The translations under genes were made by a program, and so were the position numbers. A DNA stretch of 64,000 nucleotides from Psammoneis japonica (Eukaryota), in assembly GCA_008632985.1 (NCBI GenBank), contig QPGO01000023.1, positions 493,681 to 557,680 of the forward strand. The letters are read 5' to 3'. The notes beneath the pieces are model-generated. The model worked only from the letters and a program-made list of their open reading frames with translations. It searched no databases and was not told the DNA's origin. Positions 1-64,000 of the stretch are shown here, one piece after another (within the stretch, counting starts at the first letter, position 1; each line of letters opens with the position of its first letter).

Positions 1-1100
1 TGCCATGGCTGTGTGAGCTGAGATCAAAGAGTGCTGGTTCTTGGGAGACATTCATGTGCTTCCATTCATTTTCTGGTCAACTTGGGCTTTTTCTCATTTC
101 TTGTGTCGCTGCATCATTTTACAACATTTTCTTGACCCACACTGTGTGTTTTGATGTGTTTTGTGTTGCAGTGAAATGAGGCCTCTGCTTGCTCGTGCTG
201 CCAACAGTTTTTCCTGCATGTGGCTGCCAGCTGCCAGCTGCCACTCTCTAGCTGCTGCCAGCTGGAGAGCAATGGGAGTCATTCAAAAATGTCGCAAGAG
301 TCACAGCTGGCATTTTGCATGAGAAAAAACACCAAATCATGCAGAAATGTGCACAATGTCATGCAAGAGGGTGGTTGGAGCCAGTGACTTTTTGGGAACT
401 GAGTTGAAATGTCATCTGACCAAAGGCATTTTGATTTGCACAGAAAAGAGCAACACAACCTTTGGTCAGACAACATTTCAATTGATTTCCTGAGAAGTTT
501 GACATTCAAACACGGATGGGTGGACAGACTGCCAACAATTGTTTCTGGTGCTCTTTTGCACAATTTCCACACAATGAGCATGCGGCATCTTACGTGATTT
601 CATCCTCTGACAAAGTGACAAGTCAAGAGCAACTCCGTCAGTCACACCGAGGTGTGGACATGGCGCAACATGCCACGTCTCATTAAAATCAACAAAGGAC
701 ACAGAAGTGAGAGAACATTGGCAACAGCACCGCTGAGAATCGAGCGGCACTGACCTGCATCTTCGTGCGTGCTTTTCCAAATTTGATGTTGCTTTGAGGT
801 TTTAAACAAAACAGAAATCCACAATTCTTGATGACACACAGTGGGGCCAACCCAGCAGGATGCATTGTGCGGTTGCTCCCAATGATGAAAAAAGAAATGG
901 GGAAAACGGTGCAAATTTGAGACATCATGCCGCAAAGTGGACATGCACCATCTGCTTGCTTCATTGTGCTCGCTGCACTTGGCTGAGAAAAGCAGGAATT
1001 CCACAGTGCACACTCACAGCATTCAACGATGAATGTCCACAATGCACGCTTGTCTTGGATGACGTTGCTTGTCCAATCAGATTTTCGTGCCGACACGTTT
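1..1100. mobile_element. Degenerate repeat-derived sequence, TpA-depleted; family not identified
   Basis: Almost no TA dinucleotides, Cys/His-rich Tyr-free ORFs, frames broken by TGA; abuts a palindromic tandem repeat. No recognisable domain. Confidence 0.4.
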
Positions 1101-1212
1101 CTGTTGAAGTTGTTGAAAGTCACGTCTTTCAACGAAAAGTTGCTGAAAGTCATGTCTTTCAACAAAAAGTTGTTGAAAGTCATGACTTTCAACAAAAAAA
1201 AGTGTTGAAAGT
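1101..1212. repeat. Tandem ~30-bp palindromic repeat (ACTTTCAACAA-AAAG-TTGTTGAAAGT), 3-4 copies, with one more copy at 2831-2858
   Basis: Units cacgtctttcaacgaaaagttgctgaaagt / catgtctttcaacaaaaagttgttgaaagt / catgactttcaacaaaaaaaagtgttgaaagt; the array resumes as gactttcgacaaaaagttgttgaaagt after 2830. Confidence 0.9.
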
Positions 1213-2830
1213 TAACGGGGACCCCCCGCAAGTCTGTGCGTCCATCCAAAAGAGCATCTTTTTTGATTCCAATGCAACCTTTCTCGTGTTGTCACCGCGA
1301 TAATTTCTGTGGCAGTCTGTTGCATGCCAACCTTGTTCTGGCTGTTCTGTTGGTGATCCTTTTCAACAAATTGTTCACTCTGCTCCTGTTGCTGAGGTTT
1401 GGTTGAAACGATCGCCAGCAGAAAGTGTTTTTTGTCAACAACAATTGTGTTTCTCAATGTCACCGTTGTCAGTTGCCAAACGGTGTCAGTTGGATTGGTG
1501 GTGCATCAAACTAACACGCACTCAGTCAGAGGCACCGGAAACCGCAAAAGCACTCCAAACTGTCTCCTGTGGGAATGCCCACCCATCAAAGAATGGCAAG
1601 CACAAGGGACACAAGCCTGGTTGGAGCTGGGACAACTGCAACTCTTGATTTTGATTTTGTGAACGCTCGGTTCTAAATTGGCGTCTTGGAATCATGTTCA
1701 AACAGCAACAGTGACCACCACTGCCGTGGAGCAACTCCCACAGTCGAGTGTTGGAACCGCACAAATGGCAACCACCACTCGAGCACATCCCACAGTGGTG
1801 CGCAGAGAATGTTCAACACGCCACTCATCTTTGACGAATGCAGAAACACTCTGCCGCAGTGTGTGTTGTGGCATGTGTGTGTTCGCATCCTGCATTGATG
1901 GCAACAACTGCTCAAGCAACTTGTGCTCAACAAAGCGCCACTTTGATGTCTTAAGATGCCAACCACTGCTCGAGCCACTCCCACACAACGAAATGGGGCA
2001 ACCCAACAAGGCAGTCGCTTTGTGTTTTCACGGATCTCCCAACTCCGATCATGCTCTGCAAAGCATCAAATTGTTGTCTTAGAATCATGTGCTGACAGTT
2101 GTTGCCACTCAAGACACTCCCCTGGCAACCCAACATGCTGGTCACGTTGCAATTGCGTTTTTGAGGATAGCCTGATTCCGGCAGTTGCTGCTGGACTGCT
2201 GGGGCTCACATTTGCAAAATCATCCGACAGATCAATGTCAACCAATTTCTCACCGGATCCCATGGTTCTGCCATGATCATTAGTTGCAGCTTCTCAATTA
2301 CTCTGAGGTGGCACTTCTGAACTGACAAAAGTGTCAGGAGCAGCAGCATTGTTTTCATCCATGTAGCCTGCTTCAGACGGTGTCTGAGTGGCTTCCAAGA
2401 CAGCCGTGTCGTCCTTTTCTCTCACTTTGCTTGGCGCCCAATCCTCAGAAGTAAACACCCTTCAGGCTCTTGTGCTTCACAGTAGCTGCACTGGAGGTCT
2501 TCACCCGACCAAGTGACAGTGTAGCAGCACAACCCTCGGCACAGTTGTCTGCGCGAAGGGTGACCGAATGTGAGGCGCCTCAGAAGGCAGACGAGATGTT
2601 GGACTGAACAACTCCCAGAAAGATGCCACACAGTGGGGCCCACAATATAAGGCCACTGTCCATCCATACCCATTGAAAGGCCTCCGGAAAGGCGGTGACA
2701 AGAAGCCTTACGGCGTCAGTAATCGTCATGGTTGATTTGCTGTTCTTGTGACGGAAAAAACATCGCGTGTCTGTCGCGGAGCGGAATCAGCTACGGGTAA
2801 CGTACAGACTTACGGGGGGTCCCCGTTAAC
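1211..2830. mobile_element. ~1.6-kb TIR DNA element, probably non-autonomous, flanked by TTAA (or TA)
   Basis: gttaacggggaccccccgcaagtctgtgcgt (1211-1241) is the reverse complement of 2800-2830 except for two TA->CA/TG changes; the element interrupts the 30-bp tandem array. No intact transposase seen. Confidence 0.8.
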
Positions 2831-3580
2831 GACTTTCGACAAAAAGTTGTTGAAAGTTATTTGGCGATAAACGCTGCAATGACTTTCTTGTTATCGAAAG
2901 CTACAAAGCTGTACAAATGAGAGCATTCGTTTGCAGAGTGCAACTATTCATTGCTTACGTGTGAAGGGCAATAGGCTAAATTTTGTACTGTCCAATTTCC
3001 CCAACAGTGTCGTACAGTAATGCGGACATTGCAAATTGATAAAGTTATACAAGAATGTAGCATTTCAATTTGAGTCGTAGTTTCAACACACTTTGAGGCG
3101 ACTCCCTGGTTGACGAATCTTCTAGAGATTGCCGTATGGAGCTACACAGAAATAAGTAAGTAGAATCCTACATGGTTTGTACCGGCATGCCAAAAATGAA
3201 ACTCGACAAGCTGTCCAATGACATCCTTGATGCAGAATTTCAGATTCATATATAGGAAAAATACGTACATTTCTATGTACGGGATCACTTCACACCAAAT
3301 TCTCATCCGATGCGCGACATGCGATCGACGACACTCTCCTCTCTCCTCATCTACGGTACCGTATGAATAGGGCCCTACTGTGCCCATCCAGCATGTAGGG
3401 CCCTACGTATCTCACGTTGAAGTTGCGTATTCTGCGTTGTAAGATCTGCAGCAAGGTACAACAACAACAAGAGACCAGGACATCGTCGTTACCTTATCCA
3501 CCGTACATTATCATAGCCTACGTTCACTTATCACAACGTCTTCTCCTGTCTACGCTGGCGAGAACAAGAACACGTCCACG

Positions 3581-5296
3581 ATGAAAGCGCACGGTACACT
3601 GAATCTGTCCCTCTCGTCATCAATGGCTTTGTTCTGTGTTGTTTCCGCCACAACAGCGCATCAGCAGGCCGGTGCTAGCAACATGTGCGACGACAGCAAA
3701 TGTCGCAGCCCCGGCTTTTCGTCTGGAACCGACTGTTGGGCTTCAATCCGGGGTTCCATAATATGGAAACTGCCCTCGTGTATAGACGACTATGAATGAA
3801 AGACCTTTCAAGCATGGCCTCCTTCTACGATGCTCCGTCAAACATCACGTACGGATGGTATACATGTTGTCCTCCAGAACACAACGAACCTCTTCCCCAG
3901 GAAGAATGTACAGACCAAGAATGTACCAGTCCCAATGGCCGAGGGGGAACGGATTGCTGGGCAGATGCCCCCCATGAACCCATGACGTGTGACGGTGGCG
4001 AGTACCGCTTTCCCCGACACACCACCGCTACGTTCCGACACTACTCTCGTTGGTATTATAATTATGTGTGCTGCAAGACAGACAATGGAACTCCGGCGCT
4101 CCGAAGGCAGCTCCACACAGGAGAGGCAATGAGGGTGTTCCTCGGATGCCTGGCCTTATGTTTCACTCTTGTTCTCATCTTGGCTATCCTATGCTCTCGC
4201 CAAGCGCGAAGAAACCCGTTCAATCTCTATCTTGTTACCTTGACGATTCCAGATGCCAGTCACTCTGCCTTAGCCGTTGTATTAGGATCAGGGGCCATCA
4301 GCGGAAACCTAGTATCATCCAGCGCTATGATATTCATAACCTACTTCTACAATGCAGCAAACATTTGGTTAAACTCGGTGGTGGCATTTCAATTGTACCG
4401 GATTCTCCGTGAGACAAAGTTTGCGAGACGAGTTGCCCCACCCTCCATCATGCGTGTGTGGACGGAAACAGCAATTGTCTATTCCTTTGCAATCGCTGTA
4501 GGGGTTGGTTCTGTTTTCATCTTTAGACGTCTGCAGTTTCGCGAAGACTTTCATAAGATTCTCGGGGTTCTGTGGGTTGTTATTGCTCTTGTCCCCCTTC
4601 TATACGTTGGGTACATCTGTGTCCGTATTTGGATGGGCAATTTGCTCTCAATTTCTCGACGGACAAGAGTGATGGCACTCTACTTTTTGAGAATCATCCT
4701 TGTATATTATCTTTTCTTTCTTCCCTGTGCCATTTTGCAAGTCGTCGAAGCAGGAAATGTTGATTGGGACGGGCTACCTTTGACTTACGTCCATTGGTAC
4801 GTTGTTTGTAAAAGGCGGTATTGCAGTCTTAGTATCACATATTTCATCCATCGTTTCATGCTACGTGTTCTTCAGGTACATATCTTGTTTACAATCAGTT
4901 GCGTCAGTGTTAATGGCTCTAACGAAACCCGAGGTGCTCGTTGCGACGAAGAAATTGCTACTGTGCGCCTTTATGAACCACCAAAGTAATGCGGATGGAG
5001 ATACTCCGAGTGATGCTATTGATATGTTCTATCGATCCGACTCGTCAGAGCCGCTGACAGGTTCAGTCAGGAGACTTTCCACTATTCTTGTTTGGGGGGA
5101 GTTATATCGAAAGAACTCGTCCTCACGTGTTGTAGATCAAGGCATTGATAAACAGGAGGCCGTAGAGAGAGAAGACGCATCTGCTGGCAGTAGCCAGCAT
5201 GATGAAGAAGAAGGAGAAGCACCATGTTGTGAACTTGCTTCCGAAGAGTCGTTTCGGGAGAACGAACTGGATAAAAAACGATCACGCAATTGCTGA
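3581..5296 (+). CDS. Multi-pass (7TM, GPCR-like) membrane protein with Cys-rich extracellular N-terminus, copy 1; 1-nt frameshift near 3796; intron 4797-4875
   Basis: Signal peptide, two C.SP....TDCWA Cys repeats, hydrophobic helices with RRNPFNLYLVTL motif; GT..AG intron restores W-Y-I-S-C-L-Q; gactatgaatgaaa versus gactatgaagtgaaa in copy 2 shows one missing base. Confidence 0.75.
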
Positions 5297-5724
5297 TAGT
5301 AGCAGGCACGGAAAGCAAGTGTCTCCTCTCCCCTCACGTCAACAACCACCGCAATAAGAACATGATTGTTCTGTTGCCACATCTACTTCATTGATGGCAG
5401 CTTCACCCAGCACAGATCGTTCACTCAAATGACAGAAAAATGGAGAAACCTCCTTCATGTATACACGCTCACGAAGAAAAAGTGCGGGGTCGAATTTCTG
5501 ATGGAGTCGATCGCGGAAACTTTAGTCGAAATGATTAGATGACTGGATTGGTAAGGACTTGATCACGAATATTCAGAGCCTCAAAATATTTTCTGCGGGA
5601 CTGAGCCCGACATCGAAATTAACTTGCAGTGATGTTAAACTTTTAAGTTTTTTCGTACACTCAGCCAGTAACATTCACATTTTCCGCCCTCTTTGGTGTA
5701 TGGACAACAGCCTTGCTATAGAGG

Positions 5725-6894
5725 CTATTTGAGCAACTTGGCAATCAATTCATTGGCTAGAGAAACCACCCTTTCCGAGTACTTGTCCCACTCATATGGC
5801 TTTTTGGTCTCCGGATCTTCAATTTTCAATTTGTCCTTGGGCCACGGGTTGCCATCGGCATGAAGGTAGGCTCCTTGCAACGCGGCTTCTGTGTTGAAAT
5901 CGGGATCCAAGGAAGCCCGCAAGGCAGCCCGAGCCCCCTGACTGGGAGAAAACTGAAAGAGATAGAAGCCATAATAGTAAATCATTCCCATGATCCCCAA
6001 AGATGCTCCAAAATTACTGGCAATGCTTCCTGGTTGTTGGGAGGTAAAGTTGATGGATGGCTCTTTTTTGGCCAAGTGATGCGCAGCCGCCACATCACCA
6101 AGCTTGGCCCGTCCATAATTGAGGACCAAGTCCAGGGTGCCACTGGTACAGTTGCCGTCGTCATCGAATTTAAGGGCCCCTTCGGGTGCGCCTCCTTCGG
6201 CGGGCTTGTCGAGTAGTTGTTGGGGGTCAAAGTCCAAGGACAAGCAGTATCCAAGAGAAGCTACAAAGACGCAGCGAGGCTTGTAGGTGGAGGTCGCAGC
6301 AGCCTTCAAAGGCGGCAAGAGTTTTTCAGTCAGCAAGTGAGGAGCCAAAAAATTGCGACCAGTATTGGCCTCTACGCCTTGTTTGGTGACCCGATAGTCG
6401 GGAACACTGGCCCCGGCGTTGTTGATCAGTACGTGTATCTTGCCACCATAATCCTTCTTGGCAATTTCCTCAGCTTGCGCGGCCGCCGACACTGCAGATG
6501 TCAAGTCATCGAGATCGTACTTGGCATGATAGAGCTTGGGTTCGGGCAGACCGCGTTTCTTGGCTTCTGCCTGAATGGATTCTTCGGCCTTTTCGAGCTT
6601 GGTGGTGTTGCGTCCCATAATTACCACACCCATTCCCGCACTGAGAGCGAGTTCTTCCGCCATGTGGTATCCAGCTCCTCCCACAGTAACTCCAGTGACA
6701 ACTGCTAGCTTTCCTTCTACAGATTCCTTGGCTTGGGGGGCCTCCTTGAACAAGGTCGCACAGTATGTCTTGGCGTTTGGTGCCTTTCTTGCACTTTGTA
6801 ACCAAAAGTAGAGCTGTGTGCTGCGCAAAAAGGCGTAGTTCTTGGTGGCCGTGGCTTCGTCGAGAGGCACGTTAGTGTTTCCAGCAAATCCCAT
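5725..6894 (-). CDS. Short-chain dehydrogenase/reductase (retinol dehydrogenase/WWOX-like)
   Basis: 389-aa ORF with VVTGVTVGGAG (TGxxxGxG-like), LINNAG and YGRAK (YxxxK) motifs. Confidence 0.9.
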   Translation of the reverse strand: MGFAGNTNVPLDEATATKNYAFLRSTQLYFWLQSARKAPNAKTYCATLFKEAPQAKESVEGKLAVVTGVTVGGAGYHMAEELALSAGMGVVIMGRNTTKLEKAEESIQAEAKKRGLPEPKLYHAKYDLDDLTSAVSAAAQAEEIAKKDYGGKIHVLINNAGASVPDYRVTKQGVEANTGRNFLAPHLLTEKLLPPLKAAATSTYKPRCVFVASLGYCLSLDFDPQQLLDKPAEGGAPEGALKFDDDGNCTSGTLDLVLNYGRAKLGDVAAAHHLAKKEPSINFTSQQPGSIASNFGASLGIMGMIYYYGFYLFQFSPSQGARAALRASLDPDFNTEAALQGAYLHADGNPWPKDKLKIEDPETKKPYEWDKYSERVVSLANELIAKLLK

Positions 6895-7118
6895 TGGTGG
6901 CTGTTATTTATGATTGGAGTACAGCCGCAGGGACAAGATGTAAGGAGAGAAGGAAGTATAATACCGTAGGGCTCTAGTTGTTGTAATCTCTTGTAACTTG
7001 TAATACAGAGTGCTTGCTTTGTGCCTTGCGCGCGTCACGCTCCAAAAAATTTACTGGGGGAGCTTGGAAGAGACACGGATTTTTACTTTCACTTCACGCA
7101 AAAATCAACATCGCAGCC

Positions 7119-8059
7119 ATGACGATGACGAAACACAACCCCGCATGTAATGCGCATCGAGTCAATTGAGCCTTGACAGTGTGGAGACGGTGTCACGGTC
7201 TTCATTGAAAGATGATGATGTGAGAGCGACTGGAGCGGCCCCAGCGACGCCGACTACAAGTCAGACTCGGAAAGCATCAGCGGCAGCCTCCTCTGCTGCG
7301 GATGATCTCAATCCAAAAGATTGTCAACACATTATGGATCATGTTGACAAGTGGTTCAATGAGCAGCTAGAAATTGTGTGTGTGGATGAAAAGCTTTGTG
7401 AAGCCGGCTCGGACAAGGTCATGCCGATGCTGAGCAAGAATCGCGACCAAATGAAGGCCATGAGCAAGAGTGCGCTGCATTTGTAGCCCCAGAACTCTCC
7501 GGAGGAATTGCTGCAGCAACTTGAACTGTTTGAGAGACTGCACAAGTTGCATGACCAAAAAACAATTAAAAGGTGCATCCTGAGCACATGCTTGGAAATG
7601 ACGAAAGAGCTCCGGCGGGATTTGTCATGCTGGCTCGGCAGCGAGTTGACGCCAGAAGGTCACGTTTTGGACAATGATGGCGAGGCTCCTGGGGATGCAT
7701 TTTTGCGCCTGCACTAGATGCCACCAAATATAGAAGGTCTTGGAGACAAGGGGTTTGAGAAAACAGATCGTTTGTCTCCTCGCTTTGCCAGAATTCGGAT
7801 GCCACGGTTGTTGCGAGAACGAGAAGTCAAGCAACATCATGAGCTGGAGCTCTCCGACAAGCATGATCTTTGTCGAGCACGGCACCCTGTGGAAACTACT
7901 TTTGCTCGTCTGGTGGCAATGGCTGGCCTTCGTGATGGAGTGCCACATGAAAATTTGTGCCTGGTGCCGCACATGCTGGAATGGGGTCACGCCGAGATGA
8001 ACGTTGGTTGGCCACTGCGAAAGCCGGGAATGAACAGCGGTCTTCCATGCGACTGCTGA
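7119..8059 (+). pseudogene. DDE_Tnp_4-type (ISL2EU/Harbinger-like) transposase relic, internally deleted
   Basis: C-terminal GDKGF...P....Q...E.....L.RARHPVET.FARL...L...VP......N...PL pattern matches the ISL2EU/Harbinger catalytic C-terminus; stops and frameshifts present. Confidence 0.7.
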
Positions 8060-8194
8060 CATCTCTAATTTAGAAGAAGTGCTGTTTATCTTGTTTGTTG
8101 TTGATTTTATCATTGTTCTTTTTAAGTCTGCTGCCACGCACAAAGTGCTGCTGTCCACTGCTGTCAGAACTGGCATCGCAGCGCCGCAAATTTT

Positions 8195-8930
8195 GTCGGC
8201 AGCATGTCTGGATGAATGTTCGGATCTGCTAGAGGTGTGAACACAAAAGCAACCTCATTGGAAAGCTCTCGTTCTGTAGATGATGTCATTGCTGTTGATT
8301 GTGTCACAGTTCTGAGTTGTTCTAAAGCAACGCCCACTTGAGCGAAATGCATTGGGATTTGGGCGCTCAAGAGTGCGGGGTCGGCAGATTGTCTAGATGA
8401 TGATTCGGATGTGCTAGAGGCATGAAAACAAAAGCAACCTCGTTGGAAAGCTCTCGTTCTGTAGATGATGTCATTGCCATTGATTGTGTCATAATTTTAA
8501 GTTCTTCTAAAGCAACGGCCACTTGAGCGAAACGCATGGGATTTGGGTGCGCAAGTGCGGGGTCACGTCGGCAGCACATCTAGATGAACATTCGGATCTG
8601 CTGGAGGCATGAAAACAAAAGCAACCTTGTTGGAAAGCTCTTGTTCTGTAGATGATGTCATTGCCATTGATTGTGTTGTAAGTCCAAGTTCTTCTAAAGC
8701 AACGCCCACTTGAGCGAAACGCATTGGGATTCTGGCGCGCAAGTGCGGGGGGTCAGCAGCACATCTAGATGAACATTCGGATCTGCCAGAGGTGTGAAAA
8801 CAAAAGCAACCTCGTTGGAAAGCACTTGGTCTGTAGATGATGCCATTGCCATTGATTGTGTTTGTCGCAAGTCTAAGTTCTTCTAAAGCAAGGCCGACTT
8901 GATCGAAATGCACTGGGATTTTTGGGCGCG
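8195..8930. repeat. Tandem repeat, four copies of ~185-187 bp
   Basis: Units start at 8195, 8380, 8567 and 8752 (gtcggcagca.gtct.gatg...); the minus strand repeats the peptide IPMRFAQVGVALEEL...SSTERELSNEVAFVF. Confidence 0.95.
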
Positions 8931-9141
8931 GAATCCAGCCAGCTGTTGTTTGCAGGAAGCCGCAGATCTGGATCTGCTTCTAGCGGACGAATCATCGAAG
9001 TCCACACAACTGCAACACATTTCTCATAAAACATTCTTGTTTGCTGCTGGCAGAAGAAGAAGCTTGACACAGCAAACATTGGAGTTCATTTCATGCAAAG
9101 CATCGCTGTTCATTTCCAGCGGATGAACAAGCGGCGCGGCA

Positions 9142-10196
9142 TCAAGAAGTCACTGCAAATGTGATCTGCTCGATCAAAAATGGAGTGTGATTGACAGGAG
9201 ATGGTGGCATTGCTCTCTCAAACATGCCTTGGTCTGTGCACCTCTGCATCTGACGAAACACACACAGAGTTGCAAGAACATGAGAGCACATGCCATGCCC
9301 ATCGTAGCAACCGCAGCAGGAGAACAGATGTGGCAAAAAATCCTTGGATGAAGCATCAAAACCAATGTAAACTGTGTGTCCTTGTTGACAGTTTTGCCAG
9401 ACCAAACTGAGAGCTGTGGCAGAATGTGATTGAAAACCTTGGAAAATGCAATGTTGTGCATGTTTTTGTTGCAGTCCGTTCCAAGGAGATTGGCCATCGC
9501 CGCCCAGTGCTGGAATGAATGCTCCCTGGTGCGATGCCCATCAGCAAGATTGTCACTTTGGCACTGCTTCCACTTGCAAGCATCAAAGTCAACCTTGTGA
9601 CAAATGAGCTTTGCACCAAGGATTGCTGTGTCACCATCCTCTGTCATGACAGCATCAATCCGAACCTCTGCCTCCATCTTCACGAGCTGATGTTCTGCTT
9701 CAAACGGAGTGCATTCATGCTCAACGTTGTCACACTTCATCCACACTGCCAAGCAGATGATCATGTCTGCATTTGAATCACACAGAGCTTGGACACACTT
9801 TGCTGCCTCGCCACAATCAGAATCAGGTGTCGGAATGCCATCTCGGGCTTTGCCAAAGAACTCCTTCATCCACTTGTTGGCTTTCTGGATGGTTCTGACT
9901 CAAGCCTCTTGGGCCACACTCTTCATCGGATGACGACACCCATCAAATGCAAAGACTGGAGCAATGCCCACAGACACAAGCTTCTTGTGTGTTGACTGAA
10001 GAGCTGTCAATGAGCTCTTTGGCGGATGCGGTGGATCCGACATCCTGCACTGAGCCGCGGCATCCTTGTGACAGTTCTTGTGCAGCCAAACCGACATGTC
10101 GACCCCAAGTCTCTTCCCTTGGGCATCACTGAAGGGAACAGAGGGTTGAGTGTTGATGGGGCCAAGCGCCTTGAGCCACAGACCTCCAACTCCCAT
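9142..10196 (-). pseudogene. XPG/Exo1/FEN1-family nuclease fused to a SWIM zinc finger (TE second gene), degenerate
   Basis: XPG-N: MGVGGLW...GKRLGVDMSVWLHK...PVFAFDG; XPG-I: PFEAEHQL...IDAVMTEDGD; H3TH: LLGTDC (consensus GxDY); then CGCYDG.GMCSH (SWIM). In-frame TGA at 9900 and a frameshift near 9400. Confidence 0.8.
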
Positions 10197-11129
10197 CTTG
10201 CGTGACGGGTTCTGTCATGGTCGCTGCATTGCAAATTTCGTGCAAAACAAGGAGGAAAAAAAATCTGATTCGGCGTTCTCCCCCAGCAAATTTTCTGGAG
10301 CGTGACATTTTTCTGCGCGCGGTTCTGCGGGGTGCGAGACTCCTTGTGCCTGCCTTGATTGGTTGATTTTGTCTTGCCGGCACAGCAGCAGCACTCACAA
10401 AGCACACAAAGTGGAACCTGAAATCCGCAGAGAGAGCTTCCTTGTTCCATTGATGAGCGCCCCTCTCCAGGGTGCATTTCCTGATGAAAAAGGGGGGCAG
10501 CACCAGCTCTCACTTCTTCTTCTTCTTGTTGCAAGGGAGCTCCCGCATGGCATGATGTTGAGCAACAAGCCTTGACTCTTTGCCCCCAATGAGTCACTCC
10601 CAAACACAAACATGGCAAACAAAGCATCTGCTGTCAAACATGATGACACTGGCAACAAAGAGAGGTGGGCAAGAAGCTGGTGTGCCCTTCTCATGGAAGC
10701 TGCTTTGTCAATTCCTTGTTTGAGCTCAAATTGGTCTGCAGGTTGCCATCCTTGCCATTGCCAGCCTTGTTGTTGATCACAAGGAAAGACAAGCACCTTT
10801 CTTGGCAACAAAGTTGCAAGTGCAAGAAAATCTCCCCTGGCACCACACCAACAAAACAGCTTGTTTTTCATTTGTGCTGGAGGCAGGTTTGGCAGCCCAG
10901 AAATTGTGGAGCAGCAGCTCAACACCCATTGAGGAAATGGCTGCTCATGAATCTTGAAGCCAAAGCAGCATCAAAGAACATTGAGGCTTTGTTGCCACAG
11001 GCATGGCAGCTGCTTCATCAAGTCCAAGAAAGAGAAAGTCACCAGCCCTGGTGTGCATTTTGCCCACATTGTCAGCTCTTTCTTTGTCTTTGTTGTGAGC
11101 AAGAACACAGTGCTGCTGGGTGCTGGGCA

Positions 11130-12340
11130 AACCAGAATCACATGCAGGCGGGTGAGTGGCATGCACATGTGTTGTCCTCCAGAACACACAGTGCATCTGC
11201 TCTTCAGCAAGAATGTGCCAACCAGCCAGTCCCAAGCTGGTGCCGCAAGCTGAGTCCCAAGGGGGGAGGGTCATTGCTGGTGGGCCCCCCCCACAAGCCC
11301 ATGATGATGTGTGGTGGCAACAAGAGCCGCACTTTCCCAACACACCACACTGCTGTGTTGTGACACTGCTCTTGTTGGTGCCACAATCGTGTGTGCTGGA
11401 AGATGGGCAGCAGAGCTCTGCCATGCCAGAGGCAGCTCTGAGCGGGAGAGACAATGACAGCATGTTTCTGACACATTTGGCTCAATGTTGCTTTCACTCT
11501 TGCTCTCATCTTGGCCACCACAGTGTCTTGAAAATTGAGAAAAAAACCACTTGATCTCCTTCATCTCTTGTCACCTTGATGACTCCAGATGTCAGTCACT
11601 CTGCCTTGGCTGCTGCTGCTGTGTTGAAGCCAAGGGCTGTCAGCAGAAATGCGCCATTGTTTTGCCAATCCTGTGATGTTCATTGCCCACTTTTGTGGTG
11701 CAGCAAACCTTTTGTCAAGCACATTTGCAGCATTTCAAGCATGCAAGATCCTCTGCAAGACCGCAGCAGCAGGTTGTTGGCATCAGTGGCTTTGATGAAA
11801 CCTCTCCCAAATGCTTGCTGCAATGAAACAACTGCTTCTTTTGGCTGTGCCGCCATGTGGATGACCAAAGCAATGCAGGTGGAGATGCTCTGAGCTCTGC
11901 TGTTGAAACACTCTGTTGATCTGAGTCATCAGAGCTGCCTGGCAGATTCAGCGAGCGGACTTTCTGTCATTCTTGTTTTTAGGAAGTTGCGCGAAAAGAG
12001 CTCCTTCTGCATGATGCACAGAAATGAGGCACTGAGAAACATGAGGCTGGGTGCAGGAATGATGCAGCATCTGCTGGCAGCAGCCAGCAAGACAAAGAAG
12101 AAGCACTGTCATGTGGTGAATTTGCTTCTGAAGAGTTGTTTCAAGAGAACATGCTGGGGGTGTCAAAAAAGATCGCACAATTGCCAAAGACAGCAGCGGG
12201 CATGGAAAGCAAGTGTGTCCTCTCCTCTGCCATTTCAAAAACCACTTCAACAAGAACTTTGATGTTTTGTTGCCACATCTGCTCAATTGGCAGCTTCACC
12301 CAGCACAGGTTCAAGTGGCAAAAAAAATGAAGAAACCTCT
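11130..12340 (+). pseudogene. Third, heavily mutated copy of the 7TM gene
   Basis: Alignable by eye to 3841-4300 and 5165-5450 (e.g. tgttgtcctccagaacaca; gcatctgctggcag.agccagca; ggaaagcaagtgt; ggcagcttcacccagcacag). Confidence 0.85.
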
Positions 12341-13146
12341 GCCCCATGCACTCACACAAGTTTGCTGCAAGAAGTGCTGGCACAAGACAGAAGGTGTTGC
12401 ACAAGAGAACTGCCAGAGAAGTGGACAGATTGCTCATGGGAACAACAAAAGCTTTGGCTCCTTTTCTTCTGTTTCCAGGGGCTTTCTGCTTTGGGCTTTT
12501 CTTGCTCCTCTCAGAAGAGGCTGTCACGACCCCAGCGCAATCTGCGCGGCTTCTGCCAACCAGCAAGGAAGAAGCTCGCAGATGAAGCATGGAACTCTTT
12601 GCTTTTTGTTGACCATGCTTGAGGAGGAGGTGCACCTGCAGGAGACAGATCAAACTTGCTGTGAGTTTGAGCAGTTGCCCAAACAACGTGCAAGAGCAGG
12701 CGAGCAAGTGCTGGAGCAATGGCCGAGAATGAGGAGAGACAAGACCAAGAGCTGACCTGGCAACCAAGAGACATCTAGAAATGTGAGGGTTGCGTGCTTT
12801 TTGCAGGCCACTGTTTCAACAACAGTGGGTGTGATGGGCAAAACCAAGCCACAAGCCTTGATGGTTTGAGCGCCGCGCAGCAATGGCACACAACATGGCA
12901 ATGAGAGCGAGACGCGGAACCAGAAGGGCGGTTGTGTTCACGTTGAAGCTGTGCCGACGCGACGCGCACCTGCAACATTGAACATATGGATAGTCTACTT
13001 ACTGTACAGGAGGGCCCTGCCTGCCTACCGAGCAGCGAACGAGCGATTAGTACACAACACACAACACAATTACAACGACGAACACCAACATCATCGCTTT
13101 TCGCCCGTTCTTCTCTGTTTGGCCCTCTTCCGAATATGCATTGTCC

Positions 13147-14675
13147 ATGATGAAAGCGCACATCATACCGAACCTTTCCCTTTCGTTATTAATGACTTTG
13201 ATCCACGTTGGCACTACGACAGCATATCAAGCGACTAGTGCTAACAACAAGTGCACGTGCGACGACAGCAAGTGCCGCAGCCCCGGCTTTTCTTCAACGA
13301 CTCGAACCGACTGTTGGGCTTCAATCCGGGGTTCCATAATATGGAAACCACCCTTGTGTATAGACGACTATGAAGTGAAAGACCTTTCAAGCGTGGCCTC
13401 CTTCTACGATGCCCCGTCAAACATCACGTACGGATGGTATACATGTTGTCCTCCAGCACACAGCGAACCTCTTCCCCAGGAAGAATGTACAGACCAAGAA
13501 TATACCAGTCCCAATGGCCGAGGGGGCACGGATTGCTGGGCAGATGCCCCCCATGAACCCATGACGTGTGGAGGTGGCGAGTACCGCTTTCCCCGACACA
13601 CCACCGCTATGTTCCGGCACTACTCTCGTTGGTATTATAATTATGTGTGCTGCAAGACAGACAGTGGAACTCCGCCACTCCGGAGGCAGCTCCACACAGG
13701 AGAGGCAATGAGGGTGTTTCTCGGATGCCTGGCCTTATGTTTCACTCTTGTTCTCATCTTTGCTATCCTATGCTCTCGCAAAGCGCGGAGAAACCCGTTC
13801 AATCTCTACCTTGTAACCTTGACAATTCCAGATGCCAGCCAGTCTGCATCAGCCGTTGCATTAGGATCAGGGGCCATCAGCGGAAACTTAATATCACCAA
13901 GTGCTATGATATTCATTAAACACTTCTACAGCACAGCAAATGTTTGGCTGAATGCTGTCGTGGCTTTTCAAGTATACAGGATTCTCCGTGAGACAAAGAA
14001 TGCGCGACGAGTTGCCCCACCGTCCATCAGGCGGGTGTTGACGGAAACAGCAATTGTCTATTCCTTTGCAGTCGCTGTAGGTGTTGGTTCCGTTTTCATC
14101 TATCGTCTGCAGTTTCGCGAAGACTTTCAAAAGATTCTCGTGGCTCTGTGGTTTGTGATTGCTCTTATCCCCTTTCTTTACGTGGGGTACATCTGCGTAC
14201 GTATTTGGATTGGCAACTTACTCTCAATTTCTCGACGGACAAGAGTAATGGCACTCTATTTTTTGAGAATCATCCTTGTATATTACCTCTTCTTCCTTCC
14301 TAGTGCAATTGTGCAAGTCGTCGAAGCAGGAAATGTTGATTGGGACGGGCTACCTCTGCATTACATACATTGGTACGTGGCTTGTGAAACATGATCATGC
14401 ATAATGCACCAAATATTGATATTGTCAGACATTTCATCCCCCACATTTATTTCAGGTGCATATCTTGTTTACAGCCAATGGCGTCAGTGTCAATGGCTCT
14501 AACGAAACCCGAGGTGCTCGTTGCGACGAAGAAATTGCTACTGTGCCGCTGTATGGACGGCCAAAGCAATGCGGATGAGGATGCTCCGAGCTCTGCTATT
14601 TCAATGTTCTATCGATCCGACTCGTCAGAGCCGCTGACGGGATCAGTGAGGAGGCTTTCCACTATACTTGTTTAG
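13147..14675 (+). CDS. Multi-pass (7TM, GPCR-like) membrane protein, copy 2; intron 14373-14455; C-terminal tail cut short by TAG at 14673-14675
   Basis: Close paralogue of 3581-5296 with an uninterrupted exon 1 and the same intron position; TAG where copy 1 has TGG. Confidence 0.8.
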
Positions 14676-15155
14676 GGGGAGTTATATCGAAAGAACTCCT
14701 CCTCACGTGTTGTAGACCAAGGCATTGATGAACGGGAGGCCGTAGACAGAAAAGACGCATCTGCTGGCAGTAGCCAGCAAGAAGAAGAAGAAGAAGCCCC
14801 ATGCTTTGAACTTGCTTCCGAAGAGTCGTTTCAGGAGAACTCAATGGATATCCAGGATCACGCAATTGCTGATAGTAGCAGGCACGGAAAGCAAGTGTCT
14901 CCTCCTCCCTCACGCCAAGAACCACCCGCATAAGATCTTGACTCCCGGTATATTCTGTTGGCACATCTACTTCATTGACAAAAATTGTTTCGTCTGGCAT
15001 AGGTAGTTCATTGAAATGACGAAAAAATGTGGAGGAACCGCTTAAAACGCACAATGTTTCTCTAATACCGCTGCAAAGCGCTGAGTGGCACACAAGATCA
15101 GTGTTAAAATAGAACAGATTACTTAGCAATAAGAAATGCAATACATATTATTTAA

Positions 15156-16145
15156 TTACCAAAGAGAGCTTAGACTCGACATGTTGTAGTTCTTTTCCTT
15201 CTTCTTCTTCGACACTGTCTGCTTCGGACTTTCTTTCTCTTTTGAGAAGTCTGCAATTTGTGCCAAGAAAGACGACTTTTCCTCCTCCAACGTTTCCACT
15301 TGATGCTTGAGTTGCTGAATTGTTAGCATTTGTGCGTGCTTGGTCGACAACGTCTTGCCTGCCTTCAGATTTTCAATCGCCTCGTCCACCTTTTCTTTCT
15401 CCACGTCGGGAGAAATGATTTTAGAAAGTTCCACCACAATATTCATGTTGGCCTCTCGCTCCTGTTCAAGCTTGTCCACTTTGTCTTGCGACTTTTCCCA
15501 GTCTCGGCGAAGCTTATCCGTGGTGCATTCCAGTTCTACGACTCTCATGGCTTTGGTGTACAGCTCGGATTCAATGTCCGACGCACTGTTCAACTGCAGC
15601 AACTTTAGTAATTCAGAAACCTTGGCCAAGTGAATGTTTCGTTCTTGCTCCAAGTCTTGCAATCGATTTTGATTCTTTTCCAACTCACTTCTCAATTCAA
15701 TTACTTCTTCTTGATCGACAGTGTATTCCCCGTCCTGTTCCATTTGAGCTTGCCTAGCCTTGACCATGCCACGAAAACCCGTTTCCGGAGGAGGTGCAGC
15801 TGGAAGAGACGCACTCTTGGCTTCTTCCAATTCCATTTTCAACTTTTCCACCATGGCATCCGAATCTCGTAATTGTTGTGTCCGAATCTCACATACCTCC
15901 TTCATGACGGCCAGCTCAAATTCGACCTGCTTGACTCGACTCTTGCTTCGTTGAAGCTGAACTTCGTTAGTTCTGTTTTTAATATCCTCTTCTACCGAAT
16001 ACGTCGAGGTGGACGCGGATGCCGATTGTCGGTCCAGTATGGTTTCAACTGTGTCAACGCGATCACCCGACTTTAGTTTCTCGAGACGTTCTCTCGCTTC
16101 TCGATTGATGCTGGTTGTGTGGTAGGATTTGTTCCGGTACGCCAT
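15156..16145 (-). CDS. Coiled-coil protein of unknown function
   Basis: Long ORF rich in E/K/L/Q heptads; the first plausible ATG gives MAYRNKSY. Confidence 0.75.
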   Translation of the reverse strand: MAYRNKSYHTTSINREARERLEKLKSGDRVDTVETILDRQSASASTSTYSVEEDIKNRTNEVQLQRSKSRVKQVEFELAVMKEVCEIRTQQLRDSDAMVEKLKMELEEAKSASLPAAPPPETGFRGMVKARQAQMEQDGEYTVDQEEVIELRSELEKNQNRLQDLEQERNIHLAKVSELLKLLQLNSASDIESELYTKAMRVVELECTTDKLRRDWEKSQDKVDKLEQEREANMNIVVELSKIISPDVEKEKVDEAIENLKAGKTLSTKHAQMLTIQQLKHQVETLEEEKSSFLAQIADFSKEKESPKQTVSKKKKEKNYNMSSLSSLW

Positions 16146-16610
16146 TTTGAATTTTGATTTGTTCTTTTTTCGATTGTAATTAAGGCTTAGCAAATCACCA
16201 ACACCACAGAAACGCAAACGGGAACGGGACGATACAATATAAGGTTGGTGGTGCTTGTATTGTACCTTGTAGTCTACAGGTACCGTCGCAGCAGCGTGAA
16301 AAACAGGAAAAGTGGCAGAGTCGTCGCGCAACTCGCAACTTCAATAAATTGTCAACAGTGTCATCATCATCGGTCGTCGGAACTCGGCCGGCATAGGCAT
16401 GAATTTGAGAATGAGCTTTGTTTTCAACGGACGAATTTCAAAAATATTAGAAACCTTCGTGCATGAATAAAAAATGGCTAGCATGCATTTATATAAAATA
16501 TCATTGTTGAATATAAAAAACAATGAAAATGCGACCAGTGAGTCTTGCGAATGCCGCGGTCATTCGTGCGTTTTTGAGTTTGGACCATCATGCTCACACC
16601 ATGAAGCGAG

Positions 16611-17621
16611 ATGCTCGCTAGGCGATGCATCGCAGCAGCAGCGGTAGCAGTCCATCGAAGACAACGTGCCTTCTCTTATTCTTATCGTACCATGTTCAAT
16701 TGCATTGTCGATACAGACGCTGGGCCTGATGATATCATGGCCTTGGCGTACCTCCTTTCTCGTAAGGATGTTAAGATTGAAGCGATTACAATTGCATACG
16801 GACTGGCACATGCACACAAAGGAGCCGCAAACGTTGCAAAAGTTGCAGCACTCTCGGGAAAGCATGACATTTCCGTTTATGTGGGTCTCCAAAAGCCTTT
16901 AAAGGGCGATATTTCCTTTCCTGAATCATGGCGTACACACGCAGGTGAGCTGCCCGGAGTTGATTTGCCGACAGAGTACGCAACACCCAAAACTAGAGCC
17001 GCAACAGATTTCTTACAAGAACGACTACAAGACGCATCGCGACCCGTGAGCATTCTGGCCTTGGGGGCGCTCACCAATCTAGCAAGTCTTGATAAGCATT
17101 CTGTTCCGGCTCTTGTCGAAATTGTCATGATGGGAGGAGCTTTTTTGACGCCTGGAAACGTTCACGTGACACCGCCCATTAGCACGACTGCCGAATGGAA
17201 CATAGTTGTCGACTCACTCGCTGCCAAACGAGTCTTTGAATTGGGTGTACGAATGCTGGTTGTTCCACTGGATGCCACCAATAAGGTACTCATTGATACT
17301 GAATTCATCAAGGCCTTTCAGCGAGCCACTGCACGGAACAAATCACCACTTGCTTACATGTTGCACCAGCTCTTTGAGAGTATCCGCCACTTTGTCCAAG
17401 ATGGAAACTACTATGCCTGGGATCCGCTCGCGGCTGTTGCCATGCTTGAGCGACACGTCGTCGAAACATCCAATCACGCCGTCTCGGTAGGACAGATTGA
17501 AGACGACTCTCATGTCGGTACCACACGACGTTCAGACACGGGTCCATTGGTCAGTGTTGCATATGACGCGGACCAAGTTGAATTCCAGAGACTCTTTCTC
17601 GAGCCGTTTGAAAAGTGCTGA
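16611..17621 (+). CDS. Inosine/uridine-preferring nucleoside hydrolase
   Basis: DTDAGPDD Asp cluster, LGALTNLA, MGGA...GN...AEWN..VD, VPLDAT and WDPLAA motifs. Confidence 0.95.
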   Translation: MLARRCIAAAAVAVHRRQRAFSYSYRTMFNCIVDTDAGPDDIMALAYLLSRKDVKIEAITIAYGLAHAHKGAANVAKVAALSGKHDISVYVGLQKPLKGDISFPESWRTHAGELPGVDLPTEYATPKTRAATDFLQERLQDASRPVSILALGALTNLASLDKHSVPALVEIVMMGGAFLTPGNVHVTPPISTTAEWNIVVDSLAAKRVFELGVRMLVVPLDATNKVLIDTEFIKAFQRATARNKSPLAYMLHQLFESIRHFVQDGNYYAWDPLAAVAMLERHVVETSNHAVSVGQIEDDSHVGTTRRSDTGPLVSVAYDADQVEFQRLFLEPFEKC

Positions 17622-17939
17622 CATGTCCAGGAGACAATTTTCAACGGTATTGCGCACGGTCTGTGCTAGCAAGAGGCGTGACTTGAGCCAGAGGACTGGT
17701 ACGCACCTGAGAAGATTGCTAACGCCAAATATGTAGAGCATCCTGTTGTCTATACAATTACGGAACAGGAGGTTGACATTGCCACCGGTAGGCATCTCGC
17801 AATATCATTGAGGGATGAGAGTGCAGCTCGGAAGACGTGACGTCGAACCAATATCGTTGGCTTCTTGTTGAACGCAAGGCCGCGTACTTGGAACTCATGC
17901 TTGGAGAAAGAAACGGCACTTTCAGTTGCGTTCCACTCT

Positions 17940-20549
17940 CTATTCAACGTCCGCTTCTTCTAATAACTCTGCAACCTCTAGCCATCTCATTTCTTTTTCT
18001 TCGACGTCCTGGTTCAATTTCTCCAGCTTTTCCGTGAGCTCCGCGAGTACAGTCCATCCCTCGTCGCTGCTGTTATCGATTTCTTCCTGAACAGCTGCTG
18101 CCTTGGATTTAAGTTTCTCCATGGAAGACTCAAGGGAGTTTATCTCCTTTTTCCACTTTCGAACCGCATTCCGTTGCTCGTTCCGCTTCAACCGATCTTC
18201 CTTGTAACTAGCTTTTTTATCTTCAGAAGATTCTTTTGTTTTCGTGCTGCTTGGATCAGATGGACCATTCTTTTCCTGCTCAACAAGGCACTCCGCATAT
18301 TCAGAGAGTGTTCCCATGTAGTCCTTCACAACACCGTTGCCTTCAAACACAAAGAGATGCTTGGTTACTTTGTCGGTGAAGAATCGATCATGACTGACAA
18401 TCACTAGCACTCCATTGAACTCTTCAAGGTATGATTCAAGCGCCGTCAACGTATTAAGATCGACGTCGTTGCTGGGCTCGTCGAGAATCAAGAAGTTTGG
18501 GCGCTACAGACAAGATTTAGACAAGTTCGTGAGTCAATGCAAATCACTGCACAGCCTTGCTGTAGTGTTGGAATGCACGTACCGCGCTGAGAACGGAGAG
18601 AAGCTGCAGCCTTCTCTTTTCACCTCCAGATAACATTGATATCCTTGACGACAGAAGCATTGTTAGTGAATTAATAAAGTCATAGAATGGACATATGTCG
18701 CAAGACGAACGTGGAACACAACTCTCACCGTTCTTGCCATCGCTGACGTGGAAACTCGAAATCATTTAGCAGCTTTCGTGCCTCAGCGGGTGCTTCTGCC
18801 AAGCTTGACCCATCTCGAGCTTCAACTCTCTCCGTGACAAAATCCATAACCTTTTGTCTTTCATCAACATTCAAGCCCATCTGATCATACACGCCTAATA
18901 CAATCGTTTCTCCGACATCAATCTGACTTTCATCTATCGGCTGCGTGCCACTGAGAACACGGATGAACGTGGACTGGCAAGACAGAGTGCTGGTTAGATT
19001 ACAGACGCAACTTGTATAATATAAAGTATCCCTGTTTATTCACTTCATTTCTTGCTCCGATATTCCTTACCTTTCCCACCCCATTGCTGCCCACAATTCC
19101 AATCTTGTCGCCCCGACAAAATTCATAGCTGAAATCGTCAAGGATCACGTTATCTCCAAATTTCAAAGACACGTTCTTCATCTACAACACACAACAAACA
19201 ACAGGAGAGATGAGTTAGGTCAAGAATGAAGAGGTTTGGAAGAAACGCAAGGACGTACTGTAAGAATGTTGCCACCGACTCGTCGCTGTCCGTCGGTGGC
19301 AATACTCAAAGACGGATCTGACGACCTAGGTTTCGTGGCTTTCTCAAGCTTGTAGAATGCATCAATACGAGCTTTTGACTTGGATTCTCTTGCCTAACAC
19401 AAAATTAATAAAGAGACGCTGAGATTCGATCGACAACACGAAGCAGCAAGAACACGTCCTCCAACTTACCTGGGGTTGTCTACGCATCCAGTCTAATTCT
19501 CTTCTGTACTTTGTCTTGGCAGCCTGAACAGCGGCATCTTCCAAGGCCAATCTTGCTTCCTTACCTTCCAGATACGATGCGTAATTCCCTTCGTAGCTAT
19601 AGAGAGAGCCGCCATCGAGCTCCAGTATACCTGTGCAGACATCATCTAAGAAGGCTCTGTCGTGCGAGACCACCAAAACAGTTAGTTTCCGCTGCTCCAT
19701 TAGTAGATCAGAAAGCCACCGAATCGCTGCCAAGTCTAAATGATTTGTTGGTTCATCCAAAAGAAGAACATCTGGTTCCTGGACGAGGGCCGCTGCCAAG
19801 GCGACTCGTTTTCGCTCTCCACCCGAGAGACGCGACAATGGCATGTCTTGCAAATGCCTGACGCGCAGTCTAGTAGCAACTTCCTCTGCCTTGGTCAATA
19901 CAGACCATCCACCAGAAGCCTCCATTGCCGCCGACGCCGAGGAAAAGTCTTCCGGATCCGAATCAGCATTGGCAACTGCCAAGCGATAACGACGCACGAC
20001 ATTGTACACAGATCCACTCGCGATGTTGTCACTACTGGGCAAAGACGAGGAAACAATTCCAAAGAGAGCATCTGTTACAGTCACGTCAGATGGAGTAGGG
20101 GGTTCTTGTTCGACAAATGCAACACGAACATCTCTTGGAGACGAGACTGTTCCTTGATAAACGACACCGTCGTCCGCTGTTGCAGCGGTACCGTCTCGAC
20201 AACATCCTTCTGCAAGGATTCTGAGCAATGTGCTCTTGCCACAGCCATTTCTCCCAACCAAACCCATTCTGGACCCGCGTGGTAAAACGTATGAAACGTC
20301 CTTGAGCTGAAAGGTCTCCCCATTGTGAGAACAACTCAGATTCTCGATCGAAATAGCCGGAGCTTGCGGCTGACTAGAAACGACCGTGTCACTTGCAACC
20401 GCCATTTCAAGAGATCTTACAGCATGCGTTCTTGATCTTGCAGTAAAAGTACGCCCTATTTGACCCGCACCTACTGAAAACGCATTTGATTGGTATAGCG
20501 AAAGTGTCAATCCAATAAAGAAAAGAAATGCCGAGAATGAGACAAACAT
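17940..20549 (-). CDS. ABC-F family ATPase (Uup-like), multi-exon, probably plastid-targeted
   Basis: Two NBDs ([51 protein letters not shown]) plus a C-terminal coiled coil; the N-terminus is a signal peptide followed by SNA-FSV (ASAFAP-like). Confidence 0.92.
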
Positions 20550-21023
20550 GTTTCCACGAGTTGCAACTCTCCTTGAAGTGATTGCTGAGTACTTGTCTCT
20601 ATCTGCGACTCTGGATACACGGCTTTTTCCTATAGAAAGAGGATACATTCTGTAGTATTCAAGATAGGTTTTGGCATTTGCTCCGCCTTGCCTTTGCATC
20701 GCTTCCATCGAAGCAACCGTCATGGTTCATGGTCATGAAAAATGCGAGCGAGATTCAAGATGAGAGTGGCCGATGGCTGATGGCTGACGTACGCTACTAT
20801 GAGGTGCTGTAGAATTCTACGAGATCTTGAACACGTAATGACAGGCGGCAGACAGCTCAGACACTCTCCAACTCATGCATAGGCGGTCATGCTCTCTACC
20901 AAGCCACAAAAGAATTCGAGAATAGATAGGCTAGACTTTCAAACAAGTAGGAGTAGCAGGAACAGAAATCTCTACCAGCAGTGGCTTTCTACAAAAGTGT
21001 ATTTCAATTCGATGCTTCTCCTT

Positions 21024-22475
21024 TTACAGGTGCATCATTGGGAGTAGCTGAGAAGTAGCACACAAGTCGTCCAACAACTCGGAGTGTCCCATCTCATTGA
21101 AATTGTGCAGGACTCCCAACTTATCTTTGTTGAGAGCAAATACAATTGCAGTATCCAGCGGACAGTAGTCCAGGAAAGCTTTTGGTGGACAACTGCATAC
21201 AGTTTCCGCTCCACCAAAAGACAAGTTCATATTCGAAATGACACAGTTTGTTATGCGCCCAACTTGTCCTCTAACAAATTCTCCCAAGGGTATCTCATTT
21301 GGTTCGAAATACCGTCCTTTCTTCAAGAGTTCTCGAATCGTTTGTGGATTCCGACCTGCGCAACGCTGAAATGGGATTTCACAGTGCAAGTTGCCACCAG
21401 TGTTGCGCTCAAGACCAGGAGAAACGCCTCACATACTTCGGGTAAGTGCAAAAATGTCGGACGACCGATTGGCATCACAGAGGGCAGAGGTAATCACATC
21501 GTTTGCGCTGACAGGCCCACTGCCATGAGCCACGAATTCCTCTGCTTTGGCTTTTATTTTTGACTTGCTCAAAACTAGACACCGTTTCTTCCTCAGAAAC
21601 ATGAATGGGAGGTGCTTGAGAATGCCAAGAAAGAACGGTATCCCGTAGGAACGCTCAATGTCGCGTTTCGTGAAAACGTCAGGAAAGAGATTGTGGGAAG
21701 CAATGAGAGGATTTTTCCAATCGATCGGGCGTATTTTCTTCCCTTGTTCTATTTGAGATATTTGTTTTGCAACGTGAAAGTACGTGACCAAGTCACCGAC
21801 GCAGTGGCTCATTTCGATATGAACACAAGCGTACTTGTCGGGAAGGGTGACAACTGTTACATCAAAAAGTGGTGACTGGTCATGGGCTTGTTGGAGAATT
21901 GTCTTCTTCCTCATGAGAAGGGCGATGTGTTTGTAAATGTACTCCAGCTGACCGCCCTCGTCAAGATTACGAGGTGTAGGAATGGATCTGAGATCAATTT
22001 CTTTTACAAACTGATGGGTTCGTGGCGTAAACACCCCAGGAATAATTCGTAGCTCAGAAGCCCCCCAACCTTTCATTTTCGCTACAACCTTTCCTGACAG
22101 AAGTGGGTTTTGTTCGATCACCGCATTGACGGCGGCAGTTAGTGACTCCAAAGACGATCCCGACCATCCCTTCACCAATGTGAAGGAAGAAATTGATGGA
22201 GAATGGCTGAGTACTTGAGTGGATAAGGATTTAGAAACAAGAATCGAATCGTCGTCCTCTTCTTGGCATACGACCGATGGGAGTACTTTCGCTGTTGCAG
22301 TCGCGATTGCAGCTTGCTGTGCGAAACGGCAGACGGAACAAGAGTCGGCCTTATTCCGAAAATAACCTCCTGAGTTGCAAAAGGCAAGCATACCTGGAAG
22401 ATCAAGAAGAAGCAGGTGTCGCCATCGAAGCCGGCCTCTTTTTCGTTTGTGTTGGAGTTGTTGCTTTGGTGACAT
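21024..22475 (-). pseudogene. CoA-dependent acyltransferase-like (HxxxD) gene with one in-frame TGA at 21429-21431
   Basis: MSHCVGD motif; ORFs 21429-22532 and 21024-21389 are in the same frame: ALTRSM*GVSPGLERNTGGNLHCEIPF. Confidence 0.65.
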
Positions 22476-22757
22476 TGGAAGGTATTTTTTGATTATGCGG
22501 ACTTCCGAGTTGATTGGGGATCGGCATGACACGCATCATCATGATGCATGCATGACACGAGTTCTCGTTCGTGCGGAAGTGGGACTCATCAAACACGACT
22601 GAGCTATTCAGACAGTGCGCCCGTCAGATGCTTGTCAGTTCTCACTGCATGGCAACTCACTCTTTAGTGTAGATAGTACAATATTTCTCTGCGAAGGGAA
22701 ACATGTTACAGAAGACCTTAAGTAGGTTCTTACCGGTACGGCCTCGTCATTACAGGT

Positions 22758-24239
22758 TTAGTGCGTTCGGTTCACAACCTTGTGTGCCAAATGGACAAGA
22801 GAATCGCGATGTGCACCTGGACTCAGTTCCAAAATCGCCTCGATAGCAAGCTCAGCATGAACTTGTGCCAGGGCTTTGGTCCGTTGAATACCTTCACTAG
22901 CAAACACCAGTTCTACCGCACGGTCCACATCGCCATCCTCTTTAAACTTTCTTTCGAGAAGAGGTTGGATCTCTTTTGGGAATTCTTGAGCAGCAAACAA
23001 GACAGGCGCAGTCGCAAGACCGGCATTTAAGTCTGCCAACGCTGGCTTTCCCATGGTGGATGCGCTCCCCTCAAAGTCGAGTACATCGTCGACCAACTGA
23101 AAGGCAATTCCAAGATGTTTTCCGTAACGATACGAAACGGATATGAGCGAATTTTCATATCCACCCAGCAATGCGGCACTCTTGCATGAATTGGCCATGA
23201 GACTGCCTGTCTTGTAAAAGTTCTTGCTGAGGTAGTACACAAGTCTATCGTGCTGTACACTGCTATCCCCGGTATCTTCTGAAGTTGATGTGATTGTCCC
23301 TTTTAGTTGCATCACCTCTCCACGAACCAAGTGTTCAATGATGGTAGACATGGTTTCAACAACCGCAACATTTCGCAACCTTGCCAAAGAAATACTCGCT
23401 CGTGCCAAAAGGTAGTCACCGGCAAGAATCGCCATCTTGTTTCCAAACACCTTATGTACAGCCGGCTCCCCACGACGTGTATCGGAACCGTCAATTACGT
23501 CATCGTGAAAAAGAGAAGCGGTATGGATCATTTCTGATATCTCAGCTAGTCGTCGCTGCGCCTGAGGCAAGTCATGGCGTTGCCACTTAGATGGAGTTGT
23601 CCAGAGGGAAGACGTTTCGCTATGCGCCAACGGGGTATCTGATACGGTATCTGCAAGAGCCCGAGAGAGTAAAACCACCATGGTGGGTCGGATCTTCTTC
23701 CCTCCATTTGAATTGAAAAAGTATGATGCGGCGCGATTCAACACTGGATGGTCTGTGCCTAGCAAGTCTTCTCTTATGGATTGAGACAGCGTGTCGATTT
23801 CGGCGCTACTCAAAAGAAAGGGATCGGCTTCGCTTTTCGGTCGAACACCAGTAGGTAGACCTGGCCAGTAAGAACTGGGCTGCGCGTCGAGAAACCATTC
23901 ATTCAAAGGGTCCTCTAGCTGCATGGAGGATGAAATAGGTTCATTGATATCAGTAGATAGAGAGGGCGTCGAACCGTTCGCCGGGGTATGCGGCAATGCG
24001 CCGTTCACGGCTGTCTTTGGTGCGTCGCTCCAGAGTTTCGAGTCATTTTTTATAGCCTTGTCGAGAACAGAGGTCTTGACAGCCTCTCGTACCGACTCTG
24101 AGAAAGGAAAATCCGCAAAAGCTGCAGTCCCTTTTTGTCTTGTTATCATTCTGGTATATTTATCACGATTCTTTTTTATACATAAAGCAGCCAGTCGCCG
24201 ACCTGCTGGACTGGTTGCGAATCTGCAAGATCTGTTCAT
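22758..24239 (-). CDS. Long-chain trans-prenyl diphosphate synthase (solanesyl/decaprenyl-PP synthase, Coq1/SPS-like)
   Basis: GGKKIRP, EMIHTASLFHDDVID..RRG, GDYLLA, YKTGSL and FQLVDDVLD motifs. Confidence 0.95.
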   Translation of the reverse strand: MNRSCRFATSPAGRRLAALCIKKNRDKYTRMITRQKGTAAFADFPFSESVREAVKTSVLDKAIKNDSKLWSDAPKTAVNGALPHTPANGSTPSLSTDINEPISSSMQLEDPLNEWFLDAQPSSYWPGLPTGVRPKSEADPFLLSSAEIDTLSQSIREDLLGTDHPVLNRAASYFFNSNGGKKIRPTMVVLLSRALADTVSDTPLAHSETSSLWTTPSKWQRHDLPQAQRRLAEISEMIHTASLFHDDVIDGSDTRRGEPAVHKVFGNKMAILAGDYLLARASISLARLRNVAVVETMSTIIEHLVRGEVMQLKGTITSTSEDTGDSSVQHDRLVYYLSKNFYKTGSLMANSCKSAALLGGYENSLISVSYRYGKHLGIAFQLVDDVLDFEGSASTMGKPALADLNAGLATAPVLFAAQEFPKEIQPLLERKFKEDGDVDRAVELVFASEGIQRTKALAQVHAELAIEAILELSPGAHRDSLVHLAHKVVNRTH

Positions 24240-25018
24240 TTTCTTGATTCCCAATGAGCCAATCGATGTTCTGTACTCAGTACTAACCGAGGCAGAAAAA
24301 ATCAGATGTACTTTATCTAACCTTTCTCTTCACAACGTGTAAGATCAAGCTTTATCGCCACTGCACAGGTCGTTAATCCATAAACTGGTTCGACGATCGT
24401 GATGATGAATGCTGACGAAGCACCCACCCACCGATCGATCCATGCCCATCGACCGCACCGACCACCGACAAAGCGTTTTCCCGCCAAAATGACGTGTGAC
24501 GTGTCGTTGACGAACAACGCACGAACGGCGCATCGTCGACCGTTCAAAAAATGTATCCATATCTGTTTGTCTGAATTATGGATGTGAAGAATTCAATTAA
24601 GGGGGTCATGACGTGTAACTATTCTTTTACCTGCCGTTAAATAGAAATAGTAGAATATTCAATAATCTAATTAACATATTCTAGCACTCTCCTAAACGAA
24701 TCCTTTCTTCCTCTACTGTTCTTCAAAAAAGTTTCTACATGGGAACTGGTACAAAATCACGTAGAACTCAAGCGAGAAGGAACTTCCGAGGAAGAAGGTC
24801 ACGCATGTTGTGATCTTGCTTTTTTGCGAACACAACACACGACAGCAACAGATTGGGTGCAGTCATCGTTATTTAATTCATCATCCAGTGGCCTTCCCTG
24901 ACAAAGACAACATCGTTCTACGGTGCTATTCATCCGTCAGTACCCTAGGCTGCTGATTTTGCTTTAGCAGCCCGACGACAGGTCTCTTTTCACCGCTTCC
25001 ACGAGAGTTCTCATCGGC

Positions 25019-25729
25019 ATGTGCAGCTCGCACAAAAGGATTCGACAGTTTGGCGCAGGATCCCCTGAATCAAGTGATTCTACTGCTTCCCTCTCTTCGA
25101 TGTCAAGTTCAGAAGAGGACATTTCTCTGTCTCCGCCTCGAAGTATCTTTGGGGCTTACTGGGAGAAGTCAAACAGGAAGTCTCTGCAGGAGTTCTCATC
25201 CGAAACAGTTGAAGAAATCGAGCCGCAGAGAACATCCATACGACGCGAAAACGACCACGCTGCGTCTAAGAAGACAGAGAAGCAGGGTCAGTTAATGCTC
25301 GGCACCAACATCGAGCCCCTCAAGACCCTGGAAGAGCACCCAAGCCCAAAGTGCGGTGGCTCGCATATCAAAGAACTTGGTGATTCTCCTCGCTCACCTT
25401 GCCCAGAATCTCCAATTACCTTACGTCGTAGTATTTTCGAGTCTTCGTGTTATTCATCCGAGCGTGGGACACTATCAAATCCTAGGATACAGAAGAAGTC
25501 CCCAAGACCAAAGTTCCAACGATCTTGTCATTCGGCTTCGGAGCTGACTCCGGACAGATCCAAGAGGCTACCCCCGTGTCTTTTGAAGGAATCGAGTGAG
25601 CGTTCAACAAGATGTCGGTCCAATTCCGTTACATTTGCACCTGAAGTGGATGTTGTTGAGTACAGTTCTCCCGGAGAGAACTGCCCCGGAAAGGCGTGGT
25701 TCAATTGGTTCTCACCAGACTCCATGTAG
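25019..25729 (+). CDS. Hypothetical Ser/Pro-rich disordered protein
   Basis: 236-aa ATG-initiated ORF in a region of normal composition; C-terminal SVTF motif. Confidence 0.65.
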   Translation: MCSSHKRIRQFGAGSPESSDSTASLSSMSSSEEDISLSPPRSIFGAYWEKSNRKSLQEFSSETVEEIEPQRTSIRRENDHAASKKTEKQGQLMLGTNIEPLKTLEEHPSPKCGGSHIKELGDSPRSPCPESPITLRRSIFESSCYSSERGTLSNPRIQKKSPRPKFQRSCHSASELTPDRSKRLPPCLLKESSERSTRCRSNSVTFAPEVDVVEYSSPGENCPGKAWFNWFSPDSM

Positions 25730-26623
25730 TCAATACTTCATTTTTTCTTTTTCTCAATGCTACTACTCTACATATCCGGGATCAGCGATAAAAGCAAGAC
25801 AACGGTACTGATATTTTTAAGTTTAGACGATTTTTGTTACGTACTCGTGAGCTAAACATCGTTTTGCCTTATCAACACTGCTTGCGACAAAAGTGCTGTA
25901 ACATACGAGACAGTCACTTTCAAATTGAGATAGTTTTCTGTTTACCACCAGGCCATCTCCTTTCATGCGGATTCGTAATTGTTTTCAAGACCCATGATGA
26001 ATCGTATTGGTTCCGCACGAAATTGTGGAATTAGATAACCAGAGCCACCGCTTCTAACCTGTGTGCATCATCACTCTTGCATCACTCATAACTTTTCTTG
26101 TTCCCGCGATTTTGGGGGAAGCGCGCTGGGAAGATTCGTGACGAGGCGATTTATGGTTCCTATTAGGGTCTTGGAACAATAAGTAAGGTTTCCGAGTTGG
26201 CTATAGCCCTCCCATCGACGAACCTGATTTTGTTGCCGTGCACTATTTTGATTGGCTGAAAGATGTCAGCGGTGCTTAAACTTTATCAATGACGTCGAAT
26301 TTCAACTTGCTGATGACCGAATCCTTTAGGGCCCTAGTAAAGTACGTTCAAAACAGAATGCACCCTTTGTGTCGATTCGTTGCCAGTTGCCATCACCCTT
26401 CACTTCACTTCCATCTTATTTCCATCCATCCGAACTTCCCGGGTCGTCACTTTCAATCGGAATTCGGTATTACCTCTGATCTTTGTCAATTCCTTGCCCG
26501 CCCGAGAAACAAGTCGCTCCAGAATAGTGAGAGGACGGAAGACACCACCATCTGTCCTTTTGCAAATTGCTCACGAATCAAGCCACACTGTACATCTGTT
26601 CTCATTCGAACCGAATATACGAA

Positions 26624-27097
26624 ATGGACGCAATAGGTCTTTCAAAGATTCCCAAAGGCGTCGATGACGCAGCTTCCTTCAACGACTCTTCGCCTTCGCT
26701 TTCCTCTATGGCTAGTGCTTCGTGTGATGATGTCGTAAGTTCCCCTCTCCCTCCGTCCGCCCGGCCTGTTTTTAGATGCTCCTGGGACAAGTCCAAACTT
26801 CCTCCTCCGTTTCCGGGCATAAACGGCCACTATGGTAGGGATCGAAAGGGATCGTCGACACTAGAGGATGTTGCTGTGATGGAGTTCGAGGACATTACAA
26901 TCGGGTTCAGAACACCTTCAAGAGGGGGCGGGTTGGGCGCACTAACTCCGCCACCTCGAGAGTTCTTTCCAAAACGCCGTGACTCAGAACGCTCAACATT
27001 ACACTCAATGACGGCGAGGAATCATAGAGTTTCATGGAAAGACATGACTCATTCGAAAATGGTGGATGCTGCAGTGACCGAGCCAAAGAAAATGTAA
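26624..27097 (+). CDS. Hypothetical protein, possible distant paralogue of 25019-25729
   Basis: Shares SLSSM.S, R..F...W.KS and a C-terminal RVSW motif with the upstream gene. Confidence 0.55.
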   Translation: MDAIGLSKIPKGVDDAASFNDSSPSLSSMASASCDDVVSSPLPPSARPVFRCSWDKSKLPPPFPGINGHYGRDRKGSSTLEDVAVMEFEDITIGFRTPSRGGGLGALTPPPREFFPKRRDSERSTLHSMTARNHRVSWKDMTHSKMVDAAVTEPKKM

Positions 27098-27593
27098 ATA
27101 GGGCCTACGCGATCGTTCATCATAGAACACCACCACAACGACGCACGGAGAACGGTTTCTGACGATTCTTATCATCCATTCCTTACATGACTTTAGACTA
27201 GTGATGATCACTAAATACTAGACTGCATTTGAAATATGAAATATGTAAGAATACTTTTGCTTGAATTAACGAGAAGAGCTACGCTCACCTAAACCTAACA
27301 CTATGAGACTCGAATTTTGTGTTCCGGCACCCATACCCTCCTGGATATTGAGTACTAGAGGCGAGTAGCTATGTCTACTAGTAGCTAGAGAGCCAGCTCC
27401 TCTATCTAGAGAGAGCTACCATAACAAGCTTAAAATCTCTCTACCCTGGGCAACCCACACTTGAAACGAATCTTTTTCTTGGTTTCGATTCTTCAGAAGT
27501 GTATGTAGCCTATTAAAGTTTCTTAGAACTACTCCTATATAACTAGGAAAAGGGTTCGGATCGCTACCATGGCCTATGGTGGGGTGCGGGAAG

Positions 27594-28910
27594 TTACCCA
27601 AAGAAGAACCATTCGTTGATCATAAACATAATCAGATTCTCGCCAAACTCTGTGCACGGAAATTTAGGTTGCGAAAGAAATGTCAGCTGCGTATCATTAT
27701 TCAACTGCCATCCATGCCACCCATCCAGAAGCTCCTTGCACGTAACTTCGGGAACGCCGGCGTCAATATAAAGCGCTCCGCTCTCGGTCTTGTTGACAGC
27801 CACCGCGCCCGTTTTGCTCCTGGCATTGTCGGTGACGGAGAACCTGTTGTTGCCAAGATGCTTCACTTGAAGTAGGGCGTCATCGTCATTCAAGCTATCA
27901 TACATGTACATGCGGCACTTCCTTCCCTTGGGTGCAGCCTTGGCGCACCTATCCTCAGGGACAATTGCGGGATTACATGTTTTGGACTCTTTACCATCGT
28001 AGTCCACATACCACGACACGTCGCCATTGGCGTTTCTAATGAGAATACCACCACTTGACATTTGTAGCACATTGCCAGGGCTAGCGCATCCGGATGCCCA
28101 TACCTTTTGTTGAACCTTTTTCGTCAACACAAGATTTCCATGTTTCTTCATTCTTAATGCGTGAGATCCTCTAGTCTTGATCTTTGGTGTCCAGACAATT
28201 TCATCGTCGTAATCGCCAAACTTAAACAGACCTAGTTGTCCGTCATTGTTCAAGCCAAAGCGATATGACTCTGTCCAAAGGTTATCGGGACAGATGTACT
28301 CGTTACGTGAAAGCTGCTCTCCTGGTTTCAGCGTATGTCCTTTACAGAAAATCGGTGGTGTGCAACTATCTTCGCCCTTATATGATGTTATCTGCCACGC
28401 ACTAGCATACTCATAAAAAGGAGTAGGACGAATCGTCCTTGCACCGCTGCTCTGAATTGTGTGTGCAGACAGTCCAAGGAAAGTTGTGAGAAGATTGATT
28501 AGAAAAGCACATGAGATTTGACAAAAACCAGCGACCTTACGATGACTCACGGGAAAATCTGGGTTGAAGGCCAAAAAAGCTCCAGCTGCATAGCAATTGT
28601 TCGTCCACACTTTTTTGCCATTTTGATTTCTTAACAGCAGAACACCAGTGGGTCGCATTTCTAGAACGGATCCCTTCTTGCCCAACGTCCACTCCAACGT
28701 GTTATCCTTGTACTGGGCGAGCTCTCCCTCCTCGTCTAAACCAATGCGGAAGGTTGCCCCGTCCTGCTTATCACTGGCACAAACATACTGATTCCGATAG
28801 AGTTTCTGTCCACTTTCGAGCCTGCCCCCTTTGATGCAAACGTAGCCTAGAGACGCTGGTAATGTTGATCCAAAGAGTGCAATGGTGATGGGTAGGTAGA
28901 TATTCTTCAT
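27594..28910 (-). CDS. Secreted protein with two bulb-type (B-)lectin-like repeats
   Basis: Signal peptide MKNIYLPITIALFG; duplicated L..G..L.RN.Y.C...FG/IGL...G.L......WT.......L.M...G.L.L.....VW pattern; probable in-frame intron near 28465-28540. Confidence 0.65.
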   Translation of the reverse strand: MKNIYLPITIALFGSTLPASLGYVCIKGGRLESGQKLYRNQYVCASDKQDGATFRIGLDEEGELAQYKDNTLEWTLGKKGSVLEMRPTGVLLLRNQNGKKVWTNNCYAAGAFLAFNPDFPVSHRKVAGFCQISCAFLINLLTTFLGLSAHTIQSSGARTIRPTPFYEYASAWQITSYKGEDSCTPPIFCKGHTLKPGEQLSRNEYICPDNLWTESYRFGLNNDGQLGLFKFGDYDDEIVWTPKIKTRGSHALRMKKHGNLVLTKKVQQKVWASGCASPGNVLQMSSGGILIRNANGDVSWYVDYDGKESKTCNPAIVPEDRCAKAAPKGRKCRMYMYDSLNDDDALLQVKHLGNNRFSVTDNARSKTGAVAVNKTESGALYIDAGVPEVTCKELLDGWHGWQLNNDTQLTFLSQPKFPCTEFGENLIMFMINEWFFFG

Positions 28911-29572
28911 CTTGTGCAATAGCTTTCTCCTTCCTATCTCTTTCGATATTTATACGGTACTTTGACAGTGGTCCTTTGTGTTTTCTTCGTTTTTATGTTT
29001 TCAGAAGTGAAGCAGATGGGCTACCGAAATTCTGCAAATTCCAAAATTGTGACCGCAACTCAAACTGCCACTGAAGCGCGAACTGAACATTTATTGACAT
29101 CATGAATTAGTTCCGAAAGACTTATTGTTTAGTTACTTAACAAAATGGCCGATACGACACACAGTGTTTTAAAATACTGCATTGATAGTTGTAGTAGAGG
29201 TACCCTAATAAGTCTCTTTCGCAAAGACATTAATAGGACATTTTCGTTCATGTCTTTTGTACGTAGATACTCCTGCTTACAGTACATACAGTACGTACTT
29301 CTATTTGTTCAGAGACTCAACAGGCAGTACGGACAACAGCCCAACAACACCGCAACGCGCAACAAAACACGCGATGCTCGCTCGCAGACCCGCCGCAGTT
29401 GGCTGCGGGAGTGAATGATGTTGCAAGAGCAGAGCATGCAGAGGACCTATTACGGGGCTCATAAACAACTTAAAACGCCGCAGAGTAGTAACTTGATAAA
29501 CGACGTAGCCTTTCAGTTTCACCGTAATTGAAATATGTTCTTGTGCGATTGGCTCGGCGGATCTGTGTTACT

Positions 29573-32500
29573 ATGAATGGATCAAAAGATGGACGTCGAC
29601 GACGACGCAGTCGCCCTCACAGTTCTACAGAGACGCCGCCCCCGCCACCACCTCCTCCTGATTCTCTTGTATCTCTGCTACAATCAGACAAAAAGGTTTT
29701 GGAGTATTTTCAGGCCCTTCAAGCCAATCTTGATGCAGACGTCCAGCGTTGGAAAACCCGAGCAAAAGAGTACAAGGGCAGATACGAAGATTTGCAGGCG
29801 CAGCTGTCTAAAGAAGGCTCAAATCGAAAAAAGCCAGCTCGTAAGAAAGCAAAGTTAACAAAAGCCAGAAAGTCAACAAACAAATCCGATGGGTCGACCA
29901 CAATAGTAGAAGCTGAGACTGCTGCTCCAGAGGCTAATTCTCCAAAAGAATTGGAAACGGAAGGAGAAATCGTGCCAATTGACGATTCGATCTTTGACAT
30001 TTCTGACGAAGATTCTGTTCAAGATATCCCTCCTGTGACAGAAAATAATGGAGACGAAAAGCGGCGTCCTGAAATTGATATAGGCGAAACTTATTGCCGT
30101 CTCTGCGAAGCGTACCGTTGTCTTGAGCAGTTGGGGTATCGGTGACAAGCAAAGAAGCAAAAAGCCAAGAGAGTGCAACGAAAAATGACTTGAATGGCAT
30201 GGAAAAGGTTGACACGATAGATTTAGAAACAACAGATGGTGACGCAACCTTTCTTGATGCCGCTGAAGCTGATGCCGAACACGTGGAGGCGGCGGCTCCG
30301 TTGTTGGTTCGTAGATCAGACAATGATGTGTTGTCGGATCTTATGCATGCCCTTCGGACATTATCCCATATTCATCTTTTAGCAAAGAGGCGAAGCAATA
30401 TGAACCATTTTCATCACGGACACTGGTTCCTCGTTACTGTGAGGACGAAGCTCTCAACCCGATCCACCCCGCCTCAAAGGGACTAGCATTTGCGTTTCGG
30501 GCTCTCTGGATTATGCATGCACACTCGGCTTCCTACAACGATGACACATGGGACTCTATATTTGTTGATAGGGATGACAACAATGGCGATGCGATCCGAA
30601 TTGGTATGCACAACAGGCGTGCCATGGTCGAATTAGTGGTGGCATCCATCCAAGGAGAAATAGCAAGTACTTGGTCTGACACTGACAGGTCGTCGCGGCT
30701 AATCACCACTGCTCTACACCACAATGATGTTGAAGGAAAAGAGGCAGTGGTTGAGGACGACTCTCCATTAGTCACCGTCACTCCTAGCATTGGTTCAAGA
30801 GCCAATCACGGTTAGCGTCGCTCTTGGAGCGATGCATGCTCGCACGCCTCGTCCACGACCTGAATCTACACTGGGGACAGCCTCAGGAGACTGGACAGCT
30901 TGTTTTGGACTACATAATGTCGACAGCGCCCTCGTTGGGGGTTGAAGAGTATCCAAAATTGCCACCCGTTCTCAGCTTTTGTGTGTTGGAGTCGCTGATC
31001 TGCCGAGACGTGCAGCTGGAATTCGGAGAGGGGAAAGACGAACTCACTCATTTATCAAAGGCTGGTCCGTGGTTTTCTGAGTTTCTGCGAAGAATATCTT
31101 ATTCAGAGGAAAGAAAACCGATCGCTACCCGCTCCATTGTTCTTGCAATGAACACCGCTGCATGCGTATGGGAAGAGAGACTTCAGAGTAACGACGACCG
31201 AATATCTGACATTTCTCATGTCGAAATAGCTTGCTTCAATAGGCTGTTAATGTCTGAGTCATCTTGGCTTTATAGAATGGACGGCACAAAAACGCTAGAT
31301 GGGTGTCGCAAAATTGCCATGGAGATCGTGAATGAGTCTCTCGCGGGCTTGCTAAAGATTGACGAGCACGTGGATAAGACGTTCACGGATGAAAACAACG
31401 AGCATTTGGGTATTCAGCTGGCCCTCCCGCTCGCTCTTACCATGTCAGGTGACGAGGAAGCCATGGAAACGGTTCTTCTTGGTTCTTATGACGTGCTTCG
31501 AGAATCTGCATCCGTACGCTCGCCTGTACAATCCAGAATTACGTCAGGTGTACGAACCGCAATGCTTTCATGTTGTGTTGCGTATCGACAAGTCAACGTG
31601 CGTCAGCTTGACAGTTTCCGACAAAGCCACGGGGCGCCTTATTCGGAAACTCCTACGTTCCTGCCTTTTGCCAAGTCCGAAGAAATGGTAAAGATCTTGA
31701 TCGAAACTCATCAACCCGATGCGCGGCTTGACTGGGATTTCGCTTCGGGATTAGCACAGTGTGTGGTCCAACTAGCATGTGGGGAAGCGCTGTTCCGTCT
31801 CGTGTATTCGCTTGTGAATGCTGCGGCGGAGACTTCGCGCATTTCGGGGAACATCAATCAGAACATCATGGTCAAGGCTATTTCTACAATGCTTGCCGCG
31901 GGAGAAACCCCTACGGTTCGAGTCATTAATCTCCGCAGACGCCGGGATCGATTTGCGAGTTTCCTGGCTCAGGCTCAACGCGATCAGTTGTTAGTTGTAC
32001 GAGCCGTAGCAAGGCTTGACACTGCCACCAAAGAGTCTGAATCATACCTGTCATCTGAAGGGAAGGCCGATTACGGCTTCTGGGGTGAATATGCCTTTGA
32101 CGGCCGAGGCCGGGCTGCAGAAGTTGATACGAGTCTGTCAAACTTTATAGAGACCGGGAAAAAGCTTTGTGATTATGTTGAAACCCACTGGCGGCCCAAC
32201 GACTTGAAGGCTTTTGATAGGGACGCACGAGAAGACGACGCATCCGTCATGATGAGTGGGAGCGAACGAGCTTGTGCTCTTTCTCACATTGCAAGTTGGA
32301 AAGGGGTTGCACGATCATTGTCAACGTCGGCATTTCAAGCAATGGATAGTAAGTTTTATTGTTGACCACGAGTCTACCCTACGCGTATTGCTGGGTTTCT
32401 TACATTGTTGCGTGGCTTCTTCCTCAGGCGAACTCTTTCCGCACTCTGCGAATACCCTCCGTCTTTTTCGAATATCCGGATTCGCCCGCGGGCCTCCATT

Positions 32501-33040
32501 GCTACACGAAAACAATTCCATGCCGCCTTCGCCCGTTTGTGTAGTACTGGAGGACGATGCAATCTTGGTCGATCGGTTCGTGGAGCGTCTTGCTGCCTTG
32601 TTGGAGGAACTCCCGCGCGATTTCCATTTTTGTTCCTTGGGTTACTCTCGACCGAGAACTGCACCAATTGTCAAGTTTTCTTCTCAGTTGGGAATTCCAT
32701 CATGTATTTGGTATTTGACTGGCTACGTACTGTCACTGGAAGGAGCCAGCACACTTCTGGATAGCTTACCCGTTGTTGGTCCCGTCGACAGTTGGATTGG
32801 GTTGAAAATGTGTTCAAACTGGGATAATGTGTTTGGACATCATGTTGGAGTTGGTATTCACTCGCGTCCCCTTGCGGAAGCTCCTCCTCGAAAGGACTTG
32901 GTGCGCATTCTCAAGTTTCGGGCATTCTGTGCCTTGACCCCGCTCTGTTCTCAAAAATTGGTACCAACTCCATGCAGGGCACGTCTGGAAGGACGTGGAG
33001 GCAGCGTGACACGGATATCACTTATAGCGGCAACTTGTAG
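29573..33040 (+). CDS. Large protein with N-terminal coiled coil and C-terminal glycosyltransferase family 25-like domain; four 1-nt frameshifts and an intron near 32349-32427
   Basis: VINLRRRRDR, SERACALSH..SW, VLEDDA, GYVLS..GA..LL..LPV.GPVD and terminal DTDITYSG motifs; frames join if one base is added near 30135, 30378, 30793 and 32955. Confidence 0.75.
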
Positions 33041-33107
33041 AAGTATGATCAAGGATCTAATTGGCCCGTCATTTACGACTATCTCGAGACTGGCTGTCTC
33101 TAAGGGT

Positions 33108-34119
33108 TTACTCCACTGCAGCGTCCATTGGCTGGCTTCCGTCGTCACTCTCCCGGTTATTCCAATCTTCAGCTTCCGCTTCTGTATAAGTTCCTCCACC
33201 AGCTCGTCCCTCTCTGTACACTTGTCGGAACTGTTCTGTTTCTTGCTCATTCTCGCGCTCTACCATTTCCATATTTTCCTGGTATTCTTCTTCTGTTTCA
33301 ATCACCATTCTGTCGATTTCGTTTTGACGCAACAACTCGTCTAGTTGTGCTTGAATGTGGGGAGGTAGATTTGGCAGTGGAGGTGCATCGTGCGCCGTCA
33401 GGTACGGTTCTTCGCGGCCTATTCTCAATGGAGGGTTATTTGTGCCACTGACGCTTCTCAAGGATAGACAATCTAGAGCCCTCGCGGCTGCACCGTGTTG
33501 CGCATCAACCTTTTTCTCTGACAAGAATAGCATCCTCACAAAGTGAGATTCACAACGCAATCTAAACCAACTACAACATGGAAAACAACCGCAATAGCAC
33601 TTGCAACAACGTACTATACCATACAATCTCAATTCCGGTTTCCTCTTGCGTTTGTACTTGACACGTGGCCCGGGAATCAATTTGTCGACCGCATGGCCAG
33701 ATTTCTCCCGTGACGGGACACACAAAGATGCTTGTGTGGAATAGATTGTGAGCTGGTCCGTCATTGGGCCACGTGAGATATTGATTGTTGGTCAATGGCA
33801 GGCCGTTGTGATGCTTTGTGTACCAATTTGTCAAATTCAACTTGGGTGCAGTTGTTCCTGCACGAGAAATCAATGGTTGTTTTGAATAATTAAAAGGAGC
33901 CGTGCTGGTACTGGTGATTTCACTCTTTGTGTTTTCGGCAAGTGTGGTTCTTCTCTGATTCGGCGTGGTAGTACTGCTTTTTTCCGGCTTTGCGTTTGTT
34001 CTGAGACGACTAAGGTTCCAAGAATTGCCGTCCGATCGAGGGTCTCCTAATAGACCGCTGGATGGTTTCCAGGCCCTTACACCCTTGGGTTTTTCACTTA
34101 ATAGGAATCCCTTCTTCAT
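33108..34119 (-). CDS. Protein with a dsRNA-binding-motif-like domain and acidic C-terminus; one intron near 33520-33613
   Basis: PK..L..WY...GPAH..F.SIFVCP...KKVDAQHGAAARALD resembles the dsRBD signature once the GT-AG intron is removed. Confidence 0.65.
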
Positions 34120-34233
34120 TGTCCTTTGTTACCTACCAGCAGCGGTGTTGCATAGCCGTAAAAGCACAATAACTCGCAACTCGCCATCACTGCTCAAACA
34201 TCCAAACATCGCATGACACGGAAAAATTGAACT

Positions 34234-34312
34234 TTCGCGCGCAGCGCGAACTTTCGGCGAAAGTTGCCCCCTTTTGGAGCGCGAAGCGCTCCAACTTTCG
34301 GCTGAAAGTTGG
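34234..34312. repeat. Four consecutive, overlapping hairpins at the element's left end
   Basis: ttcgcgc-GCA-gcgcgaa; aactttc-ggc-gaaagtt; ttggagcgc-GAA-gcgctccaa; ccaactttc-ggct-gaaagttgg. Confidence 0.9.
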
Positions 34313-34591
34313 GAAACGGAGGGGGCGCGCGGAGGAAAAAAAGTTCGTCCGTTGAATCTTGGCTGTGAATCGTGAGAGTGCGTTAAGTCGTGCGTCAAGT
34401 CGTGCGTTGAGTCGTCTTGAAATTTGAAAAAAAATCAAAAATCAATCGAAACACGAAAGCTCACGCGATGAGCGATGGAAACATGTTACCGTCGCACGCG
34501 AATCCTCATACGGAAGGCCTTTTCTCCTACTGTACTGTGGAGGATACTGTAGAGAAGTTTCCTGAATACCCAAAGTGCAGTGGATGGCAGA

Positions 34592-35218
34592 ATGGTTAAG
34601 AAGCGAAGTTTTGAGGGAGGAACTGCCGACGACGCAATAGTTGTAGACAGCGCAAGCGACGACGAAGGTGGAAAAGACTTTGAGAGTGTGGCTATTGCTC
34701 CAAACCTACCGGCATCATCAAGATTTGGCAGTGCTGGCAAAGGTGAACCATCAAGGAAGAAGAAACGAGGGCGTCCTCGAAAGATCCGATCGCCCAAATT
34801 CTCCATCTCGGACACGCCCATATTTTCATACACCGGATCTTCCATTGAATTTGACGTTGTCGGAAAGCCAATACCAAAGTCAAGACCAAAGCATGGGTGG
34901 AATGGAAATGTTTACAATCCAAACCAAGCTGATGAGAAAGAGTTTGCAAGTGTAGTATCAGATCTCTGCCGATCAAGACTAGATTCAGTACCAAAGTTCC
35001 GTGACGGTGTGTTGTTGAAGGCTCGGATTGAATTTACTTTTCCTGGGAAGAGTCTCAAGGATACAGGAGATATTGACAATCTCTGTAAGTTTGTTTTGGA
35101 CAGCTTAAACACAGTATTGTATCAAGATGATTGGCAAGTATCACACTTATCGGCGAAAAAGGTACTTGCTTCGTCCGAATCTGCCGGACGTACAGTAGTC
35201 GAATTGAAGCGAATTTGA
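34592..35218 (+). CDS. rusA: RusA-family Holliday junction resolvase with N-terminal AT-hook
   Basis: KKRGRPRK AT-hook; F.V.GKPIPKSRP...YNP; GDIDNLCKFVLDSLN..LYQDD.QV matches the RusA DxDN..K...D.L......DD.QV catalytic signature. Confidence 0.88.
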   Translation: MVKKRSFEGGTADDAIVVDSASDDEGGKDFESVAIAPNLPASSRFGSAGKGEPSRKKKRGRPRKIRSPKFSISDTPIFSYTGSSIEFDVVGKPIPKSRPKHGWNGNVYNPNQADEKEFASVVSDLCRSRLDSVPKFRDGVLLKARIEFTFPGKSLKDTGDIDNLCKFVLDSLNTVLYQDDWQVSHLSAKKVLASSESAGRTVVELKRI

Positions 35219-35575
35219 AACAAATAATTCTATACGATTATAACAAGCACTGTATCACCTACTCACTTGACGTGTGCCTAGAGTAGTCATGTTTTATTTT
35301 AGCCCACTTGTATCGTGAGACAAGCACTTGCTTCGTCTGAATCGGCTGGACGCACGGTCGTCTCTCTGAACCAAATTTGAAATAGATAGTATATTATTTC
35401 ACTTGGCATGTGCTATACCTTACTTTGGTGCACTTCTTTGACTGGCAAGTTGTGGAGCCGTCGGCATGAAAAGTATACATTTTTCGTCTGAATAGATCGG
35501 ACGCATGACAATCTGGCGGACGCAAAATCTGGAGTCGTTGCAACGCACCAAATTTGAAATAGACAGTTCTATAAG
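35160..35575 (+). repeat. Three degenerate tandem copies of the RusA 3' end and flank
   Basis: ttcgtc.gaat....ggacg.a...aatttgaaa recurs at about 35160-35235, 35322-35395 and 35441-35575. Confidence 0.75.
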
Positions 35576-35626
35576 CTTCTATTGGTACAGTAACACACAA
35601 TTACTTTACATACATTTTACTTTCAC

Positions 35627-38260
35627 CTAATTCTTTGCATATGGGTTCACGGGTTTTTTCGGACTAGTTCCAGAAGCTTTGGATACAACCTTTTTCACAA
35701 ACCCTACCAAGACGCTCGTTCGCTGCTCGCCGATGGTTGATATGTTCTGATTCTTCTTGTACGCTATAACTCGAGCACCTAGACCTATGAAGGTAGGCTG
35801 TGCTCTTCCCTTCTTCTTGTTATCCAGGGGGCTCTTCATGCCAGCGTCTTCTTCCATCTTTCTCATTTTTTGCAGGCAAGTGTTTTGCACGGCGTAACAA
35901 ACATTGTGGAATTCGACGGATGCATGGTCATGAATACGTATCGTATGCCACTGGTCTTCCGTCATGACGTGTTCTAGGAGCTCCATAGCTGCTTTAAACT
36001 TCTGTGGCTCTGCTTCACTGTTTGGAAACTTGAGGTGCAAAAGCCGCTCCTTGGATGACGAAGAAAGGTGTCCATGCTGCTTGAAGAAACTTAGGCATAC
36101 ATGCAGAGAGATTTTTGCGCCTGTACTGTTTACCAAGCCATCCACTTGCTCCTGCAATGTCAGTTTCTTTTTCTTTTTGTTTGAAAACTTCTTACTCACA
36201 ACTCCGGCCGAGAACAGTGTCGCGACAGCGGGAGGTCGTTGCTTTCGCGTGGAGGCCGTGACAGGCTGAGTCGCAGTGGCTGACTCGTCAGAATCCACAC
36301 GACGTCGAGAAGCAGCCGGCGCGTCACCATCATCAGTAGTAGTAGCATCAGCATCTGGTGGGCTTACAGCATAGGCAGCCACATTGTTGTTTTGAGTGGA
36401 GCCGGCGTTTTCATCAATAACGTTGCACTCGATGCCGCCGTCTCGATTGGATATTTTTTCGTCCGCAAAATCCGTCGTGCTATCTTCCTCCTCCGATGAT
36501 AGGAGTTCAATATTCCTTTTCTTACTGGACTGATTGGCCTCAAGCTGAGCCATCTCCAAGTTGCGAATCGCGTGGGCTTGCTCGGAAAGCTCGGTACGTT
36601 GTGCATCACACACTGATAATACACGAGACAGTAGCTCATTCTGCTGCTTTATCTGTAAAGCAAGGTTGATGTCACTTGAAAGATCCGGGTTGCGGTCTTG
36701 AAAGCTAGCGTCTATTTTCTTTCCCCAGATCCGAAGCACTTGTGAGGTGTCAGCCGTGTCACCATCACGAATCTTCGCTTCTGCTGCAGCACGCTCCAAC
36801 GTGTACACGATTTGATGGTTTTGACGAAGCTCCTTCGAAACTTCAGCGTGATGCCGAATCATACTAGCCGTGCAAGAACGCAAGAAGGGACGCAGCTCCC
36901 CTCCTTTCAGAAATTGAGCAAGAGAGTCAGAGATCATATACAATTTTTCAATGAGACGTTCAACATCATCTTGTACATGGCTCCCAAGGCATTCCAAGTT
37001 TGGAGCAAATTTCTTGCCGGCAGTATCATCCCAGCCCATCATCGCGTTTGCCGCTGGAAGAGTGAGCTGCGGTGTAATTCGTTTGTAAGTCTTGCCATTG
37101 GCAGCTCCGGGCGCCCATCCAACTCGAGCGTCCGCTTCTTCAACTGACACTCCTCGATGCGAATTCAAGAATGTAGCCATACCAACTCGAATAGACTTAG
37201 AAGAATAATCGTTCTGTAGAACCGGGTTGACCTTGCTTCGAATAATAGACGTCAACTTAGCGGCAACATACTTGTCGCTCACGCTCCACAAGTCTGGAAA
37301 AGTGTACTTGTGGAGCTCCTTCTCCATGCTGTCTGGACGATAGAGACCTTTCTCACAAGAATAGAAACACGCGAAAGCATGGTAGAGATCAAAGAGATAA
37401 GACTTTTTGTTTGGTGGGAAGAGGAGTCCATACAAATCCACAGTCTTCGGCTCACACCACGTTGCTTCCAAATTCTCATAAAATAAATCCCAGAACCATT
37501 CATCATGCCGTTGATGCCTCACTTCCCCTCCACGTCCAGCAGCCATAGCACCCATCAAAATCCAGCAACGCTGCTGAAGAGGGCCATTGTTCATCATTGG
37601 ACAATTGCATTGCAGAACAAGAGCAAGAAGCAACGTCTCGATGTCGTTTGCGAATGCACCGTTCTCGCGTCTCAACATTGAATTTCTGTCAGACGTAAGA
37701 ATGGCATTTCGCTGCTTGGCTCGAACATATTCTGAAGACACGTTTGGAACCAGGGGCAAAGTCCTTTTGTCAGAATACTCCATGCTAAGGAGGTTGGCTT
37801 TATCAGTGGCCTTTGCCACATCTTTGAACAGAGGCTTGTGCCACTTGTCCTCGTCTTCCCAGTCAGGGTGCTTGGGGAACTTCATTTTTAGCGCTTCTTT
37901 GACCTTTCCAAAAATTCGCTGCTTTCCGTCAATTCCTGCTAGCCCGTTGGAGGGATTGTCATGCCGATGGATGGGCTCATCCGACAAGAACTTGCTGAAG
38001 CGCATCATAAGTGTCCTGAGGTGGCATCCATCCACATGACGTTCCTCCAATCCGTGAAACGGCTTGTCTTGTTTTTTGTCTTGAAACGCGTCAAACGTTT
38101 TGATTGCAGACTTGTCGCCACTTATGGCAGAAGGGGCCCTAGACGCCTTCATGATTGGCGCCTCAAGGGTCGAAGTGGGCATGCTGCACGGCTGCTCTGT
38201 TGTTGCGGGTGGCTTCTGTGACAGCTGTGTGGCTGCGTCTGCTTTTTTGTGAGACGACAT
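35627..38260 (-). CDS. Tyrosine recombinase (Crypton-like), 877 aa, uninterrupted ORF
   Basis: Catalytic order R (AAGRGGEV) ... K (EPKT) ... SKSIR.G (HxxR position) ... RVGW ... Y (GKTYKR); long C-terminal extension with a coiled coil. Confidence 0.85.
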   Translation of the reverse strand: MSSHKKADAATQLSQKPPATTEQPCSMPTSTLEAPIMKASRAPSAISGDKSAIKTFDAFQDKKQDKPFHGLEERHVDGCHLRTLMMRFSKFLSDEPIHRHDNPSNGLAGIDGKQRIFGKVKEALKMKFPKHPDWEDEDKWHKPLFKDVAKATDKANLLSMEYSDKRTLPLVPNVSSEYVRAKQRNAILTSDRNSMLRRENGAFANDIETLLLALVLQCNCPMMNNGPLQQRCWILMGAMAAGRGGEVRHQRHDEWFWDLFYENLEATWCEPKTVDLYGLLFPPNKKSYLFDLYHAFACFYSCEKGLYRPDSMEKELHKYTFPDLWSVSDKYVAAKLTSIIRSKVNPVLQNDYSSKSIRVGMATFLNSHRGVSVEEADARVGWAPGAANGKTYKRITPQLTLPAANAMMGWDDTAGKKFAPNLECLGSHVQDDVERLIEKLYMISDSLAQFLKGGELRPFLRSCTASMIRHHAEVSKELRQNHQIVYTLERAAAEAKIRDGDTADTSQVLRIWGKKIDASFQDRNPDLSSDINLALQIKQQNELLSRVLSVCDAQRTELSEQAHAIRNLEMAQLEANQSSKKRNIELLSSEEEDSTTDFADEKISNRDGGIECNVIDENAGSTQNNNVAAYAVSPPDADATTTDDGDAPAASRRRVDSDESATATQPVTASTRKQRPPAVATLFSAGVVSKKFSNKKKKKLTLQEQVDGLVNSTGAKISLHVCLSFFKQHGHLSSSSKERLLHLKFPNSEAEPQKFKAAMELLEHVMTEDQWHTIRIHDHASVEFHNVCYAVQNTCLQKMRKMEEDAGMKSPLDNKKKGRAQPTFIGLGARVIAYKKNQNISTIGEQRTSVLVGFVKKVVSKASGTSPKKPVNPYAKN

Positions 38261-38507
38261 CTCCTCCGTGCCGTGTCTCTAGTCTCAAACTTTAGCACGG
38301 CATCGCAGAAGTCTTGCGGGTGGTGGTGAATCTGATGATGTAAAAATTCTGGCGCGTTTCAAGGTCATGTGTGCACACAGACATGTGATGTTATGTTTAC
38401 ATCAACTTTCAGAGAACTTTCGGGTTACTTCTTCTGAAAGTTGCCAAATCTATTCCGGAAAAATTCAAGTCAGAAGTGTAAAAAACACACCAGAGCCTGC
38501 GCCACCA

Positions 38508-38665
38508 GTGGCGTAGAATGGTTCAGGGTGTACACAAATTTTGTACCACAGTGGCGTACGTGATTTTTATGTGAGTTTCTACATGCGCCTGGTGGCGTAG
38601 ACCCAGCACAAAAGCAATAAATTTTTGAAGTTTTGTGGCGTACAAAGTCAGCATGTTGTGGCGTA
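38508..38665 (+). repeat. Array of five GTGGCGTA motifs, probably subterminal binding sites of an element at ~38480-40210
   Basis: Copies at 38508, 38551, 38592, 38635 and 38658, followed by about 1.2 kb of TA-depleted unidentified sequence. Confidence 0.8.
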
Positions 38666-40206
38666 GATTCGACATCAACAAGGCTTCGCGCAACACTCGC
38701 AACAACCAAGACTCGCTCGCAAAATCTCGCTCCCACTTTTTCACACGTTGCAGCTGATGTGGTGTTGTTCATTCGTCTCACTCGTTTTCTCATCGTGGAA
38801 CCTTCTGATGACACAGGGTGTCTTTCAGGCATGTGCATCGGTCTGATTGCCCCCCCTCTTTGGGCAAGAATGGGGTGTGTGGTTTGCTTCTTGAAGACAC
38901 CAGACCAGCCACAAGGAGCTTGCAGTGGAGAGCTGGCAAGCAAAGCACTGGGCTGCGCCACAAGGCACTGGCTGATGGGACAGCATTGGGCAAGCACAAC
39001 CACAAGCATTTTCCTGAGGGCACTTTGCACCACATGTGACAAAGCCAGAAACATGGACTGAAAAACACAGACAGAGCCAGGTTTTGCTCAACTGGCCACC
39101 CAGAATTCAAGCAGGGAGGGTGCAGCCGGAATGAAGAAGGCTGCAGGTCAATTTGAGGTCCCTCATTCTTCCCACATGCCGAAATCTTGGTCCCAGTGGG
39201 AACTTGCTTTGCATGTTTGTCAACAGCCTGCTGCAGAAGCCACGGCTGCACTGGAAATCCACAAAGGTGGCGGTGCGTGATGGGGTGGATCTCGCAAATT
39301 CTCTCAAGATTTTGTGATGCATGAGGCCAAAATTTGGGCGCAGCATCCACAGATGCTTTGGGAGAGATGCTGTGAATTTGTCAAGGCAGGCACTTCTGAA
39401 AGCATGGGTGGGGAAGGCCAGTGCTTGCTGCCAGCGATCTTTGTGAAAATCTTTTGAAGAGGATGACACTGCGTCTTCTCGATTGGAAACTTCAGAGAAT
39501 TGTTTGAACACAGTGGGGCCAAACCCGCCAAAGTGTGCATTGAATTTTGGAGAACAAAGAAGGTGCAGATCCGCAGCAGTGGCCACAAAGCTGGCAGGGC
39601 AAGGCTTGGAAAACAGGCTGCCCAAAATGATGGGCTGGCAGCAAAACACTCCTCACAAAAGATGCCACACAACTCCACAGTTCTCCAGCGTGCTGTGGGA
39701 GCTTTGCTGTCAAGCATGTAAAACCACAGCACCTCAAGTCACAGACAAGCTGCTTTGCAGGCAGAAGCCCAGCCAAGGGCCACAAGTTGACAGCCCTGCA
39801 ACATCTTCCCTTTTTCTCCTTTTTCCTTCTTTTCCTCTCTCTCTTCTCCTTTTTCTCCTTTTCAGTTTATTCTTCTGGGCCGCCTCCGGCGGCCACCTCT
39901 TTCATTCTTCCCACATGCCGAAATCTCCATGCAAAGGCAAATTTTTTGGGCTAGTTTGGGGGACGTCTTCGGAAGCGAGACTGTCGAAGAAAGTTACGTA
40001 GAATTTGTACTAAAACAGTCTGTCAATCAGTGCGATTGGGGTATTTGGGATCGCTGGACAGATCCTACGTGTTTTTTTGTGCGTACAAATTGTACTGGGA
40101 AAACCCCCAAACGCACTGGCGATCAGACCGCCTTCGTCGATCTCACTTCCAAAGACGCCCCCAAGTTGGTGACCGTTTGAATTTAACGGCGAGCGAAGCG
40201 AGCCTC

Positions 40207-43200
40207 AACGCCCAAAAGTAACCCGGATGTTAAATCTTTGGTTTGTTGAACGCACCGCGACATCATTGCTGCGGCACAGCAGTTGGCTACAATGGCAGCT
40301 TGGGTGCAAGTTACATTACAAAAACATTACAAACTGAACAATAAAAAATGTGATATGGGCATGATCAGCAAGTTTTGTTGCGAGCAACAGCGAGCCACAA
40401 TGGAGTTGTTGCAGTGCGCGCAAAATCTCTCTGGCTAGAGAGAGGAGTCGTGCGCTCGGCGAGTTGCACTAAAGCTCGTTGGAAGTTGTTGCAAACATTG
40501 CTTCTTTGGGAATGCAATCAACTGCCTGTCCTGGCCATTCAATTTTGTCACACACTTTGCCCTGTTGTATCCTCCTGGACACTGACTTGGTGCTGGGCAC
40601 CCCAGAACCTTGCAGGATTTGCGTCGCCGCTTGCTTTGATGATTCACTCGATTCACTGACATCCTCGGCACCTCTGGATGAGGCACATGTGGTTGGTACA
40701 TTGGGGGATGACAACACTGTTGTGGAAGTGCAGGTGGCACTTGTGGCAGAAAGGCAACCGGCTGTGGGAGGATGTGACCTGCGGGAGGAGGGGGTGGAAT
40801 CATTGCAAGCGGAGGACATCCTGCTGGCTGCAACAGTGGCATGGTGTTGACTGATTCCTCGGCAGCATGTGCAGGCAAGCTTTCTTCAGTCATGCTGTCT
40901 TCTTGTCTTGTGCCACTCACTGGCTTTGGAGTTGTCACTGAGCCGTCGGCCATCTCTTCTGGAACATGCTCCAAAGCATCATCAACTGCCACCTTGGTGT
41001 TGGCTTCTTGCAGTGCTTCCTGCTGCACTTGATTCTTCTGCCATTTCTTGCAGTGCTTGGAAATGTGCTCTGGGTGCTTTTTGCAAATGTTGTTCTCACC
41101 AAGAGCAAATTTGTTCCATTTCTCAGCGATGCACTCGAATGTGGAGGCGGAGGACATCGATCGATTGTTTCGAAGCACCTCTTGAATTAAGCGACAAAAC
41201 AATTTCTTTTCCTCTCTAGTGCGGATCGGTGTGTGTGGAACTTTGGATCCCTGGCAAAGGGCAAGGCATCGCAATGAAGCTGTCAGATTGCTCACGGGTT
41301 CCAACCCAGTTGCACCTTGGTTCTCGTGTGCCTCAGAGAGCGGAACGACTCCGTGTGGTGATTTGGAAACAATGTGGTCCGAGGCACGACCCCAGTGTTT
41401 CCATTTCACTTCTCCAAACAAATCCTCGTGTGTTTCATTTATGATGTCAAGTGCCAAACTGTCACAGTGTCCAACTTGCGGAAAGTCTGGTCGATTTCGT
41501 TCGCTAGCCCGCCAGTTGCAGTGATGACGGAGCACGGCAAGGAGGTTGTCACTGTGTCGTGGACCCGCGTGTGTGTGACCGAAGGACTTGGTTAGCTTTT
41601 GGTGCAATGATTCAACAATGCTTGTACCCCTGAAGCAACAATGCAATGGCAAGCCATCCTTGTCAGTCGTGTGTTGTCCTTTTGCGTCGGTCATCCTTGC
41701 GTGGAAACCAACTGCTGGCGGATCCGAGAATTCACCACGCTTGATCGCTTCTAAGACGAGATCTGCCCTTTTTCGTGCTGTTTCATTGAAGAGCAACTTT
41801 CCCGTTTTTGTGTCAACTTTGTCCCCAAAGAAATCAAAAACGGCTTTCACTCGCTCGTGCAACACATGGGGGGACGGAATGTGTCGCTTGACTCTTTTGG
41901 CGACATGTCCAAATCGACATCGCAAGCAGCTCTCCCAGTCACCTCCCTTTTGAGCTAGAACACGTTTCACTCTTGCGACATCAATGGCATCCATTGTGAA
42001 GAATGCACCACGTAGTGCTCAAAAATGTGCCGCTTTAAAGTCATGGTCCATGGGAACCTTGACCCGGTCCATCCCGTGAAATGCGTCCCCAAGAACCCGG
42101 GTGATCAATTGATGAAGTGCCCAGTCTTCACCCAACTCATGAAGGCTGTCATCACCAAGCACATGATTCTCGTCCCTCATCTTTGTTGATCTCTCTTTAG
42201 CATGTCTGTCGGCATTGTTGACAAGCTTGGCAATTGCAACAGACAGTTCATCTACAATGTCGCTCTGCCTTTGTGTGCAGGGCTCGTTTTCCTCCTCGTC
42301 CCCGTCCAAATCCTCGTCACCCAATGCAAGTGGCATTGGTGCCATGTTTTCTGCACACTCATCTTTGCTGTCATGTGTTTCAAGATTTTTCAGCTCCTCG
42401 TCAAGTCTCTCTGTTTCATTCGGTTGCAGTGTCAAATCTTTGCTCTCATCGGTTTCATCATTGTCGCGGTTCAACTCATCAGTGTCGTCACGTTGCATCG
42501 CTTCCTCTTTTTCTTCGTCCTGAACAGAGTTGCCGATGTCATCGTCCGCCCCCTCTCCCACTTCAACAGCTGGCGAATGGTCACTCTCCTCTTCCACACC
42601 CGCGGCTGGCATGCCACAGTTTGCATCACCCATTTCTTGTTCTTCGCCATTCCAATTCACTGCTGTGGGCTCGGATGACTGTCTCAATCGGCAATTTGCT
42701 TCCACAACTTCAAGTGGACCGCTGGCCAACAAAGCAAGGTCGCCAAACGATCACATGTCACACATGTCTCGAAGCTCTCCATGCTCCATTCTCCCGCATT
42801 TGCAACGTTGCCCTTTGTTTGTCATGGGAAAGTGGACTGGAGCTTGAGCTCTGTGTGTCTTCAGAACTCGGACAAGAAATCTTTTTGGAGCAAGTCTCAC
42901 ACCATGTGGTGCATCCCCGTCTTGTTGCACCACCACACCTGATGCAATTGCATTTGTGTCCTTTCTTCCAGAGGGCATTGTGTCAACCACCATCCCTGCC
43001 TCGATTTCGTGTTGTTTGAGTCTCAAAGCAAGGTTTGGGAATTGACGGCAGTGGTGATAAAGTCGCAAGCCGGCTTCCCCGTCATTGGCGCAGCACTTCA
43101 GGGCCTTTTCGGTCAGCTCATTACGCCCATCAAACACATGCCCAACTTGGATCTCCTTTTCTTTTGGCATGTGGCAGTTCAACGCCTTCTTCGCAAGCTC

Positions 43201-45380
43201 TGACAATTTGGTTTCCCCACGTCTTCTTGCAGCAAGGCCACGGTCAACCACCATCGTGCCAACATCAATGACATTTTTAGGTCAGACGAGACTTGGGGTA
43301 GGATGCTCGTCAATGAGTTTTGTGAAATCTCCATTCACCCAGCGTCCCGTAAATGCAACATCATCGCGCTTGAAGAGCATGTTCAGCTTCGTGAGAAAAA
43401 GTCAGTTGCTTTGCATCCGCCCAATGTGAACAACTAAAATGTCATTCATCACATCTGATGCAAGGATGACAACACTAGTTTTCCCGTGGAGCCGGCCTCC
43501 GTCATGTGCTGGATTCTCGAGATCGAATGAAATAACCTTGTTTTCATCATCACTCTCGTTGTCAAGTGCCTCTGAGAGAACAGTGAGTGCCGCTGTGGCT
43601 TCCTCCTGTGTTTCCAAGCATGTGATGCCCCCACGAAGCGGCAAGGGAGTCAGTCCTTCCGGGACATCTTCAGTGTCGTTAACTCCAATCTTCAACCCAT
43701 TGAAACAGTCCTCCAAAAACACTTTGTCTCTGGGAGGGTTGTCGGAGAAAGCAAACGACGGATCTAGACCATGTGAATGCAGGAGCACTAAAATTGGCTG
43801 AAGCTGTCGATGGTTGTCGCTCAGCTCAAAATGCTGCATCACTGTTTTGCCGCATTCGTTTGCACCAGATTCCAGCACCTCGAACATCTTCTCGCCGCCC
43901 CAACGCATCATCCATTTTGGGAGCTTGAACGATGCATCTAAACTTAAGACAAAAGATGTTGCAAGCCTCTTGATGCACTCTGCATCAAGCATCCGTCTGG
44001 ACTGCTCCACAACCACACAGAACATGTGCACGAGCCACGCTGAACAAGGGACTGCTCCACCCAGTTCCTCTGAGAAGTGCTCGGGACAACGTTGTATTTC
44101 GGATGGGTCTTGGCAAAAGCTGGTGCACCCAAGAGCCATCTGTTTGTCTCCCTGCCGTTGTCGAGCAAAGGAGCCCCACTGCATTTCCTTGCTCTGCCAA
44201 GCCTCGCAGTGATTCCGCTTTATTGTTTCGGCTTTAGCTGCAGGACCAATGCCCTTGACGGCGTCTTTAATGATTGTTTTCATCAGGTTCTTATCAATTC
44301 CAGAGGTGTGAGACAGATGACAAGGAAAGCATTCAAACACATGGGGGTGTTCAAGACGAAGCTGCTCCAACACAGCGTCATTGGTCAACTGCCACGTGAA
44401 TTGTTTTCGATCCTTTTTCGCGACACCCATTTCCGCCTGAAGACCATTTTCTCGTTGGCACGGCTTGCACAAAAATTTCTCCGGTGCTTCAAGAACATAA
44501 TTTTCATGCTCACCACAGACAAGGCGACTTGGGTTGCTTTTGCCACAGGCCATCATTCCTTTGTCGCATCCGCAGCCACCGCATTTTGGAGTGAAGTCCT
44601 CCCCTGGCATTCCACGGAGCATCCATCTAAACTTTTTGAGGCGATGGAATTTCTTCCAGCTGTCTCGAATGTCAATTGGATGATGAACAAGGGGGAACTT
44701 TGGAATGTCCCAGAAATCACCTTCTTTCACTGCAGCCAAGCTTTTCTTTGATTCGATGTTCAACAAGCATTCTTTCACCAGACCCGACCGTCTTTTCATG
44801 CTTTGCTTGGCGTTCACCTGATTGTCGAAAATGTCTCTCTGGTTTGAAGCCTCAGACATCCATGTTGCTTCGACAAGATTCATTTGTTGCTGCTCTTCTG
44901 GTGGCTCATGCTGAGGTGGTTGTGCGGCAACAGGTGCCGGTGGTCGGTGGTTCTGCTGCTGCTGGTGGTGCTGGAGGCACTGGTGGCGTGTCTTGATGAT
45001 TCGTTGCTGACTCACGTCCAAAGTGAGAAAGGATGGCTCCTCTTTGGGATGGACGACCATGAGTCATGGCGGTGCGAGGCCGTCCAGCACCTTGCCTGGC
45101 GCCACCGCTGCTGCCACGTTTGCCGGCCATGGTGGAGAGTGCGGCCGCAATCGGCACATTGTCTCAGTGCGTGTTTCATTGGCCTTTTCTCTTCTGCAGT
45201 TGGATGCAACAGACACACAAAGCATGGATGCAATGATGCCACTTTTCTAGAGATTGGCCATCGACAAAAGAGAAGAAATTTGTCATTGCGATTTTTCTAG
45301 AGCTCTAGAAAAATAGCAGCATCGCATTATGGTACAGGTCATCCCGAGGTTACCCTAAGTAACATCCGTTTGGGAGGGTT
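40207..45380 (-). mobile_element. ~5.2-kb DDE DNA transposon with imperfect terminal inverted motifs
   Basis: Left cccaaaagtaacccggatgtta versus the reverse complement of the right end cccaaacggatgttacttagggtaacc; encloses one large minus-strand transposase relic. No clean TSD found. Confidence 0.65.
40435..45130 (-). pseudogene. Large DDE transposase relic (DUF6729-like Cys N-terminus, DxxH motif) with an inserted DEDDy 3'-5' exonuclease domain
   Basis: GGARQGAGRPR N-terminus; CGGCG...C..C...FPCHLSH.SGIDK; LSLDASFK, FSDNP, VLGDAFHGMDR, RGTSIVESLH; exonuclease VISFDLE...VNGD...LKCCAND. Broken by TGA stops and frameshifts. Confidence 0.75.
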
Positions 45381-45780
45381 GTGCGAACACGAACCACCAA
45401 CTAGCACGAAAAGCTTGCCCATGCAAACATTGACAACACCGCGCGAAGCCGCGAAGGCGAAAGCTCGCAACAAAAAAGATCGCGCATGACGTACGATGCA
45501 AGGCGGAGACCGTTGAGAAAGTTTATGCACGTATACAAATTTAAATATTATATCTTCACTTTCATCCATGCTTGAGGATCTTTTTCCTGTTTATACAGCT
45601 ACAGGTATGTAGGAAAATCATTATGAATATTTGTATGTGCAATTTTTCACACCGGCTGGCGGCTTCAACGACAACCAACACCATGCCGACGTGCGGCCGA
45701 CAATACAAAGCGAGAGGAAGATCATTGAGCATTGTATTGGGTATTGGGTTCGCTGCTGCTATTGTAGACTATTAGTGACC

Positions 45781-47921
45781 ATGGGATGCCAACAGAGCAA
45801 GGCAGGTGAGGATCCATATGGCTCTCCCAGAGCTCAAGAACATCAGAAAACAGCGTCAGAAAAAGCAGTCAAGAAGTCTTCCTCAGGGCTTTCCCCGCTG
45901 TCGTCGTCTAAAAAGAAGAAATCTCGATCATCAGGCAACGCCTCTCTCTATTCACTTTTGCTCAATGCCGAAAAGAAGGATGATAAGTCTGAGTTCTGGC
46001 CGGAGGTGACTGCGCTCTGTCAGAAGAATCCCTCTCTGGCGACCTACCGTGATTCAAGCAGCGGTTCTTCTCCGCTGCATGTGGCGTGCAAAATTATTGA
46101 TTTGCACAACGGCGATACCAAGACAACCGCGACTCAGTTACATGCCATGCGAGCGCTCATACAGGCGGATGCTGAAGCTCTGTCTCATACCGACAAGAAT
46201 TCAAATCTCCCGTTGCACTATGCTATTGCACCTGCGAAAAAGTCAACAACAAGGGCTCCTTTGAACCGATGGAAAAAACGAGCGGCCGTGCTGAAACTCT
46301 TGATTGCCTCGGATTACGAAACGTCTCTGGAATACCTGAGTCGAAACGATGTCGTTTTTGACGAGACTGCAGGGGGCGTCACACCCCTCTATCATGCTCT
46401 TGATTCAGTTCCGGATGATTTTTCTTCTCCGGGTCCAACGGTGGATTACGTTGCAGCCATGCAAGGTAAGAACAATGCTGCATGCTGATTTTTTATTGAA
46501 GAGCTCGATAGTTTTGCACTCTTATGCTCTTATCATTACTTCTTATCGTCACTTTTTCTGATCCTGCAACTTTAGAATCGAATCCTCGCATGGTTGGCGT
46601 GGGCAATGCGTCGGACGGAGACAAACCTCTGGCTCTCTTGTACAGGAGATTTACTCGACAGTTTGACTTTTCGGAAAAGTTTTTTGCCGGTGACAATAGC
46701 CGAAGGGAAGTCGTGGAGCACCGGCGAGAATACAAGTGCGCTGCGGGCAATACGTGGAAGTTGATTGAATTGCTGCTGAGACCCGAAACTGTAAAGGGAA
46801 CGTGGAGAATTGTTCACCGAGCAGTCCAAGTTGATACTCCACCGGATTTGTTGCGTTATATCGTTGAAACCAATGCTGAAGATCTCACCAAGCCAGATGA
46901 GACGGGCAATCTTCCCTTGCACTATGCTGCCATGTCGAAACCGACAGCCGCACCCACAACAGACAAGACAGCGTCATTTCCGTCCTTTTACAGCAAGTAC
47001 GTCGTGGACGAATTGCTGTACAAATTCCCAGAAGGAGCTTCGATTCGGAACCGCAATGGCAAGTATCCTCTCGAGCTTGCGGTGGAAAGTGGAAAGCTCT
47101 TTATTGGTGGTGGCGTCAAGAGTTTGTATGACGCGTATCCTGCTGCTTTGGAAGCAGTCAATTTAGATGATCACCCCGTTTTGAAAAAGGCTCTAGAAGA
47201 TGATGCCCAGATGGAGACGGAAAGCGACGTGGGTGTCGAAGACGCTGTCCAAAAGGACGAACAGCACGATGCAATCATGTTGGTACAAAAGGAGGACGCG
47301 GCTGTGAGTGAGGTGGTAACCGCTATGTGGGCCTATGAGGAGGATGCGGGAGTACAAATGTTGGGATGCATGGCAATTTCTCGCATGGCAAAGTCTACAA
47401 ATCAATTTAATGGCGTTCTACGAATAGCGCTCTCTGCTGTAGCTGCAGCGGTAAACTCCATGAAGGCTCATCCCAACGAGGCAGCCGTGCAAGACAAGGC
47501 GTGTACAACACTCAAGTCCTTGGCTGGAGCTGACGGACAACGAGAAGTTTCCTTTGTTGCGCTCGGTGCAGTTGCCGCAATTGTCGGTGCCATGCAAGCA
47601 CACGTGAGTGATCCTGTAGTACAGGAAGAGGCGTGCGGAGCCATTGCTGAAATTGTTTCTGTTGGTGGGGCCGATCGCGCCACAATTGTAGGGAGTGTCA
47701 GTGGGCTCACCGCTATTGTCAACGCCATTGCCGCCCATCCCGAGGTGGAGGGTGTGCAGAGTCAAGGGTGTTTGGCATTGAAGCACATGACGGACTACCC
47801 ACGAGCCAACCTTCCCGACTTGCCGCGTTCTCAAACAGAGCCACTGCTACTTAGCGCCAAGAACAAGTTTCCAAAGTCTTGCGGTCCGACTGTGTCTGTG
47901 TTGCTCACTAGGCTAAAGTGA
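45781..47921 (+). CDS. Ankyrin-repeat plus armadillo-repeat protein with a likely N-myristoylation/palmitoylation start; intron from about 46465
   Basis: MGCQQSK start; SPLHVAC, LPLHYA and YPLELA ankyrin-like motifs; M.AH.....VQ..AC ARM-like repeats. Confidence 0.85.
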
Positions 47922-48292
47922 AGAGAGTCCTAGAATGAACGCGATTAATGTTTTACAGTGAAATTATGGAGTATCCCGTGCGTGGTTCGAGACAGTTGGA
48001 TAGTTGAACAGAAACATATAGAGATATCTATATAAACGAAACGGACAAGCATCTTTCAACACGCTTGTCGGCAAATCAATCAATGGCAAACCCGACATGC
48101 GCTTGATTGCTAGCCCTCTCCGTATCGCGCGCTGAAAACGAAACAGGTACTAGATGAATGGGTGTTTACTCACTGGCTGCAAAGGTTGAAGGGTGAGTAC
48201 TTGCCACTTCGGAGTTAGCGTTTTGATTGCTTATGGTAACATATTGATGATCATCTTCATGGCACTACTACTCTGTATATTAGTAGCTACTT

Positions 48293-50023
48293 CTACTGAA
48301 CTCTTGCATGCCAAGCTAACATGATCTGTCTGTCTGTGCCGCCAGGGATCTCGAAAGGAGCGTTGACGAAGGGCGACTTCGTATGGGAGACGATGCAGGG
48401 GCTCTCGATTGAAACGTCGACGAAGGGCGCCTCCACCACCACCTCGGCCTCGTCCATAGTGGTGTTGGCGACGTGGCAAGGGCTCTCGAACACCTCGCCC
48501 GTAGCAGGATCGCACACTTTCACCAAAGGACGATCCTGATTAACTTCGGGGTGCAACTGACTGTAGTTGACGAAGGGCGTCGTCACAACTTGGGCCTCGT
48601 TCATCTTGCATGGTTCGTTCTGATCATTGCATCGAGGGATTTCGAACAATTCGCCGGTGGCAGGATCCCGAACTCTGGTGGTCGTCAGAGACCGCTCTGC
48701 CTCTCTGGGAGGCTGACTGTTGTCGGGCACGCGGTAGAACCGAGTTTTGACAAAGGCCGGCTTCATCACCTGAGCCTTGTGGATTCTGTAGCCATTGCCG
48801 TCCGCAAGTAAGATTTTGAAATGGACGTCGCTGCCGGGTTTTGCGAACGCTGTTTCCACATAAGCCATGGCAACTGGCATGTTGAGACAGGGGCTGAACG
48901 CGGCCGACGTTACTTGACCTACAATGACGCTTCCCGTGGCATCGATTATTTCTGTGCGCTCTTCTGGGACCTCAGTCGTGCATGCAATGCCAACGAGCTT
49001 ACGTGTCGCCTTCTGAAGCCTGCCATCTTTTGTGAGGATACTATCTGCACCCAAGAATCCACCCTCTTGGCGTCTGCGACGTGAAATGGTCCAGCCCAAG
49101 CTAGCCTCGACAGGGTTCACTGATTCGCCCAGCTCCTTACCCTTCGCGCAGAGGCCTGCCTCAAGGCGGAGGGTGTTCAAAGCGGTCAAGCTACCTGGCA
49201 TCACGCTAGAGTCTTCCAAGAGCATGGATGCAGTCAAGACAGCTGTTTCGACAGTAGGAATATGAAGCTCAAAGCCATCCTCGCCTGTGAAGCCACAGCT
49301 ATGAGACGAAAGACAATGGAGTTAGTTCGTAAGTGGCGCTGTTATGCACGAATGACATGGCAAGTGCCAACGTTGTCGTCCTGTCCTTACCGAGCAACGC
49401 GACAAGCTTCCGTGCTGCCAAGGATAACAGTTTCCTTGCTGGACATGAATGCCATGTGTTCCAAGTTGAAATCCGATGGAAGTAGCTTCGCCATTGCAGA
49501 GGGCGAGCCGGGACCTTGTAGGGCCAAGATGGAGTGGTGAAAGTACTCCATTTCAACTTGGCCGCCAAACATTTCCAACTGCTTTTTGAAATGCTCTTCG
49601 TATCGGTCATGAGTAGTCATGACAAAGCAATCTCCGACATTTGTAATGATTGCATCGTCAATGATCCCGCCCGTTTCATTCGTCATGACGGACAAGATAC
49701 ATGTGCCATGTTTAAGAGAGGCAATGTCTCCTACAAGAATTCTCTCCAGGAACTCAACACAGTCTTTTCCACGCCAAGATACCTGTTTTTGAAAAACAAG
49801 TATCAAGAAAATATAAGATTTCGATTTCATGCGGGAAGCCATTTTGTTACTTTGTAACACGCAGGAGACATGGACATACCTGAATGAGAAAAGACAAATC
49901 AAAGAGCGCTGCTTTTCCTTCGGAGCGGCAGTGCAGGTGCTCTTGGATGGGTTGATCAAGGCCATCGCCAACAGATTTTCCCGCTAGCTTGGATAGGAAG
50001 GCTTCGTTTACTTCAAAGAACAT
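48293..50023 (-). CDS. Aminomethyltransferase (GcvT-like) paralogue with a repetitive C-terminal extension; two introns
   Basis: EHLHCRSEGKAALFDLS, GGIIDD, LALQGP, LNTLRLEAGLC..G, VGQVTS..FSPCL..PVAMAYV motifs; the tail has DPATGE.FE.P repeats. Confidence 0.85.
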
Positions 50024-50422
50024 TGTTCTGGTTTTTGTTTTAGCTCGTGCAAAAAGAATTTATGAGCGGTTGACGAAATCTTCGGGTGCGTGGACGAATG
50101 GAACGATCTGGTCGCTAAATTTGATGAGGTAGGAAAGCACGACTCGGTCGTCGCGAATTTGGAGCCGTCAATTTCTACAGAGCTTTGTACTTTACCACTC
50201 ATTCACGAAATAACTTCAATGTAGCACTTAGGAGACTGATGATCTTTCATATTTTTTTCTCCAACCCGAACAATGTCATTATCATCCAAAATTTTGAAAA
50301 ATTGAAATCGGAAATTCGACTGAAGACTCGGATTGACAGAACCACGCACGTCGTCGCGGTCTACGGGGTCTGCGGAGGCGGCGCGCTGTCACAAATCACT
50401 GATGTTAAAGCAGCGGCATCAC

Positions 50423-51255
50423 TGTCAAGATCGTCGACACCTTATTTCTATGCTGGGAAGGCGGCAACATCACGAAGATGGGGGCGGTTGACAAAGTGTG
50501 CGGGTCGAGATGTTGTGGAAATTCTGCTGAGCCGAAAGCTCTCACTCTGTTGCACGACCGATTGTCGCAGCTCTGTTCTGGAATCATCGAGACATTCGAG
50601 ACTGACTGAGCACTCAAAGTGCAAGATGTGGAGGTCGCAACATCAAAGCAATCACATCTCATGTGTTGCATTTGAAGTGTGTTGTTCTCAGTGTGCTCTC
50701 CCGCACTCGTGTCAGCAGCAGCTTTCTGCTGTTTTCGATGGGTTCCAGTCCCAGGTGGGACTCCATGTGACATTGGGCCTGCAGAATTCTACGTGCGAGC
50801 TCTGTGGCATTGACAGTTTGCCCGGGCACGTTCTTCAGACATTGAAGAATGCACCCAGTGTGTTTTCATTCTCACAAATGTTGAAAATGGAAAGCCTTTG
50901 GCTTTGCAAACAGGGAGCATGAAAAAATTTTGGAGAATGTGACATGCAGAAATGTGCACGCGTGACATGTGACGCGATCCAAAAAACCATTGATGTCACA
51001 GTGCAGCAGTGCGAGGTCCCACCCAGAGCTGCAACGTTTCTTTTGCGGAGCGCTTTCCAGACGAGACCAGAATGTGTGACGTGGGGATGCTGTCAAGGTG
51101 GATGGTTGCCAAATTGTGAGTTGACAGAGAACCACATGGCGCGACACTGGGTCAAGGCATCGATGAGCGGCACCAGCCATGTGGGGTCAATGCATCACTT
51201 TCCCGTCTTGCCCCAGTCTGTCAATGGACAGACCACATGGTGTGCTGTCGTCACA
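50423..51255 (-). repeat. 3' LTR (833 bp, TG...CA)
   Basis: Minus strand begins TGTGACGACA and ends TCTTGACA; 51081-51255 is directly repeated at 61248-61418. Confidence 0.75.
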
Positions 51256-51266
51256 TCCCTCCTTCC
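51256..51266 (-). other. Polypurine tract GGAAGGAGGGA
   Basis: Immediately precedes the TG of the 3' LTR on the minus strand. Confidence 0.75.
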
Positions 51267-52444
51267 AACAAGAGAGCCTCGCTTGGATGAAAAAGAGTGC
51301 AGACATCCTGTGGACTGTGTGAGAGGGGGTGTGATGGTCGCAGATGGCCCTCCTCCATGGAATCACACCCACGATTGGATCCATGACTGACTTGCTTTTT
51401 TGGAGATCAAGGAGCGCAGAGAGGTGGACGCAGAACCCGCCTTGCTCAGTGTGGCTTGGAACATGTCCCAGAACCCGGGTGAGGTCAGAGTTCTGTGACA
51501 ACATCCTTCATGTGTTGCTGCACTGTTGTCACGTGCTCAGTTCTGTGTGGCTGTCTGGTGTTGGAATCAAACCGGTGCATCCGTTGTGGCACCGTGCATG
51601 TGATTTTGGTGCACCTGCCTTGTCGCACCCAAGTCGGCAACCCTGGAGGGGACGGTCACTGGGACAGCCAATTTTGCCAGTGTTGCAACCCTTTTTCTTG
51701 GTGGCAAGGACCTGTGGCAACATGACAGTGGGTGCAAAGGCTTGCGGTGTGACGCATGAGCAGCAACAAATGAAAGCAGGTGGATGATTTGAACACACCA
51801 TGACTTCAACTCTGCTTGGCTTGAAAGTTGAGTGTTGCACTGGATGATGCACTAGAGAGCCAAGCCACTCTGATGGCACTCATCACATGTCTGACACCTT
51901 GAGGTTTAGCAGAGGGGCTTCTGTCTCCAGTTGTGCCCAACACGTCTCAGCAATGTGATGGGATTTTTTCGTTGACTTGTTGTTCTTTCTGTGCTTGACT
52001 TGAATCACTGAGAAGTCAAAAGGCCCTGCCACAAAATGTTCCGTGAGAGGGAACACAAGGGAGGCCACATGATGGATGATTTCTCTGATGCAATGACCCG
52101 CACTGCCTTCTTTGGGTTTGCCAGCACATGCATTGGAGGTTGGTTGTCGGCTCTCTGTTTCATCATGTTGGGCCAAAATCGACCATCCACTGAGGACTTT
52201 GTGTGAGCATCTTTCTTGAAAGTCTTGGTGCCACCATCTCATCATGCAAATGCCGTGTGTCACAGCATGGTGCAGATTGGATTTGGCCCAATCAACCTGG
52301 GCCATTTGAAGCACTGGAAGTTGATCAGTTTCTGGGTGGCAGGCGATGAAAAACATCTTGGTCAATGAACATGCTGTTGACTTGCAGAGTTTTCTGAAGA
52401 ACGTGGCAGTCTTGGGGTGAACCGTGCAGGCAATTGGGGGGGGG

Positions 52445-52499
52445 NNNNNNNNNNNNNNNNNNNNNNNNNNNNNNNNNNNNNNNNNNNNNNNNNNNNNNN
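52445..52499. other. Assembly gap (55 N)
   Basis: Run of N following a G homopolymer. Confidence 1.
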
Positions 52500-55400
52500 T
52501 CATCCACATCTTGGTTTGCTGCTTGCCATTCTTGCTCGTTGGTTCCTGCTGAGGTTGTGTTTTTGTTGTCCTCCAAAACAGAAGAATCATCAGAGTTGGG
52601 CGCAGGTCATCGCTCCACATGCTTCACATTGGTTCCCATGCCCATTTGGCATCTGGTTCTGCCTGTTTGTGACTCCCTCTGGGCAAAAACCCTGGCCACA
52701 GTTCCAGTGGGGCCTCCGCAAAATCTGAATTCATGCAGAAAAATTGCCATTGTAGAGGGCAATGGAGGCATTCTGGCCGCATTTTCTTTTCTGAATTGGC
52801 CTGGTCTGCCCAATCTGTGGATGAATGGCAGCTTTTGGAGTTCACACAAAATGGGGGTCACTTGTTTGACAACTTGGCATGGTCCACGTGCACTTGGAAC
52901 AGCACCTTTTCCGAGATGCCGCAAGAGCAATCTGATTTCACTTGCTTTTGCACCACTGCTGTGTCTCCAGGAGCAAACTTGCATTGCTTGATCCCTTCGT
53001 TCCGGAGCTTGATGTGTCGGTGGTGCCATTCCTCATTGAGGACAGTCAATGGGGGCTGTTGTTTGAAGATCAAGGGGCAATTGACTCAAAGTCATCCAGT
53101 GTTTGTTCCGGCATGGACGCCGAGTCATGCATGGCTGGGCCACAATGTTGAGTGGAAAAGGAAACTCTCTGAAGATGGCCACCAACAACCATGGAAGGGC
53201 TGCAGTGTTGGTGGGCGATGCACTCCACATGCACAGAGCAAAGCACACTGCCTGCTTCTGTTGCACCATGGATGAGGTGTTGGCTGCATTGATGCACACC
53301 ACCTTGTTGAGGCAATGATGGAAGTGCTCATTGCACACTGCTCAGTGGTTCTCTCTTGAGACAGGAGGTGCCAGTGTTCTCAACATTTCTGTCAATTGAA
53401 CAAACACTCCCATGAACAACAAGTCAGCATCCACAATGATCAATCGTGGAGGGAGGCCAGCAATGATGAAAAAATTTTGCCGTTGTGACATGTGCCATGG
53501 CTTTGGCCAAGAGCACCTCCTGAAAAAATCTGCAAAAGCAAAGCTCATTGCACTGTCCAGACAGGTGAGGATTTTAGTGTCACCAAGAAAGGTTGATGGT
53601 GCTTCACCAGGCATCCAAAAGTCTAAAAACACTGCTGACCAGGGTTCGTTGCAGGTGAGCAAATGGCAAATGCAGTTGCATCTGTGCCTCATGTGAGGAA
53701 CAGTTTGCCAGATTACAGTGTGCGCAACCCACAACACCTTCATGCAGGTCACAGAGCACACAGCATTCGAGTGATGCTGCTGTGGCCTGCAAACAGAGAC
53801 ACATGACATGCAACAATGACAACCCAGTGCAGAGGTGTGGAGGAATGCCTCAGACCCAAAGTTGACATGCTCTTGTTGACTTAGATTGTTCAAAATAATG
53901 TGTCAGTCCATCTTCCACCTCCAGCTGGTTCTTGACCAGAGTGGCACAGTGTCCGTTGTCTGGGAACACATGGTGTGATGGCTTGGTGATGTCAGCAGCC
54001 CATCGAAGCATGATGGCTAAATCATGGTCACTGCAGTCGCCTCTGCCATTGCTCATTGGACGGGAGCGGGAGGGTGGACACCGAGTGGAATGGTGTGGTG
54101 GGACAAGCTGGGATTGGCGCCGCCAGTTTGTCCCTGAGTCAACCAGCACCATGCACTGTGATGGGCATCTGCACAAAATAAATTTTGAACCACATGTGCA
54201 ATTGCTGCCACAGCTGGTGTGGCCTGCAGCTTTTGAATTGGCACATGGTCGGGTGGCGCCGCCATTTTCTGAGAATCCAAACAATTGAACTGCCTCGTGC
54301 AACCGCCTCGTGCAACCACACCGGTCCACACTTCAACTCAGCAGTGTCCCACATTGCAAAGAGTGCTTGGTGGAGTTGTTGTTTGTCATGGGGATGTGTG
54401 ATGCCAGGTGCCACCAGGCTTGTTGAAAGGCAGCACAGGCATCCGTCGAGTGGCCTGGTGGCCAACAGGGATTTGACAAACTGTCTGACCTTTGCTGAAT
54501 GATGGTGCTCCACAGCCACTGACCGCACCACAGATGAAGGTTTCAACACTGACAGATGTGCAGGGTCCAAGTGCTCATTGTCTCTTGTGCATTCGTCCAG
54601 ACAGTTGCTCATGGGTGCCGGATCCATTGCAGCATGTTCTGGGCAAAATGTTTGCATGCTGTGCTTGGCACCAACACTGTCATGCAGTGGTCCACCATTT
54701 CAATGGCACCACCTTGCTTGGTGTTCAAGCGTTCGAACACCCGAACATGCCAAGAGATGCCGTTTGCAGGTGGCTCTTGTTGGATGCACCAAGTTGGGTT
54801 GGGTGTGCAACCGAGGGACAAACAAGACTGCAGCTTGAAAAAACAGCCAAGCATGCAAGACCTTGACGTGTTCCAGCATTTCAGAACACCATGTCTGCTC
54901 TTTCGGGTTTTGCAAGCAGGCCGTGGGTTCTAATTCTGCCCACAGGAAAACTGCAACAAACCAGTCCATGCATCTGACTGTGAGGGCAGAGTGAAGCACT
55001 GCCTCAAAAAATTGGGGGCAGGCCATCAACCAATTTCAGTTGTGAGCATGTCTTCAAACTCAGTTGCCAATCAATGAGCACTTGTGCTGCCAGTTCAATC
55101 AACGCTGCCACGAATGCCTCTTGCAACGGAACAGCCACAGGGCCCAAACACACAACGGTGCAAGATGGGACCATTGCCCATGCCAATTGAGAGCTGTGCT
55201 GCCAAGAGGGGTGACCACGAACCTGAATCATCGGGAATGTGGAAAATGCAAAAGAACAGGTGAGAAAGGGATCTTGTGCCAGGATGTGACCTGAAGGAGT
55301 CAGTCCCAGGGATGACCGTTTCTCTTCAAGTTCCTCACTCATGACCGGCTGAATTGTGTCTTTCTGGTCTTCAAACATTCCAGGCTTTTCTTGTGGCTCT

Positions 55401-57120
55401 TGTTTGTCTTGGAGGTGAAGACACCAATCAGAAGCACTTCTGTTGTGCCTTGCAAGCACATTGCATTCTGCAACCATGTTTTGCTGGGTTGGTGTTTGCA
55501 TGTGAGTGCGCAAAGCAAAAGCTCCTGAAGCCACTGTTGCACTTGGCTGTCAGGAGGATTCGCCATGGGGTCCATGAACTCTTGCATGCTGTTCACATTG
55601 GACAGCAGGGTGAGTTTGCATCCCACCAGACACTTTTGCCACTTGGAGAAGACCCGACGTGGAACGGATGCCACTCCCACAAAAGAATGACATTTCTTTT
55701 CAGCCGCGGTGGTGGCTCATGAAAGAAACTGGATGGGTCGAAGGCGGATTCCCCTTTGCTGCAAGTCAAAGAAACAAGGCCCCCCTTGGACTTCTGCCAT
55801 TTCTGTCTCATGTGCCAGCAGGTCATCTGGGTCTGCTTGACATGGTGCCACCACCATGGCTTCCTTTGACCAGTCCATCTTGACATAAAATCAACAGTTG
55901 CAATCGGGGTGTGCCAAAATCAGGTCGGATGCAATGTTTTGCAGGAGGTCCTTGAACAGTTTCTGATGTTCAGCACACCACTTTGTGTGGAACAATTTGT
56001 GTTCTTCAGACATGGGGACCGAACCTGGCTTGGGAGCTTTGCGCTGCAATCTCAGAAATGGTTGGATGCATGTTTCGACATTGAACATTCAGTTCTGACA
56101 AAAGCTGCAGACACCAATCAGGATTCGAAGGTCCGTCCACATTGCTGGGATTGGCAGATGTCTGAACACATCTGGCTTGGAGAGAGCTGGAGAGCTTCAA
56201 TGTGGGTGCACATCCACCCTGATGAACTCAACACAGGGACACAAGAACTTGCACCTCTCAAGCTTGGCAGTTGCCCAGTGAAAAACAAGGACTTCGTGTG
56301 CCACCCGGAAATGAAAGATCAGTGGGTCAACGTCTGCTGCCCAGAGGAGAACATCGTCAATGACCATTTTGTTGCCACATTTGTCTGGACATGGAATGCA
56401 TTTTATGATGACCCCCACACTTGTTTCATGAGGTTGGGATGGTGGTTTGCCATGCGCTTGTTCCATGCTTTGCTGAGCGTGAGTGTCATGGCCATGAAAA
56501 TTGCACGGGCATTGATGAACCCCACTGGCAGGACTGTCCAATGGCATTTGCCGGTTGGTGTGAAGAGTGCAGTTTTGGCTTGTGACACCTCATCCAGCAC
56601 CACCTGCCAACAGCTGCAGTCCAGGTCAAATGTGAGGAATGCCTTTGCTTGAGGAGGTGTGTCTTGGACAGCATCGTCGCACCTTGGGACCGGAAAAGCA
56701 AAAGGTTGGGTGACTTGGTTCAATTGCCTGTGCGACACACACAAATGCCAAATGCAGTTGCACCATGGGACATGCTCTTGGTGTGCCTTTGCTGCCAGGA
56801 CCAACACAAGAGCTCCCCACGGCTCTCGTTTTCCAGCTTGGTCAATCCATTGTGATCAAATGTGACGCGAGCTTGTCCATTGCCTGGGCTTCATGGGGGG
56901 CACATCTCGGAGGTTTGCATCATGCCGGGGTGACCGTGCTGGCATCAATGTGGTGCAAGAATCCTTGAACATGCTTTCTCAGGCCTTCCTCACAAAAGCA
57001 ATCACAGCATTGCTCAATGATTGTGGACACCTCATCCTTGTGTTGCTCTGGGCACTCATGCCAGTGGATGTTGCGATCGAACTCAGGTTGGTGAATCACA
57101 GGGTTGAGTTTTTTTTTGTC

Positions 57121-57238
57121 TGTTTGTGGAGGTGAAGGTGCCTTGGATTGGTGCAGCAATCTGCCGAATTCCTTAAAGTCCGTTTGTGGAGGCAAAGGTG
57201 CCTCAGATTGGTGCAGCAATCTGCCAAATTCCTCAAAG
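57121..57238. repeat. 60-bp tandem duplication inside pol
   Basis: 57121-57180 and 57181-57238 are near-identical. Confidence 0.95.
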
Positions 57239-60200
57239 ACAAGCTCCATGCCATCCAACTGATCGGGGCAGTTGCACAGGTCCATGCATTGGGATGGGAG
57301 CCTGGGGCACCACATTTTCTTAGCGACTTGCACTGCTCCATGTGAATTGGGGGATGGCTGGTTGGGGACTGCTGGGCCCTTGGGGAATGTGTGCATTGGC
57401 TGGTCTTGTGCTTGGGCACTGTCAGACGGAAGAGAAATGCAAGTTAAAGATGCAGGTTTAAATGCAGGGGATGGGTGCGCATCAGGTGCAGAAAAGCAGA
57501 AGATGCACATGTGTTGACTGCAGATTCCAACTTTTCCACTGGACCCTGGTCAACCAATCACTGCAGGTCAACTGGAAAGACACAAGGTTTGGCTTGTTCC
57601 CACAGTTGGGGTTGGAACAGAGGGAGAGCAGGTGAATGCAAAGGAGACACACATGGAGCCAGAGGGTCCAACGTCAGAACCGGCGAATCTGCTGAATGTC
57701 ATTCTTGGCTGTCCATCTGGTTGCAAGAATGCTTCTTGGCAGGCAGCTTCTGGTCTTGCGCCGACTCTTTTGCTGACTCATGTGTCGACCTGTGAGACCA
57801 AGACTGTGGTGACAGATGGGAGAAAAAGGTTGACACTGTCACTGACCTGAAATGCTGTGTGATGGGCTGGTTCAAAATGCAATGGCGGGGGTGGACGATG
57901 CACAACTGACACTTTTGCCGCAGCTGGTGTGTTGGCTGTGTTGGTGACCTCGTCAATCACATCTTGCAGTGCTTGGAACTTTTTGTTGCGAAACGACAAA
58001 GGTTGTGCCGGGCATCATGTCATGACAATCTTTGCTGGTGCGTGGGGCTGACCAACCAGTTTAGATGTGAACACTGCATTGAGGCCATCTGCTGTCATTT
58101 TGCAGGTTGCCTGCCAGTTTCCCAGCATTTTGCTGGTGAAAAAATTATGTGGGAATTGTGCACAATTTCAAAAAAGAGATGAGGTTGGATCAAAAAATGC
58201 AACAGAGATGCACAAAATGCGACACAACATGACAAGCAACAATGGCAACCATGTGGGGATGAAAACAACATCCACACCAGTGTCAGGCATGCTGTGGCAA
58301 CAATGCAAACATGACAAGCAAAGTGCAGCTGATGCAATGTTTGTCTTGCTGGTGTCCATCTGGTGGCTCTGATTGATCATTCAAGATGATGCCATTGTCG
58401 TCAACATCCCACATTGTTGCTGCGCGTAATTCACACAGAAAATTGCAAAAAAGCCATGTTGACAACGGCCCTGAAATCAACCACAAACTGCATCCAGGGT
58501 CAACATGGGCGCACATCTGCACTTGTCACTCACCACAAGACATGTCTGATGCATTTTGTTGCACAAAAATTAGTCCATGGCATCACCGGCAGCATGCCAT
58601 TGTCAGCATTGAATGCTGCACAAAAAGCACGGGGACGATGGAAATCAACTCTTCTGTCGCATTTGTCTGTCTGTCACCCATTTGTTTCGTAGAATCTACG
58701 AGAAAGTTCCCACACATTTTACACTCTGTCCATGCTTCATCTGACACCTGTTTGTTCCTGACAACCATTTGTTCTGCGCGCAGTGTGGCTCAGAAAAAAC
58801 GGGCAACACATGGGTGGCTGGTTGTCCGGGTCATCTTCGCAGTCATGAGCGGACTCCTGTTGTGGACTTTGTGGGGCTGGTGGCGGCTTTGTGCCGGGCA
58901 ACTGCAGACCAGCCTTCTGGCATTTGGGTTTCAGTGATGCCTGGAAACATGCCTTGTGAGTGGCCACCATCGTCAACAGAGACAAGACAGCGGACACCAG
59001 TTCTGCCACATGACTGGAGGGGAACCCTTGCACTTCCCACTTTAGCTGGGTGTCACCAGGGATGGAAGCACAAGCAGCCACCAGGGCAGCTGTGGCAATG
59101 GCAGAAGCAGGTTGAGCCTGCTGCTGACTTGGGGATTGATGTGGGTTGGACCACCCATGCTGGGTAACACCCCTTGTTGCCATGGACTTCTTCCTTGCCT
59201 CAACAAATGCCGTGTGTGCTTTTCCTGTGAGGACTTGTGCTTGTGGGTCCAAACAACATGGGTGCTGATTCCAAATGTGTTCAAACCAACGTTCATGATT
59301 TTGAGGGTGCCCTGCACAGAGCCAGCACTCCAACAGAGGATGTGCTGAACCTGTGGCATTTTGCAAAGAGATGTTTCAGCTGCGCTGAGACAGATGCCCT
59401 CAGTGCCGGTTGCACGGAGATGCGCCGGTGGTGTGTCTGCAGAAGCAGCAACAAACAAATTGGCTTCATCTTGCACAACATTGTGCCATGTTCCTGGCAT
59501 CCAGTCTGCCTGTTGGACTTGAGCCGGTGACTCTGAAGGTCCCAAACAGTCTGCATCAGATGGAAGAGCCTTGAACACCTTGGCTGGGCCTTGAGTCAGG
59601 GCCTGAGTGACGCGAGACGGGCCTGACACTCGATTTGTTGCAGCTGACGTTCAAATGAAGCAGCTGCTGCATGTGCAGTTCACAGTCACACATTGGCCTG
59701 AGCATTGGCTTCATTTGCTGGTGCTGCTGGCATGTGATGTGGTGGCTCTTGAGAGTTTGCTTGTTGGTGCATGTCAGCCTTGAGACCCACCCAAAAGACC
59801 TGCGCCAAATCAATGGGGCAGTGCTCGGTGAGGTCGCACAAGCTTGCCAAATTTGTGAATTTGATGTGACACTGTTCCACCAAGAGCTCAACACATCCAC
59901 CAGCTGACGGATGAATTGGGCTTGTTTCAAGTTTTGGATTGCCGTCACAGTGCACAATGAATCTCGGACTGAGTCGCCCAGAAAATTGGCCCACAACAAG
60001 AAATGTGTGAAGCAAAATTGGCACTCACAAAAGCAATGCACAAAGCTGTTCCAAAAGTGGCGGCTGTCCAAACTAACCAACAGAGCACCATTTGGGCTTC
60101 CCAACTGTCCCAGGGTTGGAAAAGCACCTCCCAAATAAATGCACAAAGCAGCCAGGAATGGAGCTGGGTTGAGAAGCACATTTGCAGCAAACACTGTGGG

Positions 60201-60803
60201 AAGCACCTCTCTGCTGTTGTTGATGTGGGCTGGGTCATTGATCATGACCTGTGGAATCGTGGCTGCCACATTGAACTGTTGAATGGGAATGCAACCTCAT
60301 CAAGAGTGTCAGCGTTGAGGTCAAGCACAGCCGCATGTGCGTTGACCATCAAATTGAACACACAGCAATGTAAAGTGTGGCAAACAACCATGGCCATGTT
60401 CACTGCTCCGGCCACCGGCACATTAAGATGCTCGCCAATGTTGTTACAGATGGCAGGATTGGTGTGCATGAAAGTGCCTGCCGGTGCCTCCGTTGCAACA
60501 ATCGGCCACTCAACTCCTGCCGAATTGTCATGCAGCCACTCCAGCGCCCCATTGGTGACCTCCTGAGGAAGATGTGTGCAATCAAAACGACTCAACAGCA
60601 TCTCCAATTTTGTCTGTGATGAAGCGACTGCATTGCTTGACATGCCAGAAAGAGCCTGTGGAAAGTGCCGCTCACATTGCTGGATGCTCAAGGTGGACAA
60701 CTTGTCAGGCTTTGCCGGAACTTGAAAAGTGCTGTCATTCCTGCGGGCATGCACCAAATCAAGTGCCAGGTCAGAAGGATGATTTGCCCCACTCATCCCT
60801 CGA

Positions 60804-61530
60804 GACGCGTTCCAGGTCCAGGTGGAACCTCGCATCACTGAACTGTGACATCGACAGTTTTTTGAATTGTGTCGCATGTTGCACATGCACATTTCTGTGT
60901 GATTTTGGCAGTGCAATTGCTGGGTGGTCCATTCAACAACTTTTAACATTTTTTCCTTCTGTGCCATTCTTGAATGTCTCAAGAATGGCGTGGGGCAGGT
61001 GGGTCATCCAAAACTCTGAGCAGGTGCAGGGACATGTGCACCACAAACTTGGTCATTCATTTTACATCAAAGATGAACACATCCATTGATCAGAGTACAA
61101 ACTGCAGAGCTTGCACGCAGAATTCTGTGGAGCAAATGTCACAAAAAGTCCCACCTGGGGCTGGAACGCGTCATGAACAGTGCCCACAGCTGTTGCAAAC
61201 CCAAAAGGAAGATCAAAGGGCAACCACCGGGCAGGATTCCATGCAATGTGGGGATGCTGTCAAGGTGGATGGTTGCCGAATTGTGAGTGGGTAGAGAACC
61301 ACATGGTGTGACACTGTGTCAAGGTGTCAATGAGTGGTGTCAGCCGTGCAGGGTCAGTGCATCACTTCCATCTCACCCCAGTCTGTCAATGGACAGACAA
61401 TGGTGTGATGTCGTCACAAGTTCCAAATGCTCATCCTTGTCGCAAGTGTCAAGATCGTCAACAGCGGAGGCAGAAACGGAGATGGAGCGGTTGACTGTGC
61501 ATGGCCAAAGGCAAATTCTGCTGAGCCGAA
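60804..61530 (-). repeat. Rearranged 5' LTR region
   Basis: 60821-60900 and 61103-61167 match 3' LTR segments in inverted orientation; 61248-61418 and 61447-61530 match in direct orientation. Confidence 0.75.
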
Positions 61531-63299
61531 GGCTTGTGCGCATTGCAATCTGCCTGTTGCAGTTGGAGCCAGGAATGTTGATGCACACTGCACTGTGCGC
61601 TGAACCTCAGGGGTTTGGGTTGCTTTTGGATTGAGGCTTGAGACCATCAACCATGATGCATCAGCAATGCAGCATGCCCCTCCAAAAGCAACACTGAACC
61701 CCAAATAACATCATCAACCATTGAAGCAAGAGAGAACAAGCACACTGATGGTGGCAGCCGTGCTGTCAGTCATGTCTGCGCCGATGCCAGACAACTGCAT
61801 CTTCTTCGGGCTGCTGCAGGGTTTGCCAAAGCATTGTGAATGATTTGAGGGTTGTTCAAAAAACCCCAAACACGACCGCCTGTGAGCATTGTGGTGGTGT
61901 CAGTTGGATTTCCATGCATCGGGGCAACCAGTTTTTCCACAGCTTTGGAAAGAACTGGGATGATCCCCACATCATGACAATGAAGCTGCGGAGGTGGCCA
62001 ATTTGATGGGATGACAATTCAACAGGACCCATCCAATGCCCATTGCCGACTGCATGGAGCAGTTTGGGCAACAGGGATTTGACTTCTTTTTTTGGTTCTT
62101 GTGCGATCTCATTGCATGGGCCGCCAAACAACATGACGTCAAATTCGAAACGCAACATTGGCAGGGAAAAAAGTCATGGCATCCTCACATCTGAATCTGT
62201 CTCACATCCACAACAGTTTGTCCTTTACTTCTTCTCCTCTTGATCAGTCACAGCCATGCCAGCAGCACAATGCGCTGTTGTCATCACATCTCTGAATGCT
62301 GACAAACAGTTCTGCTGGAGATTTGCCGCAGCTTTCAGCAACGATCAATGATGTTTTCCAATCTGACCGAGACTGCTCCCTCCATCCTCAAAACCGTCTC
62401 CTGCATCAATGACCGTGGCCTCTTCCTCTGATGCCATTGCAATGGCAATTCTTGCCATCTGCATGCCTGCCTCATGCCATCTCAATCCAGGCTTGCCCAT
62501 GACGGTTCCACTGGACCAGCCTGACCCAGTCAACCAGTCAAAGTTCCTGGAATGCTTCCAAGTCCTCTCTGGGCTTTGCCATTTTTCAGGCTGGTGCTCG
62601 TCCTTGGTCTGCAAATGTGAACGCCACCATCAGTTTTTTCATGCTCTCTGCAAAGACATGCTGTCACATGATGGTGCAATGCATGGTGCCAGCACACGAC
62701 AACAACAATGGCAAATCCACAGTGTTGTCAGAAAGGGCAGAAGTCCACAAAATGCTCTGAAAACTCAGCAACACCGCAGAAACAGTTTGTCATGATTGGT
62801 TTGTCTGTGCTGCTCTCTGAGAGAGGGATCTCGAATGGAATTTCGACAAGGCTGTCTTCACCAGCTCCAAGACAAAAGGCATCGTGCCCCACCATTGTGG
62901 ATGTTAAAAGGATGGACAGGTGACACGAACTCTTGAATGGAGTTTCGATGAAGGGTGCCATGCACCATCACCACCTGTCCTTATGAACCTCGTGACGCAG
63001 CAAGTGCTTTTGAACAACCAAAACACTGAAGAAAACCAACGCATCATGAAGAACAAAAGTCAAACCGCGGGGCAATGGAAAATCTACGTCAAGCGTCAGA
63101 TTTGCACCGACAAAATTCAAAGACATGTTGTTCATGGAAACATCAAAGCAGAGCATGGATTACAAAGTTGGACGGATGCCCCACGTGATGTGGGGAAACG
63201 CCAACTGCCATTCAATTGTGTGAGATCAATGTGAAGTGCGCAACAGTTCGCAATTCCATGGGTGAATTTTTCTTCAGAGATGTACAGCATGCATCTCAG

Positions 63300-64000
63300 G
63301 GATGTCATTGGCATTGTTTGAGAACAATGGGTTTGAGCATGATGGAAAAATGCAAAAGTGGAACGAGAAAAACATTCATGGTGGTGAATTCTGGATCGCG
63401 GCAGATGGCTGTTGAGCATGCTGGTCACTGACCAGGTCGGATCGTCAACAGGACGCAGACTGAAGATTTTGCCAACACAGCTGGGGCTCTCAAACGGACT
63501 TCCAACAACTGGCATCTTAGCCACCTTGCGTGCCTTGGGCGTCTTGAATTCTTCAACATCATCAAGGTTGGCGTGGGCGCTGACCAGTGGAGGGCTCTCG
63601 AAAGGTGACTCAAAGAATGGTTTCTCCGCCGTTTCCTCCGCCTCTTGCATCTTGTGGTCTTCGACACGGACAGAATCATTGATGTGTCGAGGGCCATTGA
63701 ACACCTCGCCTGCAGCGGGATCACGTGCACTCACCAAAGCACGACTGGACAGAGCATGATGAACGTCAGAGGCTGGACGAATGCAGTTGACGAAGACAGG
63801 AGTCTTAACTTCTTCCTCAGCCTCATGCATCTCGAACTCCTCGCCCGCAGCGGGATCGCACACTTTCCTCATGCCTGCATGGTTCACCATCTCCTGCGCT
63901 TCGAGCATCTTGCATTCTTCAACCTCTTCAAGGACGAAGTGGTTGGCGCATCGAGGGCTCTCGAACACCTCCCCCGCAGCGGGATCGCACACTTTCACCC
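63300..64000 (-). pseudogene. Hypermutated C-terminal repeat region of a second GcvT-like paralogue (continues beyond the window)
   Basis: KVCDPAAGEVFESP, FVNC and ESP repeats align to KVCDPATGEVFESP and FVNY at 48380-48680; TA nearly absent. Confidence 0.75.

Follow-up and report, generated by a model that had tools for sequence, protein, structure and literature searches.

How does a stretch of chromosome come to hold almost no TA dinucleotide? The question is raised by the window, that is, the whole 64,000-nucleotide stretch of diatom DNA (Psammoneis japonica) that was analysed, which contains long ORFs and a few short GT..AG introns. Its overall composition is GC 0.49, with an observed/expected ratio (o/e) of 0.38 for TA and 1.4 for CA/TG, and the distribution is bimodal. 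Where genes lie, TA o/e is 0.5-0.9 and CG o/e about 0.9-1.2; in the blocks 1-2250, 9001-12984 and 50501-64000, 1-kb windows have TA o/e 0.02-0.1, CG o/e 0.2-0.8 and CA/TG o/e 1.5-1.9. Was TA lost from these blocks? Which bases were changed, and into what? Why was one copy of a gene rewritten and its close relatives on either side spared? A degenerate paralogue (copy B), lying in one such block between two paralogues of normal composition (copies A and C), is the key to these questions (Table 1).

The window also carries an ORF for solanesyl-diphosphate synthase (22758-24329, minus strand). The best named matches of this ORF, at 63-67% identity, are diatom proteins (Nitzschia, Bacillariaceae, Seminavis, Pseudo-nitzschia, Haslea and Thalassiosira); its best unnamed match stands at 79% identity, and none of its matches reaches full identity.

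Table 1. Features of the window (positions of the 64,000-nucleotide stretch; a dot marks features given without a strand).
Feature	Position	Strand	Basis or remark
TA-depleted block	1..2250	.	12 TA, TA o/e 0.07
Copy A, paralogue, normal TA and CG content	3581..5452	+	alignment, BLASTN
Partly depleted zone	7001..9000	.	TA o/e 0.23-0.33, CG o/e 0.82; parts multi-copy
185-bp satellite, 3.9 copies	8195..8930	.	read depth 740-890; left flank of TA-free domain
TA-free domain containing copy B	9001..12984	.	5 TA in 3984 bp; none in 9369-11979 (2.6 kb)
EXO1/XPG-family nuclease relic	9177..10214	-	XPG_N and XPG_I domains; no Tyr
Copy B, degenerate TA-free pseudogene of membrane-protein gene	11161..12339	+	BLASTN and three-way alignment
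Deletion junction in copy B, about 490 bp missing relative to A and C	11760..11775	+	alignment columns 981-1471 gapped in B
Copy C, paralogue, normal TA and CG content	13147..15039	+	alignment
Patchily depleted block	38751..45250	.	TA o/e 0.07-0.33; long transposon-type ORFs on minus strand
Transposon-type ORFs	40435..42750, 43402..45063	-	inside block 38751-45250
Largest TA-depleted block	50501..64000	.	45 TA in 13.5 kb; 55-N gap at 52445
Reverse-transcriptase relic (RVT_1)	56406..56855	-	Pfam; in block 50501-64000

Pooled, the depleted blocks hold 3.2 TA, 24.3 CG and 221 CA+TG per kb, against 40.9, 54.2 and 144 in normal DNA; the corresponding CG o/e is 0.39 against 0.96, and TA o/e of normal DNA is 0.6. 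The deficit of TA and CG together (67.7 per kb) is close to the excess of CA and TG (77.0 per kb). The two losses are separable: in several 1-kb windows TA o/e is down to 0.08-0.25 while CG o/e stands at 0.78-1.03. Depletion extends over non-coding DNA and affects both strands equally. The domain around copy B reaches far past the stretch that is homologous to A and C, and its right edge is abrupt, at 12985, 160 bp upstream of the start codon of copy C. Between depleted blocks within the window, the only repeat is a 175-bp pair (51081-51255 with 61248-61418).

The three copies are in tandem orientation, A and C being separated by 8 kb with B between them. A and C are 86-91% identical (86% across 1909 bp), and B is 66-72% identical to either. 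By BLASTN, B matches copy A at 11864-12339 with 4980-5452 (71.4% identity, E 2e-61) and at 11170-11610 with 3865-4274 (66.9%, E 7e-24), and it has equivalent matches in 13547-14904 of copy C. An earlier reading of the sequence only had given the degenerate copy the span 10850-12340; neither MAFFT nor tblastn found credible homology to A or C in 10850-11160, and the copy has to be shortened to a start near 11160. Its first ~95 codons are unrecognisable, in-frame TGA stops and frameshifts are present, and the deletion has removed the intron and later transmembrane helices. The 1158 bp of B contain a single TA and 13 CG, against 74 TA in 1575 bp of A and 73 in 1583 bp of C. Both A and C had been called intact. 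This is right for exon 1 of C, which is uninterrupted over 13147-14376 and is accompanied by an intron of ~95 bp, but not for A, whose reading frame in the window sequence is shifted by 1 bp against that of C near 3797, a place at which a read-derived contig has one G more. A Pfam search found no family match for the product, and the sole outside homologue found among 5.8 billion proteins (P0001) has 43% identity. Hydropathy and an AlphaFold2 model of low confidence (pLDDT 38) predict six long helices in residues 183-395 of exon 1; a seventh would need exon 2.

The direction of change had been fixed by the rule that where A and C agree they define the ancestor. This rule is insufficient alone: in the tree ((A,C),B) copy B is the outlier, and therefore agreement between the two sisters cannot place a change on either side of the long branch. 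The outside homologue supplies the missing root. Where A and C share an amino acid and B has another (90 sites), it sides with A and C at 46, with B at 4 and with neither at 40. Nine tyrosine codons (TAY) are common to A and C; the outgroup has tyrosine at seven of them and copy B at none, having Cys at four, His at two, Ser at two and Arg at one. Since the outgroup agrees with A and C, TA is the ancestral state and its loss falls on the B branch; the A/C lineage retained TA and never lost it. The polarity claimed for TA (and CG) is thus borne out, and with the outgroup added the conclusions of the sequence-only reading stand, for a phenomenon of a kind described only recently.

What, then, has changed in copy B? 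Substitutions were counted only where A = C, in two stretches of the alignment: columns 381-980 (B 11161-11760) and columns 1472-2040 (B 11775-12318). All 37 TA sites have changed, 16 to TG, 13 to CA, 3 to CG and 5 to other dinucleotides, and so have 39 of the 40 CG sites, 32 of them to TG (22) or CA (10). The remaining 14 dinucleotides have changed at 322 of 774 sites (Fisher test against these: TA, p = 2.7e-14; CG, p = 1.2e-13). Pairwise BLAST alignments, made without MAFFT, likewise contain no unchanged TA (0/32 against A, 0/26 against C). Counted per base, an A or T inside TA has undergone 33 transitions and 3 transversions at 62 sites, and an A or T outside TA 52 transitions at 320 sites (p = 3e-9); TA has therefore changed more often than other A/T sites, and mainly by transition, and the outcome that would have refuted the sequence-only reading did not appear. 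The eight examples on which the prediction was based can all be read in the three-way alignment. That B differs mainly at TA and CG is an overstatement: these sites are 134 of 758 and account for 74 of the 215 substitutions in B, yet 141 lie elsewhere. Copy B is also simply old and diverged.

The outcomes at TA are balanced between the strands (16 TG, 13 CA), and the clustering by strand that processive events would leave was not found along B (28 runs against 29.6 expected, p = 0.37). Double transitions between CA and TG are in excess in B (20 of 125; other dinucleotides, 21 of 649; p = 5e-7), at a rate that depends on the aligner (8/122 and 11/94 in the BLAST alignments). Such an excess fits repeated passage through TA or CG intermediates, which points to a long-lasting process rather than one burst.

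The process also has a preference in its context. At directional sites of B, TA is followed by a pyrimidine on the hit strand in 22 of 28 cases and on the spared strand in 12 of 28 (p = 0.013). The survivors tell the same story from the other side: the depleted blocks retain 62 TA, of which 30 are YTAR, where a purine follows TA on either strand, and only 2 are RTAY, whereas the 1391 TA of normal DNA include 230 YTAR and 436 RTAY (odds ratio 28, p = 1e-11). Restricting normal DNA to its non-ORF part (457 TA; 83 YTAR, 124 RTAY) gives an odds ratio of 22 (p = 3e-9), and the intermediate zones are shifted more weakly in the same direction (33 YTAR, 11 RTAY). In the directional data the effect sits 3' of the A, not 5' of the T; the preferred target is 5'-TAY-3'.

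The TA-free sequence is present in sequencing reads. Contigs were built from k-mers of a public short-read run, which may be the assembly's own source and is to that extent not fully independent. One contig of 3157 nt, at k-mer depth 66, spans 10131-13290 and departs from the window sequence by 2 substitutions and 5 gap letters. Depth over copy B is 66, against 59 at neighbouring genes, and stays at the single-copy level from 10378 to 12981, so that B and its flanks are single-copy; the multi-copy parts are confined to 7340-9075 and 9944-10377 (depth 346 at 7340-7773 and 282 at 9944-10377).

Copy B does not stand alone. The nuclease relic upstream of it, whose N-terminal part is sequence at 4-5 times the read depth, has one in-frame TGA (9900-9902). 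At nine aligned tyrosine positions of its homologue P0273 it has Cys at four, His at two, Phe at two, Val at one and Tyr at none. It has a single homologue cluster among 5.8 billion proteins, which includes an expressed transcript of Attheya septentrionalis. Judged from these aligned residues, the relic supports the direction of TA loss independently. The depleted blocks hold mobile elements too. The ORF at 43402-45063 is from a family whose proteins are ~1500 residues long and carry DUF6729 and a 3'-5' exonuclease domain. Only one of the ORF's 553 residues is tyrosine, whereas tyrosine makes up 2.8% of its homologues; at 3 of 8 conserved tyrosine positions it has Phe, a transversion that lies outside the signature of TA transitions. 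A Pfam search over 136 ORFs of the depleted blocks gave only XPG_N, XPG_I and RVT_1 above the cut-offs. TEs are affected as well as the gene copy, and the claim that a host gene copy and not TEs alone was hit holds good: B is a pseudogene at single-copy depth in tandem between A and C, and the EXO1/XPG-like relic shows the same exchange of tyrosine for Cys or His. A practical consequence follows for annotation. DNA free of TA has no TAA or TAG stop and no tyrosine codon, and gene prediction in such genomes can be misled by the resulting long spurious ORFs and tyrosine-free 'proteins'.

The best explanation, to which we give a probability of about 0.7, is that copy B is a defunct tandem paralogue in a silenced domain of ~4 kb that has been rewritten by two domain-wide processes. 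In outline, B would have lost its function as a tandem member of the A/C family and would have come to lie within the silenced domain, silencing presumably having spread from the adjacent repeats. There TpA would be converted by specific transitions to TpG or CpA, on either strand independently and with preference for 5'-TAY-3', in a process that is near-saturating and would continue on newly arising TA. As to chemistry, the likeliest agent would be an ADAT2/TadA-like enzyme that deaminates adenine in DNA to inosine. The preference for TAY sits poorly with this, since in most substrates of eukaryotic ADAT2/3 a purine follows A34. Such an enzyme may be guided by chromatin or methylation and may serve in defence. 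Alongside it, a slower decay of CpG to TpG or CpA would proceed by deamination of 5-methylcytosine; this is proposed because diatoms methylate silenced TEs at CpG, DNMT5a being reported as the responsible enzyme (PMC9998398). As both processes end at CA/TG, together they would explain its 1.8-fold excess. Biased T:G mismatch repair (MBD4/TDG, or VSP repair in E. coli) was set aside by reasoning, as its context, TpG opposite CpG, creates CpG and spares TpA.

Is the domain the target, or was B recognised as a duplicate? [quoted passage not shown] Yet A and C, 86% identical over 1909 bp, are unmutated, with 74 and 73 TA, whereas RIP mutates both partners, and the A/C lineage retained its TA; moreover, the TA-free domain (9001-12984) is much longer than the homology (11161-12339), and B with its flanks (10378-12981) is single-copy by depth. 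The spared neighbours and the extent of the domain argue for targeting that follows the domain and not homology, and a homology trigger is quite improbable. Another possibility is that the blocks were poor in TA and CG from the outset, having entered with a virus or some other integrating element, and that B is a host gene which this element captured and fitted to its own composition before integration. The hypermutable regions of the chlorarachniophyte Bigelowiella natans are viral inserts, according to the main text of a preprint (bioRxiv 10.64898/2026.01.13.699255), and the nuclease relic, with one homologue cluster in 5.8 billion proteins, is partly multi-copy. This cluster, however, has an expressed diatom transcript among its members, A and C flank B in tandem, and the blocks hold unrelated types of element (the reverse-transcriptase relic, the DUF6729/exonuclease transposon, the satellite flank) in graded states of depletion; elsewhere, proteins homologous to the transposon ORF contain tyrosine at a normal level, and a TA-specific mutation process would be required even so. 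An origin in foreign composition is thus very improbable.

The preferred reading, a domain-wide rewriting of silenced DNA, could also run on another chemistry. Because A to G on one strand is T to C on the other, the pattern can be written either way: TA is self-complementary, every TG or CA outcome fits T to C equally, and the preference for TAY is readable as RTA on the opposite strand. The same regional process might therefore act on T in 5'-RTA-3', modified for example by oxidation to 5-hydroxymethyluracil by a TET/JBP-type enzyme and then wrongly copied or repaired as C, and in dinoflagellates 5-hydroxymethyluracil is found preferentially at TpA. The authors of the B. natans study prefer adenine deamination, and the main text of their preprint cites deamination of A in DNA by ADAT2 in vitro (bioRxiv 10.64898/2026.01.13.699255). 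Thymine chemistry is on balance unlikely. Could the pattern have arisen without any mutator, through errors of base calling or assembly where bases are modified, or by selection against UpA in transcripts? Modified bases can indeed give systematic errors in long reads, and UpA is under-represented in most transcriptomes; normal DNA of the window, too, has TA o/e 0.6. Against an error, the k-mer contigs at depth 66 reproduce 10131-13290 with only the 2 substitutions and 5 gap letters mentioned, from a run that is possibly the source of the assembly. Against selection, a copy with stops, frameshifts and a 490-bp deletion makes selection on its product implausible. Depletion is also found in non-coding DNA and is equal on both strands. 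Artefact and selection are scarcely credible.

The three-copy family serves as a natural experiment, in which the direction of change is fixed and sequence similarity is not the trigger, and it shows that an ordinary duplicate of a gene can be destroyed when it sits inside a targeted domain. The preference for TAY and the separate, slower decay of CpG place testable constraints on the enzyme and its targeting. A broader view can be offered tentatively, although we think it somewhat less probable than its negation: diatoms and chlorarachniophytes may share an old, chromatin-guided defence with adenine deamination at 5'-TAY-3' as its means and every silenced domain as its target, regardless of where the DNA came from. 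This defence would erase silenced host duplicates and drive transposons to shed TA as an escape (for example by Tyr to Phe), would be a functional counterpart of RIP with opposite chemistry and no need of homology, and might be widespread in SAR.

How does the pattern compare with known systems? It resembles RIP of Neurospora and other fungi in being a dinucleotide-specific transition hypermutation that wrecks repeated sequence and gene duplicates and skews dinucleotide composition strongly. RIP converts CpA to TpA, so that TA is gained, and it is homology-dependent and mutates both copies. Here the skew is reversed (per kb, TA is 3.2 in the blocks and 40.9 in normal DNA, and CA+TG 221 and 144), and the similar pair A and C is untouched. 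Fungal RIP is thus a functional analogue, but both tests that define RIP fail here. The change of CG to TG or CA at 32 of 40 CG sites in B and the CG deficit of the blocks (CG o/e 0.2-0.4) are like the CpG decay of methylated transposons; plain CpG decay, however, accounts for the CG half only, and CG loss lags behind TA loss in several windows. Editing of animal retroelements, by APOBEC (C to U on cDNA) or ADAR (A to I on dsRNA), similarly disables selfish elements by transitions of the deamination type. ADAR prefers a 5' U. These enzymes act on replication intermediates and on one strand of retroelement copies, whereas here both strands of a pseudogene that is not a retroelement have been saturated in place together with its flanks, with a TA specificity that is near-absolute.

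The closest system is that of B. natans. TA-specific DNA hypermutation has been reported once before, in a 2026 preprint on viral inserts of this rhizarian alga, the main text of which lists, for two viral inserts in mutation-accumulation lines, 231 mutations, of which 230, every one at a TpA, were A to G or T to C (Mettrop et al., bioRxiv 10.64898/2026.01.13.699255). It further describes a de novo mutation rate raised ~1000-fold in these regions and 124 genomic clusters poor in TpA and rich in CpA+TpG, delimited by a Rho of at most 0.43 for TpA and at least 1.52 for CpA+TpG, and proposes an ADAT2-like DNA deaminase as the candidate (bioRxiv 10.64898/2026.01.13.699255). The depleted blocks of our window (2-13 kb; TA o/e 0.02-0.1 and CA/TG o/e 1.7-1.9 per 1-kb window) exceed these cut-offs. 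On the account of the preprint's main text, the two systems agree in the change of TpA to TpG or CpA on both strands and in clustered windows where TpA is scarce and CpA+TpG abundant. They also share the company of mobile elements, reverse-transcriptase and transposase domains being enriched in the B. natans clusters, with RVT_1, a transposon ORF and satellite flanks here. In both, the process is regional and independent of copy number, the NCLDV insert of B. natans being single-copy.

The differences begin with the host, a stramenopile here and a rhizarian there, and a full-text search of the literature turned up neither TpA hypermutation nor TpA-depleted repeats for any diatom. The pattern described here is read from its genomic scar, that of B. 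natans also from mutation-accumulation lines. The scar is near saturation, with TA o/e 0.02-0.1 against the 0.45 given in the preprint's main text for the NCLDV region. CpG decay accompanies it and a 3' pyrimidine is preferred, whereas the main text of the preprint, supplements aside, contains neither the word CpG nor 'trinucleotide' or 'context'. Unlike the viral inserts that the main text describes, the targets here include a paralogue of a host gene. What the diatom adds, therefore, is the accompanying CpG decay, the preference for 5'-TAY-3', the sparing of A and C despite their similarity and the hit on a host paralogue, and its near-saturated scar makes diatoms a second major lineage of marine phytoplankton with such a process.

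The TA-free DNA of the window (9001-12984 and 50501-64000) lacks TAA and TAG stops as well as codons for Tyr, and therefore many overlapping ORFs of 100-250 aa run through it on both strands. These blocks hold 136 ORFs of at least 90 aa, almost none of which has a Pfam family, and such overlapping ORFs are thus a trap for gene prediction. The latter block, the largest of the TA-depleted ones, includes an assembly gap of 55 N at 52445-52499. Directly before the right edge of the former, on the promoter side of copy C (an intact membrane-protein gene paralogue), lies a CG-rich patch (12860-12975) in which TA has been lost and CG retained; because this patch has CG without TA, it shows that TA loss and CG loss are separable at a fine scale.

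Features in and beside the TA-depleted DNA
Feature	Coordinates	Strand	Remarks
EXO1/XPG-family nuclease relic	9177-10214	-	next to copy B (degenerate pseudogene), within the same TA-free domain
185-bp satellite	8195-8930		3.9 copies at this site; read depth 740-890
Long transposon-like ORFs	40435-45063	-	553 aa; 770 aa with one stop

The nuclease relic is interrupted by a single in-frame TGA and contains no Tyr. Among the members of its sole homologue cluster (38% identity) is a transcript from a diatom annotated as Exonuclease 1. Since the N-terminal part of the relic lies in DNA whose read depth is raised 4-5x, the relic may be part of a repeated element. In the satellite, TA is kept mainly in CTAG, CTAA and GTAG, which are contexts resistant to the proposed hypermutation of TpA to TpG or CpA. 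In contigs derived from reads, 7768 is linked directly to 9988, and 7464 likewise to 9396, leaving out about 2 kb, and therefore the satellite-bearing segment is absent from related copies elsewhere in the genome.

At 3796-3797, copy A, the other paralogue with normal TA, lacks 1 bp relative to copy C, and its reading frame is split there. As a read-derived contig has an extra G at this point (depth 68 of 68), the frameshift may be an assembly error, or else the contig may derive from another copy.

The transposon-like ORFs belong to a family combining DUF6729 with a 3′-5′ exonuclease domain, whose homologues are about 1500 aa long, and they remain open despite a TA o/e of merely 0.1-0.3. At eight conserved Tyr columns of this family, the window copy has Phe at three, Cys at two, and His, Met and Tyr at one each. 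The change from Tyr to Phe is outside the hypermutation signature, and selection for TA avoidance could be its cause.

Follow-up and report, generated by a model that had tools for sequence, protein, structure and literature searches.

Features of the locus

The window studied here is a stretch of 64,000 nucleotides of contig QPGO01000023.1 from the diatom Psammoneis japonica. Its named homologs likewise point to a diatom host. Its main feature is an element which is strongly depleted of TA steps and contains one long, decayed gene (Table 1). In addition the window harbours four other TA-poor blocks and the paralogs A, B and C, the only paralog set in it. The nearly saturated block includes, besides paralog C, an ORF with an XPG_I nuclease domain. 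Between the short block and the element lie about 600 TA-normal bases. Convincing terminal inverted repeats of the element were not found.

Table 1. Coordinates of the features within the window (o/e, observed/expected).
Feature	Position	Strand	Properties
TA-poor block	1..2200	.	TA o/e 0.08, CG 0.51; 12 TA, 8 of them YTAR
Paralog A	3574..5450	+	TA-normal; 85.7% identity to B (1.9 kb)
TA-poor block, nearly saturated	8950..12700	.	5 TA, TA o/e 0.02, CG 0.30
Paralog C	11170..12339	+	TA-poor copy used for polarising changes
Paralog B	13143..15039	+	TA-normal; about 800 bases from TA-poor copy C
Short TA-poor block	38700..39750	.	1 TA, CG o/e 0.32
Main element (TA-depleted domain)	40355..45297	.	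TA o/e 0.13, CG 0.67, CA/TG 1.53
Decayed gene	40435..45063	-	1542 codons, 4 in-frame TGA stops; aligns with DUF6729/WRN-type exonuclease family
Large TA-poor block	50400..64000	.	48 TA in 13.6 kb, CG o/e 0.34-0.49

The decayed gene and its protein family

The proteins of this family comprise about 1500 amino acids, with a DUF6729 domain followed by a WRN-type 3'-5' exonuclease and a conserved C-terminal domain. The relatives contain PF20499 and PF01612, and the family profile matches the WRN exonuclease with E=1e-15. The element could be aligned end to end with the relative P0001 (44% identity, 1433 columns). The family searches used the two longest open pieces of its frame. The element's own pieces gave no Pfam match, as expected because of the decay; XPG_I was the single match for these pieces together with 17 ORFs of other low-TA stretches. 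A reverse transcriptase domain was found neither in the element nor in the 13 relatives scanned, and a literature search on DUF6729 returned no relevant report.

While 19 full-length relatives possess 2.1-3.5% Tyr, the element gene has 0.3%. This loss of TA and Tyr is not a trait of the family: 151 of 152 family proteins contain at least 1% Tyr (median 3.3%), and all four metagenomic family loci have a TA o/e of 0.61-0.72, these loci being too distant (33-37% identity) for codon-level polarisation. A second Tyr-poor relative, P0021, shows Cys opposite the element's His at four out of five shared Tyr columns, and the two cases are therefore independent events.

Depletion of TA in the element

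As host DNA we used the TA-normal regions 2600-6800, 13000-38500 and 45300-50300, in total 34,703 bases with 1408 TA. Here the TA o/e is 0.59 (0.57-0.68 in the individual stretches), CG is 0.96 and CA/TG is 1.16, and only for these dinucleotides does the element depart from the host values. Between 40400 and 45250 (4851 bases) 37 TA are present, compared to about 197 expected when the host density is scaled to this length. About four fifths of the TA steps have thus been lost from the element, as TG or CA. The borders are abrupt, within less than 100 bases; on the left side dense TA ends at 40354, and TA is dense again from 45298. The non-coding ends of the element (40355-40434 and 45064-45297) are depleted as well.

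Since AA, CA and GA are not depleted in the element, the loss is specific to TpA, with a T immediately 5' of the changed A. The numbers of TG (472) and CA (443) in the element reveal no strand bias, the two strands being changed about equally. A TC to TT signature, as known for the cytosine side activity of TadA-like enzymes, was not seen (TC/GA from 1.13 to 0.98-1.10). CpG is reduced in all TA-poor domains (o/e 0.30-0.67), and 34 out of 43 CGs common to paralogs A and B are now TG or CA in C.

The sequencing runs found were three, all from the source sample. Across the element their reads formed a single contig (40815-45257) that does not differ from the window at any position, shows no allelic TA/TG variants and has a depth of 35 versus 52-62 in the neighbouring contigs. 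The element therefore appears to be single-copy. The process is not triggered by repeats, given the single contig of the element and the normal TA content of A and B in spite of their identity. Run X2 shows a spliced GT..AG joint in a neighbouring gene and no cover over the element, and is uninformative on expression of the latter.

Direction of change

The alignment contains 32 columns with Tyr (TAY) in the relatives. At these the element has His 14 times (T>C on the sense strand), Cys eight times (A>G), Phe three times, Tyr twice and other residues five times; both Tyr codons kept are T-TAT. Restricting the comparison to the 284 columns conserved in at least five of six relatives, none of ten Tyr is retained (four His, four Cys, two Phe), while the other residues are kept to 69-100%, except Ile (two out of six). 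A purine precedes 13 of the 14 His codons, although purines make up 51% of third codon positions overall (binomial p=0.0013), and four of the eight Cys codons (His versus Cys, Fisher p=0.039). Without three columns in which His is shared by the closest relative, a purine is found before 10 of 11 His codons.

The paralogs provide a second view. Not one of 39 TAs common to A and B is kept in C, where 17 TG, 13 CA, 3 CG and 6 other dinucleotides replace them. RTAR sites gave CA five times and TG never, whereas YTAY sites gave TG seven times and CA four times (one-sided Fisher p=0.029), with CTAT split evenly into three CA and three TG. The initial annotation had proposed that GTAG mostly goes to GCAG and CTAC to CTGC, with exceptions. 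In the paralog set this is true for two of three GTAG and three of four CTAC sites, the rest having become GG, and the mixed outcome of CTAT belongs to the exceptions already stated. Both direction tests use small samples (22 His/Cys codons and 16 paralog sites). In both the product varies with the flanking base, contrary to the direction independent of the 3' base that would have refuted the initial annotation. Altogether these data support a directional change from conserved Tyr to His or Cys.

In a tandem array of four copies (8195-8930), changes of TA to TG or CA are seen at CTAG and CTAA; the singleton changes there are too few to weigh.

Sequence context of the surviving TAs

The 37 TAs of the element comprise 22 YTAR (CTAG 7, CTAA 6, TTAA 5, TTAG 4), 6 RTAR, 5 YTAY and 4 RTAY, while the host TAs divide into 438 RTAY, 390 YTAY, 345 RTAR and 235 YTAR. 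YTAR thus amounts to 59% in the element and 17% in the host (odds ratio 7.3, Fisher p=1e-8), which bears out the earlier claim that the survivors are mostly YTAR; all six hexamers quoted for it could be located (gctaga 40436, actaaa 40470, gttagc 41593, tttaaa 42036, tctaga 43765 and 45248, cttaag 43945). The estimated survival in the element is about 6.5% for RTAY, 9% for YTAY, 12% for RTAR and 67% for YTAR. These estimates, like the survival model below, assume that the element once had the NTAN frequencies of the host, a concern mostly relieved by testing the YTAR share against an even 25% (p=9e-6).

A significant YTAR bias is also present in two out of the four other TA-poor blocks, namely 1-2200 (p=1.7e-4) and 50400-64000 (YTAR 21 and RTAY 2 of 48 TAs; p=1.6e-5). 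Block 8950-12700 has two YTAR among five TAs, which is not significant, and the single TA of block 38700-39750 is not YTAR. Pooled over the TA-poor blocks, 53 of 103 surviving TAs are YTAR and six are RTAY. The context reaches to positions +2 and -2; at +2 A is found in 44% of the surviving TAs versus 27% in the host.

A per-strand model describes these survivors. Relative to a 3'-A, the survival factors per strand are 0.58 for G, 0.24 for C and 0.15 for T (likelihood-ratio p=1e-20), so survival is far from uniform across the NTAN contexts. The model fits with a Pearson value of 9.2 on 6 df, and a palindrome term is not needed in it (added RTAY interaction, p=0.78). The hazard order TAT >= TAC > TAG > TAA on each strand is therefore sufficient to fit the survivors. 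Such a rule argues against an enzyme that reads a palindrome in the double strand, against ADAR-type RNA editing and against repeat recognition.

Proposed mechanism and alternatives

The DNA itself shows that TA is depleted, that the change has a direction, that its context acts per strand and that the domains end sharply. Together these features support a process that is local, directional and context-dependent, and not neutral drift. On balance we favour the view that a selfish gene was inserted and inactivated in the diatom nuclear genome and was mutated in place by a targeted, context-dependent TpA to TpG/CpA change (A:T to G:C) acting per strand. Our best guess for the agent is an adenine deaminase, that is, a putative enzyme converting adenine to inosine in DNA as it has been proposed in Bigelowiella natans. 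Chromatin state would direct this process.

Such an enzyme would attack each strand separately and read three bases around the A, with an obligatory 5'-T and a 3' preference of T >= C > G > A. RTAY would be exposed on both strands and vanish first, while YTAR, a poor target on either strand, would remain. The strand attacked would set the product, TAY giving TGY and RTA giving RCA, and Tyr codons would consequently turn into Cys or His. This change could not create TAA or TAG and would erase existing ones; TGA could arise only from TAA, which already is a stop. Therefore the frame would stay open and the protein would be ruined by missense. The change of CpG to TpG/CpA in the same domains is probably due to decay of 5-methylcytosine. 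Because this CpG decay accompanies the TpA loss, silenced, methylated chromatin is suggested as the target rather than sequence repetition. All of this is deduced from sequence traces, which do not imply a present-day activity in the diatom.

The mutated base could also be the thymine. If T in 5'-RTA-3' were modified, e.g. by TET/JBP-type oxidation to 5-hydroxymethyl- or 5-formyl-uracil, mispairing with G would lead to T>C. As RTA to RCA and TAY to TGY are one and the same change read on opposite strands, A-directed and T-directed chemistry give an identical sequence pattern, and all context and direction counts fit both equally well. Oxidised thymines do mispair with G, and TET/JBP genes move with transposons in some eukaryotes, both in line with this explanation. 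However, nothing within the window points to a T-modifying enzyme, and the sole experimental precedent, B. natans, has been read as adenine deamination, although this is itself a proposal in the preprint. We regard the thymine as an unlikely target.

Equally, no dedicated enzyme might be needed, if TpA in compact methylated chromatin were prone to A:T>G:C errors of replication or repair with stacking effects of the neighbours. The reach of the context to +2 and -2, with its excess of A at +2, might be due to structural features of the DNA, for example A-tracts, and the signature coincides with CpG decay. Against this stand the near-total loss in the heaviest block, the sharpness of the borders and the rate in B. 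natans, which according to the preprint is about 1000-fold over background and is on in some lines only, a behaviour that to us looks regulated. We consider this explanation rather improbable.

Two further explanations are very improbable. A transcript of the element could have been edited by an ADAR- or ADAT-like enzyme, reverse-transcribed and inserted, and indeed the depletion ends at the ends of the element as if the copy had been edited before insertion. But both strands are changed (see the His and Cys codons and the TG and CA counts above), the reverse transcriptase domain is missing from the element and the relatives scanned, the ADAR-favoured triplet TAG is among the protected contexts, and the B. 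natans mutations arose, as far as the preprint describes them, in resident DNA; editing with retro-copying is thus disfavoured. That the element was already poor in TA on arrival, or that selection against TA had recoded it (e.g. to escape a TA-cutting nuclease), with no mutation in place, would explain the loss of Tyr in any TA-purged gene, both Tyr codons having TA, but is hardly credible given that 22 out of 32 replacements are the single-transition His/Cys and just three the conservative Phe, that the gene carries in-frame stops, that the non-coding ends are depleted too, that the relatives are TA-normal and that the same happened to paralog C, whose family is host-like.

Returning to a targeted adenine deaminase, a wider role is conceivable, and we put it forward tentatively. 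Diatoms, and possibly stramenopiles, alveolates and rhizarians more widely, might defend their genomes with a DNA adenine deaminase that is directed by chromatin. This enzyme would target silenced, CpG-methylated foreign DNA at any copy number, act at 5'-TAY-3' per strand and cause missense (Tyr to His/Cys) without TAA/TAG stops. If true, this chromatin-directed TAY deaminase would be the mirror image of fungal RIP, and the context signature could help to identify the enzyme, as the per-strand rule together with the flank-set product represents a biochemical fingerprint for candidate deaminases.

There is also a consequence for annotation. Open frames in TA-poor DNA which lack Tyr and are rich in Cys and His are decayed genes despite their open appearance. 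Moreover, long spurious ORFs accumulate in such DNA, because two out of three stop codons need TA.

Comparison with known systems

RIP of ascomycete fungi changes CpA to TpA, so that TA rises and stops are created, and needs duplicated sequence. RIP is a genome defence, and it resembles the process discussed here in that transitions at particular dinucleotides destroy selfish DNA where it resides and leave the dinucleotide composition strongly skewed. The signature in the element is the opposite, however, with TA low and CA/TG high, and neither TAA nor TAG can be formed. A duplication trigger was likewise rejected, as the element forms one contig at or below single-copy depth and paralogs A and B are untouched.

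ADARs are an animal family which acts on double-stranded RNA and favours a 5' U and a 3' G. Their hyper-editing of animal repeat RNA is similar to the changes in the element with respect to clustered A>G in selfish sequences and to the 5' U. It differs in the 3'-G preference, which is opposite to that of the element, and in that the element is a resident locus changed on both DNA strands.

The decay of 5-methylcytosine at CpG in methylated transposons produces the same CG to TG/CA changes as in these domains. It accounts for the CpG part only, whereas TpA disappears faster and follows a context rule of its own.

The TadA/ADAT enzymes require a 5' U/T, just like the TpA-specific loss described here, and the bacterial TadA substrate loop, UACG, matches TAC. 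Fungal ADAT2/3 (Tad2-Tad3) mRNA editing is reported to need a 5' U, often at UAG and UAA (PMC11156358), which correspond to the least susceptible contexts in our data. Natural amphioxus ADAT2 deaminates DNA (PMC10354150); its reported preferred contexts are GAA when the target is adenine and TCG when it is cytosine, in contrast to TAY and the barely changed TC/GA here. The initial annotation had argued for an enzymatic deaminase over neutral drift. Drift is indeed excluded by the local depletion (0.13 versus 0.59), its direction and its per-strand context, and the 5'-T fits TadA/ADAT, but the 3' preference does not agree with that of either fungal ADAT editing or amphioxus ADAT2.

The closest system is that of the chlorarachniophyte B. 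natans (Rhizaria), the only earlier report of TpA-targeted A:T>G:C hypermutation found in the literature searched, in which we found no diatom report of TpA-poor transposons and no further genome defence by an adenine deaminase. In mutation-accumulation lines of this alga 231 new mutations occurred in two integrated viral regions (Mettrop et al., bioRxiv 10.64898/2026.01.13.699255). The virophage region received 20 of them, all A>G or T>C, and the NCLDV region 211, of which 210 were such changes. According to this 2026 preprint the transitions were all at TpA, with about 6e-7 per site per generation, and adenine deamination was proposed as the cause. The same change of TpA to TpG/CpA, a long-term low TpA with high CpA+TpG, the confinement to foreign DNA in an otherwise normal nuclear genome and the targeting of a single-copy region are, as described there, common to both organisms. 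Tri- or tetranucleotide context and CpG are absent from the main text of the preprint, whereas the element shows CpG loss and a per-strand 3' rule. The depletion is also deeper here, with a TA o/e of 0.02-0.13 compared to a Rho of 0.45 given for the NCLDV region. In the diatom the process is far more advanced, affects a transposon-like gene and is accompanied by CpG decay, and its trace in this host means that it is not peculiar to one alga.

Two kinds of DNA in the window

Throughout the 64 kb of the window two kinds of DNA alternate, ordinary gene-bearing stretches and TA-poor blocks. The ordinary stretches have observed/expected (o/e) ratios of about 0.59 for TA, 0.96 for CG and 1.16 for CA/TG, whereas in five blocks TA is nearly absent, CG is lowered and CA/TG is in great excess. 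The element under study is the least advanced of the five (o/e TA 0.13, CG 0.67, CA/TG 1.53); in the other four blocks the values are 0.02-0.08 for TA, 0.30-0.51 for CG and about 1.64-1.88 for CA/TG. The remaining dinucleotides depart little from the host, i.e. the TA-normal stretches (GA/TC is 1.13 in the host and 0.98-1.10 in the blocks). TG and CA are nearly equal in every block, with 472 versus 443 in the element, and therefore no lasting strand bias exists. The evidence base is this one window from one sample.

Features of the window discussed in the text
Feature	Positions	Strand	Remarks
TA-poor block	1-2200		
Copy A of the three-copy family	3574-5450		TA-normal
Tandem array	8195-8930		3.9 copies of a 185-base unit, moderately TA-poor zone
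TA-poor block	8950-12700		
ORF with XPG I-region nuclease domain	9174-9899	-	E=3.6e-8
Copy C of the three-copy family	11170-12339		in TA-poor block, hypermutated
Copy B of the three-copy family	13143-15039		TA-normal, 85.7% identical to A
Inosine-uridine nucleoside hydrolase gene	16605-17621	+	
Polyprenyl synthase gene	22758-24329		
Open frame of 883 aa	35627-38278	-	TA-normal, no Pfam match
TA-poor block	38700-39750		
TA-poor block, the element	40355-45297		
Coding frame of the element	40435-45063	-	1542 codons, four in-frame stops, all TGA
TA-poor block	50400-64000		
Assembly gap	52445-52499		55 N, within the large TA-poor block

Some further features were noted along the way. The copies of the tandem array differ by TA>TG/CA at CTAG and CTAA sites. 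The ORF with the nuclease domain, which lies in the block 8950-12700, was possibly left behind by a mobile element of a different type, and the 883-aa frame, which adjoins the block 38700-39750, has, as an impression only, a recombinase-like appearance. All matches of the polyprenyl synthase whose source names give an organism are diatoms (Nitzschia sp. 68% identity, a Bacillariaceae MAG 67%, Pseudo-nitzschia multistriata 66%, Seminavis robusta 65%), and homology thus identifies the host as a diatom. Among the matches listed for the nucleoside hydrolase, many lie on bacterial-looking megabase contigs and only one is named for a eukaryote, the diatom Odontella (51%); this gene could be an old gene transfer. 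A contig of X2, a sequencing run of the source sample recorded only as 'DNA?', skips 110 bases with GT..AG ends at 46463-46574 within an ankyrin-repeat gene, so that X2 probably holds transcripts and this gene probably has an intron.

The gene of the element and its relatives

The relatives of the element's gene contain DUF6729 (PF20499) together with a 3'-5' exonuclease domain (PF01612), and C-terminal to these lies another conserved region. The family comprises 1278 representative proteins (E<=0.001), and its profile finds only the Werner-syndrome exonuclease domain in the PDB (E=1e-15). One member of 3352 aa (P0035) matches PF01612, PF20499 and an OTU cysteine protease domain in three stretches each, which means either that it is a fused array or that its gene model was joined wrongly. 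A Pfam scan of the element itself gave no match, which fits its decay. Terminal inverted repeats of the element were looked for and none were found, and our literature search on DUF6729 found no paper. The gene looks like that of a selfish element, without placement in a named transposon superfamily.

Polarity of the changes

The only sequencing data that were found contain a single contig across 40815-45257; it shows 0 differences and has a depth of 35, compared with 52-62 in neighbouring contigs. The element thus appears to be single-copy, and no paralog of it was found within the window. Therefore we polarised the changes via protein relatives and via the three-copy family.

Over its full length the coding frame of the element can be aligned with public-assembly proteins of about 1500 aa (44% identity over 1433 aligned columns with the relative P0001). 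Tyr makes up 2.1-3.5% of all 19 full-length relatives and 0.3% of the element, in which Cys accounts for 3.4% and His for 4.8%. In 284 conserved columns, defined by agreement of at least five out of six close relatives, the element keeps 69-100% per residue type with the exception of Ile (2 of 6) and Tyr, of which it keeps none out of ten (4 His, 4 Cys and 2 Phe instead). When the comparison was widened to 32 Tyr columns, the element showed 14 His, 8 Cys, 3 Phe, 2 Tyr and 5 other residues. As Tyr is encoded by TAY, His by CAY and Cys by TGY, ancestral TA has changed into CA or TG. Of the four TGA stops, two stand opposite Arg of the relatives, as expected from CGA>TGA through CpG decay.

TA poverty is not a trait of this family: Tyr reaches at least 1% in 151 out of 152 family proteins (median 3.3%), and all four family loci from metagenomes have a TA o/e of 0.61-0.72. 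In the one other member poor in Tyr (P0021), Cys stands opposite the His of the element at four of five shared Tyr columns, and therefore the two have mutated independently.

The same direction is seen among the paralogs A, B and C, for which no Pfam match was found. None of the 39 TAs common to A and B is TA in C, where TG (17), CA (13), CG (3) or others (6) are found instead; the 43 CGs common to A and B appear in C as TG (22), CA (12), CG (1) or others (8).

Sequence context of the surviving TAs

The element retains 37 TAs in 4851 bases, compared with about 197 expected at host density. The initial annotation had described the survivors as mostly YTAR, and the counts bear this out: 22 of the 37 are YTAR (CTAG 7, CTAA 6, TTAA 5, TTAG 4) compared with 235 of 1408 (17%) in the host (odds ratio 7.3, Fisher p=1e-8; p=9e-6 against a flat 25% expectation). 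RTAR accounts for 6 (host 345), YTAY for 5 (host 390) and RTAY for 4 (host 438), and all six hexamers quoted as examples are present in the element. The bias recurs in the blocks 1-2200 (8/12) and 50400-64000 (21/48); two nearly saturated blocks have 2/5 and 0/1. Among all 103 pooled survivors 53 are YTAR and six are RTAY. Back-mutation was considered as a source of the YTAR survivors and rejected, because reversion of RCA and TGY, the words that abound, would generate RTA and TAY, contrary to the contexts seen among the survivors.

We fitted a Poisson survival model in which the base following the adenine on its 3' side determines the hazard of each strand and the host counts serve as exposure, which assumes that the host NTAN frequencies represent the ancestral composition. 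It accounts for the ten reverse-complement classes (Pearson 9.2 on 6 df) and is far better than a model with uniform survival (likelihood ratio 95.9, p=1e-20). Relative to a 3'-A, the survival factors per strand are 0.58 for G, 0.24 for C and 0.15 for T, which gives an attack order of TAT >= TAC > TAG > TAA. An added term for the RTAY palindrome brought no gain (p=0.78); therefore the strands behave independently, as expected of an agent reading one strand and not of one recognising a four-base palindrome in duplex DNA. In addition, A at +2 (in the mirror, T at -2) is found in 44% of survivors versus 27% in the host (p=7e-6).

Product direction

According to the initial annotation A changes if a pyrimidine follows 3', which on the other strand means that T changes if a purine precedes. 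The direction tests rest on small counts, and in these the product is indeed tied to the flanking base. Where Tyr became His, i.e. T changed, a purine precedes in 13 of 14 cases (third codon positions of the frame are 51% purine; binomial p=0.0013), or in 10 of 11 after removal of three columns in which the closest relative also has His. Where Tyr became Cys, i.e. A changed and the 3' base is always a pyrimidine, a purine precedes in 4 of 8 (Fisher p=0.039). Both surviving Tyr codons are T-TAT. In the paralog set RTAR went to CA five times and never to TG, and YTAY to TG seven times and to CA four times (one-sided Fisher p=0.029). The individual pairs singled out before hold in most cases (GTAG to GCAG 2/3, CTAC to CTGC 3/4), with exceptions, and CTAT gave three CA and three TG.

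Targeting

Dense TA extends as far as 40354 and resumes at 45298; on either side the edge of the TA-poor domain is sharp to within 100 bases. The depletion spans the coding frame as well as the non-coding ends of the element, and CpG loss shares the TA-poor domains. The process is apparently not triggered by copy number, because the element is apparently single-copy and A and B (86% identical, 1.9 kb) were spared, even though C lies about 800 bases from B. Contigs of X1, another run of the source sample, pile up at 39335-40668 (summed depth about 3000, versus 52-62 for neighbouring single-copy contigs) and at 50674-51340 (44,605), and these two stretches are therefore high-copy repeats. Within the former, about 39750-40350 is TA-normal and flanked by two TA-poor blocks, perhaps due to its youth. 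The simplest reading, we infer, is that the target is a silenced, methylated chromatin state.

Consequences for genes

TA>TG/CA never creates TAA or TAG and removes existing ones, and therefore heavily mutated genes stay open; in the element only four stops occur. Inactivation is by missense changes, unlike in RIP, which makes stop codons. The TA-poor blocks contain overlapping ORFs of at least 200 aa on both strands (e.g. 12132-12815, 42222-43019, 58737-61003), which are probably spurious, because the loss of TA removed TAA and TAG.

Possible agents and known systems

A targeted, per-strand and context-dependent TpA>TpG/CpA process has acted in place on the DNA of the element. Judging from the sequence pattern, the most likely candidate agent is an enzyme deaminating adenine to inosine in DNA; the inosine would then pair with C. 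A less probable alternative, chemistry directed at thymine within RTA, would produce an identical pattern. The changes affect both strands, and neither the element nor the relatives scanned yielded a reverse transcriptase domain, which makes RNA editing with subsequent retro-copying improbable. Adaptive avoidance of TA is also unlikely: the frame contains stops, Tyr was replaced mostly by His and Cys although Phe is the conservative choice, and the relatives are TA-normal.

An adenine deaminase of the TadA/ADAT type had been suggested initially as one possibility. An obligatory 5'-T, as found in the window, is the hallmark of this family, and the TAC context matches the UACG loop that is the substrate of bacterial TadA. 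The preferences reported for other members fit less well. On DNA, amphioxus ADAT2 is described as preferring GAA when it acts on adenine and TCG when it acts on cytosine (PMC10354150), and in the report on fungal Tad2-Tad3 editing UAG and UAA are often edited (PMC11156358), which are the two protected contexts in the window. These reported preferences, together with the absence of a TC>TT trace in our dinucleotide comparison of the window, count against a simple ADAT assignment.

The same signature has been described in Bigelowiella natans, where it arises de novo in integrated viral DNA (about 6e-7 per site per generation) and where the authors proposed an ADAT2-like deaminase (bioRxiv 10.64898/2026.01.13.699255). 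The basic phenomenon is thus already contained in this 2026 preprint on a chlorarachniophyte host, in the main text of which a term search found no mention of tri- or tetranucleotide context, flanking bases or CpG; its supplementary tables may hold contexts. Our literature search for a diatom report of TpA-poor transposons found none. What this analysis adds is the finding in a diatom, a 3' rule that operates per strand and affects product direction, a protein signature of Tyr-to-His/Cys replacement, a coupling to CpG decay and an apparent lack of dependence on copy number.

Follow-up and report, generated by a model that had tools for sequence, protein, structure and literature searches.

In a 64,000-nucleotide stretch of the genome of the diatom Psammoneis japonica (the window), the dinucleotide TpA is almost absent from discrete blocks, in which TpG and CpA are in excess, and is retained in neighbouring host DNA. 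The affected sequences include a Ty3/gypsy reverse transcriptase, a DNA-transposon-like gene, a tandem array, an XPG-like pseudogene and a dead paralog. We consider it very probable that a real, locally targeted process acting on TpA at the DNA level lies behind this pattern, and we lean modestly towards the whole statement that such a process exists and works by deaminating adenine.

Results

TpA is lost from blocks with sharp edges

The main depleted block (50450-64000) contained 45 TA; at the TA density of host DNA in the window, 548 would be expected (Poisson P about 1e-171). Kilobase by kilobase at 51001-63000, the observed/expected ratio (o/e) was 0.02-0.10 for TA, 0.20-0.43 for CG, 1.66-1.94 for TG and 1.67-1.98 for CA; host DNA at 13001-38000 gave 0.42-0.87 for TA and 0.84-1.24 for CG. 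The same pattern recurred in four further blocks (1-2300, 9028-12984, 38665-39718 and 40471-45247). When pooled, the depleted blocks (25,101 bp) held 115 TA (o/e 0.07), with o/e of 0.44 for CG, 1.69 for TG and 1.72 for CA, and the host regions (34,403 bp) held 1392 TA (o/e 0.59), with 0.96, 1.15 and 1.17, respectively. The overall tally of 2737 TG and 2600 CA was about equal. The features discussed below are as follows.

1-2300, no strand: TA-depleted repeat block at the window's left end; TA o/e 0.07, CG o/e 0.36-0.64
3574-5450, plus strand: paralog A, unmutated reference copy in host-type DNA; 85.7% identical to paralog B over 1909 bp
7050-9027, no strand: partly depleted repeat block; TA o/e 0.23-0.33, CG o/e 0.82
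9028-12984, no strand: TA-free block, roughly single-copy, with two pseudogenes; 4 TA in 3957 bp
9177-10214, minus strand: XPG/FEN1-like nuclease pseudogene with XPG_N and XPG_I matches
11170-12339, plus strand: paralog C, dead hypermutated copy of the A/B gene family, inside block 9028-12984
13143-15039, plus strand: paralog B, unmutated reference copy, beginning about 160 bp past the end of the TA-free block
38665-39718, no strand: TA-free block of 1054 bp; 0 TA between 38664 and 39719
40438-45063, minus strand: dead gene of a large DNA-transposon-like family, one 1542-codon frame
50450-64000, no strand: main TA-depleted block, running past the window's end; strong CpG depletion except at 63001-64000 (CG o/e 0.79)
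56406-56855, minus strand: Ty3/gypsy reverse-transcriptase remnant (Pfam RVT_1, E=2.5e-7)

The block boundaries were sharp to about 50-200 bp and adjoined intact genes. The left edge of the main block falls between the TA at 50449 and that at 50790; at the right edge of 9028-12984, the TA at 12776 is followed by TA at 12985, 12991, 12996 and onward. An island of about 750 bp with normal TA density (39719-40470) parts 38665-39718 from the block that follows it. An earlier note on this DNA had counted by hand 1 TA in 52501-53400 and 12 in 3841-4140, and both counts were exact. Its list of blocks nearly free of TpA held in the main, the sequence at 7050-9030 being partly depleted.

CpG was also depleted in the TA-poor blocks, a point not stressed in that note. 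TA loss without matching CpG loss was seen at 41001-45000 (TA 0.07-0.20, CG 0.63-0.82) and at 63001-64000 (TA 0.08, CG 0.79).

The depleted blocks contain dead genes that have lost tyrosine

RVT_1 was the sole Pfam-recognisable domain in the main block, where 1 of 137 ORFs of at least 60 aa scored above the curated cut-off. The remnant matched the Ty3 reverse-transcriptase chains 7q5b and 4ol8 (E about 1e-13), and in place of the Ty3 tyrosines of DYR, SGY and GKY it has H, C and C. The minus-strand nuclease pseudogene comprises XPG_N at 9903-10214 (E=1e-8) and XPG_I at 9177-9899 (E=3.6e-8). Pfam searches of the ORFs in 38665-39718 and of 1-2300 gave no match. A scaffold gap of N letters lies at 52445-52499, inside the main block.

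The transposon-like frame at 40438-45063 has no frameshifts and four in-frame stops, all of them TGA. Its architecture, identified through the homologs P0122, P0125 and P0161, consists of DUF6729, a 3'-5' exonuclease and a C-terminal transposase-like region. A search at E<=0.001 gave 1278 homologs of the protein, the full-length ones about 1500 aa long. Tyr makes up 0.3% of the frame. Host ORFs contain 3.4%, and 150 homologs have a median of 3.26%, with 149 of them at 1.3% or more. Where at least half of 18 long homologs have Tyr (21 columns), the window's frame has His at five, Phe at four, Cys and Trp at three each, Tyr at two and other residues at four. In two related metagenome loci, TA o/e was 0.61 and 0.64. 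With normal Tyr in the homologs, such TA in the related loci and three conserved reverse-transcriptase tyrosines replaced, the families are not natively TA-free or Tyr-free. The motifs from which the loss of conserved tyrosines had been read earlier were all recovered: DLDCSCWQ and GKC in the reverse transcriptase at 56406-56855(-), GTDC at 9482(-), CCAND at 43095(-) and GLPLH at 41655(-).

Three paralogs reveal the direction of change

Paralog C is 67-71% identical in nucleotide sequence to A and B. None of the 38 TA steps shared by A and B is kept in C; 17 have become TG, 13 CA and 3 CG, in agreement with the earlier claim that both TG and CA products occur. Shared CG fared alike, with 1 of 41 kept, 21 becoming TG and 12 CA, while shared TG was kept at 50 of 65 steps and shared CA at 42 of 63. 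As a control, A and B compared with each other keep TA, CG, TG and CA alike (74-76%). Counted per strand, A>G in C affected 34/64 adenines after T and 54/332 after A, C or G.

Five columns have Tyr in A, B and the outgroup protein P0121, and C reads Cys, Cys, Arg, Cys and Cys there. Since the outgroup has Tyr at these columns, the losses fall on C, in a comparison rooted at the protein level only and by a single outgroup. On these alignments, the TA-poor state is derived rather than native. Other transitions are also common in C (non-TpA A>G, 12-19%; non-CpG C>T, 10-24%), so that age as well as TpA targeting shaped this copy.

Conversion depends on flanking bases and followed tandem duplication

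Surviving TA lies in YTAR at 54/115 steps in the depleted blocks and 232/1392 in host DNA (P=8e-13), and in RTAY at 11/115 and 434/1392, respectively (P=2e-7). TAT and TAC dropped 18-30 fold and TAA and TAG 5-9 fold, a spectrum that points to heavier conversion of TAY than of TAR. The outcome in C tracks the flank: RTAR became CA in 5/5 cases, and YTAY became TG in 9/13. Same-strand TA outcomes formed 11 runs, with 15.7 expected, a marginal tendency (P=0.05), whereas no strand runs were seen among the CG outcomes of C. Non-TpA adenines gave an apparent 3'-pyrimidine effect (41/155 vs 13/177) in one unrooted comparison; no mirroring depletion of AC or AT was found in the depleted blocks.

Within the partly depleted block, an array of 3.9 copies of a 185-bp unit (8195-8930) has six alignment columns with TA in any copy. 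Two of these are TA in all four copies, and the other four vary among TA, TG and CA only; at several more steps the copies disagree, with TG and CA both present. These TA changes arose after the tandem duplication. Repeat pairs within the main block, 54 transitions and 12 transversions apart, alternate between CA and TG at the same step 11 times.

A separate run reproduces TA-free sequence

A 3157-bp k-mer contig from run X1, a separate run whose platform is not on record and which may be the assembly's own sample, covers 10131-13290, differing from the window in 2 letters and 5 gap letters. Its depth of 66.3 is roughly single-copy (host depth in X1, about 59). That TA-free sequence recurs in this run at the depth of single-copy DNA speaks against an artefact of assembly. 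Summed X1 depth was 195-1481 over 1-2300 and 300-740 over 7050-9027. The stretch at 2669-3335 is repeated (summed X1 depth 505), yet its TA is normal.

Discussion

The earlier interpretation stands in part: conversion to TG and CA at the DNA level holds, but its claim that no system with such a signature had been described does not. A 2026 bioRxiv preprint (Mettrop et al., 10.64898/2026.01.13.699255) describes, for mutation-accumulation lines of Bigelowiella natans, a hypermutation that strikes integrated giant-virus (NCLDV) and virophage DNA, consists of TpA>TpG/CpA only and exceeds background about 1000-fold. The same work finds clusters poor in TpA and rich in CpA+TpG, with RT and DDE domains enriched in them, and proposes an ADAT2-like deaminase. 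So far, this single preprint, on an unrelated alga, is the only previous report of a TpA-targeted process, and our literature search found none of TpA hypermutation for diatoms. The sole diatom mutation-accumulation study checked, on Phaeodactylum tricornutum (PMC6604790), names CG, CC and TG as the contexts prone to mutation and finds a bias towards GC>AT, and its accessible text does not mention TpA hypermutation.

The diatom pattern is probably the same kind of process. As described in the preprint, B. natans likewise shows TpA>TpG and TpA>CpA affecting both strands. There, too, the changes keep to discrete regions that are foreign or mobile in origin and lie beside normally mutating host DNA, and TpA is depleted in the long term with CpA+TpG enriched, in clusters holding RT and DDE domains. 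The hosts differ, a stramenopile here and a rhizarian (chlorarachniophyte) there, as does the evidence, a fossil footprint here and de novo mutations there. Depletion here is near total (o/e 0.02-0.10), against a Rho of 0.45 in the B. natans NCLDV region. What is hit differs as well: in the diatom it is a gypsy element, a DNA-transposon-like gene, a tandem array and pseudogenes, one of them a paralog of the genes next to it. CpG decay co-occurs here, whereas the preprint's accessible text has no occurrence of CpG; nor does that text contain a trinucleotide analysis to set beside our TAY>TAR preference.

Like RIP in ascomycete fungi, the pattern is one of DNA-level transition hypermutation that kills mobile elements, in dinucleotide-skewed blocks with sharp edges that can include adjacent or single-copy sequence. 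However, RIP is a C>T process (chiefly CpA>TpA) that generates TpA and stop codons, whereas here TpA is destroyed and TAA/TAG are removed. Duplication is the trigger for RIP; in this window the duplicates A and B (1.9 kb, 86% identical) have been spared, and DNA that is roughly single-copy is affected. Deamination of 5mC would resemble the CpG>TpG/CpA change in the same blocks (CG o/e 0.2-0.4; 33/41 ancestral CG converted to TG or CA), but it cannot remove TpA, and TpA loss is ahead of CpG loss in 41001-45000 and 63001-64000.

We propose that a mutation process on chromosomal DNA would turn TpA into TpG or CpA nearly to completion, limited to certain stretches (dead transposons, tandem repeats and pseudogenes) and sparing neighbouring host genes. 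It would be overlaid on CpG>TpG/CpA decay in the same stretches, seemingly at a faster rate, and that decay would be ordinary if the stretches carry 5mC. In the likeliest chemistry, a polynucleotide adenosine deaminase, perhaps ADAT2/TadA-like or another deaminase-fold enzyme, would deaminate DNA adenine to hypoxanthine. As hypoxanthine pairs with C, A would become G, and action on either strand would give TG or CA. Such deaminases recognise a 5'-U/T ahead of the target A in their natural substrates; the invariant U33 precedes the wobble A34 in ADAT/TadA substrates. With TadA, ADAT2-ADAT3 and ADAR, too, the resulting I is read as G and the target adenine follows a U/T, but their established substrates are tRNA or dsRNA, whereas the enzyme proposed here would act on DNA. 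Amphioxus ADAT2 reportedly acts on DNA, deaminating both A and C (PMC10354150). The 64-kb window itself holds no adenosine deaminase gene of the TadA/ADAT/ADAR type.

Since TpA is self-complementary, an A>G change on one strand yields the very sequence that T>C on the opposite strand would, and sequence cannot separate adenine from thymine chemistry. A thymine-directed version, in which T at TpA is oxidised or modified and mispairs with G (for example, as 5hmU or 5fU made by a TET/JBP-type dioxygenase, read as TpA>CpA or TpA>TpG according to strand), would by symmetry leave the same signature, and the TAY preference can equally be written as R-T-A. 5hmU favours TpA in dinoflagellate DNA, and 5-formyluracil is mutagenic. 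We nevertheless think the thymine route unlikely: the 5'-U/T requirement of adenosine deaminases fits directly, and the one study of this signature, the B. natans preprint, favours adenosine deamination, albeit without proof. Quite improbable, in our judgement, is editing before integration, as by APOBEC3 on retroviral cDNA, of extrachromosomal intermediates (cDNA, excised transposons or viral DNA) that were then inserted TA-poor. The sharp edges would then be insertion boundaries, and the normal-TA island between two depleted blocks would suit this account; but C stands in tandem with A and B, is homologous to both and is roughly single-copy, copies within one array resolved the same step differently, depletion is almost total rather than partial, and the preprint reports mutations arising in integrated DNA.

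Another route would start from double-stranded TE transcripts, edited from A to I in an ADAR-like manner and then reverse-transcribed and reinserted; the preprint's Discussion notes the likeness of ADAR editing to A>G changes that favour a 5' U. One affected element is indeed a gypsy retrotransposon, but the DNA-transposon-like gene, the tandem array, the XPG pseudogene and the tandem paralog are equally affected, as are both strands. Such varied targets make RNA editing fixed by reverse transcription a poor explanation, as the earlier note had argued, and a confined DNA-level process fits best. To our knowledge, ADARs are known from animals only, and we regard this route as very unlikely. Systematic long-read miscalls at modified bases deserve no more credence. 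In their favour, the pattern is restricted to DNA that probably carries modifications, a scaffold gap interrupts the window and the X1 platform is not on record; but the X1 contig agrees with the TA-free sequence, and miscalls would yield neither balanced, flank-following TG/CA outcomes nor matching CpG decay. Least credible is a native composition, with elements or foreign DNAs avoiding TA, for example under pressure from a nuclease that reads TA. Strong avoidance of a dinucleotide can occur in mobile and viral DNAs, and the host DNA is itself mildly TA-poor, but the transposon homologs and related loci are normal, conserved Tyr positions read Cys or His, and the copies are dead, with in-frame TGA stops and almost no recognisable domains.

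The TpA process that we favour would, in vivo, be targeted to silenced DNA and may serve in defence: it would destroy coding capacity without making new stops, with Tyr codons and TAA/TAG all lost.

TpA is lost from five sharply bounded blocks in gene-dense DNA

The window is gene-dense and its long ORFs encode ordinary enzymes, one of which is the following.

22758–24329, minus strand: solanesyl/polyprenyl diphosphate synthase, a conserved host gene

The closest named relatives of this synthase are found in diatoms only (Seminavis, Pseudo-nitzschia, Nitzschia, Chaetoceros and Haslea; 55–60% identity), and its best match overall is 73% identical. Contigs of two sequencing runs, X1 and X2, were compared with the window. 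An X2 contig over an ABC-F gene (18503–19469, minus strand) skips five stretches of 76–97 bp with CT..AC ends on the plus strand, which correspond to GT..AG introns of the minus-strand gene; in this, the run resembles one made from RNA. Because of the diatom-only relatives of the synthase, the gene density and this spliced contig, we treated the window as nuclear diatom DNA. No cover by X2, a possible RNA run, was seen over 7338–13340, which is not to be taken as silence.

A per-kb dinucleotide profile showed five blocks (1–2300; 9028–12984; 38665–39718; 40471–45247; and 50450–64000), in which the observed/expected ratio (o/e) of TA falls to 0.00–0.10 and those of TG and CA rise to 1.6–2.0, compared with a TA o/e of 0.42–0.87 in host genes; 7050–9027 is partly depleted. 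Pooled over 25.1 kb, the blocks have o/e values of 0.07 for TA, 0.44 for CG, 1.69 for TG and 1.72 for CA; the corresponding values for 34.4 kb of pooled host DNA are 0.59, 0.96, 1.15 and 1.17. The main block, 50450–64000, holds 45 TA against 548 predicted from host density. The depletion described in the earlier note was thus reproduced, and its hand counts, 1 TA in a piece of this block and 12 in a piece of a host gene, were exact. The edges are sharp (50–200 bp), and the adjoining host DNA is normal. At the right edge of 9028–12984, for instance, the TA at 12776 is followed by others at 12985, 12991, 12996, 13000 and onward; no TA lies between 38664 and 39719; and at the left edge of the main block the TA at 50449 is followed by one at 50790. 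Two TA-free blocks flank an island of ~750 bp with normal TA density (39719–40470), which may be host DNA left between two inserted elements or may itself have been inserted more recently, and which bears on how finely the TpA process is targeted.

The blocks contain reverse transcriptase (RT), transposon-like and nuclease remnants. Since TAA and TAG are lost together with TpA, long meaningless ORFs run throughout them in all frames. Many overlapping ORFs of 150–260 amino acids, lacking a family match, lie on both strands of 50000–64000, where gene callers would over-predict.

A dead paralog reveals the direction of change

Three tandem paralogs of one family lie in the window, one of them dead.

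3574–5450, plus strand: paralog A, in normal DNA, 85.7% identical to B
13143–15039, plus strand: paralog B, in normal DNA, 85.7% identical to A over 1909 bp
11170–12339, plus strand: paralog C, inside a TA-free block, 67–71% identical to A and B

In this family an N-terminal region rich in Cys precedes hydrophobic stretches. It matched no Pfam domain, and its sole homolog among 5.8 billion proteins is P0121, which is 43% identical to A and served as the outgroup.

Scored against the 980 aligned positions that are identical in A and B, a nucleotide comparison that is unrooted, C shows 213 transitions and 63 transversions. None of the 38 TA common to A and B is kept in C; 17 read TG, 13 CA and 3 CG. 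CG fared similarly (1/41 kept, 21 to TG and 12 to CA), and TG and CA were kept at 50/65 and 42/63 sites, respectively. Counted per strand, A>G reached 34/64 (53%) after T, compared with 12–19% at other adenines (18/99 after A, 22/116 after C and 14/117 after G). The excess of A>G at TpA that the proposal in the earlier note entailed is present in this comparison. C>T occurred at 35/76 cytosines before G and at ~16% elsewhere (range 10–24%, with no strong context); C also bears older background transitions. In the control comparison of A with B, TA, CG, TG and CA were all kept alike (74–76%), so that the skew belongs to C. The protein alignment places the change on C as well, since P0121 also has Tyr at each of the five columns in which A and B share Tyr but C reads Cys, Cys, Arg, Cys and Cys.

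Mobile-element remnants have lost tyrosine

The loss of TpA is also visible in the proteins that the blocks once encoded.

40438–45063, minus strand: dead transposon-like gene, one frame of 1542 codons without frameshift, with four stops, all TGA
56406–56855, minus strand: Ty3/gypsy RT, the only recognizable domain of the main block
9177–10214, minus strand: XPG/FEN1-like pseudogene with XPG_N and XPG_I matches

The transposon-like gene belongs to a large, eukaryotic and mostly unannotated family (1278 matches at E ≤ 0.001 in a representative library), whose full-length forms have ~1500 amino acids and whose members carry DUF6729 and a DEDDy-type 3′-5′ exonuclease. The C-terminal region, in which an RGTSxxESxH motif is conserved, looks transposase-like. 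The name 'ribosomal protein S27AE', given to one family member by one source, appears to be an annotation error. A PDB sequence search with the two largest transposon ORFs and the XPG ORF returned no match.

In the ORFs of 40438–45063, Tyr, His and Cys make up 0.3%, 4.9% and 3.5% of residues, compared with 3.4%, 2.5% and 2.0% in host ORFs. At 21 columns, half or more of 18 long homologs carry Tyr; there the window copy has His at 5, Cys at 3, Trp at 3, Phe at 4, Tyr at 2 and other residues at 4, and it keeps other conserved columns well (Cys 8/8, His 7/8 and Gly 25/30). Three Tyr positions of the Ty3 RT likewise read His, Cys and Cys, in agreement with the Tyr-to-Cys/His replacement that the earlier note had read in the element proteins. 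The families could have been natively free of TA or Tyr, a possibility contradicted by the 150 homologs listed for the transposon-like gene, whose median Tyr content is 3.26% (at least 1.3% in 149 of them), and by related loci of normal TA content. A metagenome scan for the transposon family yielded these loci, two only (TA o/e 0.61 and 0.64), which are no gauge of the spread of the footprint. The one listed homolog nearly lacking Tyr is P0140, a JGI metagenome protein of 250 amino acids (Tyr 0.4%, Cys 4.4%, His 4.8%). With 59% identity to the copy in the window, it may likewise have been hypermutated, in a relative from the environment.

Domain searches recovered little else. With Pfam run per ORF, only RVT_1, XPG_N and XPG_I exceeded the curated cut-offs (a few sub-threshold matches were disregarded), and between 50.1 and 64 kb a single one of 137 ORFs did so. 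A word-indexed search found no longer relatives of the RT ORF, so the gypsy element was not mappable further; the search probably failed because hypermutation had destroyed the shared words. The tail of a GcvT ORF (48317–48676) and the end of the window (63456–63995), both on the minus strand, have a repeated motif in common (tblastn, 32% over 180 amino acids; one 46-bp stretch at 93%), which could reflect a module of a repeat protein or the copying of a fragment. At 51% nucleotide identity over the repeated motif, 63456–63995 was unusable as a host-gene copy for polarization.

The changes arose in DNA, on both strands and not through duplication alone

The four 185-bp copies of a tandem array (8195–8930) vary among TA, TG and CA at shared positions, and several steps that are TG in a given copy are CA in a different one, so these changes arose after the tandem duplication. 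Between repeat pairs within 50.4–64 kb there are 54 transitions against 12 transversions, with 11 CA/TG alternations, 10 CG/TG and 8 CG/CA differences. Outcomes are split about evenly between TG and CA (17:13 in paralog C and 2737:2600 overall), as anticipated by the earlier note, which had A>G occurring on both strands. ADAR editing fixed by retrotransposition could also convert A to G, but it does not fit a set of targets that comprises a DNA-transposon-like gene, a satellite-like array and two pseudogenes besides a retroelement, nor the lack of sense-strand bias; the objection to RNA editing made in the earlier note therefore holds. A base-calling artefact is argued against by an X1 contig of 3157 bp that matches TA-free 10131–13290 but for 2 mismatched and 5 gap letters, X1 being a run of unrecorded platform that is maybe the assembly's own sample.

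The same contig has a depth of 66.3, compared with ~59 for X1 contigs over host DNA, indicating that roughly single-copy DNA is affected. Conversely, the duplicates A and B (85.7% identical over 1909 bp) are untouched, and 2669–3335, with a summed X1 depth of ~505 compared with ~59 for host DNA, yet normal TA density, is either a repeat spared by the TpA process or a recent one. For these three reasons, duplication alone does not select targets.

TpA loss favors a 3′ pyrimidine and outpaces CpG loss

The TA that survive are skewed in context. YTAR accounts for 54/115 in the blocks (host DNA, 232/1392; odds ratio 4.4, P = 8e-13), and RTAY for 11/115 (host DNA, 434/1392; P = 2e-7). Per thousand on both strands, TAT falls from 11.2 in host DNA to 0.37 in the blocks and TAC from 12.0 to 0.67, while TAA falls from 8.2 to 1.76 and TAG from 9.1 to 1.0. 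Outcomes in paralog C follow the flank, RTAR giving CA in 5/5 cases and YTAY giving TG in 9/13, and 14 of these 18 are as predicted if the adenine of 5′-TAY-3′ is preferred. Tentatively, a 3′ pyrimidine also has an effect at adenines outside TpA (41/155 versus 13/177). Same-strand runs of TA outcomes were marginal (P = 0.05), and a run test in paralog C detected none for CG outcomes.

CpG loss in the same blocks lags behind TpA loss. TA o/e is 0.07–0.20 over 41001–45000 while CG is 0.63–0.82, and 0.08 over 63001–64000 while CG is 0.79; in the older-looking 51001–63000, CG is down to 0.20–0.43. We infer that the CpG loss is ordinary 5-methylcytosine (5mC) decay, whose conversion of CpG to TpG or CpA is present here (1/41 CG kept in paralog C) but which explains none of the TpA loss. 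The latter we read as a separate and faster process.

Discussion

The spectrum of paralog C, the differing array copies and the sharp-edged blocks support a DNA-level, locally targeted TpA>TpG/CpA process, as the earlier note had proposed, with either adenine or thymine as the target base. Its accompanying statement that no system with this signature had been described is superseded by a 2026 preprint on the chlorarachniophyte Bigelowiella natans (bioRxiv 10.64898/2026.01.13.699255). That preprint reports that two integrated viral regions received 231 of 302 nuclear point mutations in mutation-accumulation lines, and that 230 of the 231 were A>G or T>C, on TpA, at ~1000 times the background rate and in only some lines. 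The genome has 124 TpA-poor, CpA+TpG-rich clusters, and RT and DDE domains are overrepresented among TpA-poor coding sequences. As the agent, a DNA adenosine deaminase of the ADAT2 type is proposed; diatoms, CpG and trinucleotide context go unmentioned in the text (bioRxiv 10.64898/2026.01.13.699255).

The diatom blocks resemble those of B. natans in the change itself, TpA giving TpG or CpA (here at 30/38 ancestral TA); in its confinement to separate stretches derived from mobile or foreign DNA and flanked by normal host DNA (here five blocks); and in the lasting footprint of depleted TpA and enriched CpA and TpG (here 0.07, 1.72 and 1.69). Fungal RIP differs in two respects: it is C>T at CpA (or other CpN) and creates TpA, whereas TpA is destroyed here; and it is triggered by duplication, whereas A and B are unaffected and 10131–13290 is at single-copy depth. 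A link to deamination of DNA adenine by an ADAT2/TadA-like enzyme with the HxE-PCxxC site would be one of context preference only, and no deaminase gene lies within the window. We found no report of TpA depletion or hypermutation in diatoms in the open-access and bioRxiv literature searched. Passages of a mutation-accumulation study of P. tricornutum describe CG, CC and TG as mutagenic contexts and a GC>AT bias, with no mention of TpA (PMC6604790).

New here are the lineage and the near saturation of a kind of process known for only months, to which we add a preference for TAY, a decoupling from CpG decay and the absence of a duplication trigger. A wider reading strikes us as possible rather than probable: a TpA-directed genome defence, widespread among SAR algae (at least Rhizaria and diatoms), in which a TAY-specific DNA adenine deaminase, independent of 5mC, would act on resident chromosomal DNA, aimed by a silencing signal and not by duplication. 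Such a system would mirror RIP with adenine as its target, removing Tyr codons and TAA/TAG stops where RIP creates stops.

For annotation, TA-free DNA lacking TAA and TAG generates spurious long ORFs in six frames and conceals transposons from domain searches, as the match in only 1/137 ORFs illustrates. As a possible tool, the footprint hints at a natural A>G editor of double-stranded DNA with a defined TAY context. Genome-wide confirmation would establish a second lineage with TpA-targeted hypermutation of selfish DNA, and the first that is ecologically dominant and has genetic tools in related species. What a preprint observed in a single species would then become a phenomenon common to SAR, and the search for the enzyme would be made tractable by comparing the deaminase and TET/JBP repertoires of footprint-bearing and footprint-free algae.
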